Of a stretch of DNA of 64,000 bases, positions 1 through 64,000 are shown one piece after another. The translations under genes and the position numbers were made by a program. Numbering within the stretch: the first letter of the stretch is position 1; the number at the start of each line of letters is the position of its first letter. The notes under the pieces were generated by a model. The model was not told the DNA's origin. It worked only from the letters and a program-made list of their open reading frames with translations, and ran no database searches. The stretch is from NCBI GenBank assembly GCA_965247115.1, contig CBDFGR010000003.1, positions 896,001 through 960,000 on the forward strand, written 5' to 3'. The DNA is from Myxococcota bacterium (GTDB taxonomy: Bacteria > Myxococcota_A > UBA9160 > SZUA-336).

Positions 1-717
1 CTTGGTCGGACGCTGCAGGACGCGGCCGCGAAGTGGATCGATCTCCGTGATCGACTCGATCTCGTCGCCGAAGAACTCCACCCGAATCGCGCGCTCATCC
101 TCGTACGCCGGGAAGATCTCGACCGTGTCTCCGCGCACACGAAACGTGCCTCGATGAAAGTCGTAGTCGTTCCGGTCGTAGAGCATCGAGACGAGCTTCT
201 TGAGCAGATCGTCACGACCCATGCGTGTGCCCCGCTCCAGAAAGGCGTGCATGTCCCCATAGGTTTCCGGGGACCCCAGCCCGTAGATGCACGACACGCT
301 CGCAACCACGATCACGTCGCGTCGCGTCAGCACCGAACGTGTCGCCGAGTGACGCAGCTTGTCGATCTCTTCGTTGATCGAAGAGTCCTTCTCGATATAG
401 GTATCGGTCGTCGGGAGGTACGCCTCCGGCTGGTAGTAGTCGTAGTACGAGACGAAGTACTCGACGGCGTTCTTCGGGAAGAGCTTGCGGAACTCGGAGT
501 AGAGCTGCGCGGCGAGCGTCTTGTTCGGAGCGATCACGAGTGTGGGGCGCTGCAGCTGCTCGACGACCCACGACATGGTGGCGGTCTTGCCGCTACCCGT
601 GATGCCGAGCAAGGTCTGGTGCTTGTCGCCCCGACGGGCGCCCTCCACCAGCTGCTTGATGGCCTCCGGCTGGTCGCCCTTCGGCGTGTACTCGCTCACG
701 ACTTCGAAATCAGGCAC
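1..717 (-). CDS. uvrB: Excinuclease ABC subunit B, 5' part (runs off the window start)
   Basis: Manual translation from GTG at 717: [20 protein letters not shown]...[10 protein letters not shown]...[14 protein letters not shown]...[16 protein letters not shown], the UvrB signature. Missing from the ORF track because its stop lies outside the window. Confidence 0.97.
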
Positions 718-2113
718 GGTGCCAGTGTGTCCCCTGAGGTGAATCTTCGAGGATGATGCCTTCTGCCTTCAGCTGCTGGCGAATCTCGTCCGCGCGCCCC
801 CAGTCCTTCGCCGCGCGCGCCGCGTCCCGTTCGCGCACGAGAGCCTCGACGCGAGCGTCGCTCTGGCCCTCCGCCTGTACATCGTCCCACAATCGGAGGC
901 CCAGAACGTCGGCGAACTCGCGCAGCAGCTCCCACTTCTCGACCGAGCCGAGCTCGGGCGTGCGCACCGTCTCCCAGACTACGGCGAGCGCCTGCGGAGC
1001 GTTGAGGTCGTCGGCCAGGGCCGCCCGGAAGCGCTCGCGAACCGCCTCGACCTGATCGCGGCCCTTGCTATCCGTCGCCTCTCGGAGGTCCCGCGCGTGG
1101 CGCGCGAGGCGCTGGTAGCCCGTCCGCGCCCGCTGCAGCGCATCGTCGGAGTAGGTCGACTGCTGCCTGTAGTGCGCATTGTGGTGGAAGAAGCGATAGG
1201 CGTCGGGCTCGACGCCGCGTTCCAGGAGGTGGTCGAGGTTCAGGGTTGCCCCCTTCGACTTCGACATCTTCCCGCTCTCGAACATCATCCAGGCGCTGTG
1301 CATCCAGACCTTGACCCAGGGGCGCTTGCCATAGGCCCCCTCTGACTGGGCGATCTCGTTCGGGTGGTGAACCGGGATGTGATCGATCCCGCCGGTGTGG
1401 ATGTCGAAGGTCTCCCCGAGATACTTCGAGCTCATGGCGGAGCACTCGATGTGCCAGCCAGGAAATCCCGCTCCCCAAGGGCTGTCCCACTCCATCTGGC
1501 GCTTCGGAGCGCCCTCAGGCGAGAGCTTCCAGAGCGCGAAGTCCTGCGGGCGGCGCTTCTCGGAGCTGCCCTCAATCCGCTCCTGAGTCTGCTGCTGGTC
1601 CAGCTGCAGACGGGCCAGCTCGCCGTAGTGGGGGTCCATCGAGGTGTCGAAGTAGATCCCGTCCGAGGTCCGATAGGTGAAGCCTTTCTGCTCCAAGGTC
1701 TGGATCATCTCGATCTGCTCCCGGATGTGGTCCGTGGCCTTGCACCAGACGTCGGGCGCCTCGACGCCGAGGCGCTCCAGATCGGTCTGGAAGACTCGCG
1801 TCCACCTCTCGGCGATCTCCCAGACCGAGACCCCCTGCTCGCGGGCTGCGAGCTCGACCTTGTCTTCGCCGAGATCAGCGTCCTCCACGATGTGGCCCAC
1901 GTCTGTGATGTTGATCACGTGTCGGACCTCGAACCCGAAGTAGCGCAGCGTGCGCTTCAACAGATCCGCGAAGAGATAGGGCCGCAGGTTTCCGAGATGC
2001 GCGTGGCCGTATACGGTCGGGCCGCAGGAGTAGACGCGAACGGGTCCCGGCTCGCGCGGCTCGAAGCGCTCTTTCTGACGGGTGAGCGTGTTGTAGAGCC
2101 GGAGCTCGCTCAC
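710..2113 (-). CDS. cysS: Cysteine--tRNA ligase
   Basis: [33 protein letters not shown] and KMSKS motifs. Start placed at GTG 2113 ([10 protein letters not shown]), overlapping the ispF stop. Confidence 0.97.
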
Positions 2114-2589
2114 CGCACATCCTCCTCCAGCAGGACCACCGCCCTGGCCGCGATTCCCTCGCCCCGGCCGATCGCGCCGAGCCGATCGGCGCTCTTGATC
2201 TTCACGTTCAGCCTCGCTTCGTCGATCGACAGCATCCCAGCCAGGCCCGCGCGAATCGCGCCCAACCATGGGGACAGCCGCGGCTCCTGGGCGATCACGG
2301 TCGTGTCCAGATTCCCGATGCGGTAGCCCGCCTCCCCCACGCGCTGCAGGATCTCGCTCAGCAAAGCGGCGCCGGCAGCATCCCGCCAGCGCTCGTCCGA
2401 CGCTGGAAAATGCTCTCCCAGGTCTCCCGCTCCGATCGCGCCAAGCAAGGCATCTCCCACCGCATGGGCCAGCACGTCGGCGTCCGAGTGGCCCTCGAGT
2501 CCGCGATCGTGTTTGATCTCGACACCAGCCAGGATGAGCGGGCGTCCTGTGACCAGGCGGTGCACGTCGAAGCCCTCGCCGATCTTCAC
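2110..2589 (-). CDS. ispF: 2-C-methyl-D-erythritol 2,4-cyclodiphosphate synthase
   Basis: GEGFDVHRL, GHSDADVLAHA..DALLGA and GRGEGIAA motifs. Confidence 0.96.
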   Translation of the reverse strand: MKIGEGFDVHRLVTGRPLILAGVEIKHDRGLEGHSDADVLAHAVGDALLGAIGAGDLGEHFPASDERWRDAAGAALLSEILQRVGEAGYRIGNLDTTVIAQEPRLSPWLGAIRAGLAGMLSIDEARLNVKIKSADRLGAIGRGEGIAARAVVLLEEDVR

Positions 2590-3284
2590 CGCGCCTGGCC
2601 CCCGAGCCGCGCCTCGACCAGCTGGAGGTCGCGCGGATGGGTGACCTTCAGGTTCTCGCTGCGGCCAGGACAGATCCGGACCTGGACCCCGAGGCGCTCA
2701 ACGAGCGAGGCGCAGTCGGTGCCGCGAAATTCGTCGCGCTCGGCCTCTTCAAGGGCCCTGCGCAAGAGCTCGACCTCGAAGGCCTGGGGAGTCTGGGCAA
2801 GTGCCAGCTTGCTGCGGTCCGGCGTGCTGGCGACGCTCGCCCCCTCCACGATCTTCACGGTGTCTGCGAGCGGGATCACGGGCAGCGCGGCGCCGGTCGC
2901 CTGCGCGGCGTCGAAGACACTCACGGCATCGCCCGGCTCGACGAGGCAACGAGCAGCGTCGTGCACGAGCACGAAGGACGCATCGGGCAGCTGTCGCAGG
3001 GCGGCAGCCAGGCCGAGGCGGACGGAGTCCTGGCGCGTGCGTCCGCCGGTGACGGGCTCGAGCAAGCGGGCCGGAGCCGACCAGGCGGTGCGAACGGACT
3101 CGAACTCGGACCTGCAGTCCTCTGGGAGCACGGCCAGCACCGCGTCCACGACCGGCGCGCGCCCCAGCGCCTCGGCGCTCCAGTGCAGCAAGCTACGTCC
3201 GGCGACGTGGAGCAGCGCCTTTGGCGCGTCTGTACCGAGCCGTGCTCCCTGGCCGGCCGCGAGCACGAGGGCGACCACACTCAT
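2586..3284 (-). CDS. ispD: 2-C-methyl-D-erythritol 4-phosphate cytidylyltransferase
   Basis: LAAGQGARLG..PK, GGRTRQDSV, VHDAAR, QTPQAF and NLKVTHPRD motifs; adjacent to ispF. Confidence 0.95.
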   Translation of the reverse strand: MSVVALVLAAGQGARLGTDAPKALLHVAGRSLLHWSAEALGRAPVVDAVLAVLPEDCRSEFESVRTAWSAPARLLEPVTGGRTRQDSVRLGLAAALRQLPDASFVLVHDAARCLVEPGDAVSVFDAAQATGAALPVIPLADTVKIVEGASVASTPDRSKLALAQTPQAFEVELLRRALEEAERDEFRGTDCASLVERLGVQVRICPGRSENLKVTHPRDLQLVEARLGGQAR

Positions 3285-3306
3285 GCCTGGAATATAGCGG
3301 GAGAGA

Positions 3307-3804
3307 TCAGCGCCGGATGGCAACCCGGATATCGGCCTCGACCTCTTCCGCCTCTACTCCCTGGGTCGCAGCGAGCTCCTGCACCAGAAGCGAGCGCGCG
3401 TTCTCGAGCAGCTTGCGTTCGCCGAACGACAGCTCCTTCTCGAGCTGAAGCCGCAGCAGATCGCGCAGGACCTCCGCGGTGTCGAAGATCGACCCGCTGC
3501 GCAGCTTGTCCTGGAACTCTCTGAACTGCCGACTCCACGGGATACCGCCCCGCCTGCGTCCCTTGGTGCGCGTCCGCAATATCTCCCAGACTCGGTCCGC
3601 CTCGACGCGCTTCATCACGGAGCGCAGCCCAACTTCGTCGAGCTTGTTCCGCGGGATCATGATGCGCGTCTCATCCTCGAGTCGGCGCAACACCAGGAAC
3701 TCGAGGCTCTGACCGCCAACCTCCTGCTGCTGCAACGACTCGATTCTCGCCACGCCGTAACCGGGATAGACCGCCAGCTTCCCGATCCGCGTTTCCCACT
3801 TCAT
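3307..3804 (-). CDS. carD: CarD/CdnL-family RNA polymerase-binding regulator
   Basis: VYPGYGVARIE N-terminus and KELSFGERKLLENARSLLVQELA C-terminus; conserved carD-ispD-ispF-cysS order. Confidence 0.9.
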   Translation of the reverse strand: MKWETRIGKLAVYPGYGVARIESLQQQEVGGQSLEFLVLRRLEDETRIMIPRNKLDEVGLRSVMKRVEADRVWEILRTRTKGRRRGGIPWSRQFREFQDKLRSGSIFDTAEVLRDLLRLQLEKELSFGERKLLENARSLLVQELAATQGVEAEEVEADIRVAIRR

Positions 3805-3964
3805 GCTCCGTCTCCGCGAGCTGCTGGTCACCCCCGATCTTACCATTCGCGGGCCCTTGAATGGTCGAAATGCCGGTTCGCCGCCTGGCCAGCTGACGGT
3901 CGCAGCTTCGATCCTGCATTGTGAGATAATTGAGCCGCGCGGCCTCGCTGAGGGAGGAGCGGAG

Positions 3965-4354
3965 ATGGCAACGATCGGGCAGGCAATCAAGATCAAGGGC
4001 GACGTCGTCGGCGGAGAAGACACCGTCATCGAGGGACGCGTAGAGGGCCGTGTGGTGTTCAAGGACCACCATCTGACCATCGGCGCGAACGGCGACATCC
4101 ACGGCGAGGTCAACGCAAAGCGAATCACTGTCGTCGGTACGATCCTGGGGGATGTGGTCGCCACCGACCGAATCGACGTCCAGAATTCGGGCGTGATCGA
4201 GGGGGACCTCAGCGCCCCCAACCTGCTCGTGGTCGAGGGGGCCGCCATCAACGGCACGATCACGATGCAGGAGAGGCCGAGCCCCGCCCCGGCCAAGGAG
4301 CTCGAGGTCGGACCGGGCCCGGCGCGTCCTCCCGCAGCCCCTAGCCCCCTGTAG
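3965..4354 (+). CDS. Bactofilin (polymer-forming cytoskeletal protein)
   Basis: ATIGQAIKIKGDV...IEGRVEG...LTIGANG...VEGAAINGTITM beta-helix pattern; GGAGG RBS before ATG 3965. Confidence 0.88.
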   Translation: MATIGQAIKIKGDVVGGEDTVIEGRVEGRVVFKDHHLTIGANGDIHGEVNAKRITVVGTILGDVVATDRIDVQNSGVIEGDLSAPNLLVVEGAAINGTITMQERPSPAPAKELEVGPGPARPPAAPSPL

Positions 4355-4383
4355 GATCCGGGGGTTCCGGAGCTCCTCGCCCC

Positions 4384-5319
4384 TCAGGACTCGGCGCGGT
4401 GGGCGCTGCTGGCGGCGCCGGAGGAGCGGCGCTCCAGGAAGATCAGGAGGCTGCTCGCCACGTAGATCGTGGAGTACGTGCCGACCGTGACGCCGATCGC
4501 CAGAGCAGCAGCGAAGTCCCGCAGGACCGGGCCGCCGAGGATCAGGACGGCGATGACGACGGAGAGGGTCGTCCCGGACGTGAGCAAGGTCCTGGACATC
4601 GTCTGATTGATGCTCTGGTTCACTACGTCCTCCAGGTGAGTAAGACCGCGCAGGGTGACGTTCTCACGGATCCGATCGTAGATCACGATCGTGTCGTTGA
4701 GCGAGTAGCCGACCACAACCAGGAGAGCGGCCAGGACCTGTAGGTTGAACTCCCAGCCGAGTGCCACGAAGATGCCGGCTGTGATGATGACGTCGTGGAC
4801 CAGCGCAACGACAGCGCCCGGTGCATAGCGCAGATCGAAGCGGAACCAGATGTAGAGGAGGATCAGCGCCCAGGAGGCAACCAGCGCCCAGATCCCGCGC
4901 GCCGTCTGCTCACCTCCCACGCGGGGACCGATCGACTCGATGCGTTGCGGGACCACCTCTACCCCGAGGGCAGTCGAGAGCCCCCCGAGCACTTCGAGCG
5001 AGAGGTCGCGCCGCTGTTCCTGCGAGAGCCGGATGTTCAGGCGGAACGAGCGATCCGCCTCAGGTCCCAGGCGCACGATGACCGCGTTCGGGAAGCCCGC
5101 TTCTGCTGCGGCCGCGCGCATGGTGCCCTCGTCGACCAGGCCGGCCTGCTCCGGCACCTGAAGCTGGATTACCGTCCCCCCGGCGAAGTCGATGCCGAGG
5201 TTGAAGCCGCGCACGACCATGAGCAGAAGCGCCGAGAGCACCACCAGCGCCGAGACGATCCCGAACAGGCCGCCTTGCTTGACGAAGTCGATCTTCGTAT
5301 CGGGACTTACGAGCTGCAT
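4384..5319 (-). CDS. secF: Protein translocase subunit SecF
   Basis: NLGIDFAGG, HDVIIT, GYSLNDTIVIYDRIRE and GTYSTIYVA motifs. Confidence 0.96.
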   Translation of the reverse strand: MQLVSPDTKIDFVKQGGLFGIVSALVVLSALLLMVVRGFNLGIDFAGGTVIQLQVPEQAGLVDEGTMRAAAAEAGFPNAVIVRLGPEADRSFRLNIRLSQEQRRDLSLEVLGGLSTALGVEVVPQRIESIGPRVGGEQTARGIWALVASWALILLYIWFRFDLRYAPGAVVALVHDVIITAGIFVALGWEFNLQVLAALLVVVGYSLNDTIVIYDRIRENVTLRGLTHLEDVVNQSINQTMSRTLLTSGTTLSVVIAVLILGGPVLRDFAAALAIGVTVGTYSTIYVASSLLIFLERRSSGAASSAHRAES

Positions 5320-6887
5320 CAGACCTTCAGGATCTGCGGCGCACGTGCCATGGCGAGGTCGAACAAGAGTCGCGTCACGATCAGGGCACCGAACACGCTG
5401 GACACGATGCCAATCGCGAGCGTGACGCCGAAGCCCTGTACGGGGCCGCGCCCGAACTGGAGCAAGACGACGGCCGCGATCAACGTCGTGATGTTGGCGT
5501 CGAGGATCGTCAACGCGGAGCGCCGGAAGCCCACCTGAACCGCAGTGCGCAGGTTCTTGGAGCGGCGAAGCTCCTCACGGATCCGCTCGAAGATGATCAC
5601 GTTTGCATCGACTGCCATGCCCATGGTGAGCACGAGGCCCGCGATGCCGGGCAGCGTCAGGGTGGCACGCGCCAGGCTCATCGCGCCGATGATCATCACC
5701 ATGTTCAAGATCAAGGTCACGTTCGCGAACCAGCCGCCGACGGAGTAGTACACCGCCATGAAAAGGATCACGAACGCCGCGCCCAGCAGGATCGAGCGGA
5801 TGCCCTGTCGAATAGAGTCCGCGCCCAGGGCAGGACCCACGCTGCGCTCCTCCTCGATCACGAGTGGGATCGGCAGCGCGCCCGAGCGCAGCGCGACCGC
5901 GAGAGCCGCCGCCTCGGCCGCCGTGAAACCGCCGGTGATCTGGCCGTTCCGCCCGATCCGGCTCTGAATGACCGGCGCCGTGACCACTTCTCCGTCGATG
6001 ATGGCCGGCAGCCGCTGACCAATGTTCTCGCCGGTGAATTCCCGGAAGAGCCGCGTCCCCTCCGAGTTCCAGGTGAAGCTCACGAGCGGTCGATTGCGCC
6101 GGTCGTAGCCGACACGAGCATCCTCGAGCATCGCGCCCGTAAGGATCGGCGTCTTCGGAACGAGGAAGGCCTCAGCAACGGAGCCGTCGTCGTTGCGGTC
6201 CACGACGATCTCCGTGTCCTCGGGCAAGCCCTCCTCACCGTAGCGGGCGCGCAGCAGCTCCTCGTTTGGCTCGGATGTGATCACCTTCTTAAACTCAAGA
6301 AACGTCGTTTCTTCGAGGATCGTACGCGCTTGCACCGGGTCGATCTCGCCGGGCATCTGGACCAGGATTCGGCCCGCGCCCTGCGGCGCGATCACGGGCT
6401 CCCGCACCCCGAGACCGTCGATGCGCTCGTTGAGGACCTCGAGCGCCTGTTGCACGCCGCGATCGATCACGCTGTCCCGCCAGTCGTCGGCGAGCGAGAG
6501 GGTCAGCAGCTCGCCCTCTTCTGCGACCTCGAACGTGTCCGTGTCGAAGTTGGCTTCGGCGATCCGGCGCAGACCGGCGAGATCGCCCTCTAGCTCCAGC
6601 ACCTGACCGTCGCGGATCCGGCTGTCCGTGAGGACGACGCCCTCGTCCTCTGCCACCTGCCGCACGACCGACTGCGTACGTGTCACCTCCTGGAGCACCG
6701 CCTCGCCATCGTCGATGCGCAAGAGCCAGTGGATTCCGCCCTGCAGATCCAGACCGAGACTCAAGGCGTCGTCTGCGATCCATACGCTGCCGAGGCGCTC
6801 TTCCTCCGAGAAGAAGTTCGGAACGGCCAGGAGCGCCATCAGAAACGCGACGATCCCGACCAGGATGGTCCGTGTCCTCAGGCTCAC
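5319..6887 (-). CDS. secD: Protein translocase subunit SecD
   Basis: LGLDLQGG, VGPALGADSI, LTLPGIAG and GMAVDANVIIFERIREE motifs. Confidence 0.96.
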   Translation of the reverse strand: MSLRTRTILVGIVAFLMALLAVPNFFSEEERLGSVWIADDALSLGLDLQGGIHWLLRIDDGEAVLQEVTRTQSVVRQVAEDEGVVLTDSRIRDGQVLELEGDLAGLRRIAEANFDTDTFEVAEEGELLTLSLADDWRDSVIDRGVQQALEVLNERIDGLGVREPVIAPQGAGRILVQMPGEIDPVQARTILEETTFLEFKKVITSEPNEELLRARYGEEGLPEDTEIVVDRNDDGSVAEAFLVPKTPILTGAMLEDARVGYDRRNRPLVSFTWNSEGTRLFREFTGENIGQRLPAIIDGEVVTAPVIQSRIGRNGQITGGFTAAEAAALAVALRSGALPIPLVIEEERSVGPALGADSIRQGIRSILLGAAFVILFMAVYYSVGGWFANVTLILNMVMIIGAMSLARATLTLPGIAGLVLTMGMAVDANVIIFERIREELRRSKNLRTAVQVGFRRSALTILDANITTLIAAVVLLQFGRGPVQGFGVTLAIGIVSSVFGALIVTRLLFDLAMARAPQILKV

Positions 6888-7246
6888 GACTTCTCCGGCG
6901 CGTTCTTCTGCGAGCGAGCGGAAACCGCGCTCTTGTTCAGCCGCACCCGCACCTTGTCCGCGATCTCCACGGTGAGGACGTCATCGGCCACCCCCGTCAC
7001 CCTGCCGTGAATGCCTCCGCTCGTGACGACCTGATCGCCCTTCTGGATCTGCGAGAGCATCTGTTTGTGCTCTTTCCGCTGGCGTTGCTGCGGCCGGATG
7101 ATGAGGGCCCACATCAACAGCAGCATCGCTGCCAGAAACAGGAACGGGCTACCAAGGAGCCCCCCGCCCCCGGGAGCCTCCTGTGCCTGGGCTCCTGGTG
7201 CGGGTGTCTGGATCTCGGACTGCGTGTTCACTCGCTGCCGCTCCAT
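6884..7246 (-). CDS. yajC: Preprotein translocase subunit YajC
   Basis: Single TM segment followed by IRPQQRQ...KGDQVVTSGGIHG; directly upstream of secD. Confidence 0.93.
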   Translation of the reverse strand: MERQRVNTQSEIQTPAPGAQAQEAPGGGGLLGSPFLFLAAMLLLMWALIIRPQQRQRKEHKQMLSQIQKGDQVVTSGGIHGRVTGVADDVLTVEIADKVRVRLNKSAVSARSQKNAPEKS

Positions 7247-8343
7247 CTACGGCTGTCGGAACCCTCGCCCAGCTGACGGAGGCGTGTCCCGGGATAGTAG
7301 TGCTCGAGGATCTGATTCACCCCCCGCCCCCGGAGAGCCAGCTCGCGGGCGCCCCACTGACACAGGCCCACCCCGTGGCCAGAACCGCTGCCCATGAAGC
7401 GGACCCATTCGCCCTCGACTTCGACCTCGAACAGCGTGCTCCGGATCGCGCGGCCTCCCAGCACCTGCCGCAGGTCTCGACCGCTCACGGCGGCCATGCC
7501 CGCGCGGAGCTCCTGGACGCGACCGCTTCGGGAGCGGCGCATGACACGCACCGCAGACGCATCGCCTACCTCTATGCCCGCCTCGGCAAGGGCTGCCCCC
7601 AGGTCCTGCCCGCGAATCTCGTAGCGCCAGAAGTAGTCCGGCGCGGCAGCGTCGGGCGAGGCCACACCTCGGAGGTAGGCCAGGTCCTGGCCCCAGACCT
7701 CTTCTGCGGAGGCGGTCGTCCCTCCGGAGGATGAGTGAAACACCGCCAGGATCGGCGCACTGCGGTGGCTCAAGTAGGTGCCTTGCGTGGCGCGGGTGGC
7801 GTCGCGAACGCTGGCGGGAACCTCGCCCGCCACGTACCGCTGCGACAGCACCGTGGACTCCAGGTCATGCGTCTGTCTAGCGCGACGGCGACTCTCGTGG
7901 AGCGCGTAGGTGCGGGCGATGATTGCCTGGGCCCTGAGCGCCTCGCGGGGCCAGCTCGAAGGCACCTCGCCGGCCACCGAGCGCTCCACGTAGGCTTCCA
8001 GGTCGACCAGGTTCAGCACATCGAGCCTGTCCCGGCCGCTCGGGACGAGCGAGAGCGCACCGGGATAGCGGCGTCCGTTCACCCACAGGTCGCCCTGCGC
8101 CTTCACGCCCACGGGTCGTGAGCTCCGAAGCTCCCCCACTCGAATCGTCCGCCCCTCCGCTACCGCGACGAGCTCGGGTCCTCGCTGGAGCTCGCGGTTC
8201 GCCTGAAGCTGGCTCCCGGCCACGGTGACCGATCCGACACCGGCCTCGATTCGGACGCGCAGGGTGGTATCGGCCGCTGTCGGCTGCGCGAGCAGGCTCG
8301 CTACGAGGAATGCCAAGGACGAGCGGAGCAAGATTCCCCCCAC
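7228..8343 (-). CDS. SpoIID/LytB domain protein (lytic transglycosylase-like)
   Basis: LEAYV..VAGEVPSSWPREALRAQAIIARTYA, FHSSSGG and GSGHGVGLCQWGA...ILEHYYPG motifs. Start uncertain. Confidence 0.9.
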   Translation of the reverse strand: MGGILLRSSLAFLVASLLAQPTAADTTLRVRIEAGVGSVTVAGSQLQANRELQRGPELVAVAEGRTIRVGELRSSRPVGVKAQGDLWVNGRRYPGALSLVPSGRDRLDVLNLVDLEAYVERSVAGEVPSSWPREALRAQAIIARTYALHESRRRARQTHDLESTVLSQRYVAGEVPASVRDATRATQGTYLSHRSAPILAVFHSSSGGTTASAEEVWGQDLAYLRGVASPDAAAPDYFWRYEIRGQDLGAALAEAGIEVGDASAVRVMRRSRSGRVQELRAGMAAVSGRDLRQVLGGRAIRSTLFEVEVEGEWVRFMGSGSGHGVGLCQWGARELALRGRGVNQILEHYYPGTRLRQLGEGSDSRRWSGSE

Positions 8344-8422
8344 TGAGGGGGACCGCAGGTATAGCAGAAAGGCGTTGAACGTCAACTAGTTAGGCCGATG
8401 TCTGCGGATCCGCAGCAGGCCC

Positions 8423-9868
8423 TCAGTAGCGATACTGCTCCGACTTGTAGGGACCTTCGATCGCCACTCCAAGGTAGTCCGCCTGCTCCTCGGTGAGCTC
8501 GGTCAGCTTCACTCCCAGCTGGTCCAGGTGAAGACGGGCGACCTCCTCGTCGAGCTTCTTGGGGAGCACGTAGACTTTCTTGTCGTACTTGCTCGTGTTC
8601 GTCCAGAGCTCTAGCTGCGCGAGCACCTGGTTCGTGAACGACGCCGACATCACGAAGCTCGGATGGCCAGTCGCACAACCCAGGTTCAGCAGGCGGCCCT
8701 CCGCCAGCACCAGAATGCTGTGGCCGTCCGGGAAGATCCACTCGTCGTACTGTGGCTTGATCGGGTTCTTCACGATTCCGGGGATGCGTTTCAGCCCCGC
8801 CATGTCGATCTCGTTGTCGAAGTGTCCGATGTTGCCGACGACGGCCTTGTCCTTCATGCGCGCCATCTGCCCGGCACTGATCACCTGGAAGTTCCCGGTC
8901 GCGGTGATGAAGAAGTCAGCGCTCTCCAGGACGTCGTCCAGCGTCGAGACCTCGTAGCCCTCCATCGCGGCTTGCAGCGCGCAGATCGGGTCCACCTCGG
9001 TCACGATCACGCGCGCGCCCTGGCCTTTGAGGGACTGAGCGCAGCCCTTCCCGACCTCGCCGAAGCCGCACACCACCGCGACCTTACCCCCGAGCATGAT
9101 GTCGGTGGCGCGAGCCAGCCCGTCGGGGAGTGAGTGGCGACAGCCGTAGACGTTGTCGAATTTGCTCTTCGTCACGGAGTCGTTGACGTTGATCGCGGGC
9201 ATCAGCAGAGAGCCGTCGCGCTCCATCTGGTACAGGCGAAGAACACCCGTCGTGGTCTCCTCGCTGACGCCTATCAGGCCGGCCGCAACGCGGGTCCAAA
9301 GCTTCGGGTCGCTCTGCTGCGTGTCGCGCAGGAGCTCGAGGATCACGCCCCACTCCTCCGAATCGGACTCCTCATCGAACTCAGGCACCTTGCCATCCGC
9401 CTCGAACTGCACGCCCTTGTGCACGAGCAAGGTGGCATCGCCCCCGTCGTCCACGATGGTGTTCGGCCCCTTGCCGTCGGGCCAGATCATGGCCTTGCGA
9501 GTGCACCACCAGTACTCTTCAAGACTCTCGCCCTTCCACGCGAACACCGGGGTGCCGCTCGGACTCTCGGTCGTTCCGGTCGGTCCGACCGCGATCGCAG
9601 CCGCCGCGTGGTCCTGGGTGGAGAAGATGTTGCAGCTCACCCAGCGCACGTCCGCACCGAGCTCGACGAGGGTCTCGATCAACACTGCGGTCTGTACCGT
9701 CATGTGCAGGCTGCCCATGATCCTCGCACCGGAGAGTGGCTTGGTCGCGGCGTAGCGCTCGCGCAGCGCCATCAGACCTGGCATCTCGTGCTCGGCGAGT
9801 CGGATCTCCTTCCGACCCCAGTCGGCCAGTTCCAGGTCTGCGATCTTGTAGCCTTCGCCCTCGTCCAT
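8423..9868 (-). CDS. ahcY: Adenosylhomocysteinase
   Basis: [49 protein letters not shown] and GHPSFVMS motifs. Confidence 0.98.
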
Positions 9869-9918
9869 GTGTCTTCCTTCCCTGTTCGCGTCCGACCCCG
9901 ACGGGCCGAGATGATGGC

Positions 9919-11082
9919 CTACAGGCCGAGGTCGTGGCGCAGATCGGTGGCCTTGTCCGTCTTCTCCCAGGTGAAGTCGTCCGCCTCGCGACCGAAGTGA
10001 CCGTGGACCGCCGTCTGGCGGTAGATCGGCCGCAGCAGATCGAGCGACGCGATGATCCCCTGAGGCGTCAGATCGAAGCGCTTCTGAACCGCGCGCACGA
10101 TCGCCTCATTCGAGGCGTTCCCCGTCCCAAAGGTCTCAACGAGGATCGAGACCGGCTCTGCCACGCCGATGGCGTACGAGACCTGGACCTCGAGGCGATC
10201 TGCAGCGCCCGCAGCGACCAGGTTCTTGGCGACCCAGCGAGAGGCGTAGGCGGCAGAGCGGTCTACCTTGCTCGGGTCCTTGCCCGAGAACGCGCCGCCA
10301 CCGTGGCGCGCCATGCCTCCGTAGGTGTCTACGATGATCTTGCGCCCCGTGAGTCCTGCGTCACCGAGGGGTCCACCAACGACGAAGCGACCCGTCGGGT
10401 TCACGAAGATGCGCGTGTCGTCATCTACGAGCGATCCAGGCAGCACGGGTCTGATGATCGCCTCGATCACCTGTGCCTTGAGCGAGTCGTAGGCGATGTC
10501 GGCCGTGTGCTGGGTGCTGACGATGACCGCGTCGACGCGCGCCGGTCGCGCCCCGTCGTACTCGATGGTGATCTGAGACTTGGCGTCGGGTCGCAGGAAC
10601 TCTAGCTCTCCCGAAAGCCTCACTTCGGCTTGCTTTGCGACGAGCTCGTGAGCGAGCATGATGGGCATGGGCATCAGCTCGGGTGTCTCGGTGCATGCGA
10701 AGCCGAACATCATGCCCTGATCCCCGGCGCCCTGCTCCTTGAAGAGCCCCTCGCCCTCCGTTACGCCCATCGAGATATCGGGCGACTGTCCTTCCAGAGC
10801 GACGAGCACGCCGCAAGAGTTTCCGTCGATCCCCATAGACGCCTCGTCGTAACCGACGTCGAGGATCGCTTCGCGTACGACTTTGGGGACCTCGACCTCT
10901 GTCGAGCTGGTGACCTCGCCCGCAACGCACACGAAGCCCGTCTTGACCAAGGTCTCGCAGGCTACGCGGCTCTCGGGATCACCGGCGATGTACGCATCGA
11001 GAATCCCGTCCGAGATCTGGTCGGCGAGTTTGTCCGGGTGGCCCATCGAGACGGACTCGGACGTGAACAGTGTGCGGGACAT
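9919..11082 (-). CDS. metK: Methionine adenosyltransferase
   Basis: [19 protein letters not shown] and [16 protein letters not shown] motifs. Confidence 0.98.
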
Positions 11083-11127
11083 CTGGCACTCCTTTTCGTC
11101 GTGGTCGAGTCGTGCCGCGAGCGAACT

Positions 11128-12894
11128 TTACCCTGTTGAGACCATTCGCTCAATTTCTAGAGGGAAACGCAGTCGCATTCGCTCCTCGACTCGGGCGCGT
11201 ATCTCCTCGGCGCTGCCCAGGTCGATGATGTTCGAGAGCAAGTCTCGCGCTTCTCTGGCCGTCGAGTCCCGAAGAATCTTCTTCAACAGCGGGATCGAGA
11301 AGGGCGCCATCGACAATTCGTCGATTCCGAGGGCCATCAAGATCCAGCTCTGCAGTGGATCGCCGGCCATCTCTCCACACATGGTGACGATGATGCCGGA
11401 GGCCCGGCCAGCGCGGCAAACGCGCTGGATCATGCGCAGGTTGGCAGGGTGGAGCGGCTCGTACAGATAGGCGACATGCTCGTTCGTGCGGTCTACCGCG
11501 AGCGTGTACTGGATGAGATCGTTCGTCCCGATCGAGAGGAAGTCCGCCTTCGGGGCGATGAGGTCGGCAATCATCGCCGCGGCTGGGGTTTCGATCATGA
11601 CGCCGAGCGGGACGTTCTCGTCGATCTCCACGCCTTCGGAGACGAGCTCTTCTTGTACCGAGGTCAGGACTTCTCGTGCGAAATCGATCTCGTCGAGACT
11701 CGAGACCATTGGCAACAGAATCTTCAGGCTACCGTAGCGGCTGGCCCGCAGGAGCGCGCGCAGCTGCGTCCGGAACACCTCGGGCCTCCCGACCGACATG
11801 CGCACCCCGCGTAGGCCCAGCGCGGGATTCGGCTCCTCCGCAAGCTCGAGTCCCGTCATCACCTTCTCGCCGCCGAGGTCGAGCGTGCGGATCACGGCGG
11901 CGTGCGGGGCGATCGCCTCGAGGATGCCGCGATAGGCCTCGAACTGCTCCTCCTCCGGGGGCAAGTCGCGCCGGTTCATGAACAAGAACTCGGTCCGGTA
12001 CAGACCGACGCCCTCCGCTCCGTAGCGCAGGGCGTCGGGGATCTCGCCGATCTGATCGATGTTCGCGAGCATGCCGACCCGCAGGCCGTCGCGCGTCTCG
12101 GCAGGCAGGTCCACGTAGCGCAACAGATCCCGGGCCAACGCTCGGTAGTCGGAGAGCTGCTTCTCGTACTCGGCCACGATCTCCGGGGCGGGATCGACGT
12201 GGATCCGACCGTTGCGACCGTCGAGAATCAGCGTCATCCCGTCGCTGAGCTCAGCGACCACGTCGCCGACACCGACGACCGCGGGAATCTCCAGCGTCCG
12301 GGCCATGATCGTCACGTGCGAGGTGCGCGAGCCCGCTTCGGTGACCAGCCCGGCTACCGTCTCCCGGGTCACTTGCGCGACCTCGCCAGGAGAGAGGTCT
12401 TCGGCGACGACGATCACGCCGGGAGGCGCGTTGCCGAGCCCTTCCGGCTCCCGGCCCATCAGTGCCTGCAGGACGCGCCGGACGACGAACCCGACATCGC
12501 GACCCCGCTCCTGAATGTAGGGGTCCGGAATCCTCTCGAACATGCGCTGCACGCTGCGAAGCTCGCGCTGCAGCGCCCACTCCGCGTTCAGCAGCCTGTC
12601 ACGAATGTTGCTGACGGCGTTCTCGATCAGCTGCGGGTCCTCGAGGAACAAGAACTGGGCCTCGAAGATCGTCCCCACGAGGCCCGTGGCTTCCAGACCT
12701 CCGCGAATCTCATTCAGCGTCTCACGGGTCTGTGCAAAGGCCCGGTGCAGGCGCTCGATCTCCCCCTCGACCTCTCGCGGGTCGAGCTGGCGCTCGGGGA
12801 TGATCAGTCTCTCGCGACGTAGGACGTACGCTGGCCCGATCGCGATCCCGGGAGACGCGGCCAGCCCACGCCGCTCGCCCGTGGCCTCACTCAC
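11128..12894 (-). CDS. ptsI: Phosphoenolpyruvate--protein phosphotransferase (PTS enzyme I, no GAF domain)
   Basis: GSRTSHVTI phospho-His motif, GLYRTEFLF, EPNPALGLRG, SIGTNDLIQY and MCGEMAG. Start GTG 12894 overlaps the HPr stop. Confidence 0.95.
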   Translation of the reverse strand: MSEATGERRGLAASPGIAIGPAYVLRRERLIIPERQLDPREVEGEIERLHRAFAQTRETLNEIRGGLEATGLVGTIFEAQFLFLEDPQLIENAVSNIRDRLLNAEWALQRELRSVQRMFERIPDPYIQERGRDVGFVVRRVLQALMGREPEGLGNAPPGVIVVAEDLSPGEVAQVTRETVAGLVTEAGSRTSHVTIMARTLEIPAVVGVGDVVAELSDGMTLILDGRNGRIHVDPAPEIVAEYEKQLSDYRALARDLLRYVDLPAETRDGLRVGMLANIDQIGEIPDALRYGAEGVGLYRTEFLFMNRRDLPPEEEQFEAYRGILEAIAPHAAVIRTLDLGGEKVMTGLELAEEPNPALGLRGVRMSVGRPEVFRTQLRALLRASRYGSLKILLPMVSSLDEIDFAREVLTSVQEELVSEGVEIDENVPLGVMIETPAAAMIADLIAPKADFLSIGTNDLIQYTLAVDRTNEHVAYLYEPLHPANLRMIQRVCRAGRASGIIVTMCGEMAGDPLQSWILMALGIDELSMAPFSIPLLKKILRDSTAREARDLLSNIIDLGSAEEIRARVEERMRLRFPLEIERMVSTG

Positions 12895-13166
12895 GCCTCT
12901 TCTCCGAAACGATCCTCGACCAGCGCCGCCAGTGCCTCGATCGCATCTTCGGCATCGTCGCCCTCTACGACGATACGGATGTGTGTTCCTCTTGGAGCGG
13001 CGAGCGTGACGAGCGCGATGATGCTCTTGCCGTTCGCCGAGACATCCCCTCGAGAGACCATCACGTCGCTCGAGAAACGCTCGGCAACTTTCACGAAGCC
13101 AGCCGCGGCACGCAGGTGAAGGCCCAGCTGGTTCTGGATCTCGCAGTCCGCCTCCGCCCGGCTCAC
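12891..13166 (-). CDS. ptsH: HPr phosphocarrier protein
   Basis: GLHLRAAA (His15) and NGKSII (Ser46). Confidence 0.94.
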   Translation of the reverse strand: MSRAEADCEIQNQLGLHLRAAAGFVKVAERFSSDVMVSRGDVSANGKSIIALVTLAAPRGTHIRIVVEGDDAEDAIEALAALVEDRFGEEA

Positions 13167-13588
13167 GACCTCCCCCCCGACTTCTCTGCACCTGAGAGGA
13201 TGTCGCTCGCAACCGAGATGTTGCGGCGCCCGTAGTCCCGCGCGAGCTCCGCCAGCTCGTGGAGCGGCAGCTCCTGGTTCTGGCGCGCGATCTTGACCAG
13301 CATCGGCAGGTTGAGCCCGGTGACGACCTCCACCTTCCCTTCCTCCAGAAAGGCGAGAGAGAGGTTCGACGGGGTCCCTCCGAACATGTCGACGGTCACC
13401 AGCACGCCTTCGCCGCTCTCCACCTCTCCGATGGCCTTCTCGATCCGTACCCTCATCTCTTCCGGGCTGCCGGACGTGGGGTCGAGACCGATGGCTCGTA
13501 CGTGGTCCAGCGTGCCGACGATCAGCTCGAGTGACTGCAGAAACTCTTCCGCCAGCCTGTAGTGGGTGACGATCACAACACCAATCAC
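13163..13588 (-). CDS. PTS EIIA, mannose/fructose type
   Basis: IGVVIVTH, VDMFGGTPSN and VVTGLNLPML motifs. Confidence 0.93.
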   Translation of the reverse strand: MIGVVIVTHYRLAEEFLQSLELIVGTLDHVRAIGLDPTSGSPEEMRVRIEKAIGEVESGEGVLVTVDMFGGTPSNLSLAFLEEGKVEVVTGLNLPMLVKIARQNQELPLHELAELARDYGRRNISVASDILSGAEKSGGRS

Positions 13589-14460
13589 AGCTGGTCCCTC
13601 CCCGCTCGTTCCACGTCTCGATGGCTCACCCGGACCCCGATTCTACGTTCTCGCAGATGACGGTCCAGCGCCCCGATCACGGCGACCGAGCGGTGCTGTC
13701 CCCCGGTGCAGCCAATGGCTACCCGCAGATGCGTCTTTCCCTCTTCCTCATAGAGCGGTAGCAGATAATCCAGAAACGCGAAAAAACGCTCCAGAAACGC
13801 CGCAGTGCGCTCGTTCTGGAGCACGAAGTCGGCCACCGGTCGGTCGAGTCCGGTCCCGTCGCGAAGCTCAGGTTCGAAGTTCGGGTTCGGCAGAAAACGG
13901 ACGTCGACCATCAGGTCGGCCAGCTCGGGAGCGCCGAAGCGAAAGCCGAACGAGAGCAGCTCGACCTGCATCGGGTTGCCGCGTTCTGTGCCGCTGAAAT
14001 GACGCGTCACGAACCGCTTGAGCTCGTGCACGCTCATCGCGCTCGTATCGAGGATCAGGTCCGCTCGCTTCGCGATCGGCGCCATGATCTCGCGATCGCG
14101 GGCAATGCCCTCGACGATCGGAGCCTGGGGCACGACGGGATGCACCCGCCGGGTCTCGACGTAGCGGCGCGCGAGCACCTGATCCTCGGCATCGAGAAAG
14201 AGCAGCTGGGTCGAGATACTCCTGGCACCGAGCCGCTCGTAGACCTCCGGGAAGGCACCAAGAAAGTCGCGGTCGCGGACGTCGACAGCGACCGCCAGAC
14301 GGCGGGCCCGCTCGCTGAACAACTCCACGAAGCGCTCGATCAAGACGACAGGCAGGTTGTCGACGCAGTAGAACCCGATGTCCTCGAGCGCCTTCATCGC
14401 TGTCGTACGCCCCGCTCCCGAAAGGCCGGAGACGATGACGAGCGAGGTGGTGTCGGTCAC
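13585..14460 (-). CDS. rapZ: RNase adapter RapZ
   Basis: GLSGAGRTT, CVDNLP, SFGFRFG, DVRFLPNP and IGCTGGQHRSV motifs. Confidence 0.94.
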   Translation of the reverse strand: MTDTTSLVIVSGLSGAGRTTAMKALEDIGFYCVDNLPVVLIERFVELFSERARRLAVAVDVRDRDFLGAFPEVYERLGARSISTQLLFLDAEDQVLARRYVETRRVHPVVPQAPIVEGIARDREIMAPIAKRADLILDTSAMSVHELKRFVTRHFSGTERGNPMQVELLSFGFRFGAPELADLMVDVRFLPNPNFEPELRDGTGLDRPVADFVLQNERTAAFLERFFAFLDYLLPLYEEEGKTHLRVAIGCTGGQHRSVAVIGALDRHLRERRIGVRVSHRDVERAGRDQL

Positions 14461-15002
14461 GAAGCGCCCCGCTTGAGAAGGGCAGTCACGCGCGCATCAA
14501 GATCGCGGGCCCCGCTGCGGCCGGCCTGGCGCAGCGAGTGGGCCCGAGCCGCGACCTCGATGAGCAGGGCAATGTTCCGGCCGGGAGCGACCGGCAGCGT
14601 AACCGCGGCAATCTCGAAGCCTGCTACGCGGAGCGTGTCCTGATCGAGTCCCACTCGCTCGACCTCCGCGTCGTTCCAGTCGGATAGCTGAACGACGAGG
14701 TCGATGCGCGCCTGCTCCGCAACGGACGCCTCGCCGAACAGACTCGGCACGTAGACGATCCCAATGCCACGAAGCTCGAGGTAGTGTCGAACGAGCTCGT
14801 GACTCCGACCCACCGGAGCTCCCGAGTCGTCGGCCAGGACCAAAACCACGTCGTCGGCGACGAGTCGGTTGCCGCGCGTAACGAGCTCGAGCGCTGCCTC
14901 GCTCTTCCCGATGCCGCTCTTACCCAACAGCAGGACACCCACGCCACCCACCTCGACGAGGCTTCCGTGAATGCGCTCAGCAGCGCTGGTAGGCTCGGCC
15001 AT
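14457..15002 (-). CDS. hprK: HPr kinase/phosphorylase, catalytic domain only
   Basis: HGSLV..GVGVLLLGKSGIGKSE, LVADDVV, LELRGIGI and PVAPGRN motifs; about 181 aa. Confidence 0.88.
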   Translation of the reverse strand: MAEPTSAAERIHGSLVEVGGVGVLLLGKSGIGKSEAALELVTRGNRLVADDVVLVLADDSGAPVGRSHELVRHYLELRGIGIVYVPSLFGEASVAEQARIDLVVQLSDWNDAEVERVGLDQDTLRVAGFEIAAVTLPVAPGRNIALLIEVAARAHSLRQAGRSGARDLDARVTALLKRGAS

Positions 15003-15048
15003 CGAGTGCTGCAGTCCCCCAGCTCGGACCGTTGGGGCAGAACACCGT

Positions 15049-15516
15049 CTACTCCTTCGACTCCTCCTCCTCGAAGGCACGGAAGAGCTCGTCCGTGGAA
15101 TCGAGGTCGAGAAGTCGGGTCCGGAAGTCGTCCTCGGTCATGAGTCGCGAGATGTGCGCCAGCGTCAATAGATGGGCACTGCCTTCCTTGCCAGGGGCAA
15201 CGAGCACAAAGAAGAGGTGTGTCCGCTTGCCGTCGATGGAGTCGAAGTCGACGCCGTGACGGCTGCGACCAAAGCTCGCGAGGAGGCGGTCAAGTGACTC
15301 CATGCGCGCGTGCGGTATTGCGACCCCGTCGCCCATGGCCGTCGTACCAAGCTGCTCGCGCTCGAGAAGCATGTTGAGCAGTGCGGCTCCGTCCAGGCCG
15401 TCGGAACCGCGGGCGAGCGCATCAGCCAGCTCGCGCAGCGCTTCCTTCTTGGTTTGCGCTGTCATGTCGGGGAGGCAGGCATCGCGCACGAGAATATCTG
15501 TGAGCTTCATGGGCAC
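15049..15516 (-). CDS. ptsN: PTS EIIA(Ntr)
   Basis: REQLGTTAMGDGVAIPH and GVDFDSIDG motifs; downstream of rpoN. Confidence 0.92.
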   Translation of the reverse strand: MPMKLTDILVRDACLPDMTAQTKKEALRELADALARGSDGLDGAALLNMLLEREQLGTTAMGDGVAIPHARMESLDRLLASFGRSRHGVDFDSIDGKRTHLFFVLVAPGKEGSAHLLTLAHISRLMTEDDFRTRLLDLDSTDELFRAFEEEESKE

Positions 15517-15545
15517 TCTCCCGATGCAAACGCGAGCCAGTCAGT

Positions 15546-17027
15546 TTAGCCGATCTCTTTGCGTTTTGTCGAAGCGAGGATGCGCAGCGCTTCGCGATAT
15601 TTTGTCACCGTTCGCCGCGCAATGTGAATCTCAGACACTTTCAGTACTTCCGCGATTTTTTGATCCGATAGCGGGTTTCGCGGATCTTCCGCTTTGATGA
15701 TCTTGGCGATCTTCTCTTTCACGCTTTCCGACGCTATGCCGTCGCCGTTGGAGGTGCGGATGCTCGAGTTGAAAAAGAATTTCAGCTCGAACACACCATG
15801 GGGCGTCTGGACGTATTTGTTGGTCGTCACTCGGCTTACCGTGGATTCATGCATGCCGATGTCATCCGCCACGTCACGCAAGTTCAGGGGGCGGAGGAAC
15901 TCCTGGCCGCGGTCGAAGAACGAACGCTGAAAGCGCAGGATTGACTCCATCACCTTGGAGATCGTGCGCTGCCGCTGGTGGATCGACTTGATCAGCCACT
16001 GCGCGGAGCGGAGCTTCTCGCGCACGTACTCCTTTGTCTCCTTGCTCTCCCCGCCCCCGCGCAACACCGAGCGGTACGCGTTGCTCACCTTGAGGCGCGG
16101 CAGCCCGTCTTCGTTCAGCACCACGTGATACTCGTCGGCGACCTTCTGTACGAAGATGTCTGGCGTGATGTAGATCGGCTCCTTGAGCCCTGCGATCACC
16201 TCCTCGTCCACGAACTGCTGACCCGGGCGTGGCTCGAAGTTGCCGATCAGCCGAGCGGCTTCGGCGACCTCCTCTACGCTCACCTCCTCGATGCGGCCGA
16301 TCCCTCGATAGTCCTTGCGCTGCAGCAGGTCCAGATGGTCCCCGACAATCTTCGTTGCGAGGGGGTGGTTCACCCCGAGCAAACGCATCTGGACGAGCAA
16401 GCACTCCGAGAGATCGACGGATGCGACACCGACCGGATCGAACTCCTGGATCCTGTGCCTGACCCGCTCCACGTCTTCGACCGGGGCGCCGACCTCCTCC
16501 GCGATCGCTTCCACCTTCTCCTGCAGGTAGCCGTCTCCGTTCAGATTTCCGACGATCAAGGTCCCGATCTCGCGCTCCTGCTCGGTGAGATCCGCAAGTC
16601 CGAGCTGCCAGATCAGGTGGTCCGCGAGAGAGACGCCAGGAGTGAGGTTCGCTTCGAGGGACGGCCGATCGTCGGGTCCCTGGGCACGGCTCGTGAGCGG
16701 CCGGGACTCGATGTAGTTCTCCCAGTCGACGTCGCTGATGAGCTCGTCTGCGGATGGCTCGTTCGTCTCCGCGGCCGGATCGGCCGACTCCACGGGCTCG
16801 GCCTCGGACGAGGGGGTCTCCTCGCGCGCGGACTGCTCCTCGGACTCGGCACTCTCCTCGTCCACGGCCTCCTCCAGGACGGGGTTCTCCACCAGCTCCT
16901 GCTGGATGTTGGTCTGGAGCTCGAGCCGGGACAGCTGCAGCAGCTTGATCGCCTGCTGCAGCTGGGGCGTCATGACCAGCTGCTGGCTCAGCTTGAGGTT
17001 GAGTTTGAGCTCGAGCGAGAGTGCCAT
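15546..17027 (-). CDS. rpoN: RNA polymerase sigma-54 factor
   Basis: MTPQLQQAIKLLQL, HESTVSRVT and the RpoN box ARRTVTKYRE. Confidence 0.98.
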   Translation of the reverse strand: MALSLELKLNLKLSQQLVMTPQLQQAIKLLQLSRLELQTNIQQELVENPVLEEAVDEESAESEEQSAREETPSSEAEPVESADPAAETNEPSADELISDVDWENYIESRPLTSRAQGPDDRPSLEANLTPGVSLADHLIWQLGLADLTEQEREIGTLIVGNLNGDGYLQEKVEAIAEEVGAPVEDVERVRHRIQEFDPVGVASVDLSECLLVQMRLLGVNHPLATKIVGDHLDLLQRKDYRGIGRIEEVSVEEVAEAARLIGNFEPRPGQQFVDEEVIAGLKEPIYITPDIFVQKVADEYHVVLNEDGLPRLKVSNAYRSVLRGGGESKETKEYVREKLRSAQWLIKSIHQRQRTISKVMESILRFQRSFFDRGQEFLRPLNLRDVADDIGMHESTVSRVTTNKYVQTPHGVFELKFFFNSSIRTSNGDGIASESVKEKIAKIIKAEDPRNPLSDQKIAEVLKVSEIHIARRTVTKYREALRILASTKRKEIG

Positions 17028-17032
17028 CAGAG

Positions 17033-17758
17033 TTACAGCCTGAAGTCCTGACCCAGGTAGATCTCGCGCACCGTCGGATCTCCGGTGATCTCGTCCGGTG
17101 TTCCCTCACGAATGATCCGCCCATCCTTGATGATGTAGGCCCGATCGCAGATCGAGAGCGTGTCGCGAACGTTGTGGTCCGTGATGACGATTCCAATGCC
17201 CCGTTCACGCAGCTGGGCGATGATCTTCTGGATGTCGATGACGGCGATGGGATCGATACCGGAGAAGGGCTCGTCCAGCAGCATGAAGCGCGGTTCCAGC
17301 ACGAGCGCACGCGTGATCTCCACGCGACGACGCTCCCCACCGGAGAGCGTCGCTCCCTTCTGCTTGCGCTTGTCGAGCAACTCGAGCTCAGCCAGAAGGC
17401 GATCGAGCCGTTCCCGTCGCTCTCGGCGGGCCATGGGAAGCGTCTCGAGAATCGCCAGGATGTTCTCCTCTACGCTGAGCTTTCGAAAGATCGAAGGCTC
17501 CTGGGGCAGATACGTGATCCCCCGCCGGGCTCTCTGATACATCGGCAGATCGGTCACTTCTTCATCACCCAGAAACACACAGCCCGAGCTGGGTCGGACT
17601 CTGCCCACCATCATGTCGAACGTCGTGGTCTTTCCGGCTCCATTGGGACCGAGCAGGCCGACGATTTCTCCGGCGGCAACGGCGAGGCGAACGTCGCGTA
17701 CCGCCGGCTTCTGTCCATAGCTCTTGCACAGGTTCCGCGCGTGAAGGGTCGAGATCAC
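17033..17758 (-). CDS. lptB: LPS export ABC transporter ATPase
   Basis: [36 protein letters not shown] and ITDHNVR; upstream of rpoN. Confidence 0.96.
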
Positions 17759-18282
17759 TCTCCCTCCTCTTCCGAGCGCACCTCGACCTCCACCCTACCG
17801 GAGGCGCGGAACTTTCCCGTCTGGAGATCGAAGTAGATCCGGTCCGCACGGATGGTGTCCTCGCCGCGGCGCAGACGTGACTTGCCACCCTCGGTCGTGC
17901 ACTCCGCGGTCTGCTTCACGTTGTCGAAGATCGCCTCGGTGCAGATCGCCTCCCGTCCCGTCTGGAGGATCCGGACCGAGCCCCGCGCCGTAATCCTGTC
18001 CGCCTGGCCGCCGGCGGTTTCCGGATATATGGCCTCGAGCCAGTCGCAGAACACCTCAAGCTCGCCCTGCTCCACATGCACGTTCTGCGTGAAGATGATC
18101 CGTTCCGCTCCGCTCTCGTCACGCAGCGCCTCGAGCTCGTCCGAGGTGATCTTCATGGGAGCACCGCTATCTAGCTGGACGCCGAGACGCTCGATGCCTG
18201 CAGTCGCAGCCTTCTCGTCCGCGAGCACACTCGATGGCAGCGCAAGGCAGAGCAGCAGTGAGGCAACGCGTGCTGCGCTCAT
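17755..18282 (-). CDS. lptA: LptA/OstA-family periplasmic protein
   Basis: Signal peptide, ITSDELE...[11 protein letters not shown] beta-jellyroll pattern; synteny with lptB. Confidence 0.82.
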
Positions 18283-18905
18283 CTCTGCTCTGCCGTACGA
18301 GCTGGGTCCCCTGCACCGACGAGGGCCTCCACCTTGCCCGTCAGGACTATGCGGCGGTCTTCCAGGTCGAACTCCATCCCGTCTGCGTAGAGCTGCATGT
18401 TCGAGCGATCGAGGCGGACGGGATCCACCGCCCGGAGCGACTTTCCGTCGCGCCGGTACTCCAGCGTGGCGGTCAAGAACCGATCGCCGAGCGCGGTGCG
18501 GCCCTCGACGCCTCCGCTCAAGAAAAAGTCCTCGGTGTCGAGGTCGAGCGTCCCCCGCTCGGCCTGGATCTCGACCCGCCCACGCCGCTCATCGCTGAAG
18601 CCGATGTTCACGCCACGGAGCACGGCGACCCGCTCTTCCGTGTCGATCCGCGCCTCGGCTGCGCGCACTTCGGCGTCTCGGATGCCGCCGCTGAAGCCCT
18701 CGAAGATGACGCCGCGGAGCTCCGCGGGGGGGAGCCCGGCCGGCACGCCGACACGCGAGGCCCCCAGCTCCTCGATCCCGCAGCCCGCCAGAAGGGCGCA
18801 CAGGACCGCAAGATTTCCGAGACGGATCGGGGAGATAGGCAGAGCGTACGTCCTTTCTCGACAGCTACTCGGCCGCTGATCCGTGCCGGGCCCGCTCGGT
18901 GGCAA
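18279..18905 (-). CDS. lptC: LPS export protein LptC (start uncertain)
   Basis: Beta-rich periplasmic pattern (IQAERG...LSGGV...ADGMEFDL); lptC-lptA-lptB order. Confidence 0.75.
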   Translation of the reverse strand: MPPSGPGTDQRPSSCRERTYALPISPIRLGNLAVLCALLAGCGIEELGASRVGVPAGLPPAELRGVIFEGFSGGIRDAEVRAAEARIDTEERVAVLRGVNIGFSDERRGRVEIQAERGTLDLDTEDFFLSGGVEGRTALGDRFLTATLEYRRDGKSLRAVDPVRLDRSNMQLYADGMEFDLEDRRIVLTGKVEALVGAGDPARTAEQR

Positions 18906-18966
18906 GAAACATACCGCTGGTCAAAACCTACCCGCAACCTGGACCCGCGAGTGGACCAGAGCTAGC

Positions 18967-19251
18967 TCAATCTTCCGCGCCCGTAGCGGCCTGCGGCGGC
19001 TCTGGGGCCTGCGACGACTGCGGGGGGAGCGGCTTGAAGCCGAACAACGCCCGCAGGGCTTCCGTCTGCCCGAGCGACCAGGCAGGTCTGAAGATCAGCC
19101 GGTCGAGCGTCACGCCCACCGGGTAGAGGACGTAAGCAATGATCTGGAGTGGGTGGCCGGCGCGGCGCGGGTTGTACTCGTCGGCCCCCGCTGTCGCGGG
19201 TAGGCACGCGATCATCAGAAGCAGGCAGAGAGTCGCGAGTGTTGTCTTCAT
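18967..19251 (-). CDS. Small exported hypothetical protein
   Basis: Signal-peptide-like N-terminus; start overlaps the greB stop. Confidence 0.65.
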   Translation of the reverse strand: MKTTLATLCLLLMIACLPATAGADEYNPRRAGHPLQIIAYVLYPVGVTLDRLIFRPAWSLGQTEALRALFGFKPLPPQSSQAPEPPQAATGAED

Positions 19252-19766
19252 CGGGTCTGGGCTCCCTCGCCGGAGTTCTCGTCTACACCCGGCTCTTCGT
19301 ATGAAATCTCGAGGATCGTGAAGGTCCTACGACCGGCGGGGCGCGCTGCCGCCACCTCGTCGCCCTCCTCCTTCCCGATGAGGACGCGTCCCACGGGCGA
19401 TTCGATGCTGATCAGGCCACGAGCGACGTCGGTCTCGTCAGGGCCGACGAGCCGGTAGCGCACCTCCTCGCCTGCTTGATCCAGCAAGCGGACCCAGGCA
19501 CCAAAGTAGACGCGATCCTCCGCCACGTCGCCTGGTTTGACTACGGTGAGCTCGTCGAGGCGCTTTGACAAGAAACGCAGCCGGGCGTCGATCTCGCGCA
19601 GGCGCTTTTTTCCGTAGATGTACTCCGCGTTCTCTGATCGATCTCCGTGCGCGGCAGCGACCTGCACCTCCTTTGTCACCTTGGGTCGCTCGACCTTCCA
19701 GAGCCGGCCGTGCTCCTCGCGGAGCATCTGAAAGCCCTCCGGGGTGATGCAACGGCTCGTCGACAT
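19248..19766 (-). CDS. greB: Transcription elongation factor GreB
   Basis: ITPEG, LWKVERPKV, GDRSENAEYIYGKKRLREID and ISIESPVG motifs. Confidence 0.94.
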   Translation of the reverse strand: MSTSRCITPEGFQMLREEHGRLWKVERPKVTKEVQVAAAHGDRSENAEYIYGKKRLREIDARLRFLSKRLDELTVVKPGDVAEDRVYFGAWVRLLDQAGEEVRYRLVGPDETDVARGLISIESPVGRVLIGKEEGDEVAAARPAGRRTFTILEISYEEPGVDENSGEGAQTR

Positions 19767-19833
19767 GCCGGCACCAAGATGACGCGCTCACCCCGGCTTG
19801 TCACCTGTGGCGGGGCCGTGCCATGCTCGTTCC

Positions 19834-20739
19834 ATGCTTCCCGCGCTCCACGCAGGACTGGCCCTCGTGGTGGTCACCCTCCTCGCTCCATTGCAGACCC
19901 ACGCGCAGGATTTCGACGACGTCGAGATCCGAACGACGCAGCTCGCGGACGGCATCTACATGCTCGAGGGTTCGGGGGGCAACATCGGGGTGAGCGTGGG
20001 GCCAGACGGGGTATTCCTGATCGATGATCAGTATGCCCCGCTCGCGGAGAAGATCCGCGCGGCCGTGGCAGAGCTCGACGACGGGCCGATCCGATTCCTG
20101 CTGAACACTCACGTGCACGGGGATCACGTGGGGGGCAACGAGAACTTTGGCGACGGGGGCACGGTCATCCTCGCGCACAGAAACGTGCGACGACGCATGA
20201 GCGTTGCGCAGTTTGTGGGAAATCTCGACCGCGAGGCGCCCGCGGCGCCAGCAGCGGCCCTCCCCGTTGTCACGTTTGAGGACAGCGTAACGCTTCACTT
20301 CAACGGACAGGCCATCCGCGTCATACACCTCCCGTCGGCCCACACAGACGGCGACTCGATCGTGCACTTCCCCGACTCGGACGTCCTGCACATGGGCGAC
20401 GTGCTGTTCAGCGCGACGTACCCGTTCGTCGACCTCGAGAGCGGTGGATCTGTCGAAGGAGTGATCGCAGCTACGGAGCGCGGGCTCGAGATCGCGGGAG
20501 AGGACACGAAGGTCATCCCGGGCCACGGTCCGTTAATTGGCCGCTCGGAGCTGCAGGCATACCGATCCATGCTCATCACGGTGCGCGACCGTGTGCTGTG
20601 GGCGATCGCCGACGGACAGAGCGTAGATCAGCTGATCGCCTCGAACCCGCTAGAAGACCTGGACCCCACGTGGGCCGGCGGCGAGCCAGCTAGGGCCGAA
20701 CGCACGCTACGAGCCTTCTACGCCGATCTCTCCCAGTAA
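19834..20739 (+). CDS. Exported MBL-fold metallo-hydrolase
   Basis: THVHGDHVGGN, AHTDGD, HMGD and IPGHG motifs; signal peptide. Confidence 0.9.
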   Translation: MLPALHAGLALVVVTLLAPLQTHAQDFDDVEIRTTQLADGIYMLEGSGGNIGVSVGPDGVFLIDDQYAPLAEKIRAAVAELDDGPIRFLLNTHVHGDHVGGNENFGDGGTVILAHRNVRRRMSVAQFVGNLDREAPAAPAAALPVVTFEDSVTLHFNGQAIRVIHLPSAHTDGDSIVHFPDSDVLHMGDVLFSATYPFVDLESGGSVEGVIAATERGLEIAGEDTKVIPGHGPLIGRSELQAYRSMLITVRDRVLWAIADGQSVDQLIASNPLEDLDPTWAGGEPARAERTLRAFYADLSQ

Positions 20740-21030
20740 GTCTTGCGAGACCCGGCCTGCCTTGTGGGTCCCGGCCTGCCTTGTGGGTCCCGGCCTGCCT
20801 TGTGGGTCCCGGCCCGCGGGCGGCCGCGGGCCACCCACCTACGTTCGCCTACGGCTCACTGCGCGCCGCACCTTCGGCGCGGCTTGCGGCAGATCGAACA
20901 GGATGGGCACCTATGCAAGCGTCGCGGAACGCGGCGCGCGCAGCGAAGGCCGGAGGCCTGAGCGAAGGTGGGTGGCGCGCGACCGCTCGCGCGCCGGGTC
21001 CCACGAGGCAGGCGCCGGGTCCCACAAGAC
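20740..21030. mobile_element. 291-bp palindromic non-coding element (MITE- or REPIN-like)
   Basis: Left end GTCTTGCGAGACCCGGC versus reverse complement of right end GTCTTGTGGGACCCGGC (15/17). TAA on both flanks (20737-20739, 21031-21033). Internal arms are also complementary. Confidence 0.7.
20751..20814 (+). repeat. Tandem 19-bp repeat CCCGGCCTGCCTTGTGGGT x3 plus a partial copy
   Basis: Exact units at 20751, 20770 and 20789; two related inverted units at about 20993-21030. Confidence 0.95.
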
Positions 21031-21806
21031 TAACCAGACTTGCGGACCTGGGAGACTACGACGCCGGTGCCGTCCTGCAGGGACTCGAGGGGCGGTAGAT
21101 CCTCGAGCATGGCCTGGAGCATCTGGGTCTGGGCTGCGGTCAGGTTCAAGAAGCGGAGCCCGAGGCCGCGCTCGGGCTCATCGCGGACCGCAGTTGCCTG
21201 GAGGACCAGGGGGTCCTTCAGGCTCCCTCCATAGAGCGCGAGCTCGACTCGATCCCCGATGGCCAGGTCCGAGCTTCCTTCGATCTGGATGCCCGTGAGC
21301 GAGAGATCGCGTCCCAGGACGACCGCCACCTGCTCGCCTCCAAGGGCCCAGAGCTTGCTCCGATACTCCTTGCGGGGATGGGTCCGACGCTCGGAGTCGG
21401 AACCGCGATCCATGACCAGGGTCTCACGGCTCGACGGGTCGTTGTGGGCCGCCATCTCGCGGCCGAGCAGCTGCAGGAAGAAGAGCCGCATCGACTCGGA
21501 ATCGAGCTGCGCATCGACCAGGTAGTGAACGCCGAGATCGCGCAGCTGAGCCCGTAGCGCCCGGCAGTCCTGGTCGGCGACGCAGATCCACGTGGGCTCC
21601 AGCGTCATTCCCTGAGGGTGCTCGAACGCCGGGACCTCCAGCGCCATCCGGAGCGACGTCACGAGCAGATCTCGGGGCAGAGCGACGGCGTTGCCAAGCT
21701 CGCAGCCCTCGAAGTGGGCGAAGTCGGTTCCGAACCCAGCCAGCACGGACCTCGCCTGCCCGAGCTCTCCATCATCAAGCAGCAGGATCGAGGGAGCGGT
21801 GCGCAT
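21030..21806 (-). CDS. PilZ domain protein
   Basis: C-terminal ERRTHPR (RxxxR) and DLSLTG (DxSxxG) motifs; receiver-like N-terminus ILLLDD. Confidence 0.75.
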   Translation of the reverse strand: MRTAPSILLLDDGELGQARSVLAGFGTDFAHFEGCELGNAVALPRDLLVTSLRMALEVPAFEHPQGMTLEPTWICVADQDCRALRAQLRDLGVHYLVDAQLDSESMRLFFLQLLGREMAAHNDPSSRETLVMDRGSDSERRTHPRKEYRSKLWALGGEQVAVVLGRDLSLTGIQIEGSSDLAIGDRVELALYGGSLKDPLVLQATAVRDEPERGLGLRFLNLTAAQTQMLQAMLEDLPPLESLQDGTGVVVSQVRKSG

Positions 21807-21852
21807 CGCCGTGCCTTTCGGCAAGATGCCTGCTGCGCTGAAGGGAGTGCAC

Positions 21853-23124
21853 ATGGTGGAGCAGATCACGGAGTTTCTGTTCGGACTCGGGCTGCCCGAT
21901 GCTGGCGCAACGGCCATCATGGGGCTCATTCTCGTGTCGGGAGTGCTCGTGCTGAGCTGGGCGGCGAACCGGATCACCCAGGCGCTGCTCCTGCGGGTGG
22001 TCTGGCGCCTGGTCCGCTTGACAAGCACGGACTGGGACGACGCCCTCGTCAGGCGAGACGTTTTCAAGCGGCTTGCCAACCTCGCCCCGGCGATCGTGAT
22101 CTACCTGTTCGCACCAGCGTTCGCAGACTTTGAGAGCTGGGTCGCGCGCCTCGCATTCGTCTACATGATCGCCGCGTCGGTTCGCGTGGCCGAGGCCCTA
22201 CTCGATGCCGGGTCCGACATCTACGTCTCGCACGATCGAGTCCGAGAGGCACCGATCGACAGCTACGTCCAGGTGGCCAAGCTCGCCCTGTACCTGGTTG
22301 GCGCCATCTTCCTGATCGCGACGGTGCTTGAGCGAGAGCCCTGGGGTCTGCTCACGGGTCTCGGCGCCATGGGCGCGGTGCTGTTGCTCGTGTTTCGCGA
22401 CTCGATCCTGGGACTCGTTGCGAGCGTACAGCTCTCGAGCTACGACATGATCCACCTGGGTGATTGGATCGAGATGCCCGCGTACGGAGCGGACGGGGAC
22501 GTCATCGACATCTCGCTGCACACGATCAAGGTGCAGAACTGGGACAAGACCATTTCCACAATCCCGACCCAATCGTTGATCTCGCAGTCGTTCAAGAACT
22601 GGCGTGGGATGGAAGAGTCAGGAGGGCGCCGCATCAAGCGTGCCGTCTACATTGATATGAGCACCATCGAGCTCTGCGACGCGGCGCTGCTCGAGCGCTT
22701 CGAGAACTTCGAGTACCTGAAGTCCTACCTGGCCACAAAGCAGAAGGAGGTCGACGAGTACAACCGAGCGACAGGCGTCGACACGTCGCAGCTGATCAAC
22801 GGCCGTAGGCTGACCAATGTCGGGACCTTTCGTGCGTACATCGAGGAGTACCTGCGGCGGCACCCGAAGATCCACAAGGACATGACCTTTCTGGTCCGGC
22901 AGCTCGCGCCGACCGAGAAGGGGCTGCCTATCGAGATCTACGTGTTCAGCAACGACCAGGCTTGGGCGAACTACGAGGCCCTGCAGGCGGACATCTTCGA
23001 TCACATTCTGGCCATCGTCCCCCAGTTCAACCTGCGCGTCTACCAGAACCCAAGCGCGAACGACCTGCGCTCGGCCGCAGATCTGATCGCGGCCTCCCCG
23101 CCGCGAGAGGCCGTCAACGCATGA
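21853..23124 (+). CDS. Mechanosensitive channel, MscS family (YbdG/MscM-like)
   Basis: GDWIEMPAYGADGDV, KVQNWDKTI, SFKNWRGM..SGGRRIKR and TFLVRQL motifs. Confidence 0.92.
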   Translation: MVEQITEFLFGLGLPDAGATAIMGLILVSGVLVLSWAANRITQALLLRVVWRLVRLTSTDWDDALVRRDVFKRLANLAPAIVIYLFAPAFADFESWVARLAFVYMIAASVRVAEALLDAGSDIYVSHDRVREAPIDSYVQVAKLALYLVGAIFLIATVLEREPWGLLTGLGAMGAVLLLVFRDSILGLVASVQLSSYDMIHLGDWIEMPAYGADGDVIDISLHTIKVQNWDKTISTIPTQSLISQSFKNWRGMEESGGRRIKRAVYIDMSTIELCDAALLERFENFEYLKSYLATKQKEVDEYNRATGVDTSQLINGRRLTNVGTFRAYIEEYLRRHPKIHKDMTFLVRQLAPTEKGLPIEIYVFSNDQAWANYEALQADIFDHILAIVPQFNLRVYQNPSANDLRSAADLIAASPPREAVNA

Positions 23125-23531
23125 ACACCGACGCCGAGATCCGAGAGGTCCTGACCAAGAGCCGCGTGGTGGCCGTCGTCGGTGCCAGCCCGCGCCCCGA
23201 GCGGGATAGCCACGACGTCATGCGCTACCTGCAACGGCGCGGCTACCACACGATCCCCGTCAACCCTAACGCCGCCGGCGAGACCATCCTCGGCGAGAGC
23301 GTCTACGCGAGCCTGACCGACATCCCCATCGCCATCGACCTCGTGGACATCTTCCGAAACCCCGACGCCGCTGCGGACGTCGTCGATCAGGCCATCGCAC
23401 TCCACGCAAAGGCCGTCTGGATGCAGCTCGGAGTGATCAACCCGCCCGCCGCGGAGCGAGCAGAGTCCGCAGGCCTCACCGTCATCATGAACCGCTGCCC
23501 CAAGATCGAGATCCCCCGCCTCGGCCTCTAG
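23121..23531 (+). CDS. CoA-binding protein (YccU-like)
   Basis: VAVVGAS, IPVNP, DLVDIFR, VWMQLG and VIMNRCPKIE motifs. Confidence 0.9.
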   Translation: MNTDAEIREVLTKSRVVAVVGASPRPERDSHDVMRYLQRRGYHTIPVNPNAAGETILGESVYASLTDIPIAIDLVDIFRNPDAAADVVDQAIALHAKAVWMQLGVINPPAAERAESAGLTVIMNRCPKIEIPRLGL

Positions 23532-23777
23532 TCGAAGCAAGCAGCCCACCCGGATCGTCGCGTCCGTGTGTACAGACCCCGGCTTCTCGCTGAAGCGGGC
23601 GCTGACGAACGCAGCGGAAATGGCCAGATTTCGGACGAAGGTGGTGATGGGGTCCACATACCAGACGGTCGAGTGACCTGCCCTGCAATCTCGCTGCGAC
23701 GAGGAGACAGGCCACAGAACGCGGCCATTGGGCCCAGCTCGTCCAGTCTCAGCCAACACCCATCAACTCAAGTCAGC

Positions 23778-24464
23778 TCAAGGAGAGGCGCGCGCCCCTC
23801 CGGGTACATCCATGGGATCGAGCAAACCGTGTCGACGCCACCCCGTCCTGAGAAGCCAGGTGTGCGCGGCCGCCACCACCTGTGCGCCAATCCCGCCGTC
23901 ACCTCGCGCCGTGCCCTTCTTCCAGCCATCAAACCAGCGTCCTGAGGACGCAGGATCGATAGTGCCTCCACGGCTCGAACAGCTCGCATGACGCCTGGCG
24001 TTCAGCAGGACGTAGCGAATCGCGTTCCGAACCTCCCGGGGCGTCTTCAGAATTCGCATGTGGTAGCGATCCGCCAGGACGCTTCCGTGCCACGCAAACG
24101 CCCGCTGCGCCGCCCGGACGATCCTCATCGTGACGGACTTCATCCCCCGTCCGAGCGCGTGGCGATCCTTCGCCTCGACGATTAGATGCGCGTGGTTCCC
24201 CAGGAGTGCGTAGTGCACGAGCCGGAATTCACCCCGGTCGCAGCCCCGTGCCAACGTCTCCTCGAACGCTCGCACGAATTCAGCGTTGCGGAGCGAAGGA
24301 ACCCCGCTGCGAATCCGCAGCGTCACGTGACAGGGATAATGCGCGGAGAGCCTCGGTCGACTCCTGTGACGGACGGAGGGATTCGGACCGGGCTTACGCC
24401 CCGCGCCCTCCCTCCGTTCGCGAAGAGCTAGAGAGAGTTGCCGCGTCTTTCTCGTCTTCACCAT
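23778..24464 (-). CDS. Y1/HUH transposase, RAYT-like
   Basis: HVTLR, NHAHLIVE (HUH), ADRYH and IRYVLLNARRH (catalytic Tyr); no adjacent tnpB. Confidence 0.82.
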   Translation of the reverse strand: MVKTRKTRQLSLALRERREGAGRKPGPNPSVRHRSRPRLSAHYPCHVTLRIRSGVPSLRNAEFVRAFEETLARGCDRGEFRLVHYALLGNHAHLIVEAKDRHALGRGMKSVTMRIVRAAQRAFAWHGSVLADRYHMRILKTPREVRNAIRYVLLNARRHASCSSRGGTIDPASSGRWFDGWKKGTARGDGGIGAQVVAAAHTWLLRTGWRRHGLLDPMDVPGGARASP

Positions 24465-24471
24465 TTGGTGT

Positions 24472-24500
24472 ATTATAGGGCTTTCCTATTAAATGAGCAA
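24472..24500 (-). promoter_or_regulatory. Sigma70-type promoter of the Y1 transposase, probably leaderless
   Basis: Minus strand reads TTGCTC-N17-TATAAT, then 7 nt to the ATG at 24464; AT-rich patch in GC-rich DNA. Confidence 0.7.
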
Positions 24501-25029
24501 GAGTGGAACTTTGTGATGGAGTTCCTGAGCGGACCGTTGGTCGATGACGGAGCTCTGCAAGCGCTTTCGAGTCATCCGGAAGACCGGCTACGGACGGGAT
24601 CCGGTCGATCTGCTTCAGAGACGTCTTGCTCGGTCGCCACCACGAGGAAGAGCGGAAGGTCTTCTGGTAAGACCAGGCTCCTGCGAGCCCGTGTCTCGGA
24701 GCCAAGGACCATCAAGGGAACAGAGAAGAAGACTACAGAGTGTTCCCCATGTCCGCGGTTGAACAAAGGAGTTTGAACCGTGTACGAGCGTCTCCAGTCA
24801 GCCAGAGGACCGGCGACAAGTGGATCCGACCTCTCGATGAGGAGCGCAGAGAGACTCTGAGATCGGGGTGCCCACCGGATCCAGGAGAATGTGGGGATGG
24901 AGGCCCCTTGGGCCCGTGTATTGAAGCCACTCGACCGCTTGAGGGGTCCAGAGAGCGAGCTGTAGGCACCTTCGAGGGGCAAAGGAGCCGCCTACCTCAT
25001 ACGTCGCACTCTCCTCAGAGAGAGGTCGG

Positions 25030-25962
25030 CTAGGCTCGCTGGCCTTCTGACCAGGCTCGGATCAGGTGGTGGGCGATGGCCATGGAGCCGGGAACGCTGA
25101 GGCCGCCGGCGCCGGGCTCGTCCAGGGATTTGATGATCTCGGCTCGGGGGAACCAGTGGGCCTCCTGAAGCTCGGCAGTGTCGACGGTGATCTCGCTCGT
25201 CTCTGCCTCCGCGAGACAGCCGATCATCAGCGAAGACGGGAAGGGCCACGGCTGCGAAGCGTGGTAGCCAACGCGTCCCGCACGAACGCCGGTCTCCTCC
25301 ATGACCTCTCGCCGGACCGCCTCTTCGATGGTCTCCCCCTGATCCACGAAGCCGGCGAGGGCCGAGTACATGCCGGCGGGCCAGCCGGCCTGACGGCCGA
25401 GCAGGCAGGTGTCCCCGTTCGACACAACCATGATCACGACGGGGTCGGTGCGCGGGAAGTGCTCGGCGTCGCACTCGTCGCACTCGCGCACCAGGCCGCC
25501 CTGCCCTGCAGTCGTCTTCGCGCCGCAGACCGCACAGAAGCGGTGGCGCGCGTGCCAGTCGATCTGCGCGCGACCCTGCGCGACGATTGCACACTCCTCT
25601 CCAGACAGCTCTGTGGCCATGGCGCGCACGTCCTCAAAGCGCGCCACACCGGTCAGCCCGAGCACTGCCTCGGGCTTTTCGAGGCCGGAGACGTCAAGCG
25701 CGAAGTGTGCGACGCCATCGCGCAGCCCCAGGAGGACCACCTCGCTGCCGGGCGCGATGTTCTCGCGCATGTCCGAACGTGCCCAGCCCAGCTCCCGAGT
25801 CGCTCCCGTCTTCGCGAGCACCTTGAGTCGCCAGAAGGGCAAGAATCGACTCTCCTCCGCTTCGAGCTGCTCGTTCAGCCAGGTGCGGTCCCGGCGCCGG
25901 GTGCCCGCTCTATCCAGCGGGCTGCCAGAGAAGGCCATGTGTCTGTTCATGCTGTCGCTCAT
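25030..25962 (-). CDS. nudC: NAD(+) diphosphatase NudC
   Basis: RFCAVCG, CDEC..HFPRTDPVVI, Nudix box AGFVDQGETIEEAVRREVMEETG and SQPWPFPSSLM. Confidence 0.94.
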   Translation of the reverse strand: MSDSMNRHMAFSGSPLDRAGTRRRDRTWLNEQLEAEESRFLPFWRLKVLAKTGATRELGWARSDMRENIAPGSEVVLLGLRDGVAHFALDVSGLEKPEAVLGLTGVARFEDVRAMATELSGEECAIVAQGRAQIDWHARHRFCAVCGAKTTAGQGGLVRECDECDAEHFPRTDPVVIMVVSNGDTCLLGRQAGWPAGMYSALAGFVDQGETIEEAVRREVMEETGVRAGRVGYHASQPWPFPSSLMIGCLAEAETSEITVDTAELQEAHWFPRAEIIKSLDEPGAGGLSVPGSMAIAHHLIRAWSEGQRA

Positions 25963-26201
25963 CTCCGCCGGATTGACGCCCAGCTTACCCGAACTCGCCG
26001 GCGCTCGGACTCCGGCGCTGCCGGCGCGCCCCGCTGTCTGGAAGCGTCGACGGTTCGCAGGCTCCGGAGGTCTCGCTGCCGCCGCGTGACCCCAGCAACA
26101 GACACTGGGCTCAGACTCGGGCCCGAGCGGGCCGAAAGAGGCTGCAGGAGTAAAGGGGAGCATTCGCGCGGACAGGCGCGAACGGCACGCCAGGAGGCAA
26201 C

Positions 26202-26588
26202 GTGAGCGAAGACCGGGGTGACCTCGAGCTGCGATTTGAGAAGGCACTGATCGAGGTGCTGCTGCAGGACTACGACCTGGACGTGCGGCACTCCGACGAT
26301 TGTCTGGAGCGACGCCACCAGGGCGTGGCGACCCTGAGCTTTACGTACCGCTACCCACCCGACAGCACCAACGCGACGGCCATCGTCAGCGTCGACGGGG
26401 CCGGGCACTTCTCCAACGTTCTGCCCGTCGACTTCCGCAATCGGAAGGGGATCGAAAGCTCTGCGGAGAACTGCGAGACACTCGTCGAGTTTCTGAGAAG
26501 CCACATCGCGGAGTGTCGCGAGAACGACCTCGATGCCGAGGAGTCTGATCCGCTCAAGTATGGCCGTAGAGATGACGACTTGGCCTAG
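26202..26588 (+). CDS. Hypothetical protein
   Basis: AGGAGG RBS before GTG; protein-like composition; no family recognised. Confidence 0.55.
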   Translation: MSEDRGDLELRFEKALIEVLLQDYDLDVRHSDDCLERRHQGVATLSFTYRYPPDSTNATAIVSVDGAGHFSNVLPVDFRNRKGIESSAENCETLVEFLRSHIAECRENDLDAEESDPLKYGRRDDDLA

Positions 26589-26700
26589 ACGCCCCCCCGC
26601 GTGATCAGGGCTCGAACTCGGCAGTGCGCCGACAGGAGTGTCTGATCCGCACCAGGTGTGCCTGATCCGACGCGGGATCAGCGCGAAAAGGAAGGTCACG

Positions 26701-28122
26701 ATGCCCGAACTTGCCCTATCCCCCTTCGCCACGACGCTCCTCGTTCTGGGCGCGATCGCAGTCCTGTATCTCGCCCGAGGACCTGCACACGCCGCCATCC
26801 GAACGCTCAGCGCGCTGTTCTCCGACGGGCTGCGTGGCCTGGCAACAGCGCTCATGGGTGGACACGAGCGTCTCACCGCGCGCAATCGGGAGATTCTCCT
26901 GGCGCAAGGCCTAGAAGCCACGGAACGGAACATTGAGCGAGAGTTCCAGCGCGTGAGCACGGTGGTCGAGGGGGACCTGAGCGGTTACCTCGACCTCCAC
27001 AGGAAGCTCTCCGACCAGATCGCCCGGATCGACGACGATTACCGCGAGTCGACGGACGCCCCACCGTCGCCTCCGGAGTGGATTCGCGCGGTCGAGACCA
27101 TCGCCTCCATTCCGACGCAGGGCGACCCCTTCGTGGGGCGCGTTCTCGGCGACATCCACAAGACCCTCCAGGAGGGTCACAAGGGCGCAATGCGCGACTA
27201 CCGGGAGGCCAGCAAGGAACGGCATCACCTACTCAAGAAGATGCTCCCCTTCTGGCGCAGCCTCGACCGTACCCTGACTCGCGTGGACGGCACGATCCGG
27301 GGCCTGCACGACCGCTCGATCGCGCTCGACAGGCAGATGGAAACCTACGAGCAAATCCGGGCGAAGACCGACGACGCCGTTCGTACCGTCTCGGCTTCGA
27401 TCATGACGCACTTCGTCTCGTCGGGCATCGTCCTGCTAATCGCGCTGATGGGAGGCTTCATCAACTTCCACCTGATCGCGCTGCCCATGTCCGAGATGGT
27501 GGGCGGGAGCAGCTACGTCGGTCCCGTCAAGACCTCCGACATCGCCGCGCTGGTCATCGTCCTGACAGAGATTGCCATGGGACTGTTCCTGATGGAGTCG
27601 ATCCGGATCACAAGGCTCTTCCCCATCGTGGGCGCCATGGATGACCGCATGCGCAAGCGCATGGCCTACGTCGCGTTCGGGATCCTGCTCACGCTGGCCT
27701 GCGTCGAGTCCTCGCTCGCCTACATGCGCGATCTCCTGGCCGCTGACCGCGAGGCTCTCGCGAAGTCGCTCATCGGTGCTCAGGTCGTCTCGGCAGAGTT
27801 CCGCTGGATCCCGTCGATAGGCCAGATGGTCATGGGCTTCATGCTGCCTTTCGCCCTGACCTTCGTGGCGATCCCCCTCGAGTCGTTCATCCAGTCCTCG
27901 CGCACTGTGGGCGGTAGCCTGCTCGCTCTTTGCATCCGCGGCGTCGCGGGCATGATGCGGGGCGCTGCGACCGTCTTCGAGCACGTGGGTGAGATGATTG
28001 TCAACCTGTACGACGTGGTCATCATCGTCCCGCTTCGCATCGGACAGCTGCTGGGGAAGCGGGGGGGTGGCGACTATGACCAAGGGCGACCCACCAGGGT
28101 CCAAGATCCTTCGGCGGTATAA
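26701..28122 (+). CDS. Conserved-looking membrane protein (N-terminal TM, long helical region, several C-terminal TM segments)
   Basis: Long ORF with typical codon usage and hydrophobic segments; 3 bp from the downstream vWA gene. Confidence 0.75.
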   Translation: MPELALSPFATTLLVLGAIAVLYLARGPAHAAIRTLSALFSDGLRGLATALMGGHERLTARNREILLAQGLEATERNIEREFQRVSTVVEGDLSGYLDLHRKLSDQIARIDDDYRESTDAPPSPPEWIRAVETIASIPTQGDPFVGRVLGDIHKTLQEGHKGAMRDYREASKERHHLLKKMLPFWRSLDRTLTRVDGTIRGLHDRSIALDRQMETYEQIRAKTDDAVRTVSASIMTHFVSSGIVLLIALMGGFINFHLIALPMSEMVGGSSYVGPVKTSDIAALVIVLTEIAMGLFLMESIRITRLFPIVGAMDDRMRKRMAYVAFGILLTLACVESSLAYMRDLLAADREALAKSLIGAQVVSAEFRWIPSIGQMVMGFMLPFALTFVAIPLESFIQSSRTVGGSLLALCIRGVAGMMRGAATVFEHVGEMIVNLYDVVIIVPLRIGQLLGKRGGGDYDQGRPTRVQDPSAV

Positions 28123-28125
28123 GTC

Positions 28126-28770
28126 ATGAAGAAACACGCTCTCACACTCGTAGCTCTGCCCCTTTTGCTCCTCGCGTGCGGGCCGCCCGTGTCTCACAGC
28201 AAGGCCGTATACCTGCTGGTAGACACGTCGGGGACGTACACGAACGAGATCGAGAAGGTGCACAACATTACGAATTACCTTCTCGGCCTACTCAGCTCGG
28301 ACGATTCCCTTGGCCTGGCGAGGATCGACAGCGCCAGCTTCTCCGAGAAGAACATCGTGTCGAAGGTGACGTTCGACTCGCGGCCCTCGTATGCGAACCA
28401 GCAGAAGCGGACCTTTCGCAAGTCCCTGGATCGCTTCATCACGTCCACCAAAGGAAGCTCCCACACCGACATCACCGGTGCCATGATGCAGGCGGCCGAG
28501 TGGCTCAACGAGACAGGAGCCGGTCACAAGTACATCCTGATCTTCTCGGACCTCGAGGAGGATCTGCGCGAGGGGTACGTGAGGGACTTCACGATCGATC
28601 TCGCGGGAGTGCACATCGTGGCCCTGAATGTGACGAAGCTCCTCAGCGACCAGATCGACCCACGCGAGTACCTGCTGCGGCTCGAGGCCTGGCAGGAGCG
28701 CGTAGAGGCCGGTGGCGGGCGGTGGAGGGTCATCAACGACCTGGAGCGCCTGGACGGGCTGCTGGGCTAG
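28126..28770 (+). CDS. vWA domain lipoprotein
   Basis: Lipobox LLAC; MIDAS-like LLVDTSGTY, TDITGAM and ILIFSD. Confidence 0.78.
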   Translation: MKKHALTLVALPLLLLACGPPVSHSKAVYLLVDTSGTYTNEIEKVHNITNYLLGLLSSDDSLGLARIDSASFSEKNIVSKVTFDSRPSYANQQKRTFRKSLDRFITSTKGSSHTDITGAMMQAAEWLNETGAGHKYILIFSDLEEDLREGYVRDFTIDLAGVHIVALNVTKLLSDQIDPREYLLRLEAWQERVEAGGGRWRVINDLERLDGLLG

Positions 28771-28777
28771 CCCGCAG

Positions 28778-31090
<2,313 letters not shown>

Positions 31091-31100
31091 GCACGCCCTC

Positions 31101-31655
31101 CTATGAGACGGAAGTGTAGCTCGGGGACGGGACGAGCGACGACGCGACAACGTCGGGCGATGCCTGGAGCCGTGGCAGCGGCGGCAACGGATAGGTCTTC
31201 AGCAGGTGCTCGAGACCCACCTGATCGACAACACGCCAGACCAGATCTGGCGGGACGCCGTCGTCGTAGTCGATCTCGATCCGGATCTCCGGCGCCAGCG
31301 ACAGCAAGCGCGCGATCTCGGAGCTCACGCTCTCGCCCACCCAGCGGCTCTTGCGTCCGTCCTCCACCCAGACGCCGAGCCAGCGACCTTCGACCCAGAC
31401 CTCGCCGGTGGGCCAGATCTCGACGCTGATGCGATCCACGTCCGGCGCCACCGGGGGCTTCTCCTGAATGCGGATCGGAGTCGCTTCGTCACGCCGCACC
31501 AGGAGCTGCATCTGCAACGCGAGCCCGACAATCAAGATTGCCGCGATTCCGACGCCGCCGGCGAGCCGCGCCACAGCCGCGAGTCCCTCGGATCCGCGAC
31601 CCACGGCGGCGCGACCCAGACGTACAGATCGCGATGCGAAACCGGTCGCCCTCAC
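31101..31655 (-). CDS. Membrane-anchored hypothetical protein, possibly ExbD/TolR-like
   Basis: One TM segment, then [15 protein letters not shown]...[16 protein letters not shown], loosely like ExbD periplasmic domains. Start uncertain. Confidence 0.45.
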
Positions 31656-31759
31656 CGCTCGGAAAGTACAGGAAGTGCGCTCGTACCGTCAGTACGCTGT
31701 GCAGTCTTCACACCAGCAGACGCCAGCCGCGCACAGCCCGCTCGGCGTTCGCCACCCGC

Positions 31760-32995
31760 TCAGGATTTGGAGCCGCTCGGAATGTCCCGGAACGCGATGT
31801 CCTTGTCGACGCGAGGCTCTGGCGGAAGCCGCAGCACGCGTTCCGCGATGATGTTTCGCATGATCTCGTCGGAGCCACCCGCGATCCTTCCGCCCGGCGC
31901 GCCCAGATAGGCGGTCTGCCAGATCGGCTCGCCAAGGCTCGAGTCCGGATCCATCACGATCCCACTCTCGCCCTGGAGCTCGAGTGCGAGCGAGGCCTCC
32001 TCCTGGCGCATCTTCGCGCTCACGAGCTTGCCGATAGAGTTCTCGGGACCCGGCGTCTGGCCGCGCGAGAGCGCCGTCAAGGCGCGGTAGCCTGTGTACT
32101 GCAGACCCTTGGTCTTGACGTAGAAGTCGGCCAGCTTGTGTCGCACCGATGTGTCGTCGAGCGCGCGCCGCTCACCGATCTTGCTGGTTCGGGCGAGTCC
32201 GATCAGCTCTTCGAAGCCGACGCCACCGCCGAACCCACCGATCGAGGCCCGCTCGTTCATGAGCGTGGTGATGGAGACGCCCCAGCCGTTTCCGACCTCC
32301 GAGAGGCGGTTTGCATCGGGTATGCGAGCATCCGTGAAGAACACCTGGTTGAAGCCGGAGGCTCCGTTGATCTGCTTGATCGGACGGATCTCCAAGCCCG
32401 GAGTCTCCATGTCGATGATGAAGTACGTGAGCCCGGCATGCTTCGAGACGTGCGGATCCGTGCGGACCACGAGCATCCCCCACCTGGAGTAGTGCGCTCC
32501 CGACGTCCAGATCTTCTGTCCGTTCACGATCCACTCGTCGCCGTCGCGCTCCGCGCGGGTGATCAGGCCTGCCAGGTCTGAGCCAGCGGTGGGCTCGCTA
32601 AAGAGCTGGCACCAGATCTCCTCGCCCCGCAGTAGCTTCGGGAGCCAGCGCTTCTGCTGCTCCGGCGTGCCGTGCGCCATGACGGTGGGTCCACCCATCC
32701 CGTGCCCGATCCCGAAGATGTTCGGGGGGACATCGAACTTCGACTCCTCCTGATTCCAGATCACGGCCTGGATGGTGCTCGCGCCCCGGCCTCCGAACTC
32801 CTCGGGCCAGGTGATGCACGCCCAGCCCGCGTCGGCCTTCCTGGCCTGCCACGCCTGGGACTCCTTCACGGCCTCCGAGCGTTCCGGGAAGGGGTCCGAG
32901 ATTTCGCCAGGCGTGAGCAGCCCCGCATTCGCCTCCAGCCATGCTCGAGCTTCCGCCCGGAAGGCCGCTTGTTCAGGAGTGTCGCTGAAATCCAT
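31760..32995 (-). CDS. Acyl-CoA dehydrogenase family protein
   Basis: WCQLFSEPTAGSDLA, NGQKIWTS, TLMNER and IAGGSDEIMRNIIAERVL motifs. Confidence 0.94.
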   Translation of the reverse strand: MDFSDTPEQAAFRAEARAWLEANAGLLTPGEISDPFPERSEAVKESQAWQARKADAGWACITWPEEFGGRGASTIQAVIWNQEESKFDVPPNIFGIGHGMGGPTVMAHGTPEQQKRWLPKLLRGEEIWCQLFSEPTAGSDLAGLITRAERDGDEWIVNGQKIWTSGAHYSRWGMLVVRTDPHVSKHAGLTYFIIDMETPGLEIRPIKQINGASGFNQVFFTDARIPDANRLSEVGNGWGVSITTLMNERASIGGFGGGVGFEELIGLARTSKIGERRALDDTSVRHKLADFYVKTKGLQYTGYRALTALSRGQTPGPENSIGKLVSAKMRQEEASLALELQGESGIVMDPDSSLGEPIWQTAYLGAPGGRIAGGSDEIMRNIIAERVLRLPPEPRVDKDIAFRDIPSGSKS

Positions 32996-33021
32996 TTCGA
33001 ATCTCCTTGTGAGCGCCGGCG

Positions 33022-34137
33022 CTAGCTGGCCTGGCGCGCTTCGAGTCGATCGATGAGCTGGTCCTTCCACAGGCCCACAGGCCCGAGGGAGAGCGCCAGG
33101 AGCTTGGCTCGACGCAGGTACAGGTGACAGTCGTACTCCCAGGTGAAGCCCACCCCCCCGTGGAGCTGCAGGTTCTCCTCAGCACAGAAGCCAAAGGCCT
33201 CCGTTGCGCTGATCCGGGCATTGCACGCGGCGATCGACAGCTCCTCACTGTCCGAAGACAGCGCCCAAGCTCCGTAGTAGCAGTTCGAACGCGCGAGCTC
33301 GACAGTCGTAAACATATCCGCCAGGCGGTGCTTGAGCGCCTGGAAGGAGCCGATCGGGCGTCCGAACGCGTAGCGCTCCATGGCGTAGTCGCGTGCCATC
33401 TCGAGGCAGGCTTCAGCACCCCCGAGCTGCTCGAAGGCGATCAGCACCGCCGCCCGGTCGAGGAGCTGCGAGACCAGCGCTTCGCCCTCCCCGGATCCGC
33501 CCAGGAGCTCGGCCGGCGTGCCGTTGAACTCGACGGTCGCCTGCGAGCGCGAGGGATCGATCGACCGCAGCGTACGCCGGGTGACCCCCTCCCCCGTCAG
33601 GTCCGCAAGTGCCAGGCAGATGTCCCCGTTCTCGGAACGCGCCACCACGACGGCCAGATCTGCGATGTTGCCCTCTGGCACCGGAAGTTTGGTCCCGGTC
33701 AAGCGCCCGTCCCGAAAGCTCGTCTTGACTGAGGCCAGACCCTGCCGGCCGGCCTGCTCGGTGAGCGCAAAGGTTCCGATACGCTGGCCCGAGATCAGGC
33801 CCGGGAGGTGACGCTCTTGCTGCTCGGGCTTGCCGGCCCGCAGGATCGCCTCGCTGGCGAGGTACACGGACGAAGACACCGGTATGGCCGCCAGACCCCG
33901 GCCAAGCTCTTCAGCTACCACCGCGAGCTCGAGATGCCCGAAGCCCGCGCCGCCGAACTTTTCGGGCATTGCGGTACCCAGCCAACCCAGCTCGGCGGCC
34001 GACTTCCAGAGCGTTCGATCCGTTGGCTCGTCGCTTTCGAAGATCTCGCGCACCCGCTCGAGCGGAGCATGCTCCGCAAGAAAGTCCCGGGCTGTCTTCT
34101 TCAGCAGTTTTTGATCTTCTGAGAAGTCCAGGTTCAT
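33022..34137 (-). CDS. Acyl-CoA dehydrogenase family protein (probable partner subunit)
   Basis: FGRPIGSFQALKH and LHGGVGFTWE motifs; tandem pair typical of heteromeric ACADs. Confidence 0.92.
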   Translation of the reverse strand: MNLDFSEDQKLLKKTARDFLAEHAPLERVREIFESDEPTDRTLWKSAAELGWLGTAMPEKFGGAGFGHLELAVVAEELGRGLAAIPVSSSVYLASEAILRAGKPEQQERHLPGLISGQRIGTFALTEQAGRQGLASVKTSFRDGRLTGTKLPVPEGNIADLAVVVARSENGDICLALADLTGEGVTRRTLRSIDPSRSQATVEFNGTPAELLGGSGEGEALVSQLLDRAAVLIAFEQLGGAEACLEMARDYAMERYAFGRPIGSFQALKHRLADMFTTVELARSNCYYGAWALSSDSEELSIAACNARISATEAFGFCAEENLQLHGGVGFTWEYDCHLYLRRAKLLALSLGPVGLWKDQLIDRLEARQAS

Positions 34138-34233
34138 GGTCGAACACTCCATCAAGCCGGCCCGAAGCAGCCGGGCGGCGGCATTCTATCACCCGACCCA
34201 GGTCGCTTTCGACTCGACCCTTGAAGCGACGCG

Positions 34234-34414
34234 GATTTCGACGGCGTTGCCGACAGACCTTGCGGACGTCTCGCAGTATCCGAACCTCATTCGAGTCTTG
34301 CTTGCGCGCGGCTACACAGACGAGGAGATCGGAACGATCGCTTCGGGCAACGTGCTGCGCGTGTGGCAGACGGTGGAGGACTTCGCCGGAGCTGTCCGAG
34401 AGGGCGCATCGTGA
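34234..34414 (+). pseudogene. C-terminal remnant of an M19 membrane dipeptidase
   Basis: DFDGV in one frame (GAT at 34234), then LPTDLADVSQYPNLIRVLLARGYTDEEI..IASGNVLRVW in another frame; no N-terminal part. Confidence 0.72.
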
Positions 34415-34923
34415 GCGAGCAGGACTACGGCAGAATCCTGGACTTCGAGGAGCTCGATGCAATCCACAGCGAGCTCGGCACCATCGTCTGCACGTCGGGA
34501 GGCTTCGACCCGCTGCATCCCGGTCATGCGAGCTGCCTCATCGAGTCCAGGAAGTTCGGCGACACCCTCGTCGTCGTGGTGAACGGCGATTCCTTTCTCG
34601 TCGAGAAGAAGGGACGCCCGTTCCAGGATCTCGCCACACGCTGCCGCATCGTGGCCTGCATTCGAGGCGTCGACTACGTCGTCCCGTTCGAGATCGAGAA
34701 CGATCCCACCGTGCGCGAAGCACTGAGGCGGATCCGTCCTCACGTCTTCACGAAGGGTGGAGATCGCATCGACGTGGCCAGCATCCCCGAGTGGGAGCTG
34801 TGCCAGGCGCTCGGTATCCGCATCGAGTCCGGCGTCGGGCTCGCCAAGGAATGGTCCAGCTCGAACTTTCTCGAGGAGTGGGGCGAGTTCTGGGCGAACA
34901 CGCACCCTCGACGCGACAGCTGA
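34411..34923 (+). CDS. Cytidylyltransferase-family protein (RfaE/TagD-like)
   Basis: SGGFDPLHPGH (HxGH), VVVNGD, KKGRP and FTKGGD motifs. Confidence 0.88.
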   Translation: MSEQDYGRILDFEELDAIHSELGTIVCTSGGFDPLHPGHASCLIESRKFGDTLVVVVNGDSFLVEKKGRPFQDLATRCRIVACIRGVDYVVPFEIENDPTVREALRRIRPHVFTKGGDRIDVASIPEWELCQALGIRIESGVGLAKEWSSSNFLEEWGEFWANTHPRRDS

Positions 34924-34989
34924 CTCGCGCTGAAGTCGATCCCACACCTCCCGTCCTCTATTCTGTGACTCCGGAGAAGGAGGATTCCA

Positions 34990-35781
34990 ATGCCTCACGA
35001 GCTGATCAACGGCGCCAAGCTGTACTACGAAGAGGACGGCTCCGGCCCACCGATTCTTTTTCACCACGGCTACGCCGGGTCCCACGATTCCTGGGAACGG
35101 GTGATCCCGCGGCTCCGAGACCGCTATCGCTGCATCGCCATGGACTGTCGCGGCGCCGGCGACAGCGAGCATGTGGACGACGGCTACACGATCCCGCAAT
35201 TCGCCAGCGACGTGCTCGCGCTCGCGGATCGGATCGGGCTGGACCGTTTTATCTACGTCGGCCTCAGCATGGGCGGCGCGATCGGTATGCAACTGGGTCT
35301 GGACGCGCAAGACCGGCTAGAGCGATTGGTCCTGGTCGCTCCGGCCCCCGCCGATGGTATTCAGAACGAGGCGCTCGGTGAGCTGATCGAACTGGTCGAC
35401 GGCGGCGATCTGGAGAAGATTGCGCAGGCGATCGGTGCGAGCTTTGCGCGCGAGGCCGATGCAGACTTCTTGCAGCGTCGTGCCCGCCGCTTTGCCGGCA
35501 CCGCGCGGGCACACCTGACCGGGGCCAGCGATGCCTTGGTCAAGTTCCGTGTGGGAGAGCGGCTGGGCAGCATCGAAACCCCGACCCTGATGGCCGCTGG
35601 CGCTGCCGACGGCCTTCTCGCGGACAATCTGCGCGACTTTCAGCGTCTGGGAAACGCCACCCTTCACGTCTTCAGCCGCGCCGGCCACCAGGTCCCGCTC
35701 GACGTCCCTGAGGCCCTGGCCAACGCGATCGACGACTTCATCCGGTACGGAGTCGTCACGGCCGAGACCTTGCGCGCCTAG
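34990..35781 (+). CDS. Alpha/beta hydrolase
   Basis: HG oxyanion motif, GLSMGG nucleophile elbow and AGH catalytic His. Confidence 0.9.
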   Translation: MPHELINGAKLYYEEDGSGPPILFHHGYAGSHDSWERVIPRLRDRYRCIAMDCRGAGDSEHVDDGYTIPQFASDVLALADRIGLDRFIYVGLSMGGAIGMQLGLDAQDRLERLVLVAPAPADGIQNEALGELIELVDGGDLEKIAQAIGASFAREADADFLQRRARRFAGTARAHLTGASDALVKFRVGERLGSIETPTLMAAGAADGLLADNLRDFQRLGNATLHVFSRAGHQVPLDVPEALANAIDDFIRYGVVTAETLRA

Positions 35782-35813
35782 ACCGAGCGCGTACTGCGGA
35801 GCGTCTTCTTCGA

Positions 35814-36581
35814 CTACGGAGCGTCTTTCTCCGTCCGCGGAGCGTTTTCCGTCCAGCTCCTGCACGGCTCGGCCGTCGGCTCTTCCATCGGGGCACCGCG
35901 CTCGACCCAGGCCTGACAGATCGAGCGCTCGAGATCCAGGCGGCGAAGCACGTTCTGAGCGACGTCTCGATACCGGGCCCTGGCAGCCTCCTCCGCCATC
36001 GCCAGGCACTCGTCGCCCGTCTCGCCGTTCGCGAGGCAAGCCTCGAAGCTCCGAGTGCACTCGACCCCTAGCTGGCGGTCGAGGAAGTCGAGTGCCTCGC
36101 AGCTGGCAGCGCGCCTCCGCTCGCATGGCTCCCAGCTCGAGCACAGCGGGGCGAGGTCTCCTGTCTGGGAGACGTCGGAGATCTCCTCGCCAGCCGTGCA
36201 GACGATGTAGCCCTCGACGAGCAGCCGGCCCGAGATGGCATCCGGCTCCTGCCCCTCCGCCGCCATCGCGATCTCCTCCTGGCTGGCTCGCCGAATCTGG
36301 CTCTCCGTCTCCGCGAGGAGCGCGTCAGCCCGGTCGAAGGTCCAGAGCCGCATATAGCTGTCAGGGCCGCCGCACACCTCGGCCGCGCGCCGGTGCCAGT
36401 ACTGCCTGACCACCGGATAGCCCGTGCCCGGGGTAGCCTCGAACGCCACGTAGTGGATCCCCGGCTGGGCTTCGAAGTCCGTGTATCCCCCGCTCGGTCC
36501 CCGCGGTCGATATGACGTCTCGCAGGCCAGGAGGAAGAGCACGGCCAGTGTTGTCAGCAATCGCAAGGGGGGATTCTGCAT
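35814..36581 (-). CDS. Hypothetical lipoprotein with Cys-rich C-terminus
   Basis: Lipobox LLAC followed by ETSYRP..SGGYTD. Confidence 0.65.
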   Translation of the reverse strand: MQNPPLRLLTTLAVLFLLACETSYRPRGPSGGYTDFEAQPGIHYVAFEATPGTGYPVVRQYWHRRAAEVCGGPDSYMRLWTFDRADALLAETESQIRRASQEEIAMAAEGQEPDAISGRLLVEGYIVCTAGEEISDVSQTGDLAPLCSSWEPCERRRAASCEALDFLDRQLGVECTRSFEACLANGETGDECLAMAEEAARARYRDVAQNVLRRLDLERSICQAWVERGAPMEEPTAEPCRSWTENAPRTEKDAP

Positions 36582-36845
36582 CCTGGGTACTCGTCGCCGA
36601 TCTCGTAGGTCCACCTCAGCCCCCGTCTCCACCGCACGCCGAGGACCGCGCGGTCCGCTGGCGGCAGAGCGCTCCCTGCAGGAGTTCTGGATTGAACTCT
36701 ACCAGCTCGGCTACGCAGGGATCACGCAGTGGCGGGGACCGTGCGGAACACGGCGGTGCGAGCGCCTTCCTCGACGAACTGGAGCACGGTCGCCCGATGC
36801 CCGTATCCCCGCCGTTGACGATTGCCGTCCTGCCGTCCAGGCGCC

Positions 36846-37754
36846 TCAGCTGCCCAGGTACGAGACGCCGGTCAGCTCCGAACTCAGGTCCCACAGGCGG
36901 CGTGCGACGGCCTCGTCGCGGACGTGATCGGCGATCTTCGCAGGGCCTGCACCCCTGGCGGTCTCCCCGCGCTTCGTGGGGCCGTAGTAGTCGGTCGGCT
37001 GGACGTCGTGGGACGTCGCGGCGAGCAAAGTGGGTAGCGCGCCTTCCGCGGGCGTGTTGAAGAACGGACGAATGAACGGTGCGATGATCCAGAACCAAGC
37101 GGGGAAGGTACGCGACAGCTCCGTGTCGGCGATGCCCGGGTGGCAGGCCAGACTCGTGACGTCCACTCCGTGCGCCTCCAGGCGGCGGGCGAGCTCGAAG
37201 GTGAAGTACATGTTGGCCGCCTTGCTCATCCGGTAGCGACGCATGGGGCTGTAGGACTGCTTCGCGTGGGGGTCGTCGAAGTCGATCCTGCCGTCCCGGT
37301 GCGCCCCGCTGCTGACGTTGACGATGCGGGATCCCCGCGTCGCAGCCAGCAGATCCAGCAAGTGGCCCGTCAGAGCGAAGTGCCCCAGGTGATTGACGCC
37401 GATCTGCAGCTCGAAGCCATCCTCCGTCAGCGTCTTTGGCGGAATCATCACGCCGGCGTTGTTGACGAGCACGTCCAGGCGCGGCTCGTTCTTCACGGCC
37501 TGAGCCGCTGTCCCTACGGACTTGAGGCTGATCAGGTCGAGCGGAATCCAGCCCACATCCGCATTCGGGTGAAGTCCGCGGATCTTCTCGATCGCCTTCT
37601 TCGCCTTCTCCCCTGAGCGACAGCCCAGAAGCACGCGGGCTCCCTTGCCGGCCAGGACGCGCGCAGCTTCGTATCCGATTCCGGTGTTGGCGCCGGTGAT
37701 GAAGATCGTCTTCCCGTGCTGCTCGGGTACGGAGGACTCGTCGTAGTTACTCAT
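36846..37754 (-). CDS. SDR oxidoreductase (retinol dehydrogenase-like)
   Basis: TGANTGIG, NNAG, VNHLGHF and YRMSK (YxxxK) motifs. Confidence 0.93.
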   Translation of the reverse strand: MSNYDESSVPEQHGKTIFITGANTGIGYEAARVLAGKGARVLLGCRSGEKAKKAIEKIRGLHPNADVGWIPLDLISLKSVGTAAQAVKNEPRLDVLVNNAGVMIPPKTLTEDGFELQIGVNHLGHFALTGHLLDLLAATRGSRIVNVSSGAHRDGRIDFDDPHAKQSYSPMRRYRMSKAANMYFTFELARRLEAHGVDVTSLACHPGIADTELSRTFPAWFWIIAPFIRPFFNTPAEGALPTLLAATSHDVQPTDYYGPTKRGETARGAGPAKIADHVRDEAVARRLWDLSSELTGVSYLGS

Positions 37755-37811
37755 TTCGGCCTCCTCAGACCACGCTTCGGTCCCACGGAGGCCCAGACCG
37801 GCGAAAGGGCG

Positions 37812-38306
37812 TCACGCGACCGCCCCCGATCGTCTTCCGGGGCGCGTATCAGGTGCGAGGCGGAAAATGGACTCGAAGTCCTCGACGGTGTACTCGAACG
37901 AGCTCCCGCCGGCGTACTTCGCCTGGAAGGCGGTGAAGACTCTTTGCTTGAGCTCCCGATCGTTCACCGTGGTGGCGTTGAGCTCGTAGGCGTTGTCGCC
38001 GACTCGGACCCGAACCTCCTTTGGGCGCGCTTCGACTCGTTGTACCCAGCCGAGATCCGGCGTTCCCACCACGTAGATCGCGCCGTCGAAGGCGACGCCC
38101 CAGAGATTCACCACGCGAGGCAGCAGCGCTCCCTGGCACTCGAGCTGGATCACCGGGTGGTCCTGCATGAACGCGAAGCTCTCGGGCGCCGCGGTCGCGA
38201 CCCCTCCGAGCCGGAAGCCCGGCGTTTGCTCCCAGGGCCCACAGCCGATGAGGACGAGCACCGCCATCAGGATTCGTCGAGTCAGCCTGACCACCTTAGA
38301 GTCCAT
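37812..38306 (-). CDS. Hypothetical lipoprotein
   Basis: Lipobox-like LIGC followed by PGFRLGG; GGAGG RBS before ATG 38306. Confidence 0.65.
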   Translation of the reverse strand: MDSKVVRLTRRILMAVLVLIGCGPWEQTPGFRLGGVATAAPESFAFMQDHPVIQLECQGALLPRVVNLWGVAFDGAIYVVGTPDLGWVQRVEARPKEVRVRVGDNAYELNATTVNDRELKQRVFTAFQAKYAGGSSFEYTVEDFESIFRLAPDTRPGRRSGAVA

Positions 38307-38576
38307 CGCCTGCCTCCAGCGGAGTTTATGAGCGTTCGTTGCTCTCTGACAAGCAATCCGGGCGGAGGCATCACTCGTTGTGTCCATGGCTCTCTGTGCC
38401 GGGGCTGCCCCCGAGTTCGAGCGGCTAAGGGCATTCGGCGCACCCCGCTCCCGGGGCTTCGGGCGTGACTCTATACGAGCCGCGGCCGAACCCATCAAAG
38501 GCTGTCACCTTCTATCGGCGCCGAACGCGCGTTCGAAGTCCACATCGAAGAGCTGAAACGCCTGATTGGCTCTTAG

Positions 38577-39155
38577 CTAGCTCGAGGTGGACTGGGTCTG
38601 CTCGTCCGGCGAGGCAGTAGTGACGTAGAGCAGGCAGCCGTTCCGTGTCGAGATGGTGTGTTCGGTCCCGCCGTCGTGACGGACGTAGTCGCCGGGACCG
38701 AGCTCGAGGTCTCCATCGCGCAGATCGCCGCTGACGACGAAGCACTCCTCCGGGCCGGGGTGACGGTGCATCGGGAGCTCGGCGCCCGCCTCCAGGCGAA
38801 GCAGGATCGTGTGTCGGCCGCTCGCTTCGTTGGACCAGAGCGCAGTGACCTCCACCCCTGCGACGCCGGTCGCATACCAGCTCCGCTGAGCGGCCGGCAA
38901 CAGCTCGAAGCGCAGCTGCTGCACGCGCTCCAGCACGCGCTCCTTGAGACCTGGGGGAGGATCGGTCTCCGGACCGACGAGAACGAGATCCGCTGCCGCT
39001 GGCTTCAGCCGGGTCACCTCCTCGCGGCATGCCTGGCAGCTCTCGAGGTGCTCCTCGAAGCGCTCCGTCTCCGGTGTCCGCATGCCGTCCAACACGTAGA
39101 GCGCAATGCGGTCGCGCGTGTCCTCGTCGAGCTGGCGGTGTACGTTCGTTTCCAT
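38577..39155 (-). CDS. Anti-sigma factor with zinc-finger and ChrR-like cupin domains
   Basis: HLESCQAC (HxxxCxxC) and cupin motif HRHPGPEE..VVSG. Confidence 0.88.
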   Translation of the reverse strand: METNVHRQLDEDTRDRIALYVLDGMRTPETERFEEHLESCQACREEVTRLKPAAADLVLVGPETDPPPGLKERVLERVQQLRFELLPAAQRSWYATGVAGVEVTALWSNEASGRHTILLRLEAGAELPMHRHPGPEECFVVSGDLRDGDLELGPGDYVRHDGGTEHTISTRNGCLLYVTTASPDEQTQSTSS

Positions 39156-39158
39156 AGC

Positions 39159-39725
39159 TCAGTCGACCTCCGCCAGTGCGCGACGCAGCGACGACAGCCC
39201 CAGACGGATCCGCGACTTCACGGTTCCTAGAGGCTCTCCGAGCTCCGCGGCCACCTCGGAGTGGCTGAGTCCGGCGAAGTAGGCTGTCCGAATGGCAACC
39301 GCCTGCTCGCGGGGCAGCAAGGCCAGCGCAGCTCGAACCTGCGCACAGCGTTCCCCCTGCAAAGCCAGCGCCTCCGGGTTCGGCTCCGGCTCTGGCTCGG
39401 CCAGGCTACCCATCGACTCCAGCGCGCGGTGCTTCTCGCTTCTCCGCGCCCGCGAGCGCAGCAGATCGATTGCCTTCGAGCGGGCGATGGTCAGGATCCA
39501 CGCCATGGGACTAGCTCGTTTCGGCTCGTACGTCGCCGCCCGCGACCACACGCTCGCGTACGTATCGAGGGTTGCCTCTTCTGCGGTATCGGGGTCGCGC
39601 AGTATGCGGAGCGCCAGGCCGAACACGCGAGCGCTCGTCTCGTCGTAGAGCTCCGCCAGGGCAGATTCGTCCCCCCGCGCGGCCCTGTCGACCAGCGTGA
39701 CGTATGGGGTCTGCGAGGAACGCAT
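39159..39725 (-). CDS. ECF RNA polymerase sigma factor
   Basis: ALAELYD, AWILTIARSKAID and YFAGLSHSEVA..LGEPLGTVKSRIRLG; paired with the anti-sigma gene. Confidence 0.93.
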   Translation of the reverse strand: MRSSQTPYVTLVDRAARGDESALAELYDETSARVFGLALRILRDPDTAEEATLDTYASVWSRAATYEPKRASPMAWILTIARSKAIDLLRSRARRSEKHRALESMGSLAEPEPEPNPEALALQGERCAQVRAALALLPREQAVAIRTAYFAGLSHSEVAAELGEPLGTVKSRIRLGLSSLRRALAEVD

Positions 39726-39767
39726 TGGGGGCCGACGGGTCTCCTGACAGGAACCTATCAGAGACAA

Positions 39768-39793
39768 TACGGAAGGCGCCGCCGATTGGATCA
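39768..39793 (-). promoter_or_regulatory. Candidate ECF promoter TGATCC-N16-CGTA upstream of the sigma gene
   Basis: Plus strand has TACG at 39768-39771 and GGATCA at 39788-39793; same motif recurs at 40441-40467. Confidence 0.65.
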
Positions 39794-39896
39794 CAGGGGG
39801 GCCCGCGGGAGAAGCCATGGGGGTCCAAACGCATCCCTCGCGGGCCCCTGGAGCGCGTCCTTCGGCCCCAGCGTCCCTCCCGTCGGACTCGCTCCT

Positions 39897-40388
39897 CTAA
39901 TGGATCTGCCCCCGAATCTCTCCTGGGAAGTTCTGCAAGGTGTGAACGTTCACGTAGGTGTCCCCACTCCGGAGCGCGGCCAGCACGTCGTCCAGGTCCA
40001 GCCAGCCGCAGAAATTCTCTCCAAACTCAGGACGGTCCGGCGCCATGATGGGTCCATGAGCGATGGTCCCGTTCAAGGTAATAGCCGCATCGGGTTCCAT
40101 CATGAAGAGAGTGACTCCAGGTGGCCCGTCCATTCCCATCGGGGCGCAGTGGATGTGCGCGGCAAAGGCATTCGGCAGGTTGGATACGTCCAGGCTGTAG
40201 CGGAGCTTTCCGCGGAAGCTCCTGTGGATTACGAGCAGCCCCTCAGCCATGGTAGGAGAGACGAACTCATCGACATTCTCGGCGTCCGAGAGATCCGCGC
40301 GGAAGAACAGGCGACTGCGAGCCTCGGCGGAACTCGCGAAGGCGACACAACACGCCAGGGCGAGGAGAAATCGGAATGTGGTCTGCAA
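39897..40388 (-). CDS. Exported CHRD domain protein
   Basis: AAHIHCAP and YVNVHTLQNFPGEIRGQI motifs; TTG start 40388 with AGGAG RBS and signal peptide. Confidence 0.9.
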   Translation of the reverse strand: MQTTFRFLLALACCVAFASSAEARSRLFFRADLSDAENVDEFVSPTMAEGLLVIHRSFRGKLRYSLDVSNLPNAFAAHIHCAPMGMDGPPGVTLFMMEPDAAITLNGTIAHGPIMAPDRPEFGENFCGWLDLDDVLAALRSGDTYVNVHTLQNFPGEIRGQIH

Positions 40389-40440
40389 GAGGAATCTCCT
40401 TCTGTCTTTGGGCCCGCGCCAGGTGCGGGTTACCTTCATC

Positions 40441-40467
40441 TACGCGGCGAGATGGAAGAGCGGATCA
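40441..40467 (-). promoter_or_regulatory. Candidate ECF promoter TGATCC-N17-CGTA upstream of the CHRD gene
   Basis: Plus strand has TACG at 40441-40444 and GGATCA at 40462-40467. Confidence 0.65.
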
Positions 40468-40619
40468 CTGGGTAGCGTTGGAACCAATCCAGAGTCGCTC
40501 CAGCCACTTGCCAGGTCGAGAAAGTGGATGGCTGCCATCCAGATGAAGGGCCTGGGTCGGTTCGGACCGGCATGAGAACCTCGCCTACCAAGAAGGCCGC
40601 TGGAAAAGCGGTGTGCCCG

Positions 40620-41126
40620 TTAGGCCAAATAACCACCGCGGAAATAGACCAAGGGTGCGCCTTCGGGATCGGCGGTGAAGTCGACCACCCGGCCCAAGAC
40701 GATCGAGACGCCGTGGCGCTCGATGACCTCTTCGAGCGCGCAGTCCATGACACCGATGGCGCCGTTGTAGGTTGGCGCGCCGGTGGCCAGCGTGCTCCAG
40801 CGGCCAGCCTCGAACCGGTCGGCGCCTTTAAGCGGGCTTTTGCCGGAGAACAGGTCGACGATGTCTGCGGCGCCCTGCGGCAGGTAGTTGATGGCGAAAT
40901 GTCCGGCTTCGAGCACGCTGGCGAGCGCCGAGGTCTTGTTGTCGATCGAGACCAGCATGGTCGGCGGATCGGCGGTGACATGGGTCGCCGACAGCGCCAG
41001 CAGGCCGGCCGGCCCGCCGCTACCGTGCGCAGTGACAATGGTTGCGCCGGTGGCGCGCTGACCGACCGCCTGCCAGAATGTTTTGACGTCTATGGTTTTG
41101 GCGTCCGAGTCGCGTTCGTTCGCCAT
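40620..41126 (-). CDS. Flavin reductase family protein
   Basis: ATGATIVT, VTADPPTMLVSI, HFAINYL, TGAP and PLVYFRGGY motifs. Confidence 0.9.
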   Translation of the reverse strand: MANERDSDAKTIDVKTFWQAVGQRATGATIVTAHGSGGPAGLLALSATHVTADPPTMLVSIDNKTSALASVLEAGHFAINYLPQGAADIVDLFSGKSPLKGADRFEAGRWSTLATGAPTYNGAIGVMDCALEEVIERHGVSIVLGRVVDFTADPEGAPLVYFRGGYLA

Positions 41127-41271
41127 ACCGATATCCTTCACCTTGTAAAGGACGCAAACTAGGCTAGGCGATCGGGCGGAGGCAAGGTTGCCCGCAATAC
41201 GGCGCTTGAGAAGCCGCCGCACGCGACCTATGTGATCGCAACGCGCAGCGACAAAGAAGAACTTGAGCCTC

Positions 41272-42597
41272 ATGAGCGAAAAACGGCAGTTGCACCTCGG
41301 TGCCTTCATGCGCCCGGCGACCATCCATACCGGCGGCTGGCGCTATCCCGGCGCCGCCGCCGACGCCAATTTCAATTTCCCGCAGATGAAAAAATTCATC
41401 CAAAAATTGGAGGCCGCGCGGTTCGATGCGTTTTTCATGGCCGACCACCTGGCGGTGCTCAACATGCCGATGGAGGCGCTCAAGCGCAGCGCCACGCCGA
41501 CCTCGTTCGAGCCGTTCACGCTGCTGCCGGCGTTGGCCGAGGCCACCGAACATATCGGTCTGGTCGCCACCGGCTCGACCACCTACGACGAGCCCTATCA
41601 CCTGGCCCGCCGGTTCGCCTCGCTCGACCATATCAGCGGCGGCCGCGCCGGCTGGAACATTGTCACCACCTCGAACCCGGATGCGTCGTTGAATTTCGGC
41701 CTCGAAGAGGCGCTCGAACACAGCGACCGTTATGCCCGCGCCCGCGAGTTTTATGACGTGGTCACCGGCCTGTGGGACAGTTGGGCCGACGACGCGTTTC
41801 TGCAAGACCAGGAGAGCGGCATCTATTTCGATCCGGAAAAACTGCATGTGCTCGACCACAAGGGAAAGTATTTCTCGGTGCGCGGGCCGCTCAATATCGC
41901 CCGGCCGATCCAGGGCTGGCCGCTCATCGTGCAGGCTGGCTCGTCAGACGCCGGCCGCCAGCTCGCAGCGGAAACGGCCGAGGCGGTCTTCACCTCGCAC
42001 TCGGACCTGGCGGCCGGGCAACAATTTTACACCGATGTGAAGGCGAGCGCCGCGAGGGTCGGACGCGATGGCGATCATATAAAAATCCTGCCGGCATGCT
42101 TCGTGGTGATCGGCGATACGGTCGAAGAAGCGCGCGCGAAACGGGCGAAAATCGACAGCCTGGTCCATTTCGACAGCGCGATCGCGTCGCTGTCGATTGC
42201 CCTCGGCCACGACGCCTCGAAGTTCGATCCCGACGGGCCGCTGCCCGACATTCCCGAAAGCAACGCCAGCAAGAGCTGGCGCGAGCGCGCCATCAAGATG
42301 GCCGCGCGGGAGGACCTGACGGTGCGCCAGCTCGCGCAGCGGCTCGGCGGCTATTCCGGCGCGGCCATGGTGGGGACGCCCGAGACCATCGCCGACGAAA
42401 TGGCAGAATGGCTCGAGACTCGCGGCAGCGACGGCTTTACCGTGATGTTCTCCCACTTGCCCGGCGGGCTCGACGAATTCTGCGACCGGGTGGTGCCGGA
42501 ATTACAGCGGCGCGGACTGTTCCGGCGCGAATATGCGGGCGCCACCTTGCGCGAGAATCTCGGCCTGCCGCGGCCGGCCAACCGATACTTCGAATAG
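41272..42597 (+). CDS. LLM-class flavin monooxygenase, NtaA/SnaA/DszA family
   Basis: FDAFFMAD, ARRFASLDHISGGRAGWNIVT, LWDSW, QAGSSDAG and GATLRENLGL motifs. Confidence 0.94.
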   Translation: MSEKRQLHLGAFMRPATIHTGGWRYPGAAADANFNFPQMKKFIQKLEAARFDAFFMADHLAVLNMPMEALKRSATPTSFEPFTLLPALAEATEHIGLVATGSTTYDEPYHLARRFASLDHISGGRAGWNIVTTSNPDASLNFGLEEALEHSDRYARAREFYDVVTGLWDSWADDAFLQDQESGIYFDPEKLHVLDHKGKYFSVRGPLNIARPIQGWPLIVQAGSSDAGRQLAAETAEAVFTSHSDLAAGQQFYTDVKASAARVGRDGDHIKILPACFVVIGDTVEEARAKRAKIDSLVHFDSAIASLSIALGHDASKFDPDGPLPDIPESNASKSWRERAIKMAAREDLTVRQLAQRLGGYSGAAMVGTPETIADEMAEWLETRGSDGFTVMFSHLPGGLDEFCDRVVPELQRRGLFRREYAGATLRENLGLPRPANRYFE

Positions 42598-43032
42598 GCG
42601 CGCCGCAGCCCACTCTACGCCCCTCGCTCCGGGCTATGGGCGTCTCCGCGAAGCTACCGAGCATCCTCGTGCGCGAGCGACGCCAGTCGGAGTCGTCGAG
42701 GCGGGAAAGCCACCTGCGGTGCGGTCCGCCTGGCTCTGCTTCTCAACAGCCTCGGCTGGCCTCTCTTGAGGCCGCCAGATTCGCCGTGCTCTTGGATCGC
42801 TTCGACGAGACGCCTGATGCGATCGGCAGACCGACGTGTACCCAGCAGATCCGGGACGAGCGGGGGGCGGCGCTGACCTTGACTAAGCAGGCGTCCCGGG
42901 CTTCGGCTCCGGGCGTCTCTCCTGTGTCGACTGTCCAGTGAGAAGCTTCCACCGTGGCTACATTTCGCCGATCCAGAGAGTCCTCGAAGATCGTGGTGGT
43001 TCGGTAAACCACCATAGCTGCAAGCGAAATGC

Positions 43033-43077
43033 TGGTGACCCAGGCAGGATTCGAACCTGCGACTTCTTGCTCCGGAG
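43033..43077 (-). repeat. Distal att site: 45-bp duplicate of the tRNA-Arg 3' part
   Basis: TGGTGACCCAGGCAGGATTCGAACCTGCGACTTCTTGCTCCGGAG is identical to 58056-58100; identity ends at the anticodon loop. Confidence 0.97.
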
Positions 43078-43183
43078 AGAAGCCAGGGCGTAATGGCGAG
43101 TAGTCGCCAGTATCAGTCCGTCAATGATATCAGTAACATACGCGCCATTGGTGTCGGCGAGTATTGGCCCGTATCAGCCGGTC

Positions 43184-43208
43184 GGCACCTATTTGGCACT
43201 GATTTTGA
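43184..43208 (+). repeat. Candidate integrase arm-type site
   Basis: GGCACCTATTTGGCACtgATTTTGA, 23/25 identical to 57990-58014. Confidence 0.7.
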
Positions 43209-43214
43209 CGCTGA

Positions 43215-43505
43215 TCAGTGTACCTCGCTGCCCGGCGGGGGTTCCTGTGCGACAGCCCTCACAGCCTTCAGAGGAACGTTGTGCCCCACCTCCGCGGCGA
43301 AGGCCTTGTGCAGCCACCACCAGGCCAGGCTCAGGATCACGCCGTCCCGGACGTCCTCGGGCACGGCCTCGCGGATGCGCTCGGGCTGCCGCTCCATGGC
43401 CGCGTGCACGGCCTCGAGGATATGCCGGGTGTCCGTCTCCGCTCGGTGTTTCCTGTACGTGTCCCCGATCGCGCGGAGTGCCACCTTCGCCCATGCTTCA
43501 TACAT
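43215..43505 (-). CDS. Hypothetical protein (96 aa) downstream of the capsid gene
   Basis: GAGGAG RBS; helical protein-like sequence; co-oriented with the packaging genes. Confidence 0.6.
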   Translation of the reverse strand: MYEAWAKVALRAIGDTYRKHRAETDTRHILEAVHAAMERQPERIREAVPEDVRDGVILSLAWWWLHKAFAAEVGHNVPLKAVRAVAQEPPPGSEVH

Positions 43506-43591
43506 TCCGACTCCTCGCAGTGATAAGAAGTGGGGACTGGCGGCTCAGCAACGAAACCACCCGTCCCCAGCGCAGGCCGCAGCAACGAAGC

Positions 43592-44899
43592 CTACGCTTG
43601 AACTGTCCCAACGCGCAGCGCAGACGGGCGCACGGTCTGGCCACCGAGCCGCGCAAACGGCAAGATGCCGATGTTCGGCGCGTAGCGCTCCACGAGGCGC
43701 TGCAGGCGCAGCTCCATCCTCTCCGCGATGACAAAGGCCGTGTTGAAGTCGCCCAGAATCACCGGCTTGTTCGCGATGTTGTCCGCGTTGGAGAGGAACT
43801 CGGTCATCACCATGGGCCGCGAGAACAGCTGACCTGGCAGCTGGTTGACTGGGAAGATCGGTCGTGAATCGTTGTCTTCCAACTTGAGGATCAGGCCGAA
43901 CGTGTCCGAGTTCATGAGCCATGTGGAGTTTCGGCGGTACTGCGCGGCCAAGTCGGTCCAGATGTTCACCATGCGCGGGTACGAGATCCCGTTGTCCCCC
44001 GCAACGGGGGTCGCGTAGGTGGACGCGTCGCCCACCACCACCGTGGAAACGCGATCGTCCGACGCGATCCCCTCCGGCTTCCCTACGCCGTCACCGAGCA
44101 GGAACGCGAGGTCCTGATCGAGCGAGAAGACCTCGCTGATCAGCGACGACAGCGCGCTCTCAAGGTTCCCGACGCTGTCCTGAAGCAGCTCCTGCGGGAT
44201 CTCGATGACGTCGGGGGACCAGGCGTGCACGGGCACCCGCTCCATGCCGAAGGTCGGGTTGTTCTGCACCGTCGGTGCGGTCCCGCCCGTCACGTACGCC
44301 TCGCCCTTCCAGTTGCCGTCGCCCTGGAGGAGCGTAGAGGTGTACATCTTCGGATTGACCGAGGCCTCGTTGATGGTGGGCCACACAGCGGCCGGTCCCG
44401 ACGTCTGCACGACGCGGGCGCCGGCGAGGCGCACCGCAGCGTTCCCTGCGACGGCCCGCAGGATCTCCTGCCGGAAGTCCTCCGGTACGGTGAAGCCTCC
44501 CAGGGAGTCGTCGCCCGAAAGTAACGCGTGAACCTCGTCCGGTCCTGCGCCGTGCTTCTCCGCCGCCTCGATCATCCGAGTGTGGGAGTTCTCTTGACTC
44601 CCGCAGTGAATGAATGCCTCGAAGATCGCGCGGTGCGCCTCGTCTGGCACACCGTGGTCCTGCTCGGGCGAGGTGACGACGATCGGCCTGTCGACCGGTG
44701 TGGCCATTTCGACTTCGAGCTCGAGTCTCTGCATGTCCGTCTTGTAGGCCCGAACGTCCACCATGGATTTATCGAACTTGATCTGTAATTCCGACCGTCG
44801 AGCGGGGAACTTGCGCAAGTCGTCGCCGATCTTGCGCGCCGCGTCGATCGCGCGGCTGAGCTTCTCCTGTGCGTGCTTGAGTTCAGCTTGTACACTCAT
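43592..44899 (-). CDS. Major capsid protein, HK97 family
   Basis: GGFTVPEDF, ELLQDS, AFLLGDGVGKPEGI, WLMNSDT..LED, LFSRP and ILGDF motifs; coiled-coil N-terminus; AGGAG RBS before ATG 44899. Confidence 0.92.
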   Translation of the reverse strand: MSVQAELKHAQEKLSRAIDAARKIGDDLRKFPARRSELQIKFDKSMVDVRAYKTDMQRLELEVEMATPVDRPIVVTSPEQDHGVPDEAHRAIFEAFIHCGSQENSHTRMIEAAEKHGAGPDEVHALLSGDDSLGGFTVPEDFRQEILRAVAGNAAVRLAGARVVQTSGPAAVWPTINEASVNPKMYTSTLLQGDGNWKGEAYVTGGTAPTVQNNPTFGMERVPVHAWSPDVIEIPQELLQDSVGNLESALSSLISEVFSLDQDLAFLLGDGVGKPEGIASDDRVSTVVVGDASTYATPVAGDNGISYPRMVNIWTDLAAQYRRNSTWLMNSDTFGLILKLEDNDSRPIFPVNQLPGQLFSRPMVMTEFLSNADNIANKPVILGDFNTAFVIAERMELRLQRLVERYAPNIGILPFARLGGQTVRPSALRVGTVQA

Positions 44900-46403
44900 G
44901 TTTACTCCTGCTTGTGTTCCACTCGGCCACATGGCGCGGTGGGGGATCTTCAATGGGTGGTGTAACGTGGACGCGTTCAGCGTCGCGGGAGAAATCCCAC
45001 GTGCCGTTGGCCAGTGTGATCCCGAGGTCTCCGCTCGCGCGACCCTGCGAGGCGAGCCAGGCTGCGCCTGCGACGCAATTCGCCAAGTCGTCATGAGCCT
45101 TTCTCGGATGGTCTATCGAGTCCCTGCCACTCCGGGCGGTTCTCCGCTCCAAGGAACACAATTGTGTTAGGAGCTTCGGGTGGTCGGGAAGCTCGACGCC
45201 GCCGGAGTTGATCAAAGCGAGCAGCTCGATGTAGAGTGCTGACTTCGTAAGCTCGCTAGCGACGTACACGACGTCGTGCTTGGCGAACGCGTCGACCACG
45301 AACCCCGCCGCGTAGCGATCGCCGGAGACCTCACGGCAGTCGTACATGCGCAGCAATGGAACCAGCTCGGCGACGACGGTTTCAGGACTGAACGGTGGTC
45401 GGACCTCCCGGACCACGTCGATGACGACGGGGTGCTCCTCGGACTCGCGGTGCGCGATGGCCAGCGTGAACGAATCCCCGCGACCACCGCTCGGATCGGC
45501 GAAGGCACAATACGAAAATTCTTCGAGTGGCGGCAGCGAGTGGCGAGCCTCGACGACGCAGCTCTCGGCGGATTCGCGTGAGACAAAGGCCGCGATGCCG
45601 TCGCGGAACGTCGCCAGGTACTCAGAGGTGTTTCGCTCCGGGTCCGTTTTAATTTCCTTGGCGATCCACGCTTGATCCAACGTCGGGTTCATTGAAACGC
45701 TACTGGCCTGCCAGACGAGGACCTCCGAGTCATCTACACCGTAGTGAGTCGCGTGCGCGTCGTACAAGACGCCGCTCTTCCCGTACGGGGAGCTGAAGCC
45801 GATCAGCCGACCGCGGGTGGTGATCAACGTGGGACGGACCGCACCGACGATCTCGGTGTCTGGATTTGCCGTCGTGTCGTCCATCCAAAAACCAATTTCG
45901 TCGCATATGGCAGCGACGATCGTGCGGCCACGAATCGAGCGAAAGCTCGAAGTCGCCACCTCGATGGTGACTCCGGTGGTCAATTCAATCGACTGCGCCG
46001 TCTCCCGCACGATGAGCTTTTTCAGCGCGGGACACGAATGCAGCAAGCCTCTCGTGTACTTGAAAACGACGAGCGCTTGCGGTCGATCGGCGCCGAGGAC
46101 CGCGACGATCGGGACTTCGCCTGGGCTTAGGTGTTCGGCGTAGTTCTGAAGCGCCAAAAAAATCGCGATCAGCGCGACAATCTGTGATTTGCCAGCTCGT
46201 CTTCCGCAGATCAACCACGCCTCTCTGTATCCAGCGTTGCGGGGGGCGTTGCGTCCCGTGAACATCCGGAACAGCACGAGTTCCCTACCAGCTAGGGGCA
46301 GGCCGAAGATCACGGCGAGCAGCACTCGCCACGCCGCCCAGCTCTCACCAACGAAGGTCCGGCCGAGCAACCGCGGATGCGTCATGAGGTCGACAACGTT
46401 CAT
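44883..46403 (-). CDS. Terminase large subunit
   Basis: Walker A GRRAGKS, Walker B AAICDE, motif III SSP, and nuclease acidic motifs FADPSGG..D and HDDLAN. Confidence 0.88.
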   Translation of the reverse strand: MNVVDLMTHPRLLGRTFVGESWAAWRVLLAVIFGLPLAGRELVLFRMFTGRNAPRNAGYREAWLICGRRAGKSQIVALIAIFLALQNYAEHLSPGEVPIVAVLGADRPQALVVFKYTRGLLHSCPALKKLIVRETAQSIELTTGVTIEVATSSFRSIRGRTIVAAICDEIGFWMDDTTANPDTEIVGAVRPTLITTRGRLIGFSSPYGKSGVLYDAHATHYGVDDSEVLVWQASSVSMNPTLDQAWIAKEIKTDPERNTSEYLATFRDGIAAFVSRESAESCVVEARHSLPPLEEFSYCAFADPSGGRGDSFTLAIAHRESEEHPVVIDVVREVRPPFSPETVVAELVPLLRMYDCREVSGDRYAAGFVVDAFAKHDVVYVASELTKSALYIELLALINSGGVELPDHPKLLTQLCSLERRTARSGRDSIDHPRKAHDDLANCVAGAAWLASQGRASGDLGITLANGTWDFSRDAERVHVTPPIEDPPPRHVAEWNTSRSKHECTS

Positions 46404-47041
46404 TTCGAAGACTTGGCCTCGTCGATCTCTGTCGCGATGGTGTGCAAGCTCTCAGCCTCGGCGACCTTCAACGGCGTGACGCCGATGACAGCCAGGTGTC
46501 GCAACGTGAGCGCCTGCAGGGTCGAGAACTTCTCCGCGTCCTTTGTCGGTCCGGGGTTCTGGAGGAAACGGCTCATCAGCGCGTCCGCCGCGACCTGCGA
46601 CCGGAGCCACCCGTCGATGGCGCAGATCTGTGTAGTCGAGACGTTCTCCGTTCCACCAAGGTCCTCCACGATCGCGGTCGCCTGCTTGCTACGCATTTCG
46701 AGGAGGGGCTTCAGACTCTCGTGCACCTCTGCGGTTTCGAGGAAAGCGTCCACATCCCTTCGGCGGACGGCATGCTTTTTCTTCATCGCGGCGCTGACTA
46801 GCTTGCCGTGTGCGGCGCGTCGCTCCGGCGGCCAAAATCCCGGGATGCCGGCGTAGGGCGGCTTGCCCAGGCGGACGTTTTGGGCCCTCTGCGCTTCGAC
46901 CCTCTCCTTACTCCAGCCAGCCTCCCTCGCGTCCACCAGGCGGCCTCGCTTGAAAAAATGGACGCCGTTGCCGTCGTAGAGGCCGTCGCGGCTCGGGCGG
47001 CCGTGTTTGTCGAAATGGGTTGGGCGTTTCTGTTTCGACAC
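46400..47041 (-). CDS. Hypothetical protein in the terS position
   Basis: Basic N-terminus and helical C-terminus; stop overlaps the terL ATG (ATGA). TerS function is inferred from position only. Confidence 0.6.
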   Translation of the reverse strand: MSKQKRPTHFDKHGRPSRDGLYDGNGVHFFKRGRLVDAREAGWSKERVEAQRAQNVRLGKPPYAGIPGFWPPERRAAHGKLVSAAMKKKHAVRRRDVDAFLETAEVHESLKPLLEMRSKQATAIVEDLGGTENVSTTQICAIDGWLRSQVAADALMSRFLQNPGPTKDAEKFSTLQALTLRHLAVIGVTPLKVAEAESLHTIATEIDEAKSSK

Positions 47042-47634
47042 TTTTCTGCGTCGCTCCAAGGAGATTTGGATTTTTCGCACGCACTCCCACGCACCGGAGA
47101 GGGCCACCGGCCGAGATCCCGGGGGCCCACTTCGTCGGGATTGCGTCAGGGAAGTGGGCTCCGGCGTCTGAACACATAGGCCGCGGCGCGCCGAAACTTG
47201 AGCGGGACCGAGGGGGGCTCACGGTGTGGACCGAGCAGAGGCCAGCTCGGCGCCCCGGGGGTCGGGGCTGGGGACTCGCGCCCGCCCGCGCTTGCTGCAC
47301 AAGCAAGCGGTCGTGGGCTGAACGCACCAAATCCCTAATGAAATAGAGGTGTTAGAGGTTCCTACCCTCGACGCAGGTGCCAGATTGGTGCCTCCGCGAG
47401 GACCAGAATCACCAGTATAATCAGTTACTTACGGCCTTGGCTCTATTTTGACACCGATAAGTAGATGGTAAAAACACACTACACAAAAATGTGAGCCGAG
47501 CGCGCTTCACGATGACGCCACGGCGTTGGCGCAGCTAGGCCGAGCGGAGAGGGTCGGCGCAGGGAGGAGAAGGGGCTGAGGGGCTCATGTAGACGCGCCC
47601 GTTGTCATGCCGGCCCTCCCATCCGACGTGCGGG

Positions 47635-48459
47635 CTAGGCCCGGATCCCCCAGTTGATCCCGTTGCGGAGGAGGGTCTGGAAGCCCTCGGTATCCCAGGA
47701 GCCGCGAAACGTCCCCGGACTCTTCTCGTCGGGGGAGACGCTGGCGTCCACGAAGGGCTGGCCGTCTGTGGACGGCGAGTGGCAGTGACCCAGGGCGAAG
47801 TACGTCACGCCTCCCTGGCCGACGTCCTTGGTGTAGCCCAGGACCCGCGTCTTCCCGTCTGGGAGCAGCGCGGCGGTGTGGTCGTACTCCAGCCAGGAGA
47901 ACGTCGACGGAGTCGGGTCCTTGGGAAGCTCGGTGGTGAGCAGGAAGTGATGCTTCGACTCGGGGTCGAGCTCCAGGAAGTAGAGCTCATCCATGACCTC
48001 GAAAGACTCGGGGAGGCCGCGGGTGAGCGGGTGCGACCGATCCGCGACGTCGACGCGGAACTTGCACAGTGGCGGGTGGTGGATGACGAGGGCGCCAAGG
48101 GTCTCGTGGTGGCTCCCCTTCTCCATCTTCCGGCCCCCACCGGGGAGTCGCGCGGCCTTTCCGGCGGAGCTGCCGTGCAAGGCGAGCCAGCGACCGCCGC
48201 CCTCGAGCCAGCTCTGGACGAACTCGTTCTGCGCGTCGTTCAGATAGGGTCCGGCCACGTAGGTGACGAGGAACTGTCGATCGGTCAGCCACTGCTCGAT
48301 CGCGCTGAAGTCGTTCGCGACGGTCGCGTGGACCTCTTGCCTTTCCTGCAGGAGCTGGAGCAAACGCAGGCGCGCGTAGTCCATGTCGTGTCCGGCGGTC
48401 TGGCCCGCCGGGAAACCCCCGGTGACCACGTGGACTCGGACGGGTTCGGAATGGCTCAT
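47635..48459 (-). CDS. ThuA-like domain protein (cargo)
   Basis: GGRWLALHG, HPLTRGLPESFEVMDELY and GQGGVTYFALGH motifs. Confidence 0.85.
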   Translation of the reverse strand: MSHSEPVRVHVVTGGFPAGQTAGHDMDYARLRLLQLLQERQEVHATVANDFSAIEQWLTDRQFLVTYVAGPYLNDAQNEFVQSWLEGGGRWLALHGSSAGKAARLPGGGRKMEKGSHHETLGALVIHHPPLCKFRVDVADRSHPLTRGLPESFEVMDELYFLELDPESKHHFLLTTELPKDPTPSTFSWLEYDHTAALLPDGKTRVLGYTKDVGQGGVTYFALGHCHSPSTDGQPFVDASVSPDEKSPGTFRGSWDTEGFQTLLRNGINWGIRA

Positions 48460-48562
48460 CGGACGCTCCTTCTCGCAAGTCGTCGTGCGAGCATCCCACG
48501 ATCGCGCCGCGTCGTCTAGGGAAGGCGACAGGCGCCGCGGGACTCAGCAGGTCGGGTTGGGC

Positions 48563-48709
48563 AGCTCGGTTCCCCTCCTCTCCACACGCCCTGTGTGGAG
48601 TCTCTCCGGGCGAGCCAGCGAGCTGGGCTTATAGCCCCAGCTCGCGGCTCGCATCGATCGAGGAGAGCCTAGAAATCCGTGCTGGTGCGGCAGCTCGCGA
48701 GCTAGCTCG
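48563..48709. other. Candidate replication origin: palindromes and AGCTCG repeats
   Basis: Inverted repeat at 48610-48652 centred on TTATA, hairpin at 48580-48600, and six AGCTCG/CGAGCT copies at the 3' end of the primase-helicase gene. Confidence 0.5.
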
Positions 48710-50759
48710 CATCGGCAGCCCCCGTGGAGGTGAGCTGGACCAGTTTCTTTTTCCGCCCCGTGCCTTCGACCATCTCAGCCCGGCCGTCCTCCACGGCCTC
48801 CTCGATCATCTTCTTGGCCTTCGTGCTCGCTGTGCTGTTGGGGCGGGACTTTGAGCCCGCGGGCTTGGCGTCCATGATTCGCCATGCGATGTCCGATTGC
48901 GTGAGCTGCTCCCCGGGCTTGAGGTAGTCCTCCAGCAGCTTCTCCGGCCGTTTCTTCTCGGGACGCCAGTACCGGATCAGCCCTGGTTCATCTTCCGAGT
49001 CGGCGACGCGGAAGGTGTGCTCCCGCTGGGGCACGGCGTTGCCGTCCACGGTGAGTCGGCGGTGGTGGTGATCACCACCGCGGTCAAGCCGCCACTGAGC
49101 TACGGTCACTGCCCCGATGGCGCTGGCCCCGCGGGCGGAGACGCGGGCGTCGGAGCGGTCCGCGTGTCCCATGTGGTGTACCAGGACGAGGTAGGTCCCG
49201 AACTCGATCGAGATCTCGGCCAGGGCGTCGAGCCAGCCGCTCATCGCGGTGTTGTCGTTCTCGTCGATTTCCAGGGGCTTGAGCCGTGACAGGGAGTCCA
49301 GGAGGACGAGGCCGAAGGGCTCGCCGTGATCGCGGGCGTACTCGAGCAGCTCGCGGAGCAGCTTGAGGCCCTCCTGGTCGAGCGTGCGGATCTTCCGCGA
49401 TTGGCGCAGGTCCTTCCCGATCATCAGGACCCCGTCTTCCCAGTCGGGGTAGCGGGGTCGGAACATTCCAGCGTCCGATCTCTTCTCTGCCATGCGGCGT
49501 GCGACCTTGTCGATACGCCGGACGTCCTGCTCATTCGAGAGGATCAGCACGCGCGTGCCGGACAGCTTCGGTGCCCCTGCCCACGGCGACTCGCCCGTAG
49601 CCCAGGCGAGCCCGAGGTTGATACCGAAGGTGGTCTTCCCCGACTGGTTGTGACCGAGCAGGGCGTGGATTCCGGGCTCGGGATCTAGAAAACCGGGTAG
49701 CGGGCTCTCGGGATCAGGCTGCTTTCGGAGATTGCGCAGCTCGCGGCCGGTGAGGCCAACGTCGTACGGTGAGTTCCGGGGCTCTGCAGCTTCAGTCCGC
49801 ACCTCGCCCTGCTCGGCCGCGATCGCCTTGCGCGCCGTGTGCTCGTAGTACCTGAGAGGTTTCTGCTCCAGCTCCGCCGTCTCGTGCGAGGCCACCATGA
49901 GGGCCAGGAGCTGCGCAGGCGCGACACCCAAGCGCAGGGCCTGCTGGCACATGGCGTAGTCGATGTTGGACTGGTCTGGCAACCCGTTTGGCTTGCGCTT
50001 GGTCTCGCCGACGTCGCGGTCGTTGAAGTACGCGTGGAGCATCTGGAAGCGCTGTTCCAGGATCTCCAGCGTCTCGTCGGTGAGCTTGTCGTCGAACTCG
50101 CCGACGTCCGCCAGCTCGAGTGTTTCGACATCTAGGCGGAAGGGCTCGAAGTCTCCGAAGTCGTATTCGAGAGCTGGATGCCGTTGGACGATGCGGCACG
50201 GGCGGGGCGGGTCGTACTTATAGTTCAGGGAGCCGGGGATGCGCATGCACCTGCTGGCATCCGTCGCCGCCATGTCCCCATCGATGGCCTTCGCGATGCC
50301 CTTCAGGACACCTTCGAACGCGCGCACGTTCGACTCATCGAAGGCGTACGCTTCTCGGAGCCGCCAGTACAGGTGGACGCCCCCACCGGACGCGACGATC
50401 ATGGTAGGCGGTGGCAGGCCCGCGTCCTGGCGGCGCTGCTCGGCCTGCTCGAAGGTGGTGCCGTCAACGTCGCACCATAGGGCGCCGGCCCCGTGGAGGT
50501 TGTCCTTGCCACCTCCACCTGCAGGATCGCGCCACGTCGCGACCCGGATGAAGGGCGCCTCCCCGGGCTCCTGATCACCGAGGTCCCCCACGTCCAGCGA
50601 GAGAGCCTCTTCGGTGCTGAGCAGCCATGGAGGCTTCACGCGTCCGTCCGCGTAAAGCGTGCGCGGCTCGACCCAGCCCTGGGTGCCGCTGAAAAGCGTC
50701 TGGATGAAGACGGGAACGTCGTCCAGATTGACGACATACGGAATTTCGATAGAATCCAC
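48702..50759 (-). CDS. Primase-helicase fusion (RepB-type AEP primase + AAA_25/RepA-like helicase)
   Basis: LWCDVD, SGGGVHLYW and RIPGSLNYK primase motifs; GHNQSGKT, LVLLDSL, LVHH and RGASAI helicase motifs. Start placed at GTG 50759. Confidence 0.88.
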   Translation of the reverse strand: MDSIEIPYVVNLDDVPVFIQTLFSGTQGWVEPRTLYADGRVKPPWLLSTEEALSLDVGDLGDQEPGEAPFIRVATWRDPAGGGGKDNLHGAGALWCDVDGTTFEQAEQRRQDAGLPPPTMIVASGGGVHLYWRLREAYAFDESNVRAFEGVLKGIAKAIDGDMAATDASRCMRIPGSLNYKYDPPRPCRIVQRHPALEYDFGDFEPFRLDVETLELADVGEFDDKLTDETLEILEQRFQMLHAYFNDRDVGETKRKPNGLPDQSNIDYAMCQQALRLGVAPAQLLALMVASHETAELEQKPLRYYEHTARKAIAAEQGEVRTEAAEPRNSPYDVGLTGRELRNLRKQPDPESPLPGFLDPEPGIHALLGHNQSGKTTFGINLGLAWATGESPWAGAPKLSGTRVLILSNEQDVRRIDKVARRMAEKRSDAGMFRPRYPDWEDGVLMIGKDLRQSRKIRTLDQEGLKLLRELLEYARDHGEPFGLVLLDSLSRLKPLEIDENDNTAMSGWLDALAEISIEFGTYLVLVHHMGHADRSDARVSARGASAIGAVTVAQWRLDRGGDHHHRRLTVDGNAVPQREHTFRVADSEDEPGLIRYWRPEKKRPEKLLEDYLKPGEQLTQSDIAWRIMDAKPAGSKSRPNSTASTKAKKMIEEAVEDGRAEMVEGTGRKKKLVQLTSTGAADAS

Positions 50760-50851
50760 TTTAGTAACCCTCTGCTCGTGGGTGGCTGATCTGGAGCCCC
50801 GCTGACCGTCGCGTCGGCGGGGCTTTATCGTGGGAGCCCGGAACGTCCCAA

Positions 50852-51067
50852 CTACTTCCGGCGACGCGCCGAGGCGCGCTCTGTGGCCGTCACGCCTCCC
50901 CTCTCCACGAACTCGCGGAGCGCTGACGGCGAGAAACGCAACCACCGCCCCAATCTGACCGCGGGAAGTACTCCCTGGTCGACAAGGCCGTATACCATCT
51001 GGCGATCTGCGGAGAGCAACCGGGCGACTTGGCGCGCAGTCAGCAGTTCTGAGTCGGGCTTTTGCAT
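50852..51067 (-). CDS. Excisionase-like HTH protein
   Basis: LLTARQVARLL...VY..V..G.LPAVRLGRWLRF pattern. Confidence 0.85.
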   Translation of the reverse strand: MQKPDSELLTARQVARLLSADRQMVYGLVDQGVLPAVRLGRWLRFSPSALREFVERGGVTATERASARRRK

Positions 51068-51230
51068 CTGGCGATTCCTTGAGGGGGCATGGCCCGTGCT
51101 CGCGAGCCATCGGGAAGTCTAGCGAGCCTTCCCCCCTTGGCAAGGTTTACTGACTCTATAAAGATCCATGATGACACGGATCGCCGATTCGTAATAAACC
51201 CACCTATAAGCGCTCTAAATGGATGATTAG

Positions 51231-51246
51231 GTGTAATCCCTTACAC
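51231..51246. promoter_or_regulatory. Palindromic operator candidate in the divergent control region
   Basis: GTGTAA-TCCC-TTACAC in the AT-rich gap between the xis-like gene and the RHH/int genes. Confidence 0.45.
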
Positions 51247-51289
51247 TGCGTGCTTGACCACTGCGATGAATTGAGATACTGGAAACCTA

Positions 51290-51502
51290 ATGAACGACCC
51301 AGAAAATATTGACCTCGGAGGTCGACCACCGTTCCCCCCGGACAAGCTCCGGGATCGGGCGGTGAAGTTCATGGTCACCCGGCGCGAGCTGGAGGCCTTG
51401 CAAGCAGGTGCGCGAGCGGCGGAGCGCAACCTTGCGGAGTACGTCAGGTCGATCGTGCTCACCCGGCTCGGCATTGCCAGAGAGGAGGAAGAGAACCGAT
51501 GA
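51290..51502 (+). CDS. Small ribbon-helix-helix-like DNA-binding protein
   Basis: GGRPP..RDRAVKFMVT..E...LQ..A......LAEYVR pattern; stop overlaps the int ATG. Confidence 0.7.
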   Translation: MNDPENIDLGGRPPFPPDKLRDRAVKFMVTRRELEALQAGARAAERNLAEYVRSIVLTRLGIAREEEENR

Positions 51503-52674
51503 CTCAACAGCGCGGTCAGATGATAAAGGATCCAACACACGACGGTGTGTGGAGGCTCCGCTGGTTCGAAGGTCGAAACTCGAAAGGCAAGAGGATCTAC
51601 CGCTCGAAAACGGTGCATGGCAAGCGTAAGGCTGCCGAGAAGGAGCTGCGTCGTATTCTCCACTCGAAGGACGTCGGCAAGTACGGCTCACCCAGTCGGG
51701 TGACCGTTGACGAGCTGCTCGACAAGTGGCTGGACGAGGCCCATGGCCAGCGTGTCTCCGGCCGCACGCTCGCCACGCACCGCACCTTGCTCGATACCCA
51801 CGTCCGCGAGGTGATCGGACACCGCCGAATTGACCAGCTGAACACCCTGCAGGTGCAAGAGCTGCTGAACGGAATGAGTAGGCGTCGTGGGAGGAAGCTC
51901 TCGCCGCGGACGCACCAAATCGTGTTGCAGCTCCTCCGCTCTGCGCTCAGAAAGGCCCGCACCTGGAACTTCATTGCGCACGACCCCACCGACGACGTCG
52001 AGGTGCCCCGCGACGCCAGCCAGCGCGGTAAGCGACGAGTCTTGAGCATCGAAGAGCTGCGCCGCTTCCTGGCTGAAGCGGGTAAGCGCGATGACCGAGG
52101 GAACTCTACGCGGTGGCTGACGCTCTGGTCGCTGGCGGCTACGACGGGTGCGAGACCAGGTGAGCTGCTGGCGTTGACGTGGGCGGACATAGATTTGGAC
52201 AGGGGTGAGATCCTGATCTGCCGAGCGCTTACCAAGGACGTGGAGGGAAAGCTCCTGGTCGGTCCCACAAAGACCCAGCAGACCCGCCGCGTGTCGATCG
52301 ACACTCCCGTCATCGACACCCTGGCGGCGCACAGGCTCGCTCAGCGTGAATACGCATTGGGGTTGGGACCCGCATACGACCGAAGCGGAGATCTCGTCTT
52401 CCCCACCCATCGAGGCGCCCTGCTCCACACCGCGAATGTGCGCCGCGAGTACCTGGCTGTAGCTAAAGCAGCGGGGATCACGGGTGCGCGCGGACCCTAC
52501 GACTTGCGCCACACCGCGGCGAGCCAGCTCTTGGAGGCGGGTGTCCCGGTCACTGACGTCGCTCAGCGGCTTGGGCACTCCGTCGACACCCTGACCACCA
52601 CCTACGCGCATGCGTTGCCGGATAACCAGCGCCGCGTCGCCGACATCGCCGGCAAGCTTGTCTTCGGGCGGTAA
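51499..52674 (+). CDS. int: Tyrosine integrase
   Basis: TGARPGE (R), PTKT (K), YDLRH, RLGHS and TYAH (Y); N-terminal arm-binding-like domain. Confidence 0.95.
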   Translation: MTQQRGQMIKDPTHDGVWRLRWFEGRNSKGKRIYRSKTVHGKRKAAEKELRRILHSKDVGKYGSPSRVTVDELLDKWLDEAHGQRVSGRTLATHRTLLDTHVREVIGHRRIDQLNTLQVQELLNGMSRRRGRKLSPRTHQIVLQLLRSALRKARTWNFIAHDPTDDVEVPRDASQRGKRRVLSIEELRRFLAEAGKRDDRGNSTRWLTLWSLAATTGARPGELLALTWADIDLDRGEILICRALTKDVEGKLLVGPTKTQQTRRVSIDTPVIDTLAAHRLAQREYALGLGPAYDRSGDLVFPTHRGALLHTANVRREYLAVAKAAGITGARGPYDLRHTAASQLLEAGVPVTDVAQRLGHSVDTLTTTYAHALPDNQRRVADIAGKLVFGR

Positions 52675-53697
52675 TCCGATGGTGCTGAACCGAGAGTTTG
52701 CTTTTCCGAGCTAACGCTCGGATCTGTCGTAAGCTGGCAGACGTCGGTTGATATGATCGAGTTGTGCGGATAGGGGTTCCTTTGTGGCTTACTTCCTCCA
52801 AGGCTTCGCGGTCTTCCTCGGTGTAGTGGCAGGCACAGCCGTAACGATCCTCGTCGGGCTCTACTTCCGCCGAAGAGAGGAAGACGCAGCAGACGCGAAA
52901 TCTGCGCTTTGAACTCGAACTCAATATTGGGAAGATCGAGAAGTGGCTTGAGGAACTCCAGCGCTATCGGGATGCCGTAAACGGGGACTCTCTCCAGACC
53001 TACTTTGGTTACTTCGATCTCCACAGATTCGTGTCCGTAACTATGAACGCAATGTTTCTGTCTGGCCTTCTTTACAGGAAGCTAGACCGTGGAGAGATCG
53101 GCAAACTCCAGATGATAGTCTCCGAATTCTCAGCCAACGGAGAGCAATTCATCACGAGTCAGCTAAACGAGAACAAAGAGGCACTCGAGCGCTGCACGAT
53201 GGAAGGTCATTTGGACCTATGGACCTCCGACTTCAAACAGCGTGCGGTTGCCCACATCCACTTCTGGGAAAAGAAATCGGAATTACCTAGTTTAGGGTCT
53301 TGGCATTCTTCTAGCGAATCCCTTGCTCTTTGAGCTTCGCGATTAGCTCCGCTTGTGTACCCGCGCCTTTCGTGCTGTTACACGCGCCACAGAGCAGTTG
53401 CAGGTTGTCGAAGTGATCGGTCCCGCCTTTGCTCTGCGGAACTACGTGGTCAATTGTGAAGTTGCGGAATGGGAACGCTTCGCGGCATCCCCCGCAACGC
53501 CCCTCCTGCTTCCCGAATAGCTGGTGCTTGTGCGTGCGGTAGCTCGGGAGCTTGCCTAGGTCCGTGCGCTTCGGAATGTCGGAGCGTCGGATCGGCTCGA
53601 AGTTGTGGAACAGGTCAAGGTCGATTTGACGTACGCGGAGCTGTACGAGGTCCACGGCCTTATCGGATATATCGATCCCGACCCATTGACGGTCTAG

Positions 53698-54972
53698 CAG
53701 GCTGCGGAGAAAGTGACTGGTTGAGGGGTGGTCCTTCCGACGAGGGGGTTCACCGGCCGAGGGGCGGGGCGCGATTCCCGGTTCGAACCGGTCTTGGGCT
53801 CCGCTGATCGCGGGGCGGTTTCGCACATGACCTACGTGGCCTCCAGCAGCTTGCGGATCCGGATCAGGTTGTAGGCTGCGGCCGTGAAGGTGAAGACCCA
53901 GCCGACCCGATCCGTGCCGCGGTGTCGGGTCTTGCGCATCAGCCCCACGGTCTTCATCCAGCCGAAGACCTCTTCCACCCGTTTGCGAAAACGCTGACTC
54001 AGTTCGTAGCCCCGGTGGCGCGTCGTCCGCCCGTCGATCGCGCTGCGTCGATTCGTCGTGTTCTGCGCCACGTGTGGGGTCACGCCCAACTCTCGAAGCT
54101 CTTCCACGAACCCCTTCGTGTCGAAGCCCTTGTCTCCGCCCAATGTCCTCCGACGCCCGCCTCCCAGACCTTCCACCATCTCGAGCGCCGCTTCGCGCTC
54201 CGCATATCCCGACGCCTGCGTGAGCTTCGCCGCGACCACCAAGCCGTTCCGGTTCTCCGTCACCACGTGTCCCTGGTACGCGAGTCGGGCGCCTTGGCCT
54301 CTCATACCGGCGAGTCGTGCGTCGGGATCCGTCGTCGACGCATGCGTCTGGTTGCTCCGCTTCTCGCCTCGGAAGTTCACCGTCGGGTTGCCCGGGTCAT
54401 CGTCGTCTCTCCGTTCCTCGTCCTTCCGTACGAAGCTCTTCTGGCTCGCCCACGCCTCGATCAGCGTCCCGTCTACCGTGAAGTGCTCCAACGACACCCA
54501 TCCCTCGGTCTCGGCCTGCTCCAGCACTGCGTCGAAGAAGTGCTCGGCAATCTCGCCCTTGAGCAGCCGGTCTCGGTTCTTCGTGAACACCGTGGCGCTG
54601 AACACCACCTCGTCAAGCTCCAGACCCACGAACCAGCGATACAGCAGGTTGTACTCCAGCTGCTCCACCAGCTGCCGCTCGCTCCGGATGGTGTAGAGCA
54701 CCTGCAGCAGCAGGGCGCGCAGCAGCTGCTCCGGGGGCACGGACGGGCGCCCTACGCCTCTGGCGTAGATCGCGTCGAAGCGCGGCGATAGCCGCTGCAG
54801 CGCCGTGTCGACCATGCGCCGCATCGCTCGAAGCGGATGATCATCCGGAATCCGCGACTCCAGCGACACGTAGCTGAACATCCCGCCCTGAAGCGTCCCC
54901 TGTCCTCTCACGCCTCCCCCTTTGGGGCTCGCTCCCAAGGTACCCTTCGATGAGGAGTTTTTCAGCAGCCTG
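53698..54972 (-). mobile_element. IS5-family insertion sequence (1275 bp)
   Basis: IRs CAGGCTGCgGAgAAAgT and CAGGCTGCtGAaAAAcT; CTAG duplicated at 53694-53697 and 54973-54976. Confidence 0.93.
53832..54911 (-). CDS. IS5-family DDE transposase
   Basis: MFSYVSLE.RIP.DHPLR, YNLLYRWFVGL, VDGTLIEAWAS, STTDPDARL, GGDKGFD and RKRVEEVFGW motifs. Confidence 0.94.
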   Translation of the reverse strand: MRGQGTLQGGMFSYVSLESRIPDDHPLRAMRRMVDTALQRLSPRFDAIYARGVGRPSVPPEQLLRALLLQVLYTIRSERQLVEQLEYNLLYRWFVGLELDEVVFSATVFTKNRDRLLKGEIAEHFFDAVLEQAETEGWVSLEHFTVDGTLIEAWASQKSFVRKDEERRDDDDPGNPTVNFRGEKRSNQTHASTTDPDARLAGMRGQGARLAYQGHVVTENRNGLVVAAKLTQASGYAEREAALEMVEGLGGGRRRTLGGDKGFDTKGFVEELRELGVTPHVAQNTTNRRSAIDGRTTRHRGYELSQRFRKRVEEVFGWMKTVGLMRKTRHRGTDRVGWVFTFTAAAYNLIRIRKLLEAT

Positions 54973-55946
54973 CTAGGCGTTCTGCGGCCACGCAAGCCGT
55001 GGCGCAACCGGAGAATGGATCTAGAACTACATCGCCTTTGTCGGAGCTGGCCTTGATAATGCGGTCAAGTAGCGCCAGTGGTTTCTGTGTAGGATAGCCG
55101 ACACGCTCTTTGGCTCGTGAGTTAATTGGGGAAATGTCAGGCCACAAATCGGCGACCGCCTGGCCAGGCATTTCATCTAGATAGCGCTTCAACTGAGGGA
55201 TCTTACTCTCGGTATAGATCCGACCCTCGTCATCGAGTTGGTTCATCTTGTCTTCCGTCATACGCCAAGCCTTCATGATGCCGTGGAACTCGTAGACGGG
55301 TCCACGTCCCCCTGGAGCGTTCAGATTGTCTAGCCGATACGATCTCCCGTCATTGTCCTTGTGTGTGAACTTTCCCTTGATGTAGTCCGCCGAATAGGGG
55401 ATACGAACCCGGTTGAAGGTGTAGCGATCGCTGTGCGAGTAAAAGAGGATCCTGTCGCTAATCGATCCGAAACGCTTGGCGTCCGCATGGAAATTGAACC
55501 GCTTCCATGTGATTTCGTTGCGGAAGTTGCTTTGCCCGAGAATTGCATCCATGAGGGTTTTCAGATAATGGGACGCAGTAGGGTCACAGTGAAGGTATAG
55601 GCTTCCTGTAGGTTTCAGAACGCGCTTCATCTCGAACATTCGAACAGCCATCATGATGGAGTACGACTTCATGCTGGAACCGTGCGCCAACCCCGCCGCG
55701 TCGATAATCGAGTACACGGCGGGGTTCTGCTCTGCGATCTCTCCGTGCCATGCAAGATCCACGTCGTCTAGCGTCCACGTATCTTTGAACGCTGCACCCG
55801 CTGCCTGCGATCCGATAGGAGCGCTGTAGTTCTTATTCGAGTTGAACGGTGGGTCGAGGTAGATTAGGTCGACACTCTCGGAGTTCATACCGCGCATGAT
55901 GTCGAGATTGTCCCCGGTCCACATGGTCCGGTTCTTCCAGTTGGGA

Positions 55947-56825
55947 TCACTCAATATCAAGCTCAAGATTCGTGTTTGTCTTCGGGTAGGCACGTTGCAG
56001 CATGCGCCTGAAATGGTTCCATTCTATAGATCCACGCATGATCGCCATCACACCGGTTAGATGTCTTTGTAGCGCTGGATGTCCAATATCGGTGGTTAGC
56101 CACTGATGGTGCATTGCTCGGCGACGTCCCGTTTCAGTTTTAGGGTTTAGTCTCTCCAGTTCTTTCCTGACGCCGGGTGCTAGTCGATCCCAGACGAAGT
56201 CGTTTGTGTAGTGACCAACGACACTCGGACGATTCACCTTCATCCCCTTCCATTCCCAGCTACGGAGTCTGAAAATCTCCTTGTAGAACTCATCCGGGAA
56301 CCGCTTCGCCCATTTTGCATGTTCAGCGACGAGGTATTTGTCGAGTATCCGGTTAAGTGCATTCCGGTCCCGAATTTCTTGGTAACTGGTCGCTTCATCG
56401 ACCAAGGCAATGATGCCTACGATTGCTAGTCCCCGCAGAAGAACTTCACAGGCCGCCGCAGTACGCGCCTGTGCTGGCATGAGCACACCATCTTTTCTGG
56501 CGCGGAGGTACACTTCACATACTTTAGGGAGCAGTTCTGCCTTATAGCCATAAGCTTGTCCACGCCCAGGAATTGCAAACTTTATACGCCTGCTCGAAAC
56601 GGCTAAGTCTTTGTCTACATAGGGTTTTAGCGTCTCTGACGCGAGAAATGGGGCGATCTCCTCGAAACGGGAACCTCGGCCGTGAGGCCGAACTGATCGG
56701 TCAAGTGCTCGTAGAAAAGACGATTGTGTGAGTATGCGGGTGCCGTCATTGAGCACCGCACACTCGACGATAATGGGGCCAATATGCAGCTCGCCAGTAT
56801 GTGTTGCCTTGGGAAGGATGCTCAT
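55947..56825 (-). CDS. P63C domain protein
   Basis: CAVL.DGTR, GIIALVDEATSYQ, WAKRFPDEFYKEIFRL and HHQWLT.DIGHPAL motifs. Confidence 0.88.
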   Translation of the reverse strand: MSILPKATHTGELHIGPIIVECAVLNDGTRILTQSSFLRALDRSVRPHGRGSRFEEIAPFLASETLKPYVDKDLAVSSRRIKFAIPGRGQAYGYKAELLPKVCEVYLRARKDGVLMPAQARTAAACEVLLRGLAIVGIIALVDEATSYQEIRDRNALNRILDKYLVAEHAKWAKRFPDEFYKEIFRLRSWEWKGMKVNRPSVVGHYTNDFVWDRLAPGVRKELERLNPKTETGRRRAMHHQWLTTDIGHPALQRHLTGVMAIMRGSIEWNHFRRMLQRAYPKTNTNLELDIE

Positions 56826-57718
56826 TGCGTTACTCCCAGTCCGCGAGTGACGGTAAGGTCGAAGGCTTCGAAGGGATCAGCCTTCCGTAGGTTGTAGCGG
56901 TAGCAGAACTCGTCCACGTAGCGCTGCAAGTGCTTCCGGCTTACGCTGTGGAACTGTCCGAACATGCCGCGCTTTAGGAGAGCCCAAAACCCCTCAATCG
57001 TGTTGGTGTGAATGTCGCCGTCTACGTACCAGTCTTGGTGCTTGATTACAGCGTGCGGCAGAATCCTGGCCATTCCGAGATAGGCTTTGTACTCGTCTGT
57101 AATCAAGCTGGACCGCGTGGTATCGATGCGCTCGCGAACGAAGGCGCGCATGTGGCGGCCTTTCATCTTGTCCTTAGCCACGGCCTTCGCCGTTACCTTG
57201 CCCTCACGCTCTACAGCTCCAATCACGGGCGCTTTCTCGGTGCCTCGGCCTCTCTTATGCGTACCGCCCGGCCCTGTGCCCTTGGTGCCTCTTCTGGGCT
57301 TCCCGCCGACGTAGGTTTCGTCCATCTCGATGATGCCTGTAAGCAGGTTGCGCTGTTCTGCTTGGGTCATGGCCTTGCGGATTTGCATCGAGATCCGCCA
57401 AGCAGTGTTCTTATTCACGCGGAGGTCACGAGAGAGCTGAAGTGCCGACAGGCCCTTTCTAGCGTTCAGCATGAGCATGATCGCCAAGAACCACTTTTGC
57501 ATCGGCATGTGCGTATGGTGAAAGATCGTGCCGACCGTCACGCTGAAAGAGGTCTTGCAGTCGTAGCACCGATGCCGTCGGCGCTTGTCGTTACTGCGAG
57601 CCGTATTGACCGATCCGCAATAAGGACACGCTACCTCGTCGCCCCAGCGAGTCGCCTCCAGGTGAGCGATGCAATCCGCTTGTGTTGGAAAGCGCTCGAA
57701 AATCCCTATGATGTCCAC
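56822..57718 (-). CDS. IS1595-family transposase
   Basis: Zinc ribbon CPYC...CYDC, EMDETYVGG, ITDEYKAY, HTNTIEGFW and YVDEFCYRYN motifs. Confidence 0.95.
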   Translation of the reverse strand: MDIIGIFERFPTQADCIAHLEATRWGDEVACPYCGSVNTARSNDKRRRHRCYDCKTSFSVTVGTIFHHTHMPMQKWFLAIMLMLNARKGLSALQLSRDLRVNKNTAWRISMQIRKAMTQAEQRNLLTGIIEMDETYVGGKPRRGTKGTGPGGTHKRGRGTEKAPVIGAVEREGKVTAKAVAKDKMKGRHMRAFVRERIDTTRSSLITDEYKAYLGMARILPHAVIKHQDWYVDGDIHTNTIEGFWALLKRGMFGQFHSVSRKHLQRYVDEFCYRYNLRKADPFEAFDLTVTRGLGVTQ

Positions 57719-57766
57719 GACGTATTCCCCTTGCCTGTGCCGATTTGGTTTCCTTTGTCAGAATCC

Positions 57767-57795
57767 AATATGGCGCAGGAAAGGGGGTATGTCAA
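57767..57795 (-). promoter_or_regulatory. Sigma70-type promoter of the IS1595 operon, with the -35 inside the terminal IR
   Basis: Minus strand reads TTGACA-N17-CATATT. Confidence 0.65.
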
Positions 57796-57989
57796 GACCC
57801 TAAACTAGGCAATTCCGAAAGAAATTCCAAGAGCACAAACTCACCCTCGCGGAGATCGCTGGGAACCTCAGCTGAGAGGACTCTTACAACGCGAACTCTT
57901 CGACCCGGGGTCGCATATGGCCTGGCGCTCTAGGATTGCTCCTGACGGCCGCGCAGGTTCGGCTCCGGCTGGCACAGGCTTCGACAATA

Positions 57990-58014
57990 GGCACCTATTT
58001 GGCACCCATTTTGA
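57990..58014 (+). repeat. Candidate integrase arm-type site
   Basis: GGCACCTATTTGGCACccATTTTGA, matching 43184-43208. Confidence 0.7.
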
Positions 58015-58055
58015 ACCGGGTGGCAGGGGCGCCTCTCGTAAGTCCCTATCGCCAT

Positions 58056-58133
58056 TGGTGACCCAGGCAGGATTCGAACCTGCGACTTCTTGCTCCGGAG
58101 GCAAGCGCTCTATCCAGACTGAGCTACTGGGCC
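58056..58133 (-). tRNA. tRNA-Arg(CCG)
   Basis: GGCCCAG acceptor stem, TAGCTCAG..GGATAGAGC D arm, CTTGC-CTCCGGA-GCAAG anticodon arm, GGTTCGAATCC T loop and encoded CCA. Confidence 0.97.
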
Positions 58134-58540
58134 ACTAAGGATTCCGCGCACTTAGCGCGCCGGCGCCGGACACCAAGCGTCGAAGTGTTGCCACAGTGTT
58201 GCCACGCGGTCAAACCGAGTGATCTCTGTCGTGGGGCCCTCCCAGATTGGATCGAGGGATGAGCGACGAACTGAACCTAGATCGCGATTTCGAGCAGGAC
58301 TGAGCCGAGTCCGAGCAGACCCTCAGGACGTTCGAGCTGCAGCTCGGAACGCACTCCATCTTGCACTCGGCCGAGCTAGCCAGCCGTAAGTGCGCGAATC
58401 GTGGAGTTTCGGTGGCGCTAGCGCATGCGACTGCCCATCGCACGCGCGAGATCAAGTCGCCGGCGTTTCGAGGGGTGGCCTGCGAGATTCTGGTTCAGTG
58501 GATGAGTTGCGCCAGCGGCGAGTCCACGATGGATCGGTTC

Positions 58541-60106
58541 TCATGGTTTCGAAAGGGCCTCCTCCAGACTATCGTCGGCGAGCTGTGTCAGGTCCGCCGC
58601 GGCCCTCTTCATTTCCTCGTGCTCCATGGCTCGAGAGATACCCTCTGTCTTCGTCGCTGCCCCCCACTTGCCCAGAAAAGGCTTGAAGACCAGGCGAAGG
58701 ACCTCGCGTATGGGCATGTGCCTGATGAAGCGTCGCAAGACCTTGAGGCTCTGGAGGGGGTAGCGGGTGAACTTGTACAGGATCAGGCGTCGCATCTCGA
58801 TAGAGCGGACGCGATCGATCTCCTGGTCGGGGAGCACCGTGGGATCGACGAGCGAGGCCCTGAAGTACTTGTTCCAATCTTTTTCGTCATCGACAAGGCC
58901 TCGTTGCACGTACTCGTTCCAGAGCGGAGTTCCGCGGTAGACACAGAGGCGCCCAAAGCCGAAAGTGTCGATGCGGATCCGGGAGGCGAACTCGTACGTC
59001 TTCCGGACGTCGTCCGCGGTCTCGTCCGGGTTGCCGAGGAGGAAGAAGCCGTGAACGATCTCAATTCCCGCCCTCTTGGCGGCCGTGACGGCGGTCTCGA
59101 TCTGCTCTAGGGTTTGCTCCTTCTTCAAGCGGTCCAGGATCTTCTGGCTCCCGCTCTCGATACCGAACATCAGCGTCCGGATGTTGGCCTTCGCCATGGC
59201 GGGGAAGAGATCCATGCACTTGGAGTCTACGCGGCCCTCGGCACCCCACTTGATCTCGAGCCGATTGTCTGTGATCCCATCGCACATCGCCTGGATGCGC
59301 TTGGGTTGCAGCAGAAAGTGGTCATCCACGAAAAAGACCGACCGGTATCCCTCACGGTCGAGCTGTTTGAGCTCCTCGACGACGTGACTGGCGCTGCGGG
59401 ATCGCCACTTCCCTTCGCTGAATATCGGGATGTCACAGAAGACGCAAGGCCACGGGCAGCCGCGTGAGGTCTGCATGATGGTGTAGCGATCGAACGAGAA
59501 CACCGCAGGCACGTCGAGAGGCATCGACTCGATATAGTCTACCGCCAACCCCTCGCGGTCCGGGAAAGGCCAGCGGTCCAGATTCCTCTCCAGGGAACGA
59601 TCGGGATTGTCGCGCACCCTGCCATCACGATCCGCCCACGTCACGCCGGCGACCGTGTCCGGATCGTCCAGGCGATCCAGAAGCTCGAGGATCAAGTCCT
59701 CACCGTCGCTCCGGCAGACAAAGTCGACCTCTGGGCATTGCTGCTTGACGCGGTTCGCATTGAGCGTGGCGAAGACGCCGCCGAAGGCGATCTTCACGCC
59801 GGAGCCCGCGCGGATCTGCCGCGCGAGTATCTTCGCATAGGGGTAGCTTGTCCCGGACAGGAAGCTCAGTCCCACCAGGTCCGGCCTCTGGCGGTGGATC
59901 TCATCAAGGATGGTCTCGTTGGGTGTCTCCGGGTTGGCTTGATCGAACATCACGCACTCATGGCCGGCCCGCTTGAGGACAGCGGAGAGTGACATGATCC
60001 CGATTGGCGGGAACCCAATGATCCGGACCCGCCCCGCTTTGGAACGTCTTGCCTCCGGGATTCCGTAGAATTGAGGGTCTCGTACATGAATCAAGAAGGT
60101 CCGCAC
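58541..60106 (-). CDS. B12-binding domain radical SAM protein
   Basis: FPPIG, FGGVFAT, SRGCPWPCVFC (CxxxCxxC), GIESGSQ and FLLGNPDET motifs. Confidence 0.93.
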   Translation of the reverse strand: MRTFLIHVRDPQFYGIPEARRSKAGRVRIIGFPPIGIMSLSAVLKRAGHECVMFDQANPETPNETILDEIHRQRPDLVGLSFLSGTSYPYAKILARQIRAGSGVKIAFGGVFATLNANRVKQQCPEVDFVCRSDGEDLILELLDRLDDPDTVAGVTWADRDGRVRDNPDRSLERNLDRWPFPDREGLAVDYIESMPLDVPAVFSFDRYTIMQTSRGCPWPCVFCDIPIFSEGKWRSRSASHVVEELKQLDREGYRSVFFVDDHFLLQPKRIQAMCDGITDNRLEIKWGAEGRVDSKCMDLFPAMAKANIRTLMFGIESGSQKILDRLKKEQTLEQIETAVTAAKRAGIEIVHGFFLLGNPDETADDVRKTYEFASRIRIDTFGFGRLCVYRGTPLWNEYVQRGLVDDEKDWNKYFRASLVDPTVLPDQEIDRVRSIEMRRLILYKFTRYPLQSLKVLRRFIRHMPIREVLRLVFKPFLGKWGAATKTEGISRAMEHEEMKRAAADLTQLADDSLEEALSKP

Positions 60107-60445
60107 TCTGCCTCCGATCTTCGGTCTCGATCGGCGGCTAGACTAGCTCAGGTCGCGTCCAACTCCATCCGTCCGAGTCGTTTCCACTTCCACCGAGCGC
60201 AAGTCATCCACGGAAGCAGAATCTCGCAAGCCTCCCCCGAACTGAGCGAGTGCAAGAAGTTCCAGAAGCACGGCTGGCAGAGGACCTTCGTCTGGCCGTC
60301 GTCAACGTGCGAGTCGCTGAACTTCATCACAGCGGTTTGCTGTAACTGGGCCTAATTGGCAACTTCCTGGCGCGCATCGGGTGCGCGAACGGGAATGGGA
60401 GGCGATTCTAGCGGTGGCTGCGGCGGAGCCCAGCCGGAGGAATGA

Positions 60446-61741
60446 ATGGCCGATCCGAACGTGTTTCACGATGCAGTGGCCCGACTCGCACGCCTCGGAG
60501 AGGCCGCGGGGATCAACCGCGAGGTCATCGCCGCGCTCGAGAGGCCGCAGACCTGTCTGGAGGCATCCCTCCCGGTCCGGCTCGACGATGGGAGCACGCG
60601 GTACTTCACAGCCTACCGCTGCCGCTACAACACGGCCCTCGGCCCCACCAAGGGCGGGATCCGCTTCCACCCCGGCGTGACGGCCGAGGAAGTGAAGGCG
60701 CTCGCTCTCTGGATGACAATCAAGTGCGCCGTCGTCGGGATCCCCTACGGGGGTGGGAAGGGGGGAGTCACCGTCGACCCCAAGTCCTTGTCTCTTCTCG
60801 AGCTGGAGCGACTCTCGCGGGCCTTCGTACGCGGCATGATCTCGATACTGGGTCCAGATCGCGACATTCCTGCCCCTGACGTCTACACGAACGCCAGGAT
60901 CATGGGCTGGATGATGGATGAGTTCGAGGCAATCAACCAGGAGAAGTCACCCGCGGTGATCACCGGGAAGCCGATCCGAATGGGTGGGAGTCGGGGTCGC
61001 AACGAAGCGACAGGGCTCGGCGCCTTCATGTGCATAGAGGAGCTTGCCAAGCGTCGCAGTATCGAGCCCTCGAAGACGCGGGTGGCCGTTCAGGGCTTCG
61101 GGAACGCCGGCTACCACGTTGCAAAGCCGCTACAGGACGCCGGCTACAAGATCGTCGCGGTCAGCGACTCGAAGGGCGGCATCTATTCCAGCGACGGCTT
61201 CGATGTGGCCAGCCTGTTCCAGGGCAAGCTCCAGACGCGAAAGCTGCGTGGGGTGTACTGCGAAGGCTCCGTCTGCGAGCTCATCGATCACGACGAGATC
61301 AGCAACGAGGAGCTACTCGAGCTCGACGTCGACATCCTGATCCCGGCCGCGCTCGAGGGCGTGATCGGACCCTGGAACGTCGACCGGATCCAGGCGCCGA
61401 TCATCGTGGAGGTCGCGAACGGTCCGATCCTCGGGCAGGTGGACGAGCAGCTCGGCGAGGCGGGAAAGCTCGTGATCCCGGACGTTCTCGCCAACGCGGG
61501 TGGCGTGACGGTCAGCTACTTCGAGTGGGTCCAGAATCGAGCGGGCTACTACTGGACGCTCGATGAGGTCCGCTCTCGCCTCGGCGAGATACTGAGGCGC
61601 GCCTTCGGCGAAATGTGGGACCTCTACGAAGCCGAGAAGTCCTCCCTTCGGAGCGCCGCCTACACGCTCGCCCTGCGACGCATCGCCGAGGCCGTAGAGG
61701 CTCACGGCACACGCGAGTTCTTCCAGGGCGAGAGCCACTAG
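60446..61741 (+). CDS. gdhA: Glu/Leu/Phe/Val dehydrogenase (probable glutamate dehydrogenase)
   Basis: GPTKGGIRFH, PYGGGKGG, DIPAPDV, QGFGNAG and NAGGVTVSYFEW motifs. Confidence 0.94.
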   Translation: MADPNVFHDAVARLARLGEAAGINREVIAALERPQTCLEASLPVRLDDGSTRYFTAYRCRYNTALGPTKGGIRFHPGVTAEEVKALALWMTIKCAVVGIPYGGGKGGVTVDPKSLSLLELERLSRAFVRGMISILGPDRDIPAPDVYTNARIMGWMMDEFEAINQEKSPAVITGKPIRMGGSRGRNEATGLGAFMCIEELAKRRSIEPSKTRVAVQGFGNAGYHVAKPLQDAGYKIVAVSDSKGGIYSSDGFDVASLFQGKLQTRKLRGVYCEGSVCELIDHDEISNEELLELDVDILIPAALEGVIGPWNVDRIQAPIIVEVANGPILGQVDEQLGEAGKLVIPDVLANAGGVTVSYFEWVQNRAGYYWTLDEVRSRLGEILRRAFGEMWDLYEAEKSSLRSAAYTLALRRIAEAVEAHGTREFFQGESH

Positions 61742-61851
61742 GCCGCGAAACGGCCGGCTTCTAGCACCGCCTCCGCGGGCTGCGCGCCCGGCCGGCAGAC
61801 GCCGGGCTCCCTGAGCGGGTATCATGTGCCCATCACCGCAGCCCGGGGTCC

Positions 61852-62739
61852 ATGGAGGTCAGATTGGAGCAGATCCGCTACGAGGCTCCCCGCTCGATCG
61901 GGGAGGCTGTTGAGCTACTGAAGAGCGGCAACGGAGCCGACGCCCGCGTCCTTGCCGGCGGAACCGACCTGCTGGTGCAGATGCGGCTCGGGTTGCGCTC
62001 GCCAGGGCTCGTGGTCGACGTGAAGAGAGTCCCGGAGCTGATCAGCACGGCGCTGGATGACCAGGGGGTGCGGTTAGGGGCCAGCGTGTGCGCAGCAGAG
62101 ATCGTGGAGAACAAGCAGATCGGAGAGCTGTATCCGGGTCTGGTCGAGGCCACGGACCTGATCGGCTCCACCCAGATCCAGGGGCGCGCGTCACTCGGCG
62201 GGAACCTCTGCAACGGCTCTCCAGCCGCGGACACGGTACCCGCACTGATCGTGCTCGGCGCAGAAGCCGTCGTGGCCGGCCCGGCGGGACAGCGTGCGGT
62301 TCCAGTCGAGTCCTTCATCACGGGTCCGGGAGAGACGGTGTTGCAGGACGGCGAGCTCGTCGTCGAGCTCCGGATCGCGAGGCCCGCGCCGCGCTCCGGG
62401 GATGCCTATCTGCGCTTCATCCCCCGGACTGAGATGGACATTGCGGTCGTGGGCGCGGGTGTGAGCCTGACGCTGGACGGGGATGGCACGTGTACCGCGG
62501 CCCACGTGGCTCTGGGAGCCGTGGCGCCCACTCCCATTGTCGTGCCAGAGGCGGCTCGGGCACTGATCGGAACGCGCATCGATGAGCAGGCCTTGCAACG
62601 GGCAGCCGACGCATCGAGTGCTGCAGCGAATCCGATTGACGACAAGCGCGGTACGGTCGCGTACAGGCGCAAGCTGGCTGGGGTGCTGACCAGACGGTCG
62701 GCCGCGATTGCTGCAGAGCGTGCGAGGGGGAGAAGTTAG
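61852..62739 (+). CDS. Xanthine dehydrogenase/CODH family FAD-binding subunit (CoxM-like)
   Basis: LAGGTDL, IGSTQIQGRASLGGNLCNGSPAAD and PIDDKRG motifs. Confidence 0.93.
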   Translation: MEVRLEQIRYEAPRSIGEAVELLKSGNGADARVLAGGTDLLVQMRLGLRSPGLVVDVKRVPELISTALDDQGVRLGASVCAAEIVENKQIGELYPGLVEATDLIGSTQIQGRASLGGNLCNGSPAADTVPALIVLGAEAVVAGPAGQRAVPVESFITGPGETVLQDGELVVELRIARPAPRSGDAYLRFIPRTEMDIAVVGAGVSLTLDGDGTCTAAHVALGAVAPTPIVVPEAARALIGTRIDEQALQRAADASSAAANPIDDKRGTVAYRRKLAGVLTRRSAAIAAERARGRS

Positions 62740-63222
62740 GTGGCGAAGACACACGTCAAGACGACGATCAACGGCGAGCCGACAGAGTTCCTGTGCGAGC
62801 CGCATCGGACCCTGCTCGATGCGCTCCGCGACGACCTCACCCTGACCGGTACGAAAGAGGGCTGCTCCACCGGAGACTGCGGAGCGTGCTCGGTCGTGCT
62901 CGACGGGCGGCTGGTGTGCTCCTGTCTCGTGCTCGCCTTGGAAGCCGACGGGCGCAGCGTGGAGACTGTCGAAGGTGTGGCGCGAGGCGAAGAGCTCCAT
63001 CCCATACAGCAGAAATTCCTCGAGCACGCTGCGCTGCAATGCGGCGTGTGCACACCGGGCCTGATGGTGGCAGCGAAACACCTGCTCGACAGGAATCCAG
63101 ACCCGACGGAAGAAGAGACCCGCTACTACCTGGCCGGCAACCTCTGTCGGTGCACCGGTTACGACAAGATCATCCGCGCCGTCTTGGACGCGGCTGACGA
63201 GATGAGGGGGGAAGCTCGATGA
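62740..63222 (+). CDS. (2Fe-2S) subunit (CoxS-like)
   Basis: GCSTGDCGAC, QCGVCTPG and NLCRCTGY motifs. Confidence 0.95.
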   Translation: MAKTHVKTTINGEPTEFLCEPHRTLLDALRDDLTLTGTKEGCSTGDCGACSVVLDGRLVCSCLVLALEADGRSVETVEGVARGEELHPIQQKFLEHAALQCGVCTPGLMVAAKHLLDRNPDPTEEETRYYLAGNLCRCTGYDKIIRAVLDAADEMRGEAR

Positions 63223-64000
63223 GCGAAGAGCCAAAGTACAAGTGGATCGGCACGCGTCCCATCCGCCCGGACGGCCTCGACAAAGTGACGGGCCGCGCCA
63301 ACTTCGGCGCCGACATGACGTTTCCTGGGATGCTCCACGGCAAGGTGCTGCGCAGCCCGCATGCTCACGCGAGGATCCGCTCGATCAACGTGAAGCCGGC
63401 GCTAGCCCTCGAGGGCGTCAAGGCGGTCATCACCGGCGCGGACCTTCCGACCTTCGATCCGAGCGAAATGATCGGGCCAACCGCGGTGTGGGATCTCGCT
63501 CGCAACATCATGGCCCGCGACAAGGCGCTCTACGACGGTCACGCCGTCGCCGCTATCGCGGCGACGACCGCGCGGCAGGCGGAGGCGGCACTCGGAGCGA
63601 TTGAGGTGGACTACGAAGTCCTCGAGCCGGTCATGGACCTCGACACCGCAATTGCCCCAGACGCCCCGATCCTCGACGAGGCGATGAGAGCCCAGGGCCA
63701 AGACCCGAAGCCCGAAGGCCCCACGAACGTGGCCAGCCACACCCAGATCGGACGTGGTGATGTCGAGGCGGGTTTCAAGGCAGCCGACGTCATCGTCGAG
63801 CGGGAGTTCACGACCAAGACCGTGCACCAGGGCTACATCGAGCCGCACGCAGTAGTCGCGCGCACCGGACAGGACGATCAGTCCGTGGTGTGGTGCTGCA
63901 CCCAAGGAGCGTTCATGGTCCGGGCTTTCTCGGCCAAGGTCCTGGGTCTGTCTTTGAACCAGATCAAAGTGATCCCGAGCGAGATCGGCGGCGGGTTCGG
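63219..64000 (+). CDS. Molybdopterin-binding large subunit (CoxL/XdhB-like), 5' part
   Basis: Manual translation: RPDGLDKVTGRA, RSPHAHARI, HQGYIEPH and EIGGGFG; runs off the window end. Confidence 0.93.
   Translation, partial: MSEEPKYKWIGTRPIRPDGLDKVTGRANFGADMTFPGMLHGKVLRSPHAHARIRSINVKPALALEGVKAVITGADLPTFDPSEMIGPTAVWDLARNIMARDKALYDGHAVAAIAATTARQAEAALGAIEVDYEVLEPVMDLDTAIAPDAPILDEAMRAQGQDPKPEGPTNVASHTQIGRGDVEAGFKAADVIVEREFTTKTVHQGYIEPHAVVARTGQDDQSVVWCCTQGAFMVRAFSAKVLGLSLNQIKVIPSEIGGGF

Follow-up and report, generated by a model that had tools for sequence, protein, structure and literature searches.

Described phage satellites either borrow TerL, as the PICIs and SaPIs do, or bring TerL together with a portal and a protease, as the cf-PICIs do. 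Here we consider an island in the window, that is, in the whole 64-kb stretch of DNA that was analysed. The preliminary description had placed it outside the described satellite families, and we arrived at the same assignment, as its gene content departs from the cf-PICI, PICI, P4 and PLE sets.

The cf-PICI EcCIEDL933 (bioRxiv 10.1101/2022.09.08.507074; PMC10085698) is similar to the island in its size (about 10-15 kb), in its integrase, regulator and replicase, in having its own TerL and capsid, and, in the available part of its description, in the lack of tail genes. However, the cf-PICIs of the same sources encode a portal, a protease, head-tail connectors and an HNH protein, all absent from the island proper. 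Of the features defining a cf-PICI, the island has its own large terminase and its own major capsid protein; a head maturation protease and a head-tail adaptor or connector are absent from it. The TerL and capsid trees of cf-PICIs agree, according to the available text, whereas TerL and capsid of the island are of different origin, and concordant ancestry is thus lacking.

According to the available part of its description (PMC8569155), SaPIbov5 is a comparable satellite whose single HK97 capsid homologue, Ccm, derives from a phage. Ccm has a delta domain, functions together with the portal of the helper and undergoes cleavage in spite of the lack of a SaPIbov5 protease. SaPIbov5 carries a helper cos site and hence uses the packaging machinery of the helper, whereas TerL is encoded by the island itself. 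Ccm has diverged strongly from the capsid protein of the helper; the island capsid, in contrast, shares 59% identity with a phage capsid.

Classical PICIs and PICI-like tycheposons (PMC10085698; bioRxiv 10.1101/2020.12.28.424599) are likewise integrated at tRNA genes, with an integrase, a regulator and a primase followed by packaging genes, and often have a capsid-morphogenesis gene and/or TerS without a portal, as far as the available text goes. The island has the integrase, regulator, primase-replicase and site-specific integration of a classical PICI, although its regulators are of the RHH and HTH_17 types instead of AlpA, MerR or Stl. Classical PICIs have no further phage genes for structure or packaging and tycheposons have terS or a capsid gene, both depending on the helper TerL, whereas the island encodes TerL, a core gene of its family.

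Partial late gene sets also occur in the 11-kb Mycolicibacterium EPIPs (PMC12822802), which have TerS, capsid, scaffold, adaptors and tape measure, with no portal or TerL among the genes listed in the available text. These have a serine integrase, and the island has neither adaptors nor a tape measure, though its relatives have the latter. Portal-less HK97-fold mini-genomes of about 9 kb (PMC13669383) are similar in having an integrase, an HK97-fold protein and no portal or tail; they differ in their encapsulin-like capsids and, in the text available, in the lack of a terminase. The P4-like markers Psu, Delta, Sid and Ash had no Pfam or PHROG match in the ORFs of the element. PLEs reside in Vibrio cholerae and, according to PMC9618062, use a serine recombinase, whereas the island has a tyrosine integrase and a Myxococcota-related host.

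Boundaries and gene content of the island

The island is bounded by a direct repeat of exactly 45 bp (43033-43077 and 58056-58100) with a spacing of 15,023 bp, as had been noted before. The right copy coincides with the 3' half of an intact tRNA-Arg(CCG) gene (58056-58133, minus strand), the integration target, and the left copy duplicates this half. An 11-bp motif has four matches in the whole window, two in tandem just inside each end (copies at 43184 and 43195, spanning 43184-43205; copies at 57990 and 58001, spanning 57990-58011); these are putative arm-type sites of the integrase. Runs X1 and X2 derive from one sample that may be the source, and in each the short-read contigs carry 43033-47656 as a single unbroken piece with no differences, hence the island junctions are not an assembly artefact. 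These contigs show no attP or attB joint, as expected, since the 45-bp repeat exceeds the word length of the assembly and splits them.

An IS1595-family transposon occupies 53270-57825 (minus strand) and comprises a transposase, a P63C protein, and methylase and HNH passengers. Its terminal inverted repeats of 30 bp (53277-53306 and 57789-57818) and target duplication of 8 bp (53270-53277 and 57818-57825) define 4,548 removable bp and hence 10,475 bp for the remaining island, the length proposed originally. This transposon is in turn interrupted by a second IS with a DUF772/DDE transposase (about 53694-54977). The sole HNH in the island is the IS passenger. At 52602-53333 there are accessory ORFs of low GC content that match no known family, the plus-strand ORF from 53031 being broken by IS1595. 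The segment 47603-48555 (minus strand) was acquired recently from host DNA and carries a ThuA-like gene (47635-48459); this has a chromosomal counterpart (G000:C2:57942-58766) with 97% identity, the two differing in 18 synonymous and 6 non-synonymous codons.

The gene order and families match those initially reported, by both Pfam and PHROGs. The tyrosine integrase gene int (51499-52674, plus strand; PF00589, E 2e-24) and the gene of a ribbon-helix-helix NikA-like regulator (51290-51502, plus strand; 23.7 bits, short of the 27 required) are followed by the divergent xis, encoding an excisionase-like HTH_17 protein (50852-51067, minus strand), a RepB-type primase fused to an AAA_25 helicase (48702-50759, minus strand; 685 aa from the chosen GTG start), TerL and the capsid. 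A promoter and terminator scan of the island yielded chance-level results, and its intergenic regions contain no clear pac, cos or ori repeats.

TerL (44883-46403, minus strand; phrog_2, E 4e-18) retains what we take to be the motifs of a large terminase: Walker A (GRRAGKS), Walker B (DE168-169), an SSP-type coupling motif, and the nuclease acidic residues D303 and D438/D439. It is a divergent member of its family: its retention of conserved columns is 0.84, the lowest of 30, in a close alignment, while a broad alignment gives 0.93 (rank 36 of 147), the median there being 0.97.

The gene preceding terL (46400-47041, minus strand; the longest ORF starts at 47107), here orf 46400, by its sequence belongs to the conserved pre-terL gene of the TerL family (cluster c1). 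The HMM of the family gene scores it at 23 bits, the best of 1000 shuffles reaching 6.6, and hhalign aligns it to the c1 profile with E 3e-4. It is a probable small terminase by position only. The Atlas lead for it is Terminase_4 at 0.88; among 79 c1 members Pfam gave weak matches only, with Terminase_4 in two (best E 0.051), and the similarity of the c1 family to P27-type TerS is not significant (hhalign probability 0.3-0.7%). A PDB sequence search yielded no match for either the TerL or the c1 family.

The preliminary description had read the overlapping genes as leaving no gap for a deleted portal. The overlaps are indeed there, 4 bp (ATGA) between orf 46400 and terL and 17 bp between terL and the capsid gene; the conclusion does not follow, as overlap alone cannot exclude an old deletion. 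The last gene, orf96 (43215-43505, minus strand; 96 aa, GC3 0.85), encodes a real though unnamed protein, too short for a portal, with no Pfam match, no usable Atlas match and three credible relatives (38-63% identity). In 225 genomes of the class, its profile matched only its own genome and a single dubious site within an 810-aa frame (E 9e-4).

A family of islands with their own terminase

The TerL family of the window, matched by 4264 of the 8000 scored candidates, together with the preceding gene defines a large family of PICI-like islands of 8-18 kb. Of 80 genome loci of this family, 68 have the c1 gene, 58 have an integrase and a single one has a portal (L073, 353 aa); none of the 70 loci with at least 4 kb of downstream sequence had a portal. 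The 31 att-bounded copies span 7,961-17,712 bp; 27 of them are located at tRNAs, and a portal is found in none. The family core is int, primase/helicase, the small upstream gene and terL. Its small size and a gene order conserved over many hosts, with the virion module incomplete or absent, are general features of phage satellites, and the sequence data suggest a widespread, apparently undescribed family of these. No published description of it was found in a search that covered mainly the main texts of openly accessible papers. Current satellite models probably overlook such islands, presumably because several cf-PICI core genes are missing and TerL is mostly annotated as 'hypothetical protein'.

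We consider it fairly probable that the island is a PICI-like satellite of this family, which brings both terminase subunits along with a slot of changing content for late genes taken from helpers, and that it packages its own DNA via the helper portal. In the 80 genome loci the slot behind terL contains a tape measure (16), a baseplate hub (12), a protease (7), a neck (7) or a capsid (3), or no late gene. Thus, the homologue search and neighbourhood comparison bore out an island with its own TerL and no portal, but not TerL plus capsid as the defining unit. The slot often contains single partial late genes, such as a hub, a neck or a short tape measure, incapable of building anything alone, and two more islands in the source genome have only TerS, TerL, a neck and a short tape measure. 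This would agree with an integrated replicating island whose TerL and capsid are mainly decoys poisoning helper assembly for defence, packaging being rare or performed by helper enzymes. However, the TerL ATPase and nuclease motifs, needless for a pure decoy, are conserved throughout the family, and the full set of mobility genes is kept. In satellites, interference and packaging are usually coupled, which also counts against the decoy role, and we regard it as unlikely.

TerL of this family occurs in phages as well. A portal was found in 36 of the 80 viral loci, including 4 of the 29 with a c1 gene; these counts are lower bounds, as 59 singleton ORFs downstream of TerL were outside the scan. 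L340, counted with the complete phages, carries a portal as well. The phage members adjoin portals of phrog_146, phrog_145 and phrog_2662/12, and the coupling of TerL and portal is therefore loose, contrary to the co-evolution assumed at the outset. Such islands do decay, since in a genome of the same genus (G358) the copies of the window TerL are mostly broken. These observations, as well as the two IS insertions, could point to a remnant of a prophage or cf-PICI that lost portal, protease and tail, the leftover genes being still uneroded. Nevertheless, the absence of a portal is the rule in the att-bounded members, the replication genes are of the PICI primase-helicase type, and the att core is perfect with intact arm repeats.

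Cultured phages have only distant TerLs (8 records, 20-27% identity). Scans of viral contigs with single proteins (the window TerL, the L335 capsid and an orf96 alignment) gave no relatives, and nothing closely related to the element as a whole was detected. Rctr16k is not a member of the TerL family.

The captured capsid and the absent portal

The capsid gene (43592-44899, minus strand; PF05065, E 2e-41) encodes an HK97-fold major capsid protein of 435 aa, whose N-terminal extension, presumably a delta domain, is complete. This protein is of phage origin, as it nests among siphophage capsids (59% identity to L208). Among the loci of its kin, a protease is located upstream in 39 of the 40 with sufficient room, and a portal is present in 19 of 26. 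The TerLs of these phages show at most 24% identity over long alignments, none coming from the window TerL family. Thus, the capsid was captured from a siphophage lineage, TerL and capsid having different sources, and a single deletion could not yield the observed order. Nor does the capsid have signs of decay or relaxed selection, since its branch length (0.34 vs 0.35 for the sister) and conserved-column retention (0.959, equal to the median) are ordinary.

A capsid following terL without a portal was also found in L003 (9,294 bp, att-bounded), L335 (9,122 bp, att-bounded; with a divergent integrase, as in the window island) and L338, whose left boundary was not located; in L044, L077, L094 and L109 a portal-less capsid is accompanied by a scaffold or a protease. 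Together with the window, these loci represent five capsid lineages with 21-33% identity between them where BLAST aligns. As the portal-less capsid recurs in these seven other loci, a deleted cf-PICI is improbable, and for the remnant explanation as a whole we would allow only a small chance. We tentatively suggest, at somewhat below an even chance, at least five separate captures of capsids into the slot, leading to elements that build small heads round a borrowed portal, intermediate between PICIs and cf-PICIs; separate capture is deduced from capsid divergence, the TerL tree being a FastTree one with weak deep nodes.

In a stricter form, the island's own capsid would build a complete shell, only portal, protease and tail being borrowed, and TerL with capsid would define a stable type. 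This overlaps with the explanation preferred here and differs only in the role of the capsid and in the capsid being defining. The capsid is indeed full-length and close to phage capsids, as opposed to a heavily remodelled redirector, and L003, L335 and L338 have the same layout. Vice versa, a capsid is rare in the slot and comes from five unrelated sources, and L347, whose TerL is 78.6% identical to that of L003, has none. The claim that the island supplies its own shell is unproven, as the delta-domain HK97 capsid homologue Ccm makes no shell alone, at least in the available part of its description (PMC8569155). The strict form is therefore possible, but rather doubtful.

We confirmed that the island, with its core genes intact, has its own TerL and HK97 capsid without portal, protease or tail. 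Neither of the scans, one of 14 element ORFs against PHROGs, the other of 291 six-frame segments of at least 30 aa with local head and tail HMMs, detected any of the three, the sole portal score in the latter being 8 bits (E 0.015) on the strand opposite to the primase gene. It is very improbable that an unnamed ORF is a hidden portal or that DNA enters the shell without one. The mini-genomes considered above (PMC13669383) are reported as portal-less HK97-fold elements, but their encapsulin-like capsids and, in the text available, absence of a terminase set them apart from the island with its plain siphophage-type capsid; the products of orf 46400 and orf96 have 213 and 96 aa, whereas most portals among the loci retrieved have a length of 411-800 aa.

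A putative helper-dependent cycle

For the PICI-like satellite with a borrowed portal, the following cycle may be proposed by analogy with PICI biology. When a helper siphophage infects the host, the island would excise via Int/Xis and the arm sites and replicate by its own primase-helicase; its TerS-TerL would then recognise the island DNA and dock on the helper portal. The island capsid protein might co-assemble with this portal, maturation being performed by a helper or host protease, and the resulting small heads would fit 10-15 kb and shut out the helper genome. The capsid could act as the sole shell or be mixed with the helper capsid protein, as Ccm; between these we lean slightly towards a mixed or redirecting role. 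Neck and tail would be supplied by the helper, most likely a phage from the capsid-donor clade. A search for a helper prophage in the same genome had been suggested; none of its resident prophages has an HK97-type head, portal or protease, which counts against the proposed cycle.

If this is correct, a common family that brings TerL and borrows the portal would open the specificity between motor and portal to tests in a natural system, and would show how cf-PICI-like elements could be assembled stepwise through gene capture. Cultured carriers of the TerL family exist, for example, Jiella (L077), with three PF04860 portals in its genome, Thiomicrospira sp. ALE5 (L003) and Microbulbifer (L044).

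Boundaries and gene content of the island

The 3' half of a tRNA-Arg(CCG) gene is duplicated as an exact 45-bp repeat at positions 43033 and 58056, the spacing being 15,023 bp, of which 4,548 bp belong to IS1595 (53270-57825; 30-bp inverted ends, 8-bp target duplication) and the remaining 10,475 bp to the island proper. IS1595 carries P63C, DNA methylase and HNH passengers and is split by a second IS; the latter, at 53.7-55.0 kb, has at least 41 copies in a same-genus genome, G358, and segment 53713-54955 is skipped by two contigs of sequencing run X3, weakly, as their overhangs are short. Directly inside each end of the island lie tandem 11-bp repeats, which look like integrase arm sites; their motif has four matches in the whole window. 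Genes of an integrase and an RHH protein are read in one direction, and those of xis, primase-helicase, ThuA-like cargo, orf 46400, TerL (44883..46403, minus strand), capsid (43592..44899, minus strand) and orf96 in the other. Neither PHROGs comparison of its ORFs nor a scan of 291 six-frame segments with local HMMs detected a portal, protease, neck or tail gene in the island. Thus, the island is as the preliminary description had it in its att repeats, both lengths, gene order and lack of portal, protease and tail. Segment 43033-47656 is unbroken, with 0 differences, in contigs of two runs from one sample, and the source genome is 98% complete; the island is a real feature of the phage-satellite kind.

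The unnamed ORFs, orf 46400 (46400..47041) and orf96 (43215..43505), comprise 213 and 96 aa, which is too short for a portal, hence a portal hidden among them is highly improbable. By its sequence orf 46400 belongs to c1, the cluster of conserved genes preceding terL in this TerL family, scoring 23 bits as a member (the best of 1000 shuffles scored 6.6), and its nearest Atlas clusters most often come from Myxococcota. The position of c1 and a sub-threshold Atlas lead suggest a putative TerS; profile comparison of c1 with P27-type TerS was not significant. The ThuA-like cargo (47603-48555), directly upstream of the terminase genes, is 96-97% identical to a chromosomal segment (G000:C2:57900-58862 of the source genome, adjoining a gene labelled by eye as CoA-transferase-like), and represents a recent capture of a host gene. 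Directly outside the att site, at 40814-42615, there is a pair of genes resembling a flavin reductase and a monooxygenase (identified by eye), probably mobile cargo, that is 99% identical to G358:C32:700452-702247; in G358 the pair has in its vicinity a broken TerL belonging to the same family as the window's.

The TerL family and the slot behind terL

The window TerL was matched by 4264 of 8000 scored candidates, the best 120 relatives, mostly without a name, being 45-53% identical to it. An alignment of 30 members, the window protein among them, shows no variation in Walker A, Walker B or the acidic residues of the nuclease. The window protein keeps 93% of conserved columns (median for 147 relatives, 97%) with no catalytic loss, and is the last of 30 by this measure in a narrower alignment.

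We surveyed 80 genome loci (best 80 of 559 relatives) and 80 viral loci (best 80 of 85), with genes called by a purpose-made ORF picker; for labelling, PHROGs comparison was applied to one member of every gene cluster and to 94 singletons located downstream in the genome loci. The commonest order is integrase, xis/AlpA-like, primase/helicase, c1 (120-180 aa), terL and a variable slot. In the genome loci c1 is present in 68/80, integrase in 58/80 and primase/helicase in at least 49/80, and the slot holds tape measure (16/80), baseplate hub (12/80), protease (7/80), neck (7/80) or capsid (3/80) genes. A portal occurs in one of the 80 (L073, 353 aa) and in none of the 70 with at least 4 kb of downstream sequence. 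Att repeats bound 31 copies of 7,961-17,712 bp. Of these copies, 27 lie at tRNAs and none has a portal, also when their remaining 74 genes of at least 200 aa are scanned. Portals occur in 36/80 viral loci, in 4/29 of those with c1, and in a same-class prophage (L340), where a TerL 35% identical to the window's is followed by portal and protease-capsid genes; hence the family is common to satellites and true phages. The portals beside it represent at least three families (phrog_146, 145, 2662/12).

The layout of terL followed by capsid, with no portal, recurs in L003 (Thiomicrospira; 9,294 bp, tRNA-Leu), L338 and L335, the latter from the host's class, with 9,122 bp between 20-bp repeats and, as in the window, integrase divergent from rep, c1, terL and capsid. 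L335 appears to sit in a putative comM-like gene (L335:15527-17104). Portal-less terL-capsid loci also include L044, with a scaffold gene, and L077, L094 and L109, with protease and tape measure. The capsids form five lineages (window; L003; L335/L338; L077/L094/L109; L044), the capsid-bearing members are scattered over the TerL tree (with weak deep support), and L347, whose TerL and integrase are 78.6% and 63% identical to those of L003, has no capsid. Thus, the slot behind terL behaves as a module, and the arrangement in the window is not accounted for by one deletion in a cf-PICI or prophage; that the island is a prophage remnant is therefore improbable.

Several myovirus-type late genes (neck, protease, baseplate hub, chaperone, tape measure with a lysozyme-like domain) follow terL in L008, L012, L019, L031, L105 and L144, with no capsid or portal. 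Plasmids of Komagataeibacter and Methylobacterium (NZ_CP019881.1, NZ_CP134887.1, NZ_CP121649.1, NC_010373.1) carry members 47-48% identical to the window TerL, annotated as hypothetical proteins. In the host's class the family is present in 11/225 genomes; G358 has approximately eight loci (L287-L294), most of them broken, and in two of these terL is followed by a tyrosine recombinase of about 200 aa.

Origin of the capsid and comparison with known satellites

The 45 closest relatives of the capsid among the matches listed are 34-59% identical to it. In the fetched loci, a protease precedes the capsid in 39 of 40 distinct relatives with room upstream and a portal in 19/26, head-tail and tail genes lie downstream, and no TerL belongs to the window's family, those of these phage kin being at most 24% identical to the window's over long alignments. 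In the capsid tree the window protein is sister to L208 inside a phage clade, with normal branch length, and it retains 95.9% of conserved columns, equal to the median. Judging from these comparisons, the capsid gene was captured from a phage.

The island is not a cf-PICI, as it lacks portal, protease and connectors and its TerL and capsid are discordant in ancestry (10.1101/2022.09.08.507074, PMC10085698), nor a classical PICI, since it has its own TerL, nor a P4 or PLE. It also differs from VEIMEs, described as having no capsid (PMC9618062), tycheposons, with terS or a capsid gene (10.1101/2020.12.28.424599), EPIPs, for which no TerL is listed (PMC12822802), and portal-less mini-genomes without a terminase (PMC13669383); the preprint on haloarchaeal satellites deals with spindle-shaped viruses (10.1101/2025.02.15.638363). 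In the literature, mostly open-access, we found no account of this TerL-island family; lists of satellite variants in subscription papers or supplements could hold such elements. The proposal of a new satellite type thus stands in that the island falls outside cf-PICIs, classical PICIs, P4 and PLE, but not as a type defined by TerL plus capsid, the latter being rare in the family.

By analogy, the island may work like a PICI or SaPIbov5. SaPIbov5 Ccm is a capsid homologue with a delta domain; it undergoes cleavage though the satellite has no protease, works with the helper portal and is unable to form shells alone (PMC8569155). If PICIs and Ccm are a guide, as we consider rather likely, the island would excise and replicate, its own terminase would package its DNA through the helper portal, and the capsid protein would control head size. 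A pure shell built from the island's own capsid, which overlaps with this packaging reading, is a tentative possibility, and a decoy-type defence is unlikely.

Possible helpers and other islands of the genome

A helper had been suggested as the source of portal, protease and tail. Prophages occupy four regions of the source genome. Those at about 775-800 kb and about 2,575-2,613 kb of G000:C3 combine lambda-type heads with tails of siphophage type, and those at the start of G000:C1 and at 252-280 kb of G000:C2 are podovirus-like; none of the four contains an HK97-type portal or protease. In the lambda-type prophage at tRNA-His (L329) the portal gene is represented by two ORFs of 224 and 282 aa (G000:C3 about 2,597.4-2,599.0 kb). 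The tail genes of these prophages are similar to ones found in the capsid-donor clade, and G358 carries a broken capsid gene that shares 62% identity with the window's; hence phages of this clade probably visit the host lineage.

Two further satellite-like islands, L323 (G000:C3 about 2,333.6-2,347.1 kb) and L325 (about 652.8-666.7 kb), comprise integrase, primase, neck, P27-type TerS, phrog_9 TerL and a short tape-measure-like gene, their TerLs being 66% and tape measures 87% identical. No capsid or portal was found in the stretches examined, which do not reach the far boundaries. Their TerS-TerL pair is HK97-type, other than the window's, and thus portal-free carriage of a terminase arose in more than one TerL lineage.

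Follow-up and report, generated by a model that had tools for sequence, protein, structure and literature searches.

The 64,000-nucleotide stretch of DNA analysed here (the window) contains a cargo-carrying insertion sequence (IS) of the IS1595 family, inserted in a gene of a satellite-like island, and the methyltransferase-HNH fusion gene of this IS is interrupted by an IS5 element. We predict, with modest confidence, that the intact form of the fusion works as a restriction-modification enzyme in a single protein.

The exact limits that a preliminary description had given for the element were confirmed: the terminal inverted repeats (53278-53306 on the operon-downstream side; 57789-57817 upstream of tnpA) are identical at 27 of 29 positions, both ends start with CGGAATT, and they are flanked by the 8-bp target-site duplication AAAGAAAT (53270-53277 and 57818-57825). 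When the bases of the 7-kb region were shuffled 30 times, the repeat-plus-duplication score rose to 17/29 at most. Without the nested IS5, the element measures 3,261 bp. Its genes lie on the minus strand and overlap at their start and stop codons, as previously proposed: tnpA (56822-57718; zinc ribbon, motifs EMDE, TDE and NTIEGFWALLK) shares the bases ATGA with the gene of a 292-aa P63C-domain protein (55947-56825; PF10546, E 1.4e-34), this gene overlaps the TTG start of the methylase (55954) by 8 bp, and the HNH stop codon (53311-53313) stands 4 nt from the left repeat. The predicted sigma-70 promoter (TTGACA-17-CATATT; 57767-57795, minus strand) was also recovered, with its -35 within the right inverted repeat; a TTGACA/CATATT match by itself is at chance level (2 found, 1.9 expected), and both hexamers and the 17-nt spacing, read by eye, are kept in two relatives at a transposase identity of 71-72%. 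Assignment to IS1595 was supported by three transposase profiles above their cut-offs (PF12762, PF12760 and NF033547, the last with 207 bits against a cut-off of 75), the N-terminal zinc ribbon of the DDE_Tnp_IS1595 transposase, the inverted repeats and the 8-bp duplication. Both ends fit CGGnnTT, the end motif of the ISNha5 subgroup (with ISBos1 and ISNov3), and by this motif the element may carry that label. Having two passengers between its repeats, and relatives with broken or missing passengers at many sites, it qualifies as a transporter IS (tIS), in which the passengers are dispensable for transposition; an 8-bp duplication is the rule for the IS1595 family in the available text of PMC8101967. 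Both element ends and both IS5 junctions were matched without a mismatch by contigs of run X1, possibly the source sample; no RNA data from a carrier are listed among the sequencing runs. No second copy or empty site was found in the genome itself or in 40 relatives.

The gene that the element interrupts is an accessory one, in an island at tRNA-Arg that resembles a phage satellite. Homologues of this gene (about 180 aa, with a hydrophobic N-terminus) continue across the insertion point, from its 5' part (52784-53277, plus strand) into its 3' remnant (57826-57875, plus strand). The host gene is additionally frameshifted near 52880; neither PHROG nor PADLOC assigned it a family, and the Atlas gave nothing useful.

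The fusion gene is divided by a nested IS5-family element on the minus strand (53698-54972; 53694-54976 with its CTAG duplication; NF033581 above cut-off), which has 28 genome copies at an identity of at least 99.9%; the text of the preliminary description does not name it. The 5' piece (54977-55954, minus strand) encodes a beta-class amino-methyltransferase (PF01555, E 1e-35), and the 3' piece (53311-53693, minus strand) the end of the methylase fold, a linker and the zinc-type HNH domain (PF14279, E 2.7e-15; PF01844, E 5.5e-14). The frame present in the genome stops at 330 aa, and the IS5 insertion has likely inactivated this copy, which, being broken, is ill suited to experiments. Rebuilding the gene by in-silico removal of IS5, as had been proposed, gave a single stop-free frame of 454 aa counted from the TTG start, with DPPF ahead of DPFSGCAT, a variable recognition region between the two (about aa 151-280) and an HNH domain of the form CxxC..DH..N..CxxCN; the fusion of a beta-class methyltransferase with a zinc-type HNH domain proved to be a genuine fused gene. 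The frame is intact and fused at 70 of 80 genome loci, both domains lying in one polypeptide as in Type IIC enzymes. With DPPF before motif I and a beta-class fold match, the protein falls outside Type IIG, for which the available text of PMC4081073 specifies a gamma-class methylase.

The intact fusions are, as judged from their sequences, a large and widespread family whose HNH domain is under purifying selection. Among loci chosen by their tblastn match to the HNH piece, the HNH motif (C,C,D,H,N,C,C,N) was complete in 86 of 89 intact copies, and it was complete in 110 of 114 database proteins longer than 380 aa (196/203 together); the methylase motifs were complete in 87/89 and 111/114, respectively. 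The dN/dS values were 0.22 for HNH and 0.23 for the methylase core (14 disjoint pairs), with a relaxed HNH in one pair (L047/L083). The conservation of the HNH catalytic residues, on which the earlier proposal had been made to depend, is thus found. These data bear on the alternative of an orphan methyltransferase, in which HNH would merely aid DNA binding and methylation would shield element or host from restriction, or alter expression. By sequence, the nearest solved structures are indeed solitary beta-class methylases (M.BceJIV and CcrM), and viral contigs also carry copies (three of six matches full length), but hardly any variation is seen at the general-base His or at the Asp and Asn that bind metal, and the dN/dS of HNH equals that of the core, and we consider this alternative quite unlikely. 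Many relatives came from records named Poribacteria, Poriferihabitaceae or Porisulfidus, which are presumably linked to sponges.

In sister proteins, the HNH slot is taken by an Mrr_cat PD-(D/E)xK-type tail (30 of 30 scanned), and the HNH forms make up one clade (86/86, support 0.785), so the nuclease slot has held two unrelated folds; a family that bears the name 'inactive REase' is also among the matches of the Mrr tails. The Mrr-tailed form is present whole in temperate Streptomyces phages, which fits prophage defence and also non-defence roles. The proposition that phage relatives drop the nuclease was rejected, as the single phage gene checked retains its Mrr tail. In the recognition region, 90 sequences fell into 63 clusters, and mean identity was 19%, compared with 69% for the core and 56% for HNH. 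Between two loci from differently named taxa (L025 and L034), the element showed 96-98% DNA identity outside a swapped segment of about 170-210 bp.

The model of an intact relative (P0003, pLDDT 90) matched M.BceJIV (Z 27, rmsd 2.5, 242 aligned), EcoP15I Mod and Cas9-type HNH domains (Z about 8.5, 76-78 aligned), and a small nicking HNH (4h9d) was among the structural matches. Beta-class enzymes such as EcoP15I Mod are dimers; the methylase of the fusion would likely be dimeric as well, marking host sites at an amino group, with m6A a likelier product than m4C. The central region would serve as the target-recognition domain, offering one DNA site to both activities, and on incoming DNA the tethered HNH domains would cleave close to sites that lack the mark. 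A single HNH site may only nick DNA, and breaking both strands would take a pair of HNH domains or a pair of bound sites, as in MmeI-type enzymes. Swaps of the recognition domain would change specificity safely, since the two activities would have this domain in common, following the shared-recognition logic and specificity radiation described for Type IIC/IIG/IIL enzymes in the available text of PMC4081073 and PMC4833311. Restriction-modification activity of the intact fusion is likely.

IS1595-linked homologues, the count of which had been suggested as a check, amounted to 21 of the 80 genome loci. IS1595 is one vehicle among several for the fusion gene. At 53 of 73 HNH-bearing genome loci there was no IS1595 transposase within 6 kb, and many solo copies lie between housekeeping genes, not in defence clusters. 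Two accounts of this distribution were rejected: solo copies as non-autonomous IS1595 remnants (short inverted repeat near both ends in just 1/50; control 0/50), and IS linkage as the mark of a single lineage (the 18 linked tips among 66 required 16 changes; shuffle mean 16.0). Three of 15 flagged repeat pairs were excluded (L026, with IS1-type ends; L034 and L060, which look unrelated). The scarcity of transposases and repeats around solo copies, their positions between housekeeping genes, the observed mosaic swaps and the structural match to a nicking HNH would also suit a selfish site-specific nickase-methylase, whose nicks would drive recombination, domain swaps and transposase-free spread with little anti-phage effect. 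However, restriction enzymes with a shared domain are themselves hypervariable in recognition, sister forms place another nuclease fold in the HNH slot, and the neighbours show no conserved insertion site, unlike homing; we regard the selfish nickase as unlikely and retain the restriction-modification reading.

Units of tnpA plus fusion transpose in a related genome (G225), where 15 of 17 fetched regions have inverted repeats, with 15 different 8-bp duplications; the self-mobility claimed for the element holds for this pair of genes. Ten of the 17 fetched copies were broken, nine of them within complete inverted repeats and with distinct target duplications. As these ten and the copy in the window are broken, selection to keep the fusion is weak when it is on a transposon. 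Broken copies still transpose, which argues against the role in element maintenance that had been suggested.

P63C is a recurrent IS1595 passenger which occurs in temperate phages too. A coupled three-gene module maintaining the element by addiction, with P63C regulating the enzyme, would agree with the overlapping genes behind one predicted promoter; the order tnpA-P63C-methylase recurs at three loci (L145, L223, L224), a 2.1-kb transposase-less element (L218) carries P63C-methylase, and contigs of runs X4 and X5 span the P63C-methylase junction. Against it, P63C adjoined the fusion at none of 80 genome loci and one of 80 metagenome loci, tnpA-P63C was found without the methylase in the regions read of G519, G222 and G516, and broken copies persist and transpose, the IS5 hit in the window having been survived; this module is very unlikely. 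With an IS1595 transposase at 21/80 loci and P63C at 0/80, the three genes are not a fixed system, and neither the single module nor the regulatory role envisaged for P63C in the preliminary description was supported. P63C likely travels with tnpA as a separate passenger and not as part of the enzyme.

In phage SPN9CC, a full-length P63C relative occupies the BstA slot, behind the cI repressor. About 70 N-terminal residues of P63C and BstA align (BLASTP E 0.004; hhalign probability 7% with a single BstA sequence), the BstA protein gave no P63C profile match, and the P63C-BstA Atlas lead scores 0.87, below the 0.9 mark. Membership of P63C in the BstA family was rejected on sequence, homology not extending over both domains. 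A single-sequence fold model of P63C (pLDDT 43) was too low for use, a sequence search of the PDB returned no match, and PADLOC returned nothing for the P63C protein of the window or for seven of eight relatives. A bolder reading, which we put forward as possible if speculative, would make the fusions a large, hitherto undescribed class of compact (400-480 aa) single-chain restriction-modification enzymes, each with a methylase like Type III Mod, a recognition domain open to exchange and an HNH or Mrr-type nuclease plugged in where Res would be, shuttled across phyla by IS1595 and IS1-type elements; P63C, as a protein of the BstA slot, would act against phages independently of the fusion, and the element would be a two-weapon defence transposon in a phage satellite.

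The HNH piece weakly matches IscB and Cas9 models (42 bits, cut-off 175), as an RNA-guided, IscB-like nuclease on a transposon might. But the match is confined to the HNH domain, no RuvC or RNA family was found, the non-coding DNA of the element is only about 70 nt, and Rfam gave a chance match (E 0.9) and a tRNA outside; IscB/OMEGA membership was rejected, and an RNA-guided nuclease is hardly credible. No PADLOC model spans the whole fusion, the matches being to separate methylase or HNH models, and current PADLOC models register it merely as a lone methylase.

If active, the fusion would fit restriction-modification into roughly half the length of MmeI, and its recognition variants already number dozens in nature (63 classes in 90 sequences); new specificities could be drawn from them, and they would provide a natural test of whether a domain swap re-targets the enzyme. 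An active fusion could also account for some of the excess of restriction and methylase genes that the available text of PMC5735121 reports in sponge microbiomes, as many relatives belong to Poribacteria, Poriferihabitaceae or Porisulfidus records.

Our search of openly accessible literature found no description of the fusion architecture or of P63C. With tIS of the IS1595 family, the element shares the zinc-ribbon DDE transposase, terminal repeats, 8-bp duplication and internal passengers; methyltransferase passengers are known for tIS (for example IS220 of IS1380; PMC11891212 and PMC8101967, citing Siguier et al. 2009), whereas neither a P63C protein nor a methylase-HNH fusion is named for tIS in the available text of these two papers. 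With the Type IIC/IIG/IIL enzymes (MmeI, Eco57I, BpuSI, BtgZI), as covered in the available parts of PMC4081073 and PMC4833311, the fusion has in common a methylase and a nuclease in one chain and one predicted, widely diversified recognition domain, usually without a companion methylase; a second methylase-like gene lay within 6 kb at 6 of 73 loci, in keeping with the absence of a companion in Type IIL. It differs in its order, with a beta-class methylase first and HNH (or Mrr-type) last, and in its size (about 400-480 aa, MmeI having 919 aa). The known combined enzymes are mostly an N-terminal PD-(D/E)xK with a gamma-class methylase, and BtgZI joins an alpha-class methylase to a C-terminal PD-(D/Q)xK; the combined enzymes listed in the available text of the Type II review are all gamma-class but for a single alpha-class one. 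Type III Mod subunits (EcoP15I, HP0593, Mbo45V) and the solitary beta-class methylases M.BceJIV, M.RsrI and CcrM share the fold, motif order and variable central region of the fusion. Unlike Type III Mod, the fusion has a small nuclease domain in cis instead of a Res helicase-nuclease partner; no Res-like helicase was found among 105 neighbouring ORFs at 54 loci or in the element. The transposon-like restriction-modification units of Furuta et al. 2010 likewise combine such genes with inverted repeats and an 8-bp duplication, but in the available text of PMC2853133 they are without a transposase of their own and encode other enzyme types, whereas the element here has tnpA. P63C is of similar size to BstA (available text of PMC8585504), its SPN9CC relative stands in the same slot and its first 70 aa are weakly alike. 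The element is best read as a known kind of cargo IS which carries a likely single-chain restriction-modification enzyme.

The element at 53278-57817 is beyond doubt an IS1595 transporter. As stated in the preliminary description, it is bounded by inverted repeats (53278-53306 and 57789-57817), which match at 27/29 positions (best score ≤17/29 in 30 base shuffles of the element region), and by an 8-bp target duplication, AAAGAAAT, just outside both. Its minus-strand operon comprises: an IS1595 transposase gene, tnpA (NF033547 above cut-off); the gene for a P63C protein (55947-56825), between the transposase and methylase genes; and, at the end, a PF01555 methylase with an HNH piece behind it. 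The overlaps claimed between neighbouring genes were also recovered (4 bp and 8 bp), and the last stop codon lies 4 nt from the inverted repeat. Taken alone, the promoter-like site does not exceed chance expectation (2 found, 1.9 expected); both hexamers, spaced 17 nt apart, are retained in two loci with transposase identity of 71-72% (L246 and L247). Without a nested IS5 the element measures 3,261 bp, with a G+C content of 55% compared to 66% for the genome. It is present once in its own genome, and no notable DNA match to it was found among 40 relatives.

The gene interrupted by the element (52784-53277 and 57826-57875, also frameshifted) belongs to an unnamed family with a hydrophobic N-terminus (32 matches), whose homologues (~180 aa, best 61-64% identity) are continuous over the insertion point, confirming the insertion site. 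This gene, possibly an accessory or defence gene, neighbours an integrase gene and lies between it and tRNA-Arg(CCG). The surrounding 15-kb island (43033-58106), at that tRNA, has a 49/51-bp att repeat. The island, in which the element occupies the accessory slot, encodes an integrase, an excisionase, a primase-helicase, a large terminase and a major capsid protein, and appears to be phage-satellite-like.

The fusion gene is split by the IS5 (53698-54972, CTAG duplication), of which the genome has 28 near-identical copies; the interrupted frame stops at 330 aa, shortly past motif I, and the enzyme encoded by this copy is likely dead. A 171-aa frame (53311-53826) starts within IS5 and extends into the HNH piece, which in principle would allow an HNH fragment to be made on its own. 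Contigs identical to all four junctions were found in one run (X1), possibly the source sample. The contigs from runs of three other studies, low in depth and placed at 85-88% likeness, included: contigs joined over the IS5 site, IS5 being absent (X4, X7); contigs with other sequence beyond that site (X5); contigs spanning the P63C-methylase junction (X4, X5); and an X5 contig (5 differences in 260 bases) in which the right repeat is followed by another flanking sequence. At this depth and likeness they support, short of proof, a mobile element that is intact elsewhere.

The proposed methyltransferase-HNH fusion is a real and large family: 114 of the best 119 database relatives exceed 380 aa, and 110 of these 114 retain the full HNH motif. 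A search of 4/64 parts of the genome collection gave 526 true relatives among 569 pattern matches; HNH was present in 73 of the best 80 retained, with the frame intact in 70, and in 27 of the best 80 metagenome loci. All 30 non-HNH tails scanned (of 42 listed) matched Mrr_cat, and the same 30 also match the family 'inactive REase'. Genome G000 twice encodes a long sister methylase whose C-terminal tail resembles these Mrr-type tails (C2:768441-769397 and C3:1183659-1184615), each copy near a transposase-like ORF. In the methylase-core tree, 86 HNH forms constitute one clade separate from 47 others (FastTree support 0.785, midpoint root). The predicted structure of an intact relative (P0003) combines a beta-class fold as in M.BceJIV, RsrI, CcrM and Type III Mod with a Cas9-like HNH part. 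The central region, the predicted target-recognition segment, is highly variable (mean identity 19%; 63 greedy clusters from 90 sequences, a few of them duplicates), and two loci (L025, L034) share 96-98% identity across the transposase and fusion genes, the central segment excepted. In two Phototrophicaceae loci the gene immediately preceding the fusion is of the RhuM family.

The HNH domain is under selection comparable to the core (dN/dS 0.22 vs 0.23; 14 disjoint pairs, one relaxed), and action as an orphan methylase seems improbable. A companion methylase is usually absent, lying beside the fusion in 6/73 loci. This rarity, the anatomy, the evidence of selection, the existence of two kinds of nuclease tail and the parallel with enzymes whose two activities share one recognition domain incline us to regard the intact fusion as a one-protein restriction-modification enzyme, in which a single exchangeable domain would steer methylation of host sites and cutting alike, and tethered HNH domains would cut unmarked DNA. 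A nicking or selfish role, the former also suggested in the preliminary description, is a less probable reading of the same architecture.

Counting IS1595-linked homologues, a proposed check, placed a transposase within 6 kb of the fusion in 21/80 genome and 6/80 metagenome loci; repeats and an 8-bp duplication enclose both genes at 12 genome loci, three of them in one genome. This linkage is scattered across the methylase-core tree, and most remaining copies are solo, often amid housekeeping genes. Genome G223 carries a 467-aa gene in three copies, with clear ends at one. Genome G225 has 64 matching segments; 15 of the 17 regions retrieved have ends with 15 different duplications, and some copies are 99.9-100% identical. 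The elements around two copies have different, IS1-like ends (a label taken from locus L026, where the same ends accompany a PF03400 match); one of these copies is 94% identical to IS1595-borne copies, which indicates that the cargo switches vehicle. This burst of IS1595 and IS1-type elements, with several recognition variants and mostly frameshifted genes, is a natural system to study cargo exchange. The fusion is broken in 10/17 of these regions; such broken copies contradict the element maintenance suggested earlier and make addiction very improbable. Other IS1595 elements with passengers were: a 3,103-bp transporter with perfect 24-bp repeats, in two G000 copies with different duplications (C2:778100-781200 and C3:2495900-2499000), carrying a methylase-like gene and two more ORFs; and elements of 3,088 bp (L011) and 2,520 bp (L014).

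The suggestion that P63C may regulate the enzyme found no support: P63C lies beside the fusion in 0/80 genome and 1/80 metagenome loci, its association being with the transposase, not with the methylase, and an independent passenger is likelier. An IS1595 transposase is near 5/8 viral-contig P63C matches, and in the 3/50 genomes with P63C it lies directly behind tnpA, methylase being absent from the regions read. The P63C-methylase order recurs at four loci (L145, L218, L223 and L224; L224 has an Mrr tail), including a transposase-less 2,130-bp element inside a phage packaging region (L218:3970-6099; CGGAAT ends, 8-bp duplication). Given a weak match to an antirepressor family, P63C may perhaps regulate tnpA. 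Sixty-one phage records contain full-length relatives; the one in phage SPN9CC (L257:2171-3400) follows cI, a position that bstA fills in BTP1. The resemblance to BstA is marginal, and the P63C family is a candidate for anti-phage proteins.

We found no description of P63C or of the methyltransferase-HNH fusion in the literature searched (Siguier 2009, REBASE and ISfinder may list members), and a beta-class methylase-HNH enzyme is absent from the Type IIC section of PMC4081073 and from the parts of PMC12707154 consulted. Transporter ISs, methyltransferase passengers included (PMC11891212, PMC8101967), and restriction-modification genes in transposon-like units (PMC2853133) are described. As far as these sources go, cargo-carrying IS1595 transporters are already known, and the apparently new component is their beta-class methylase-HNH cargo.
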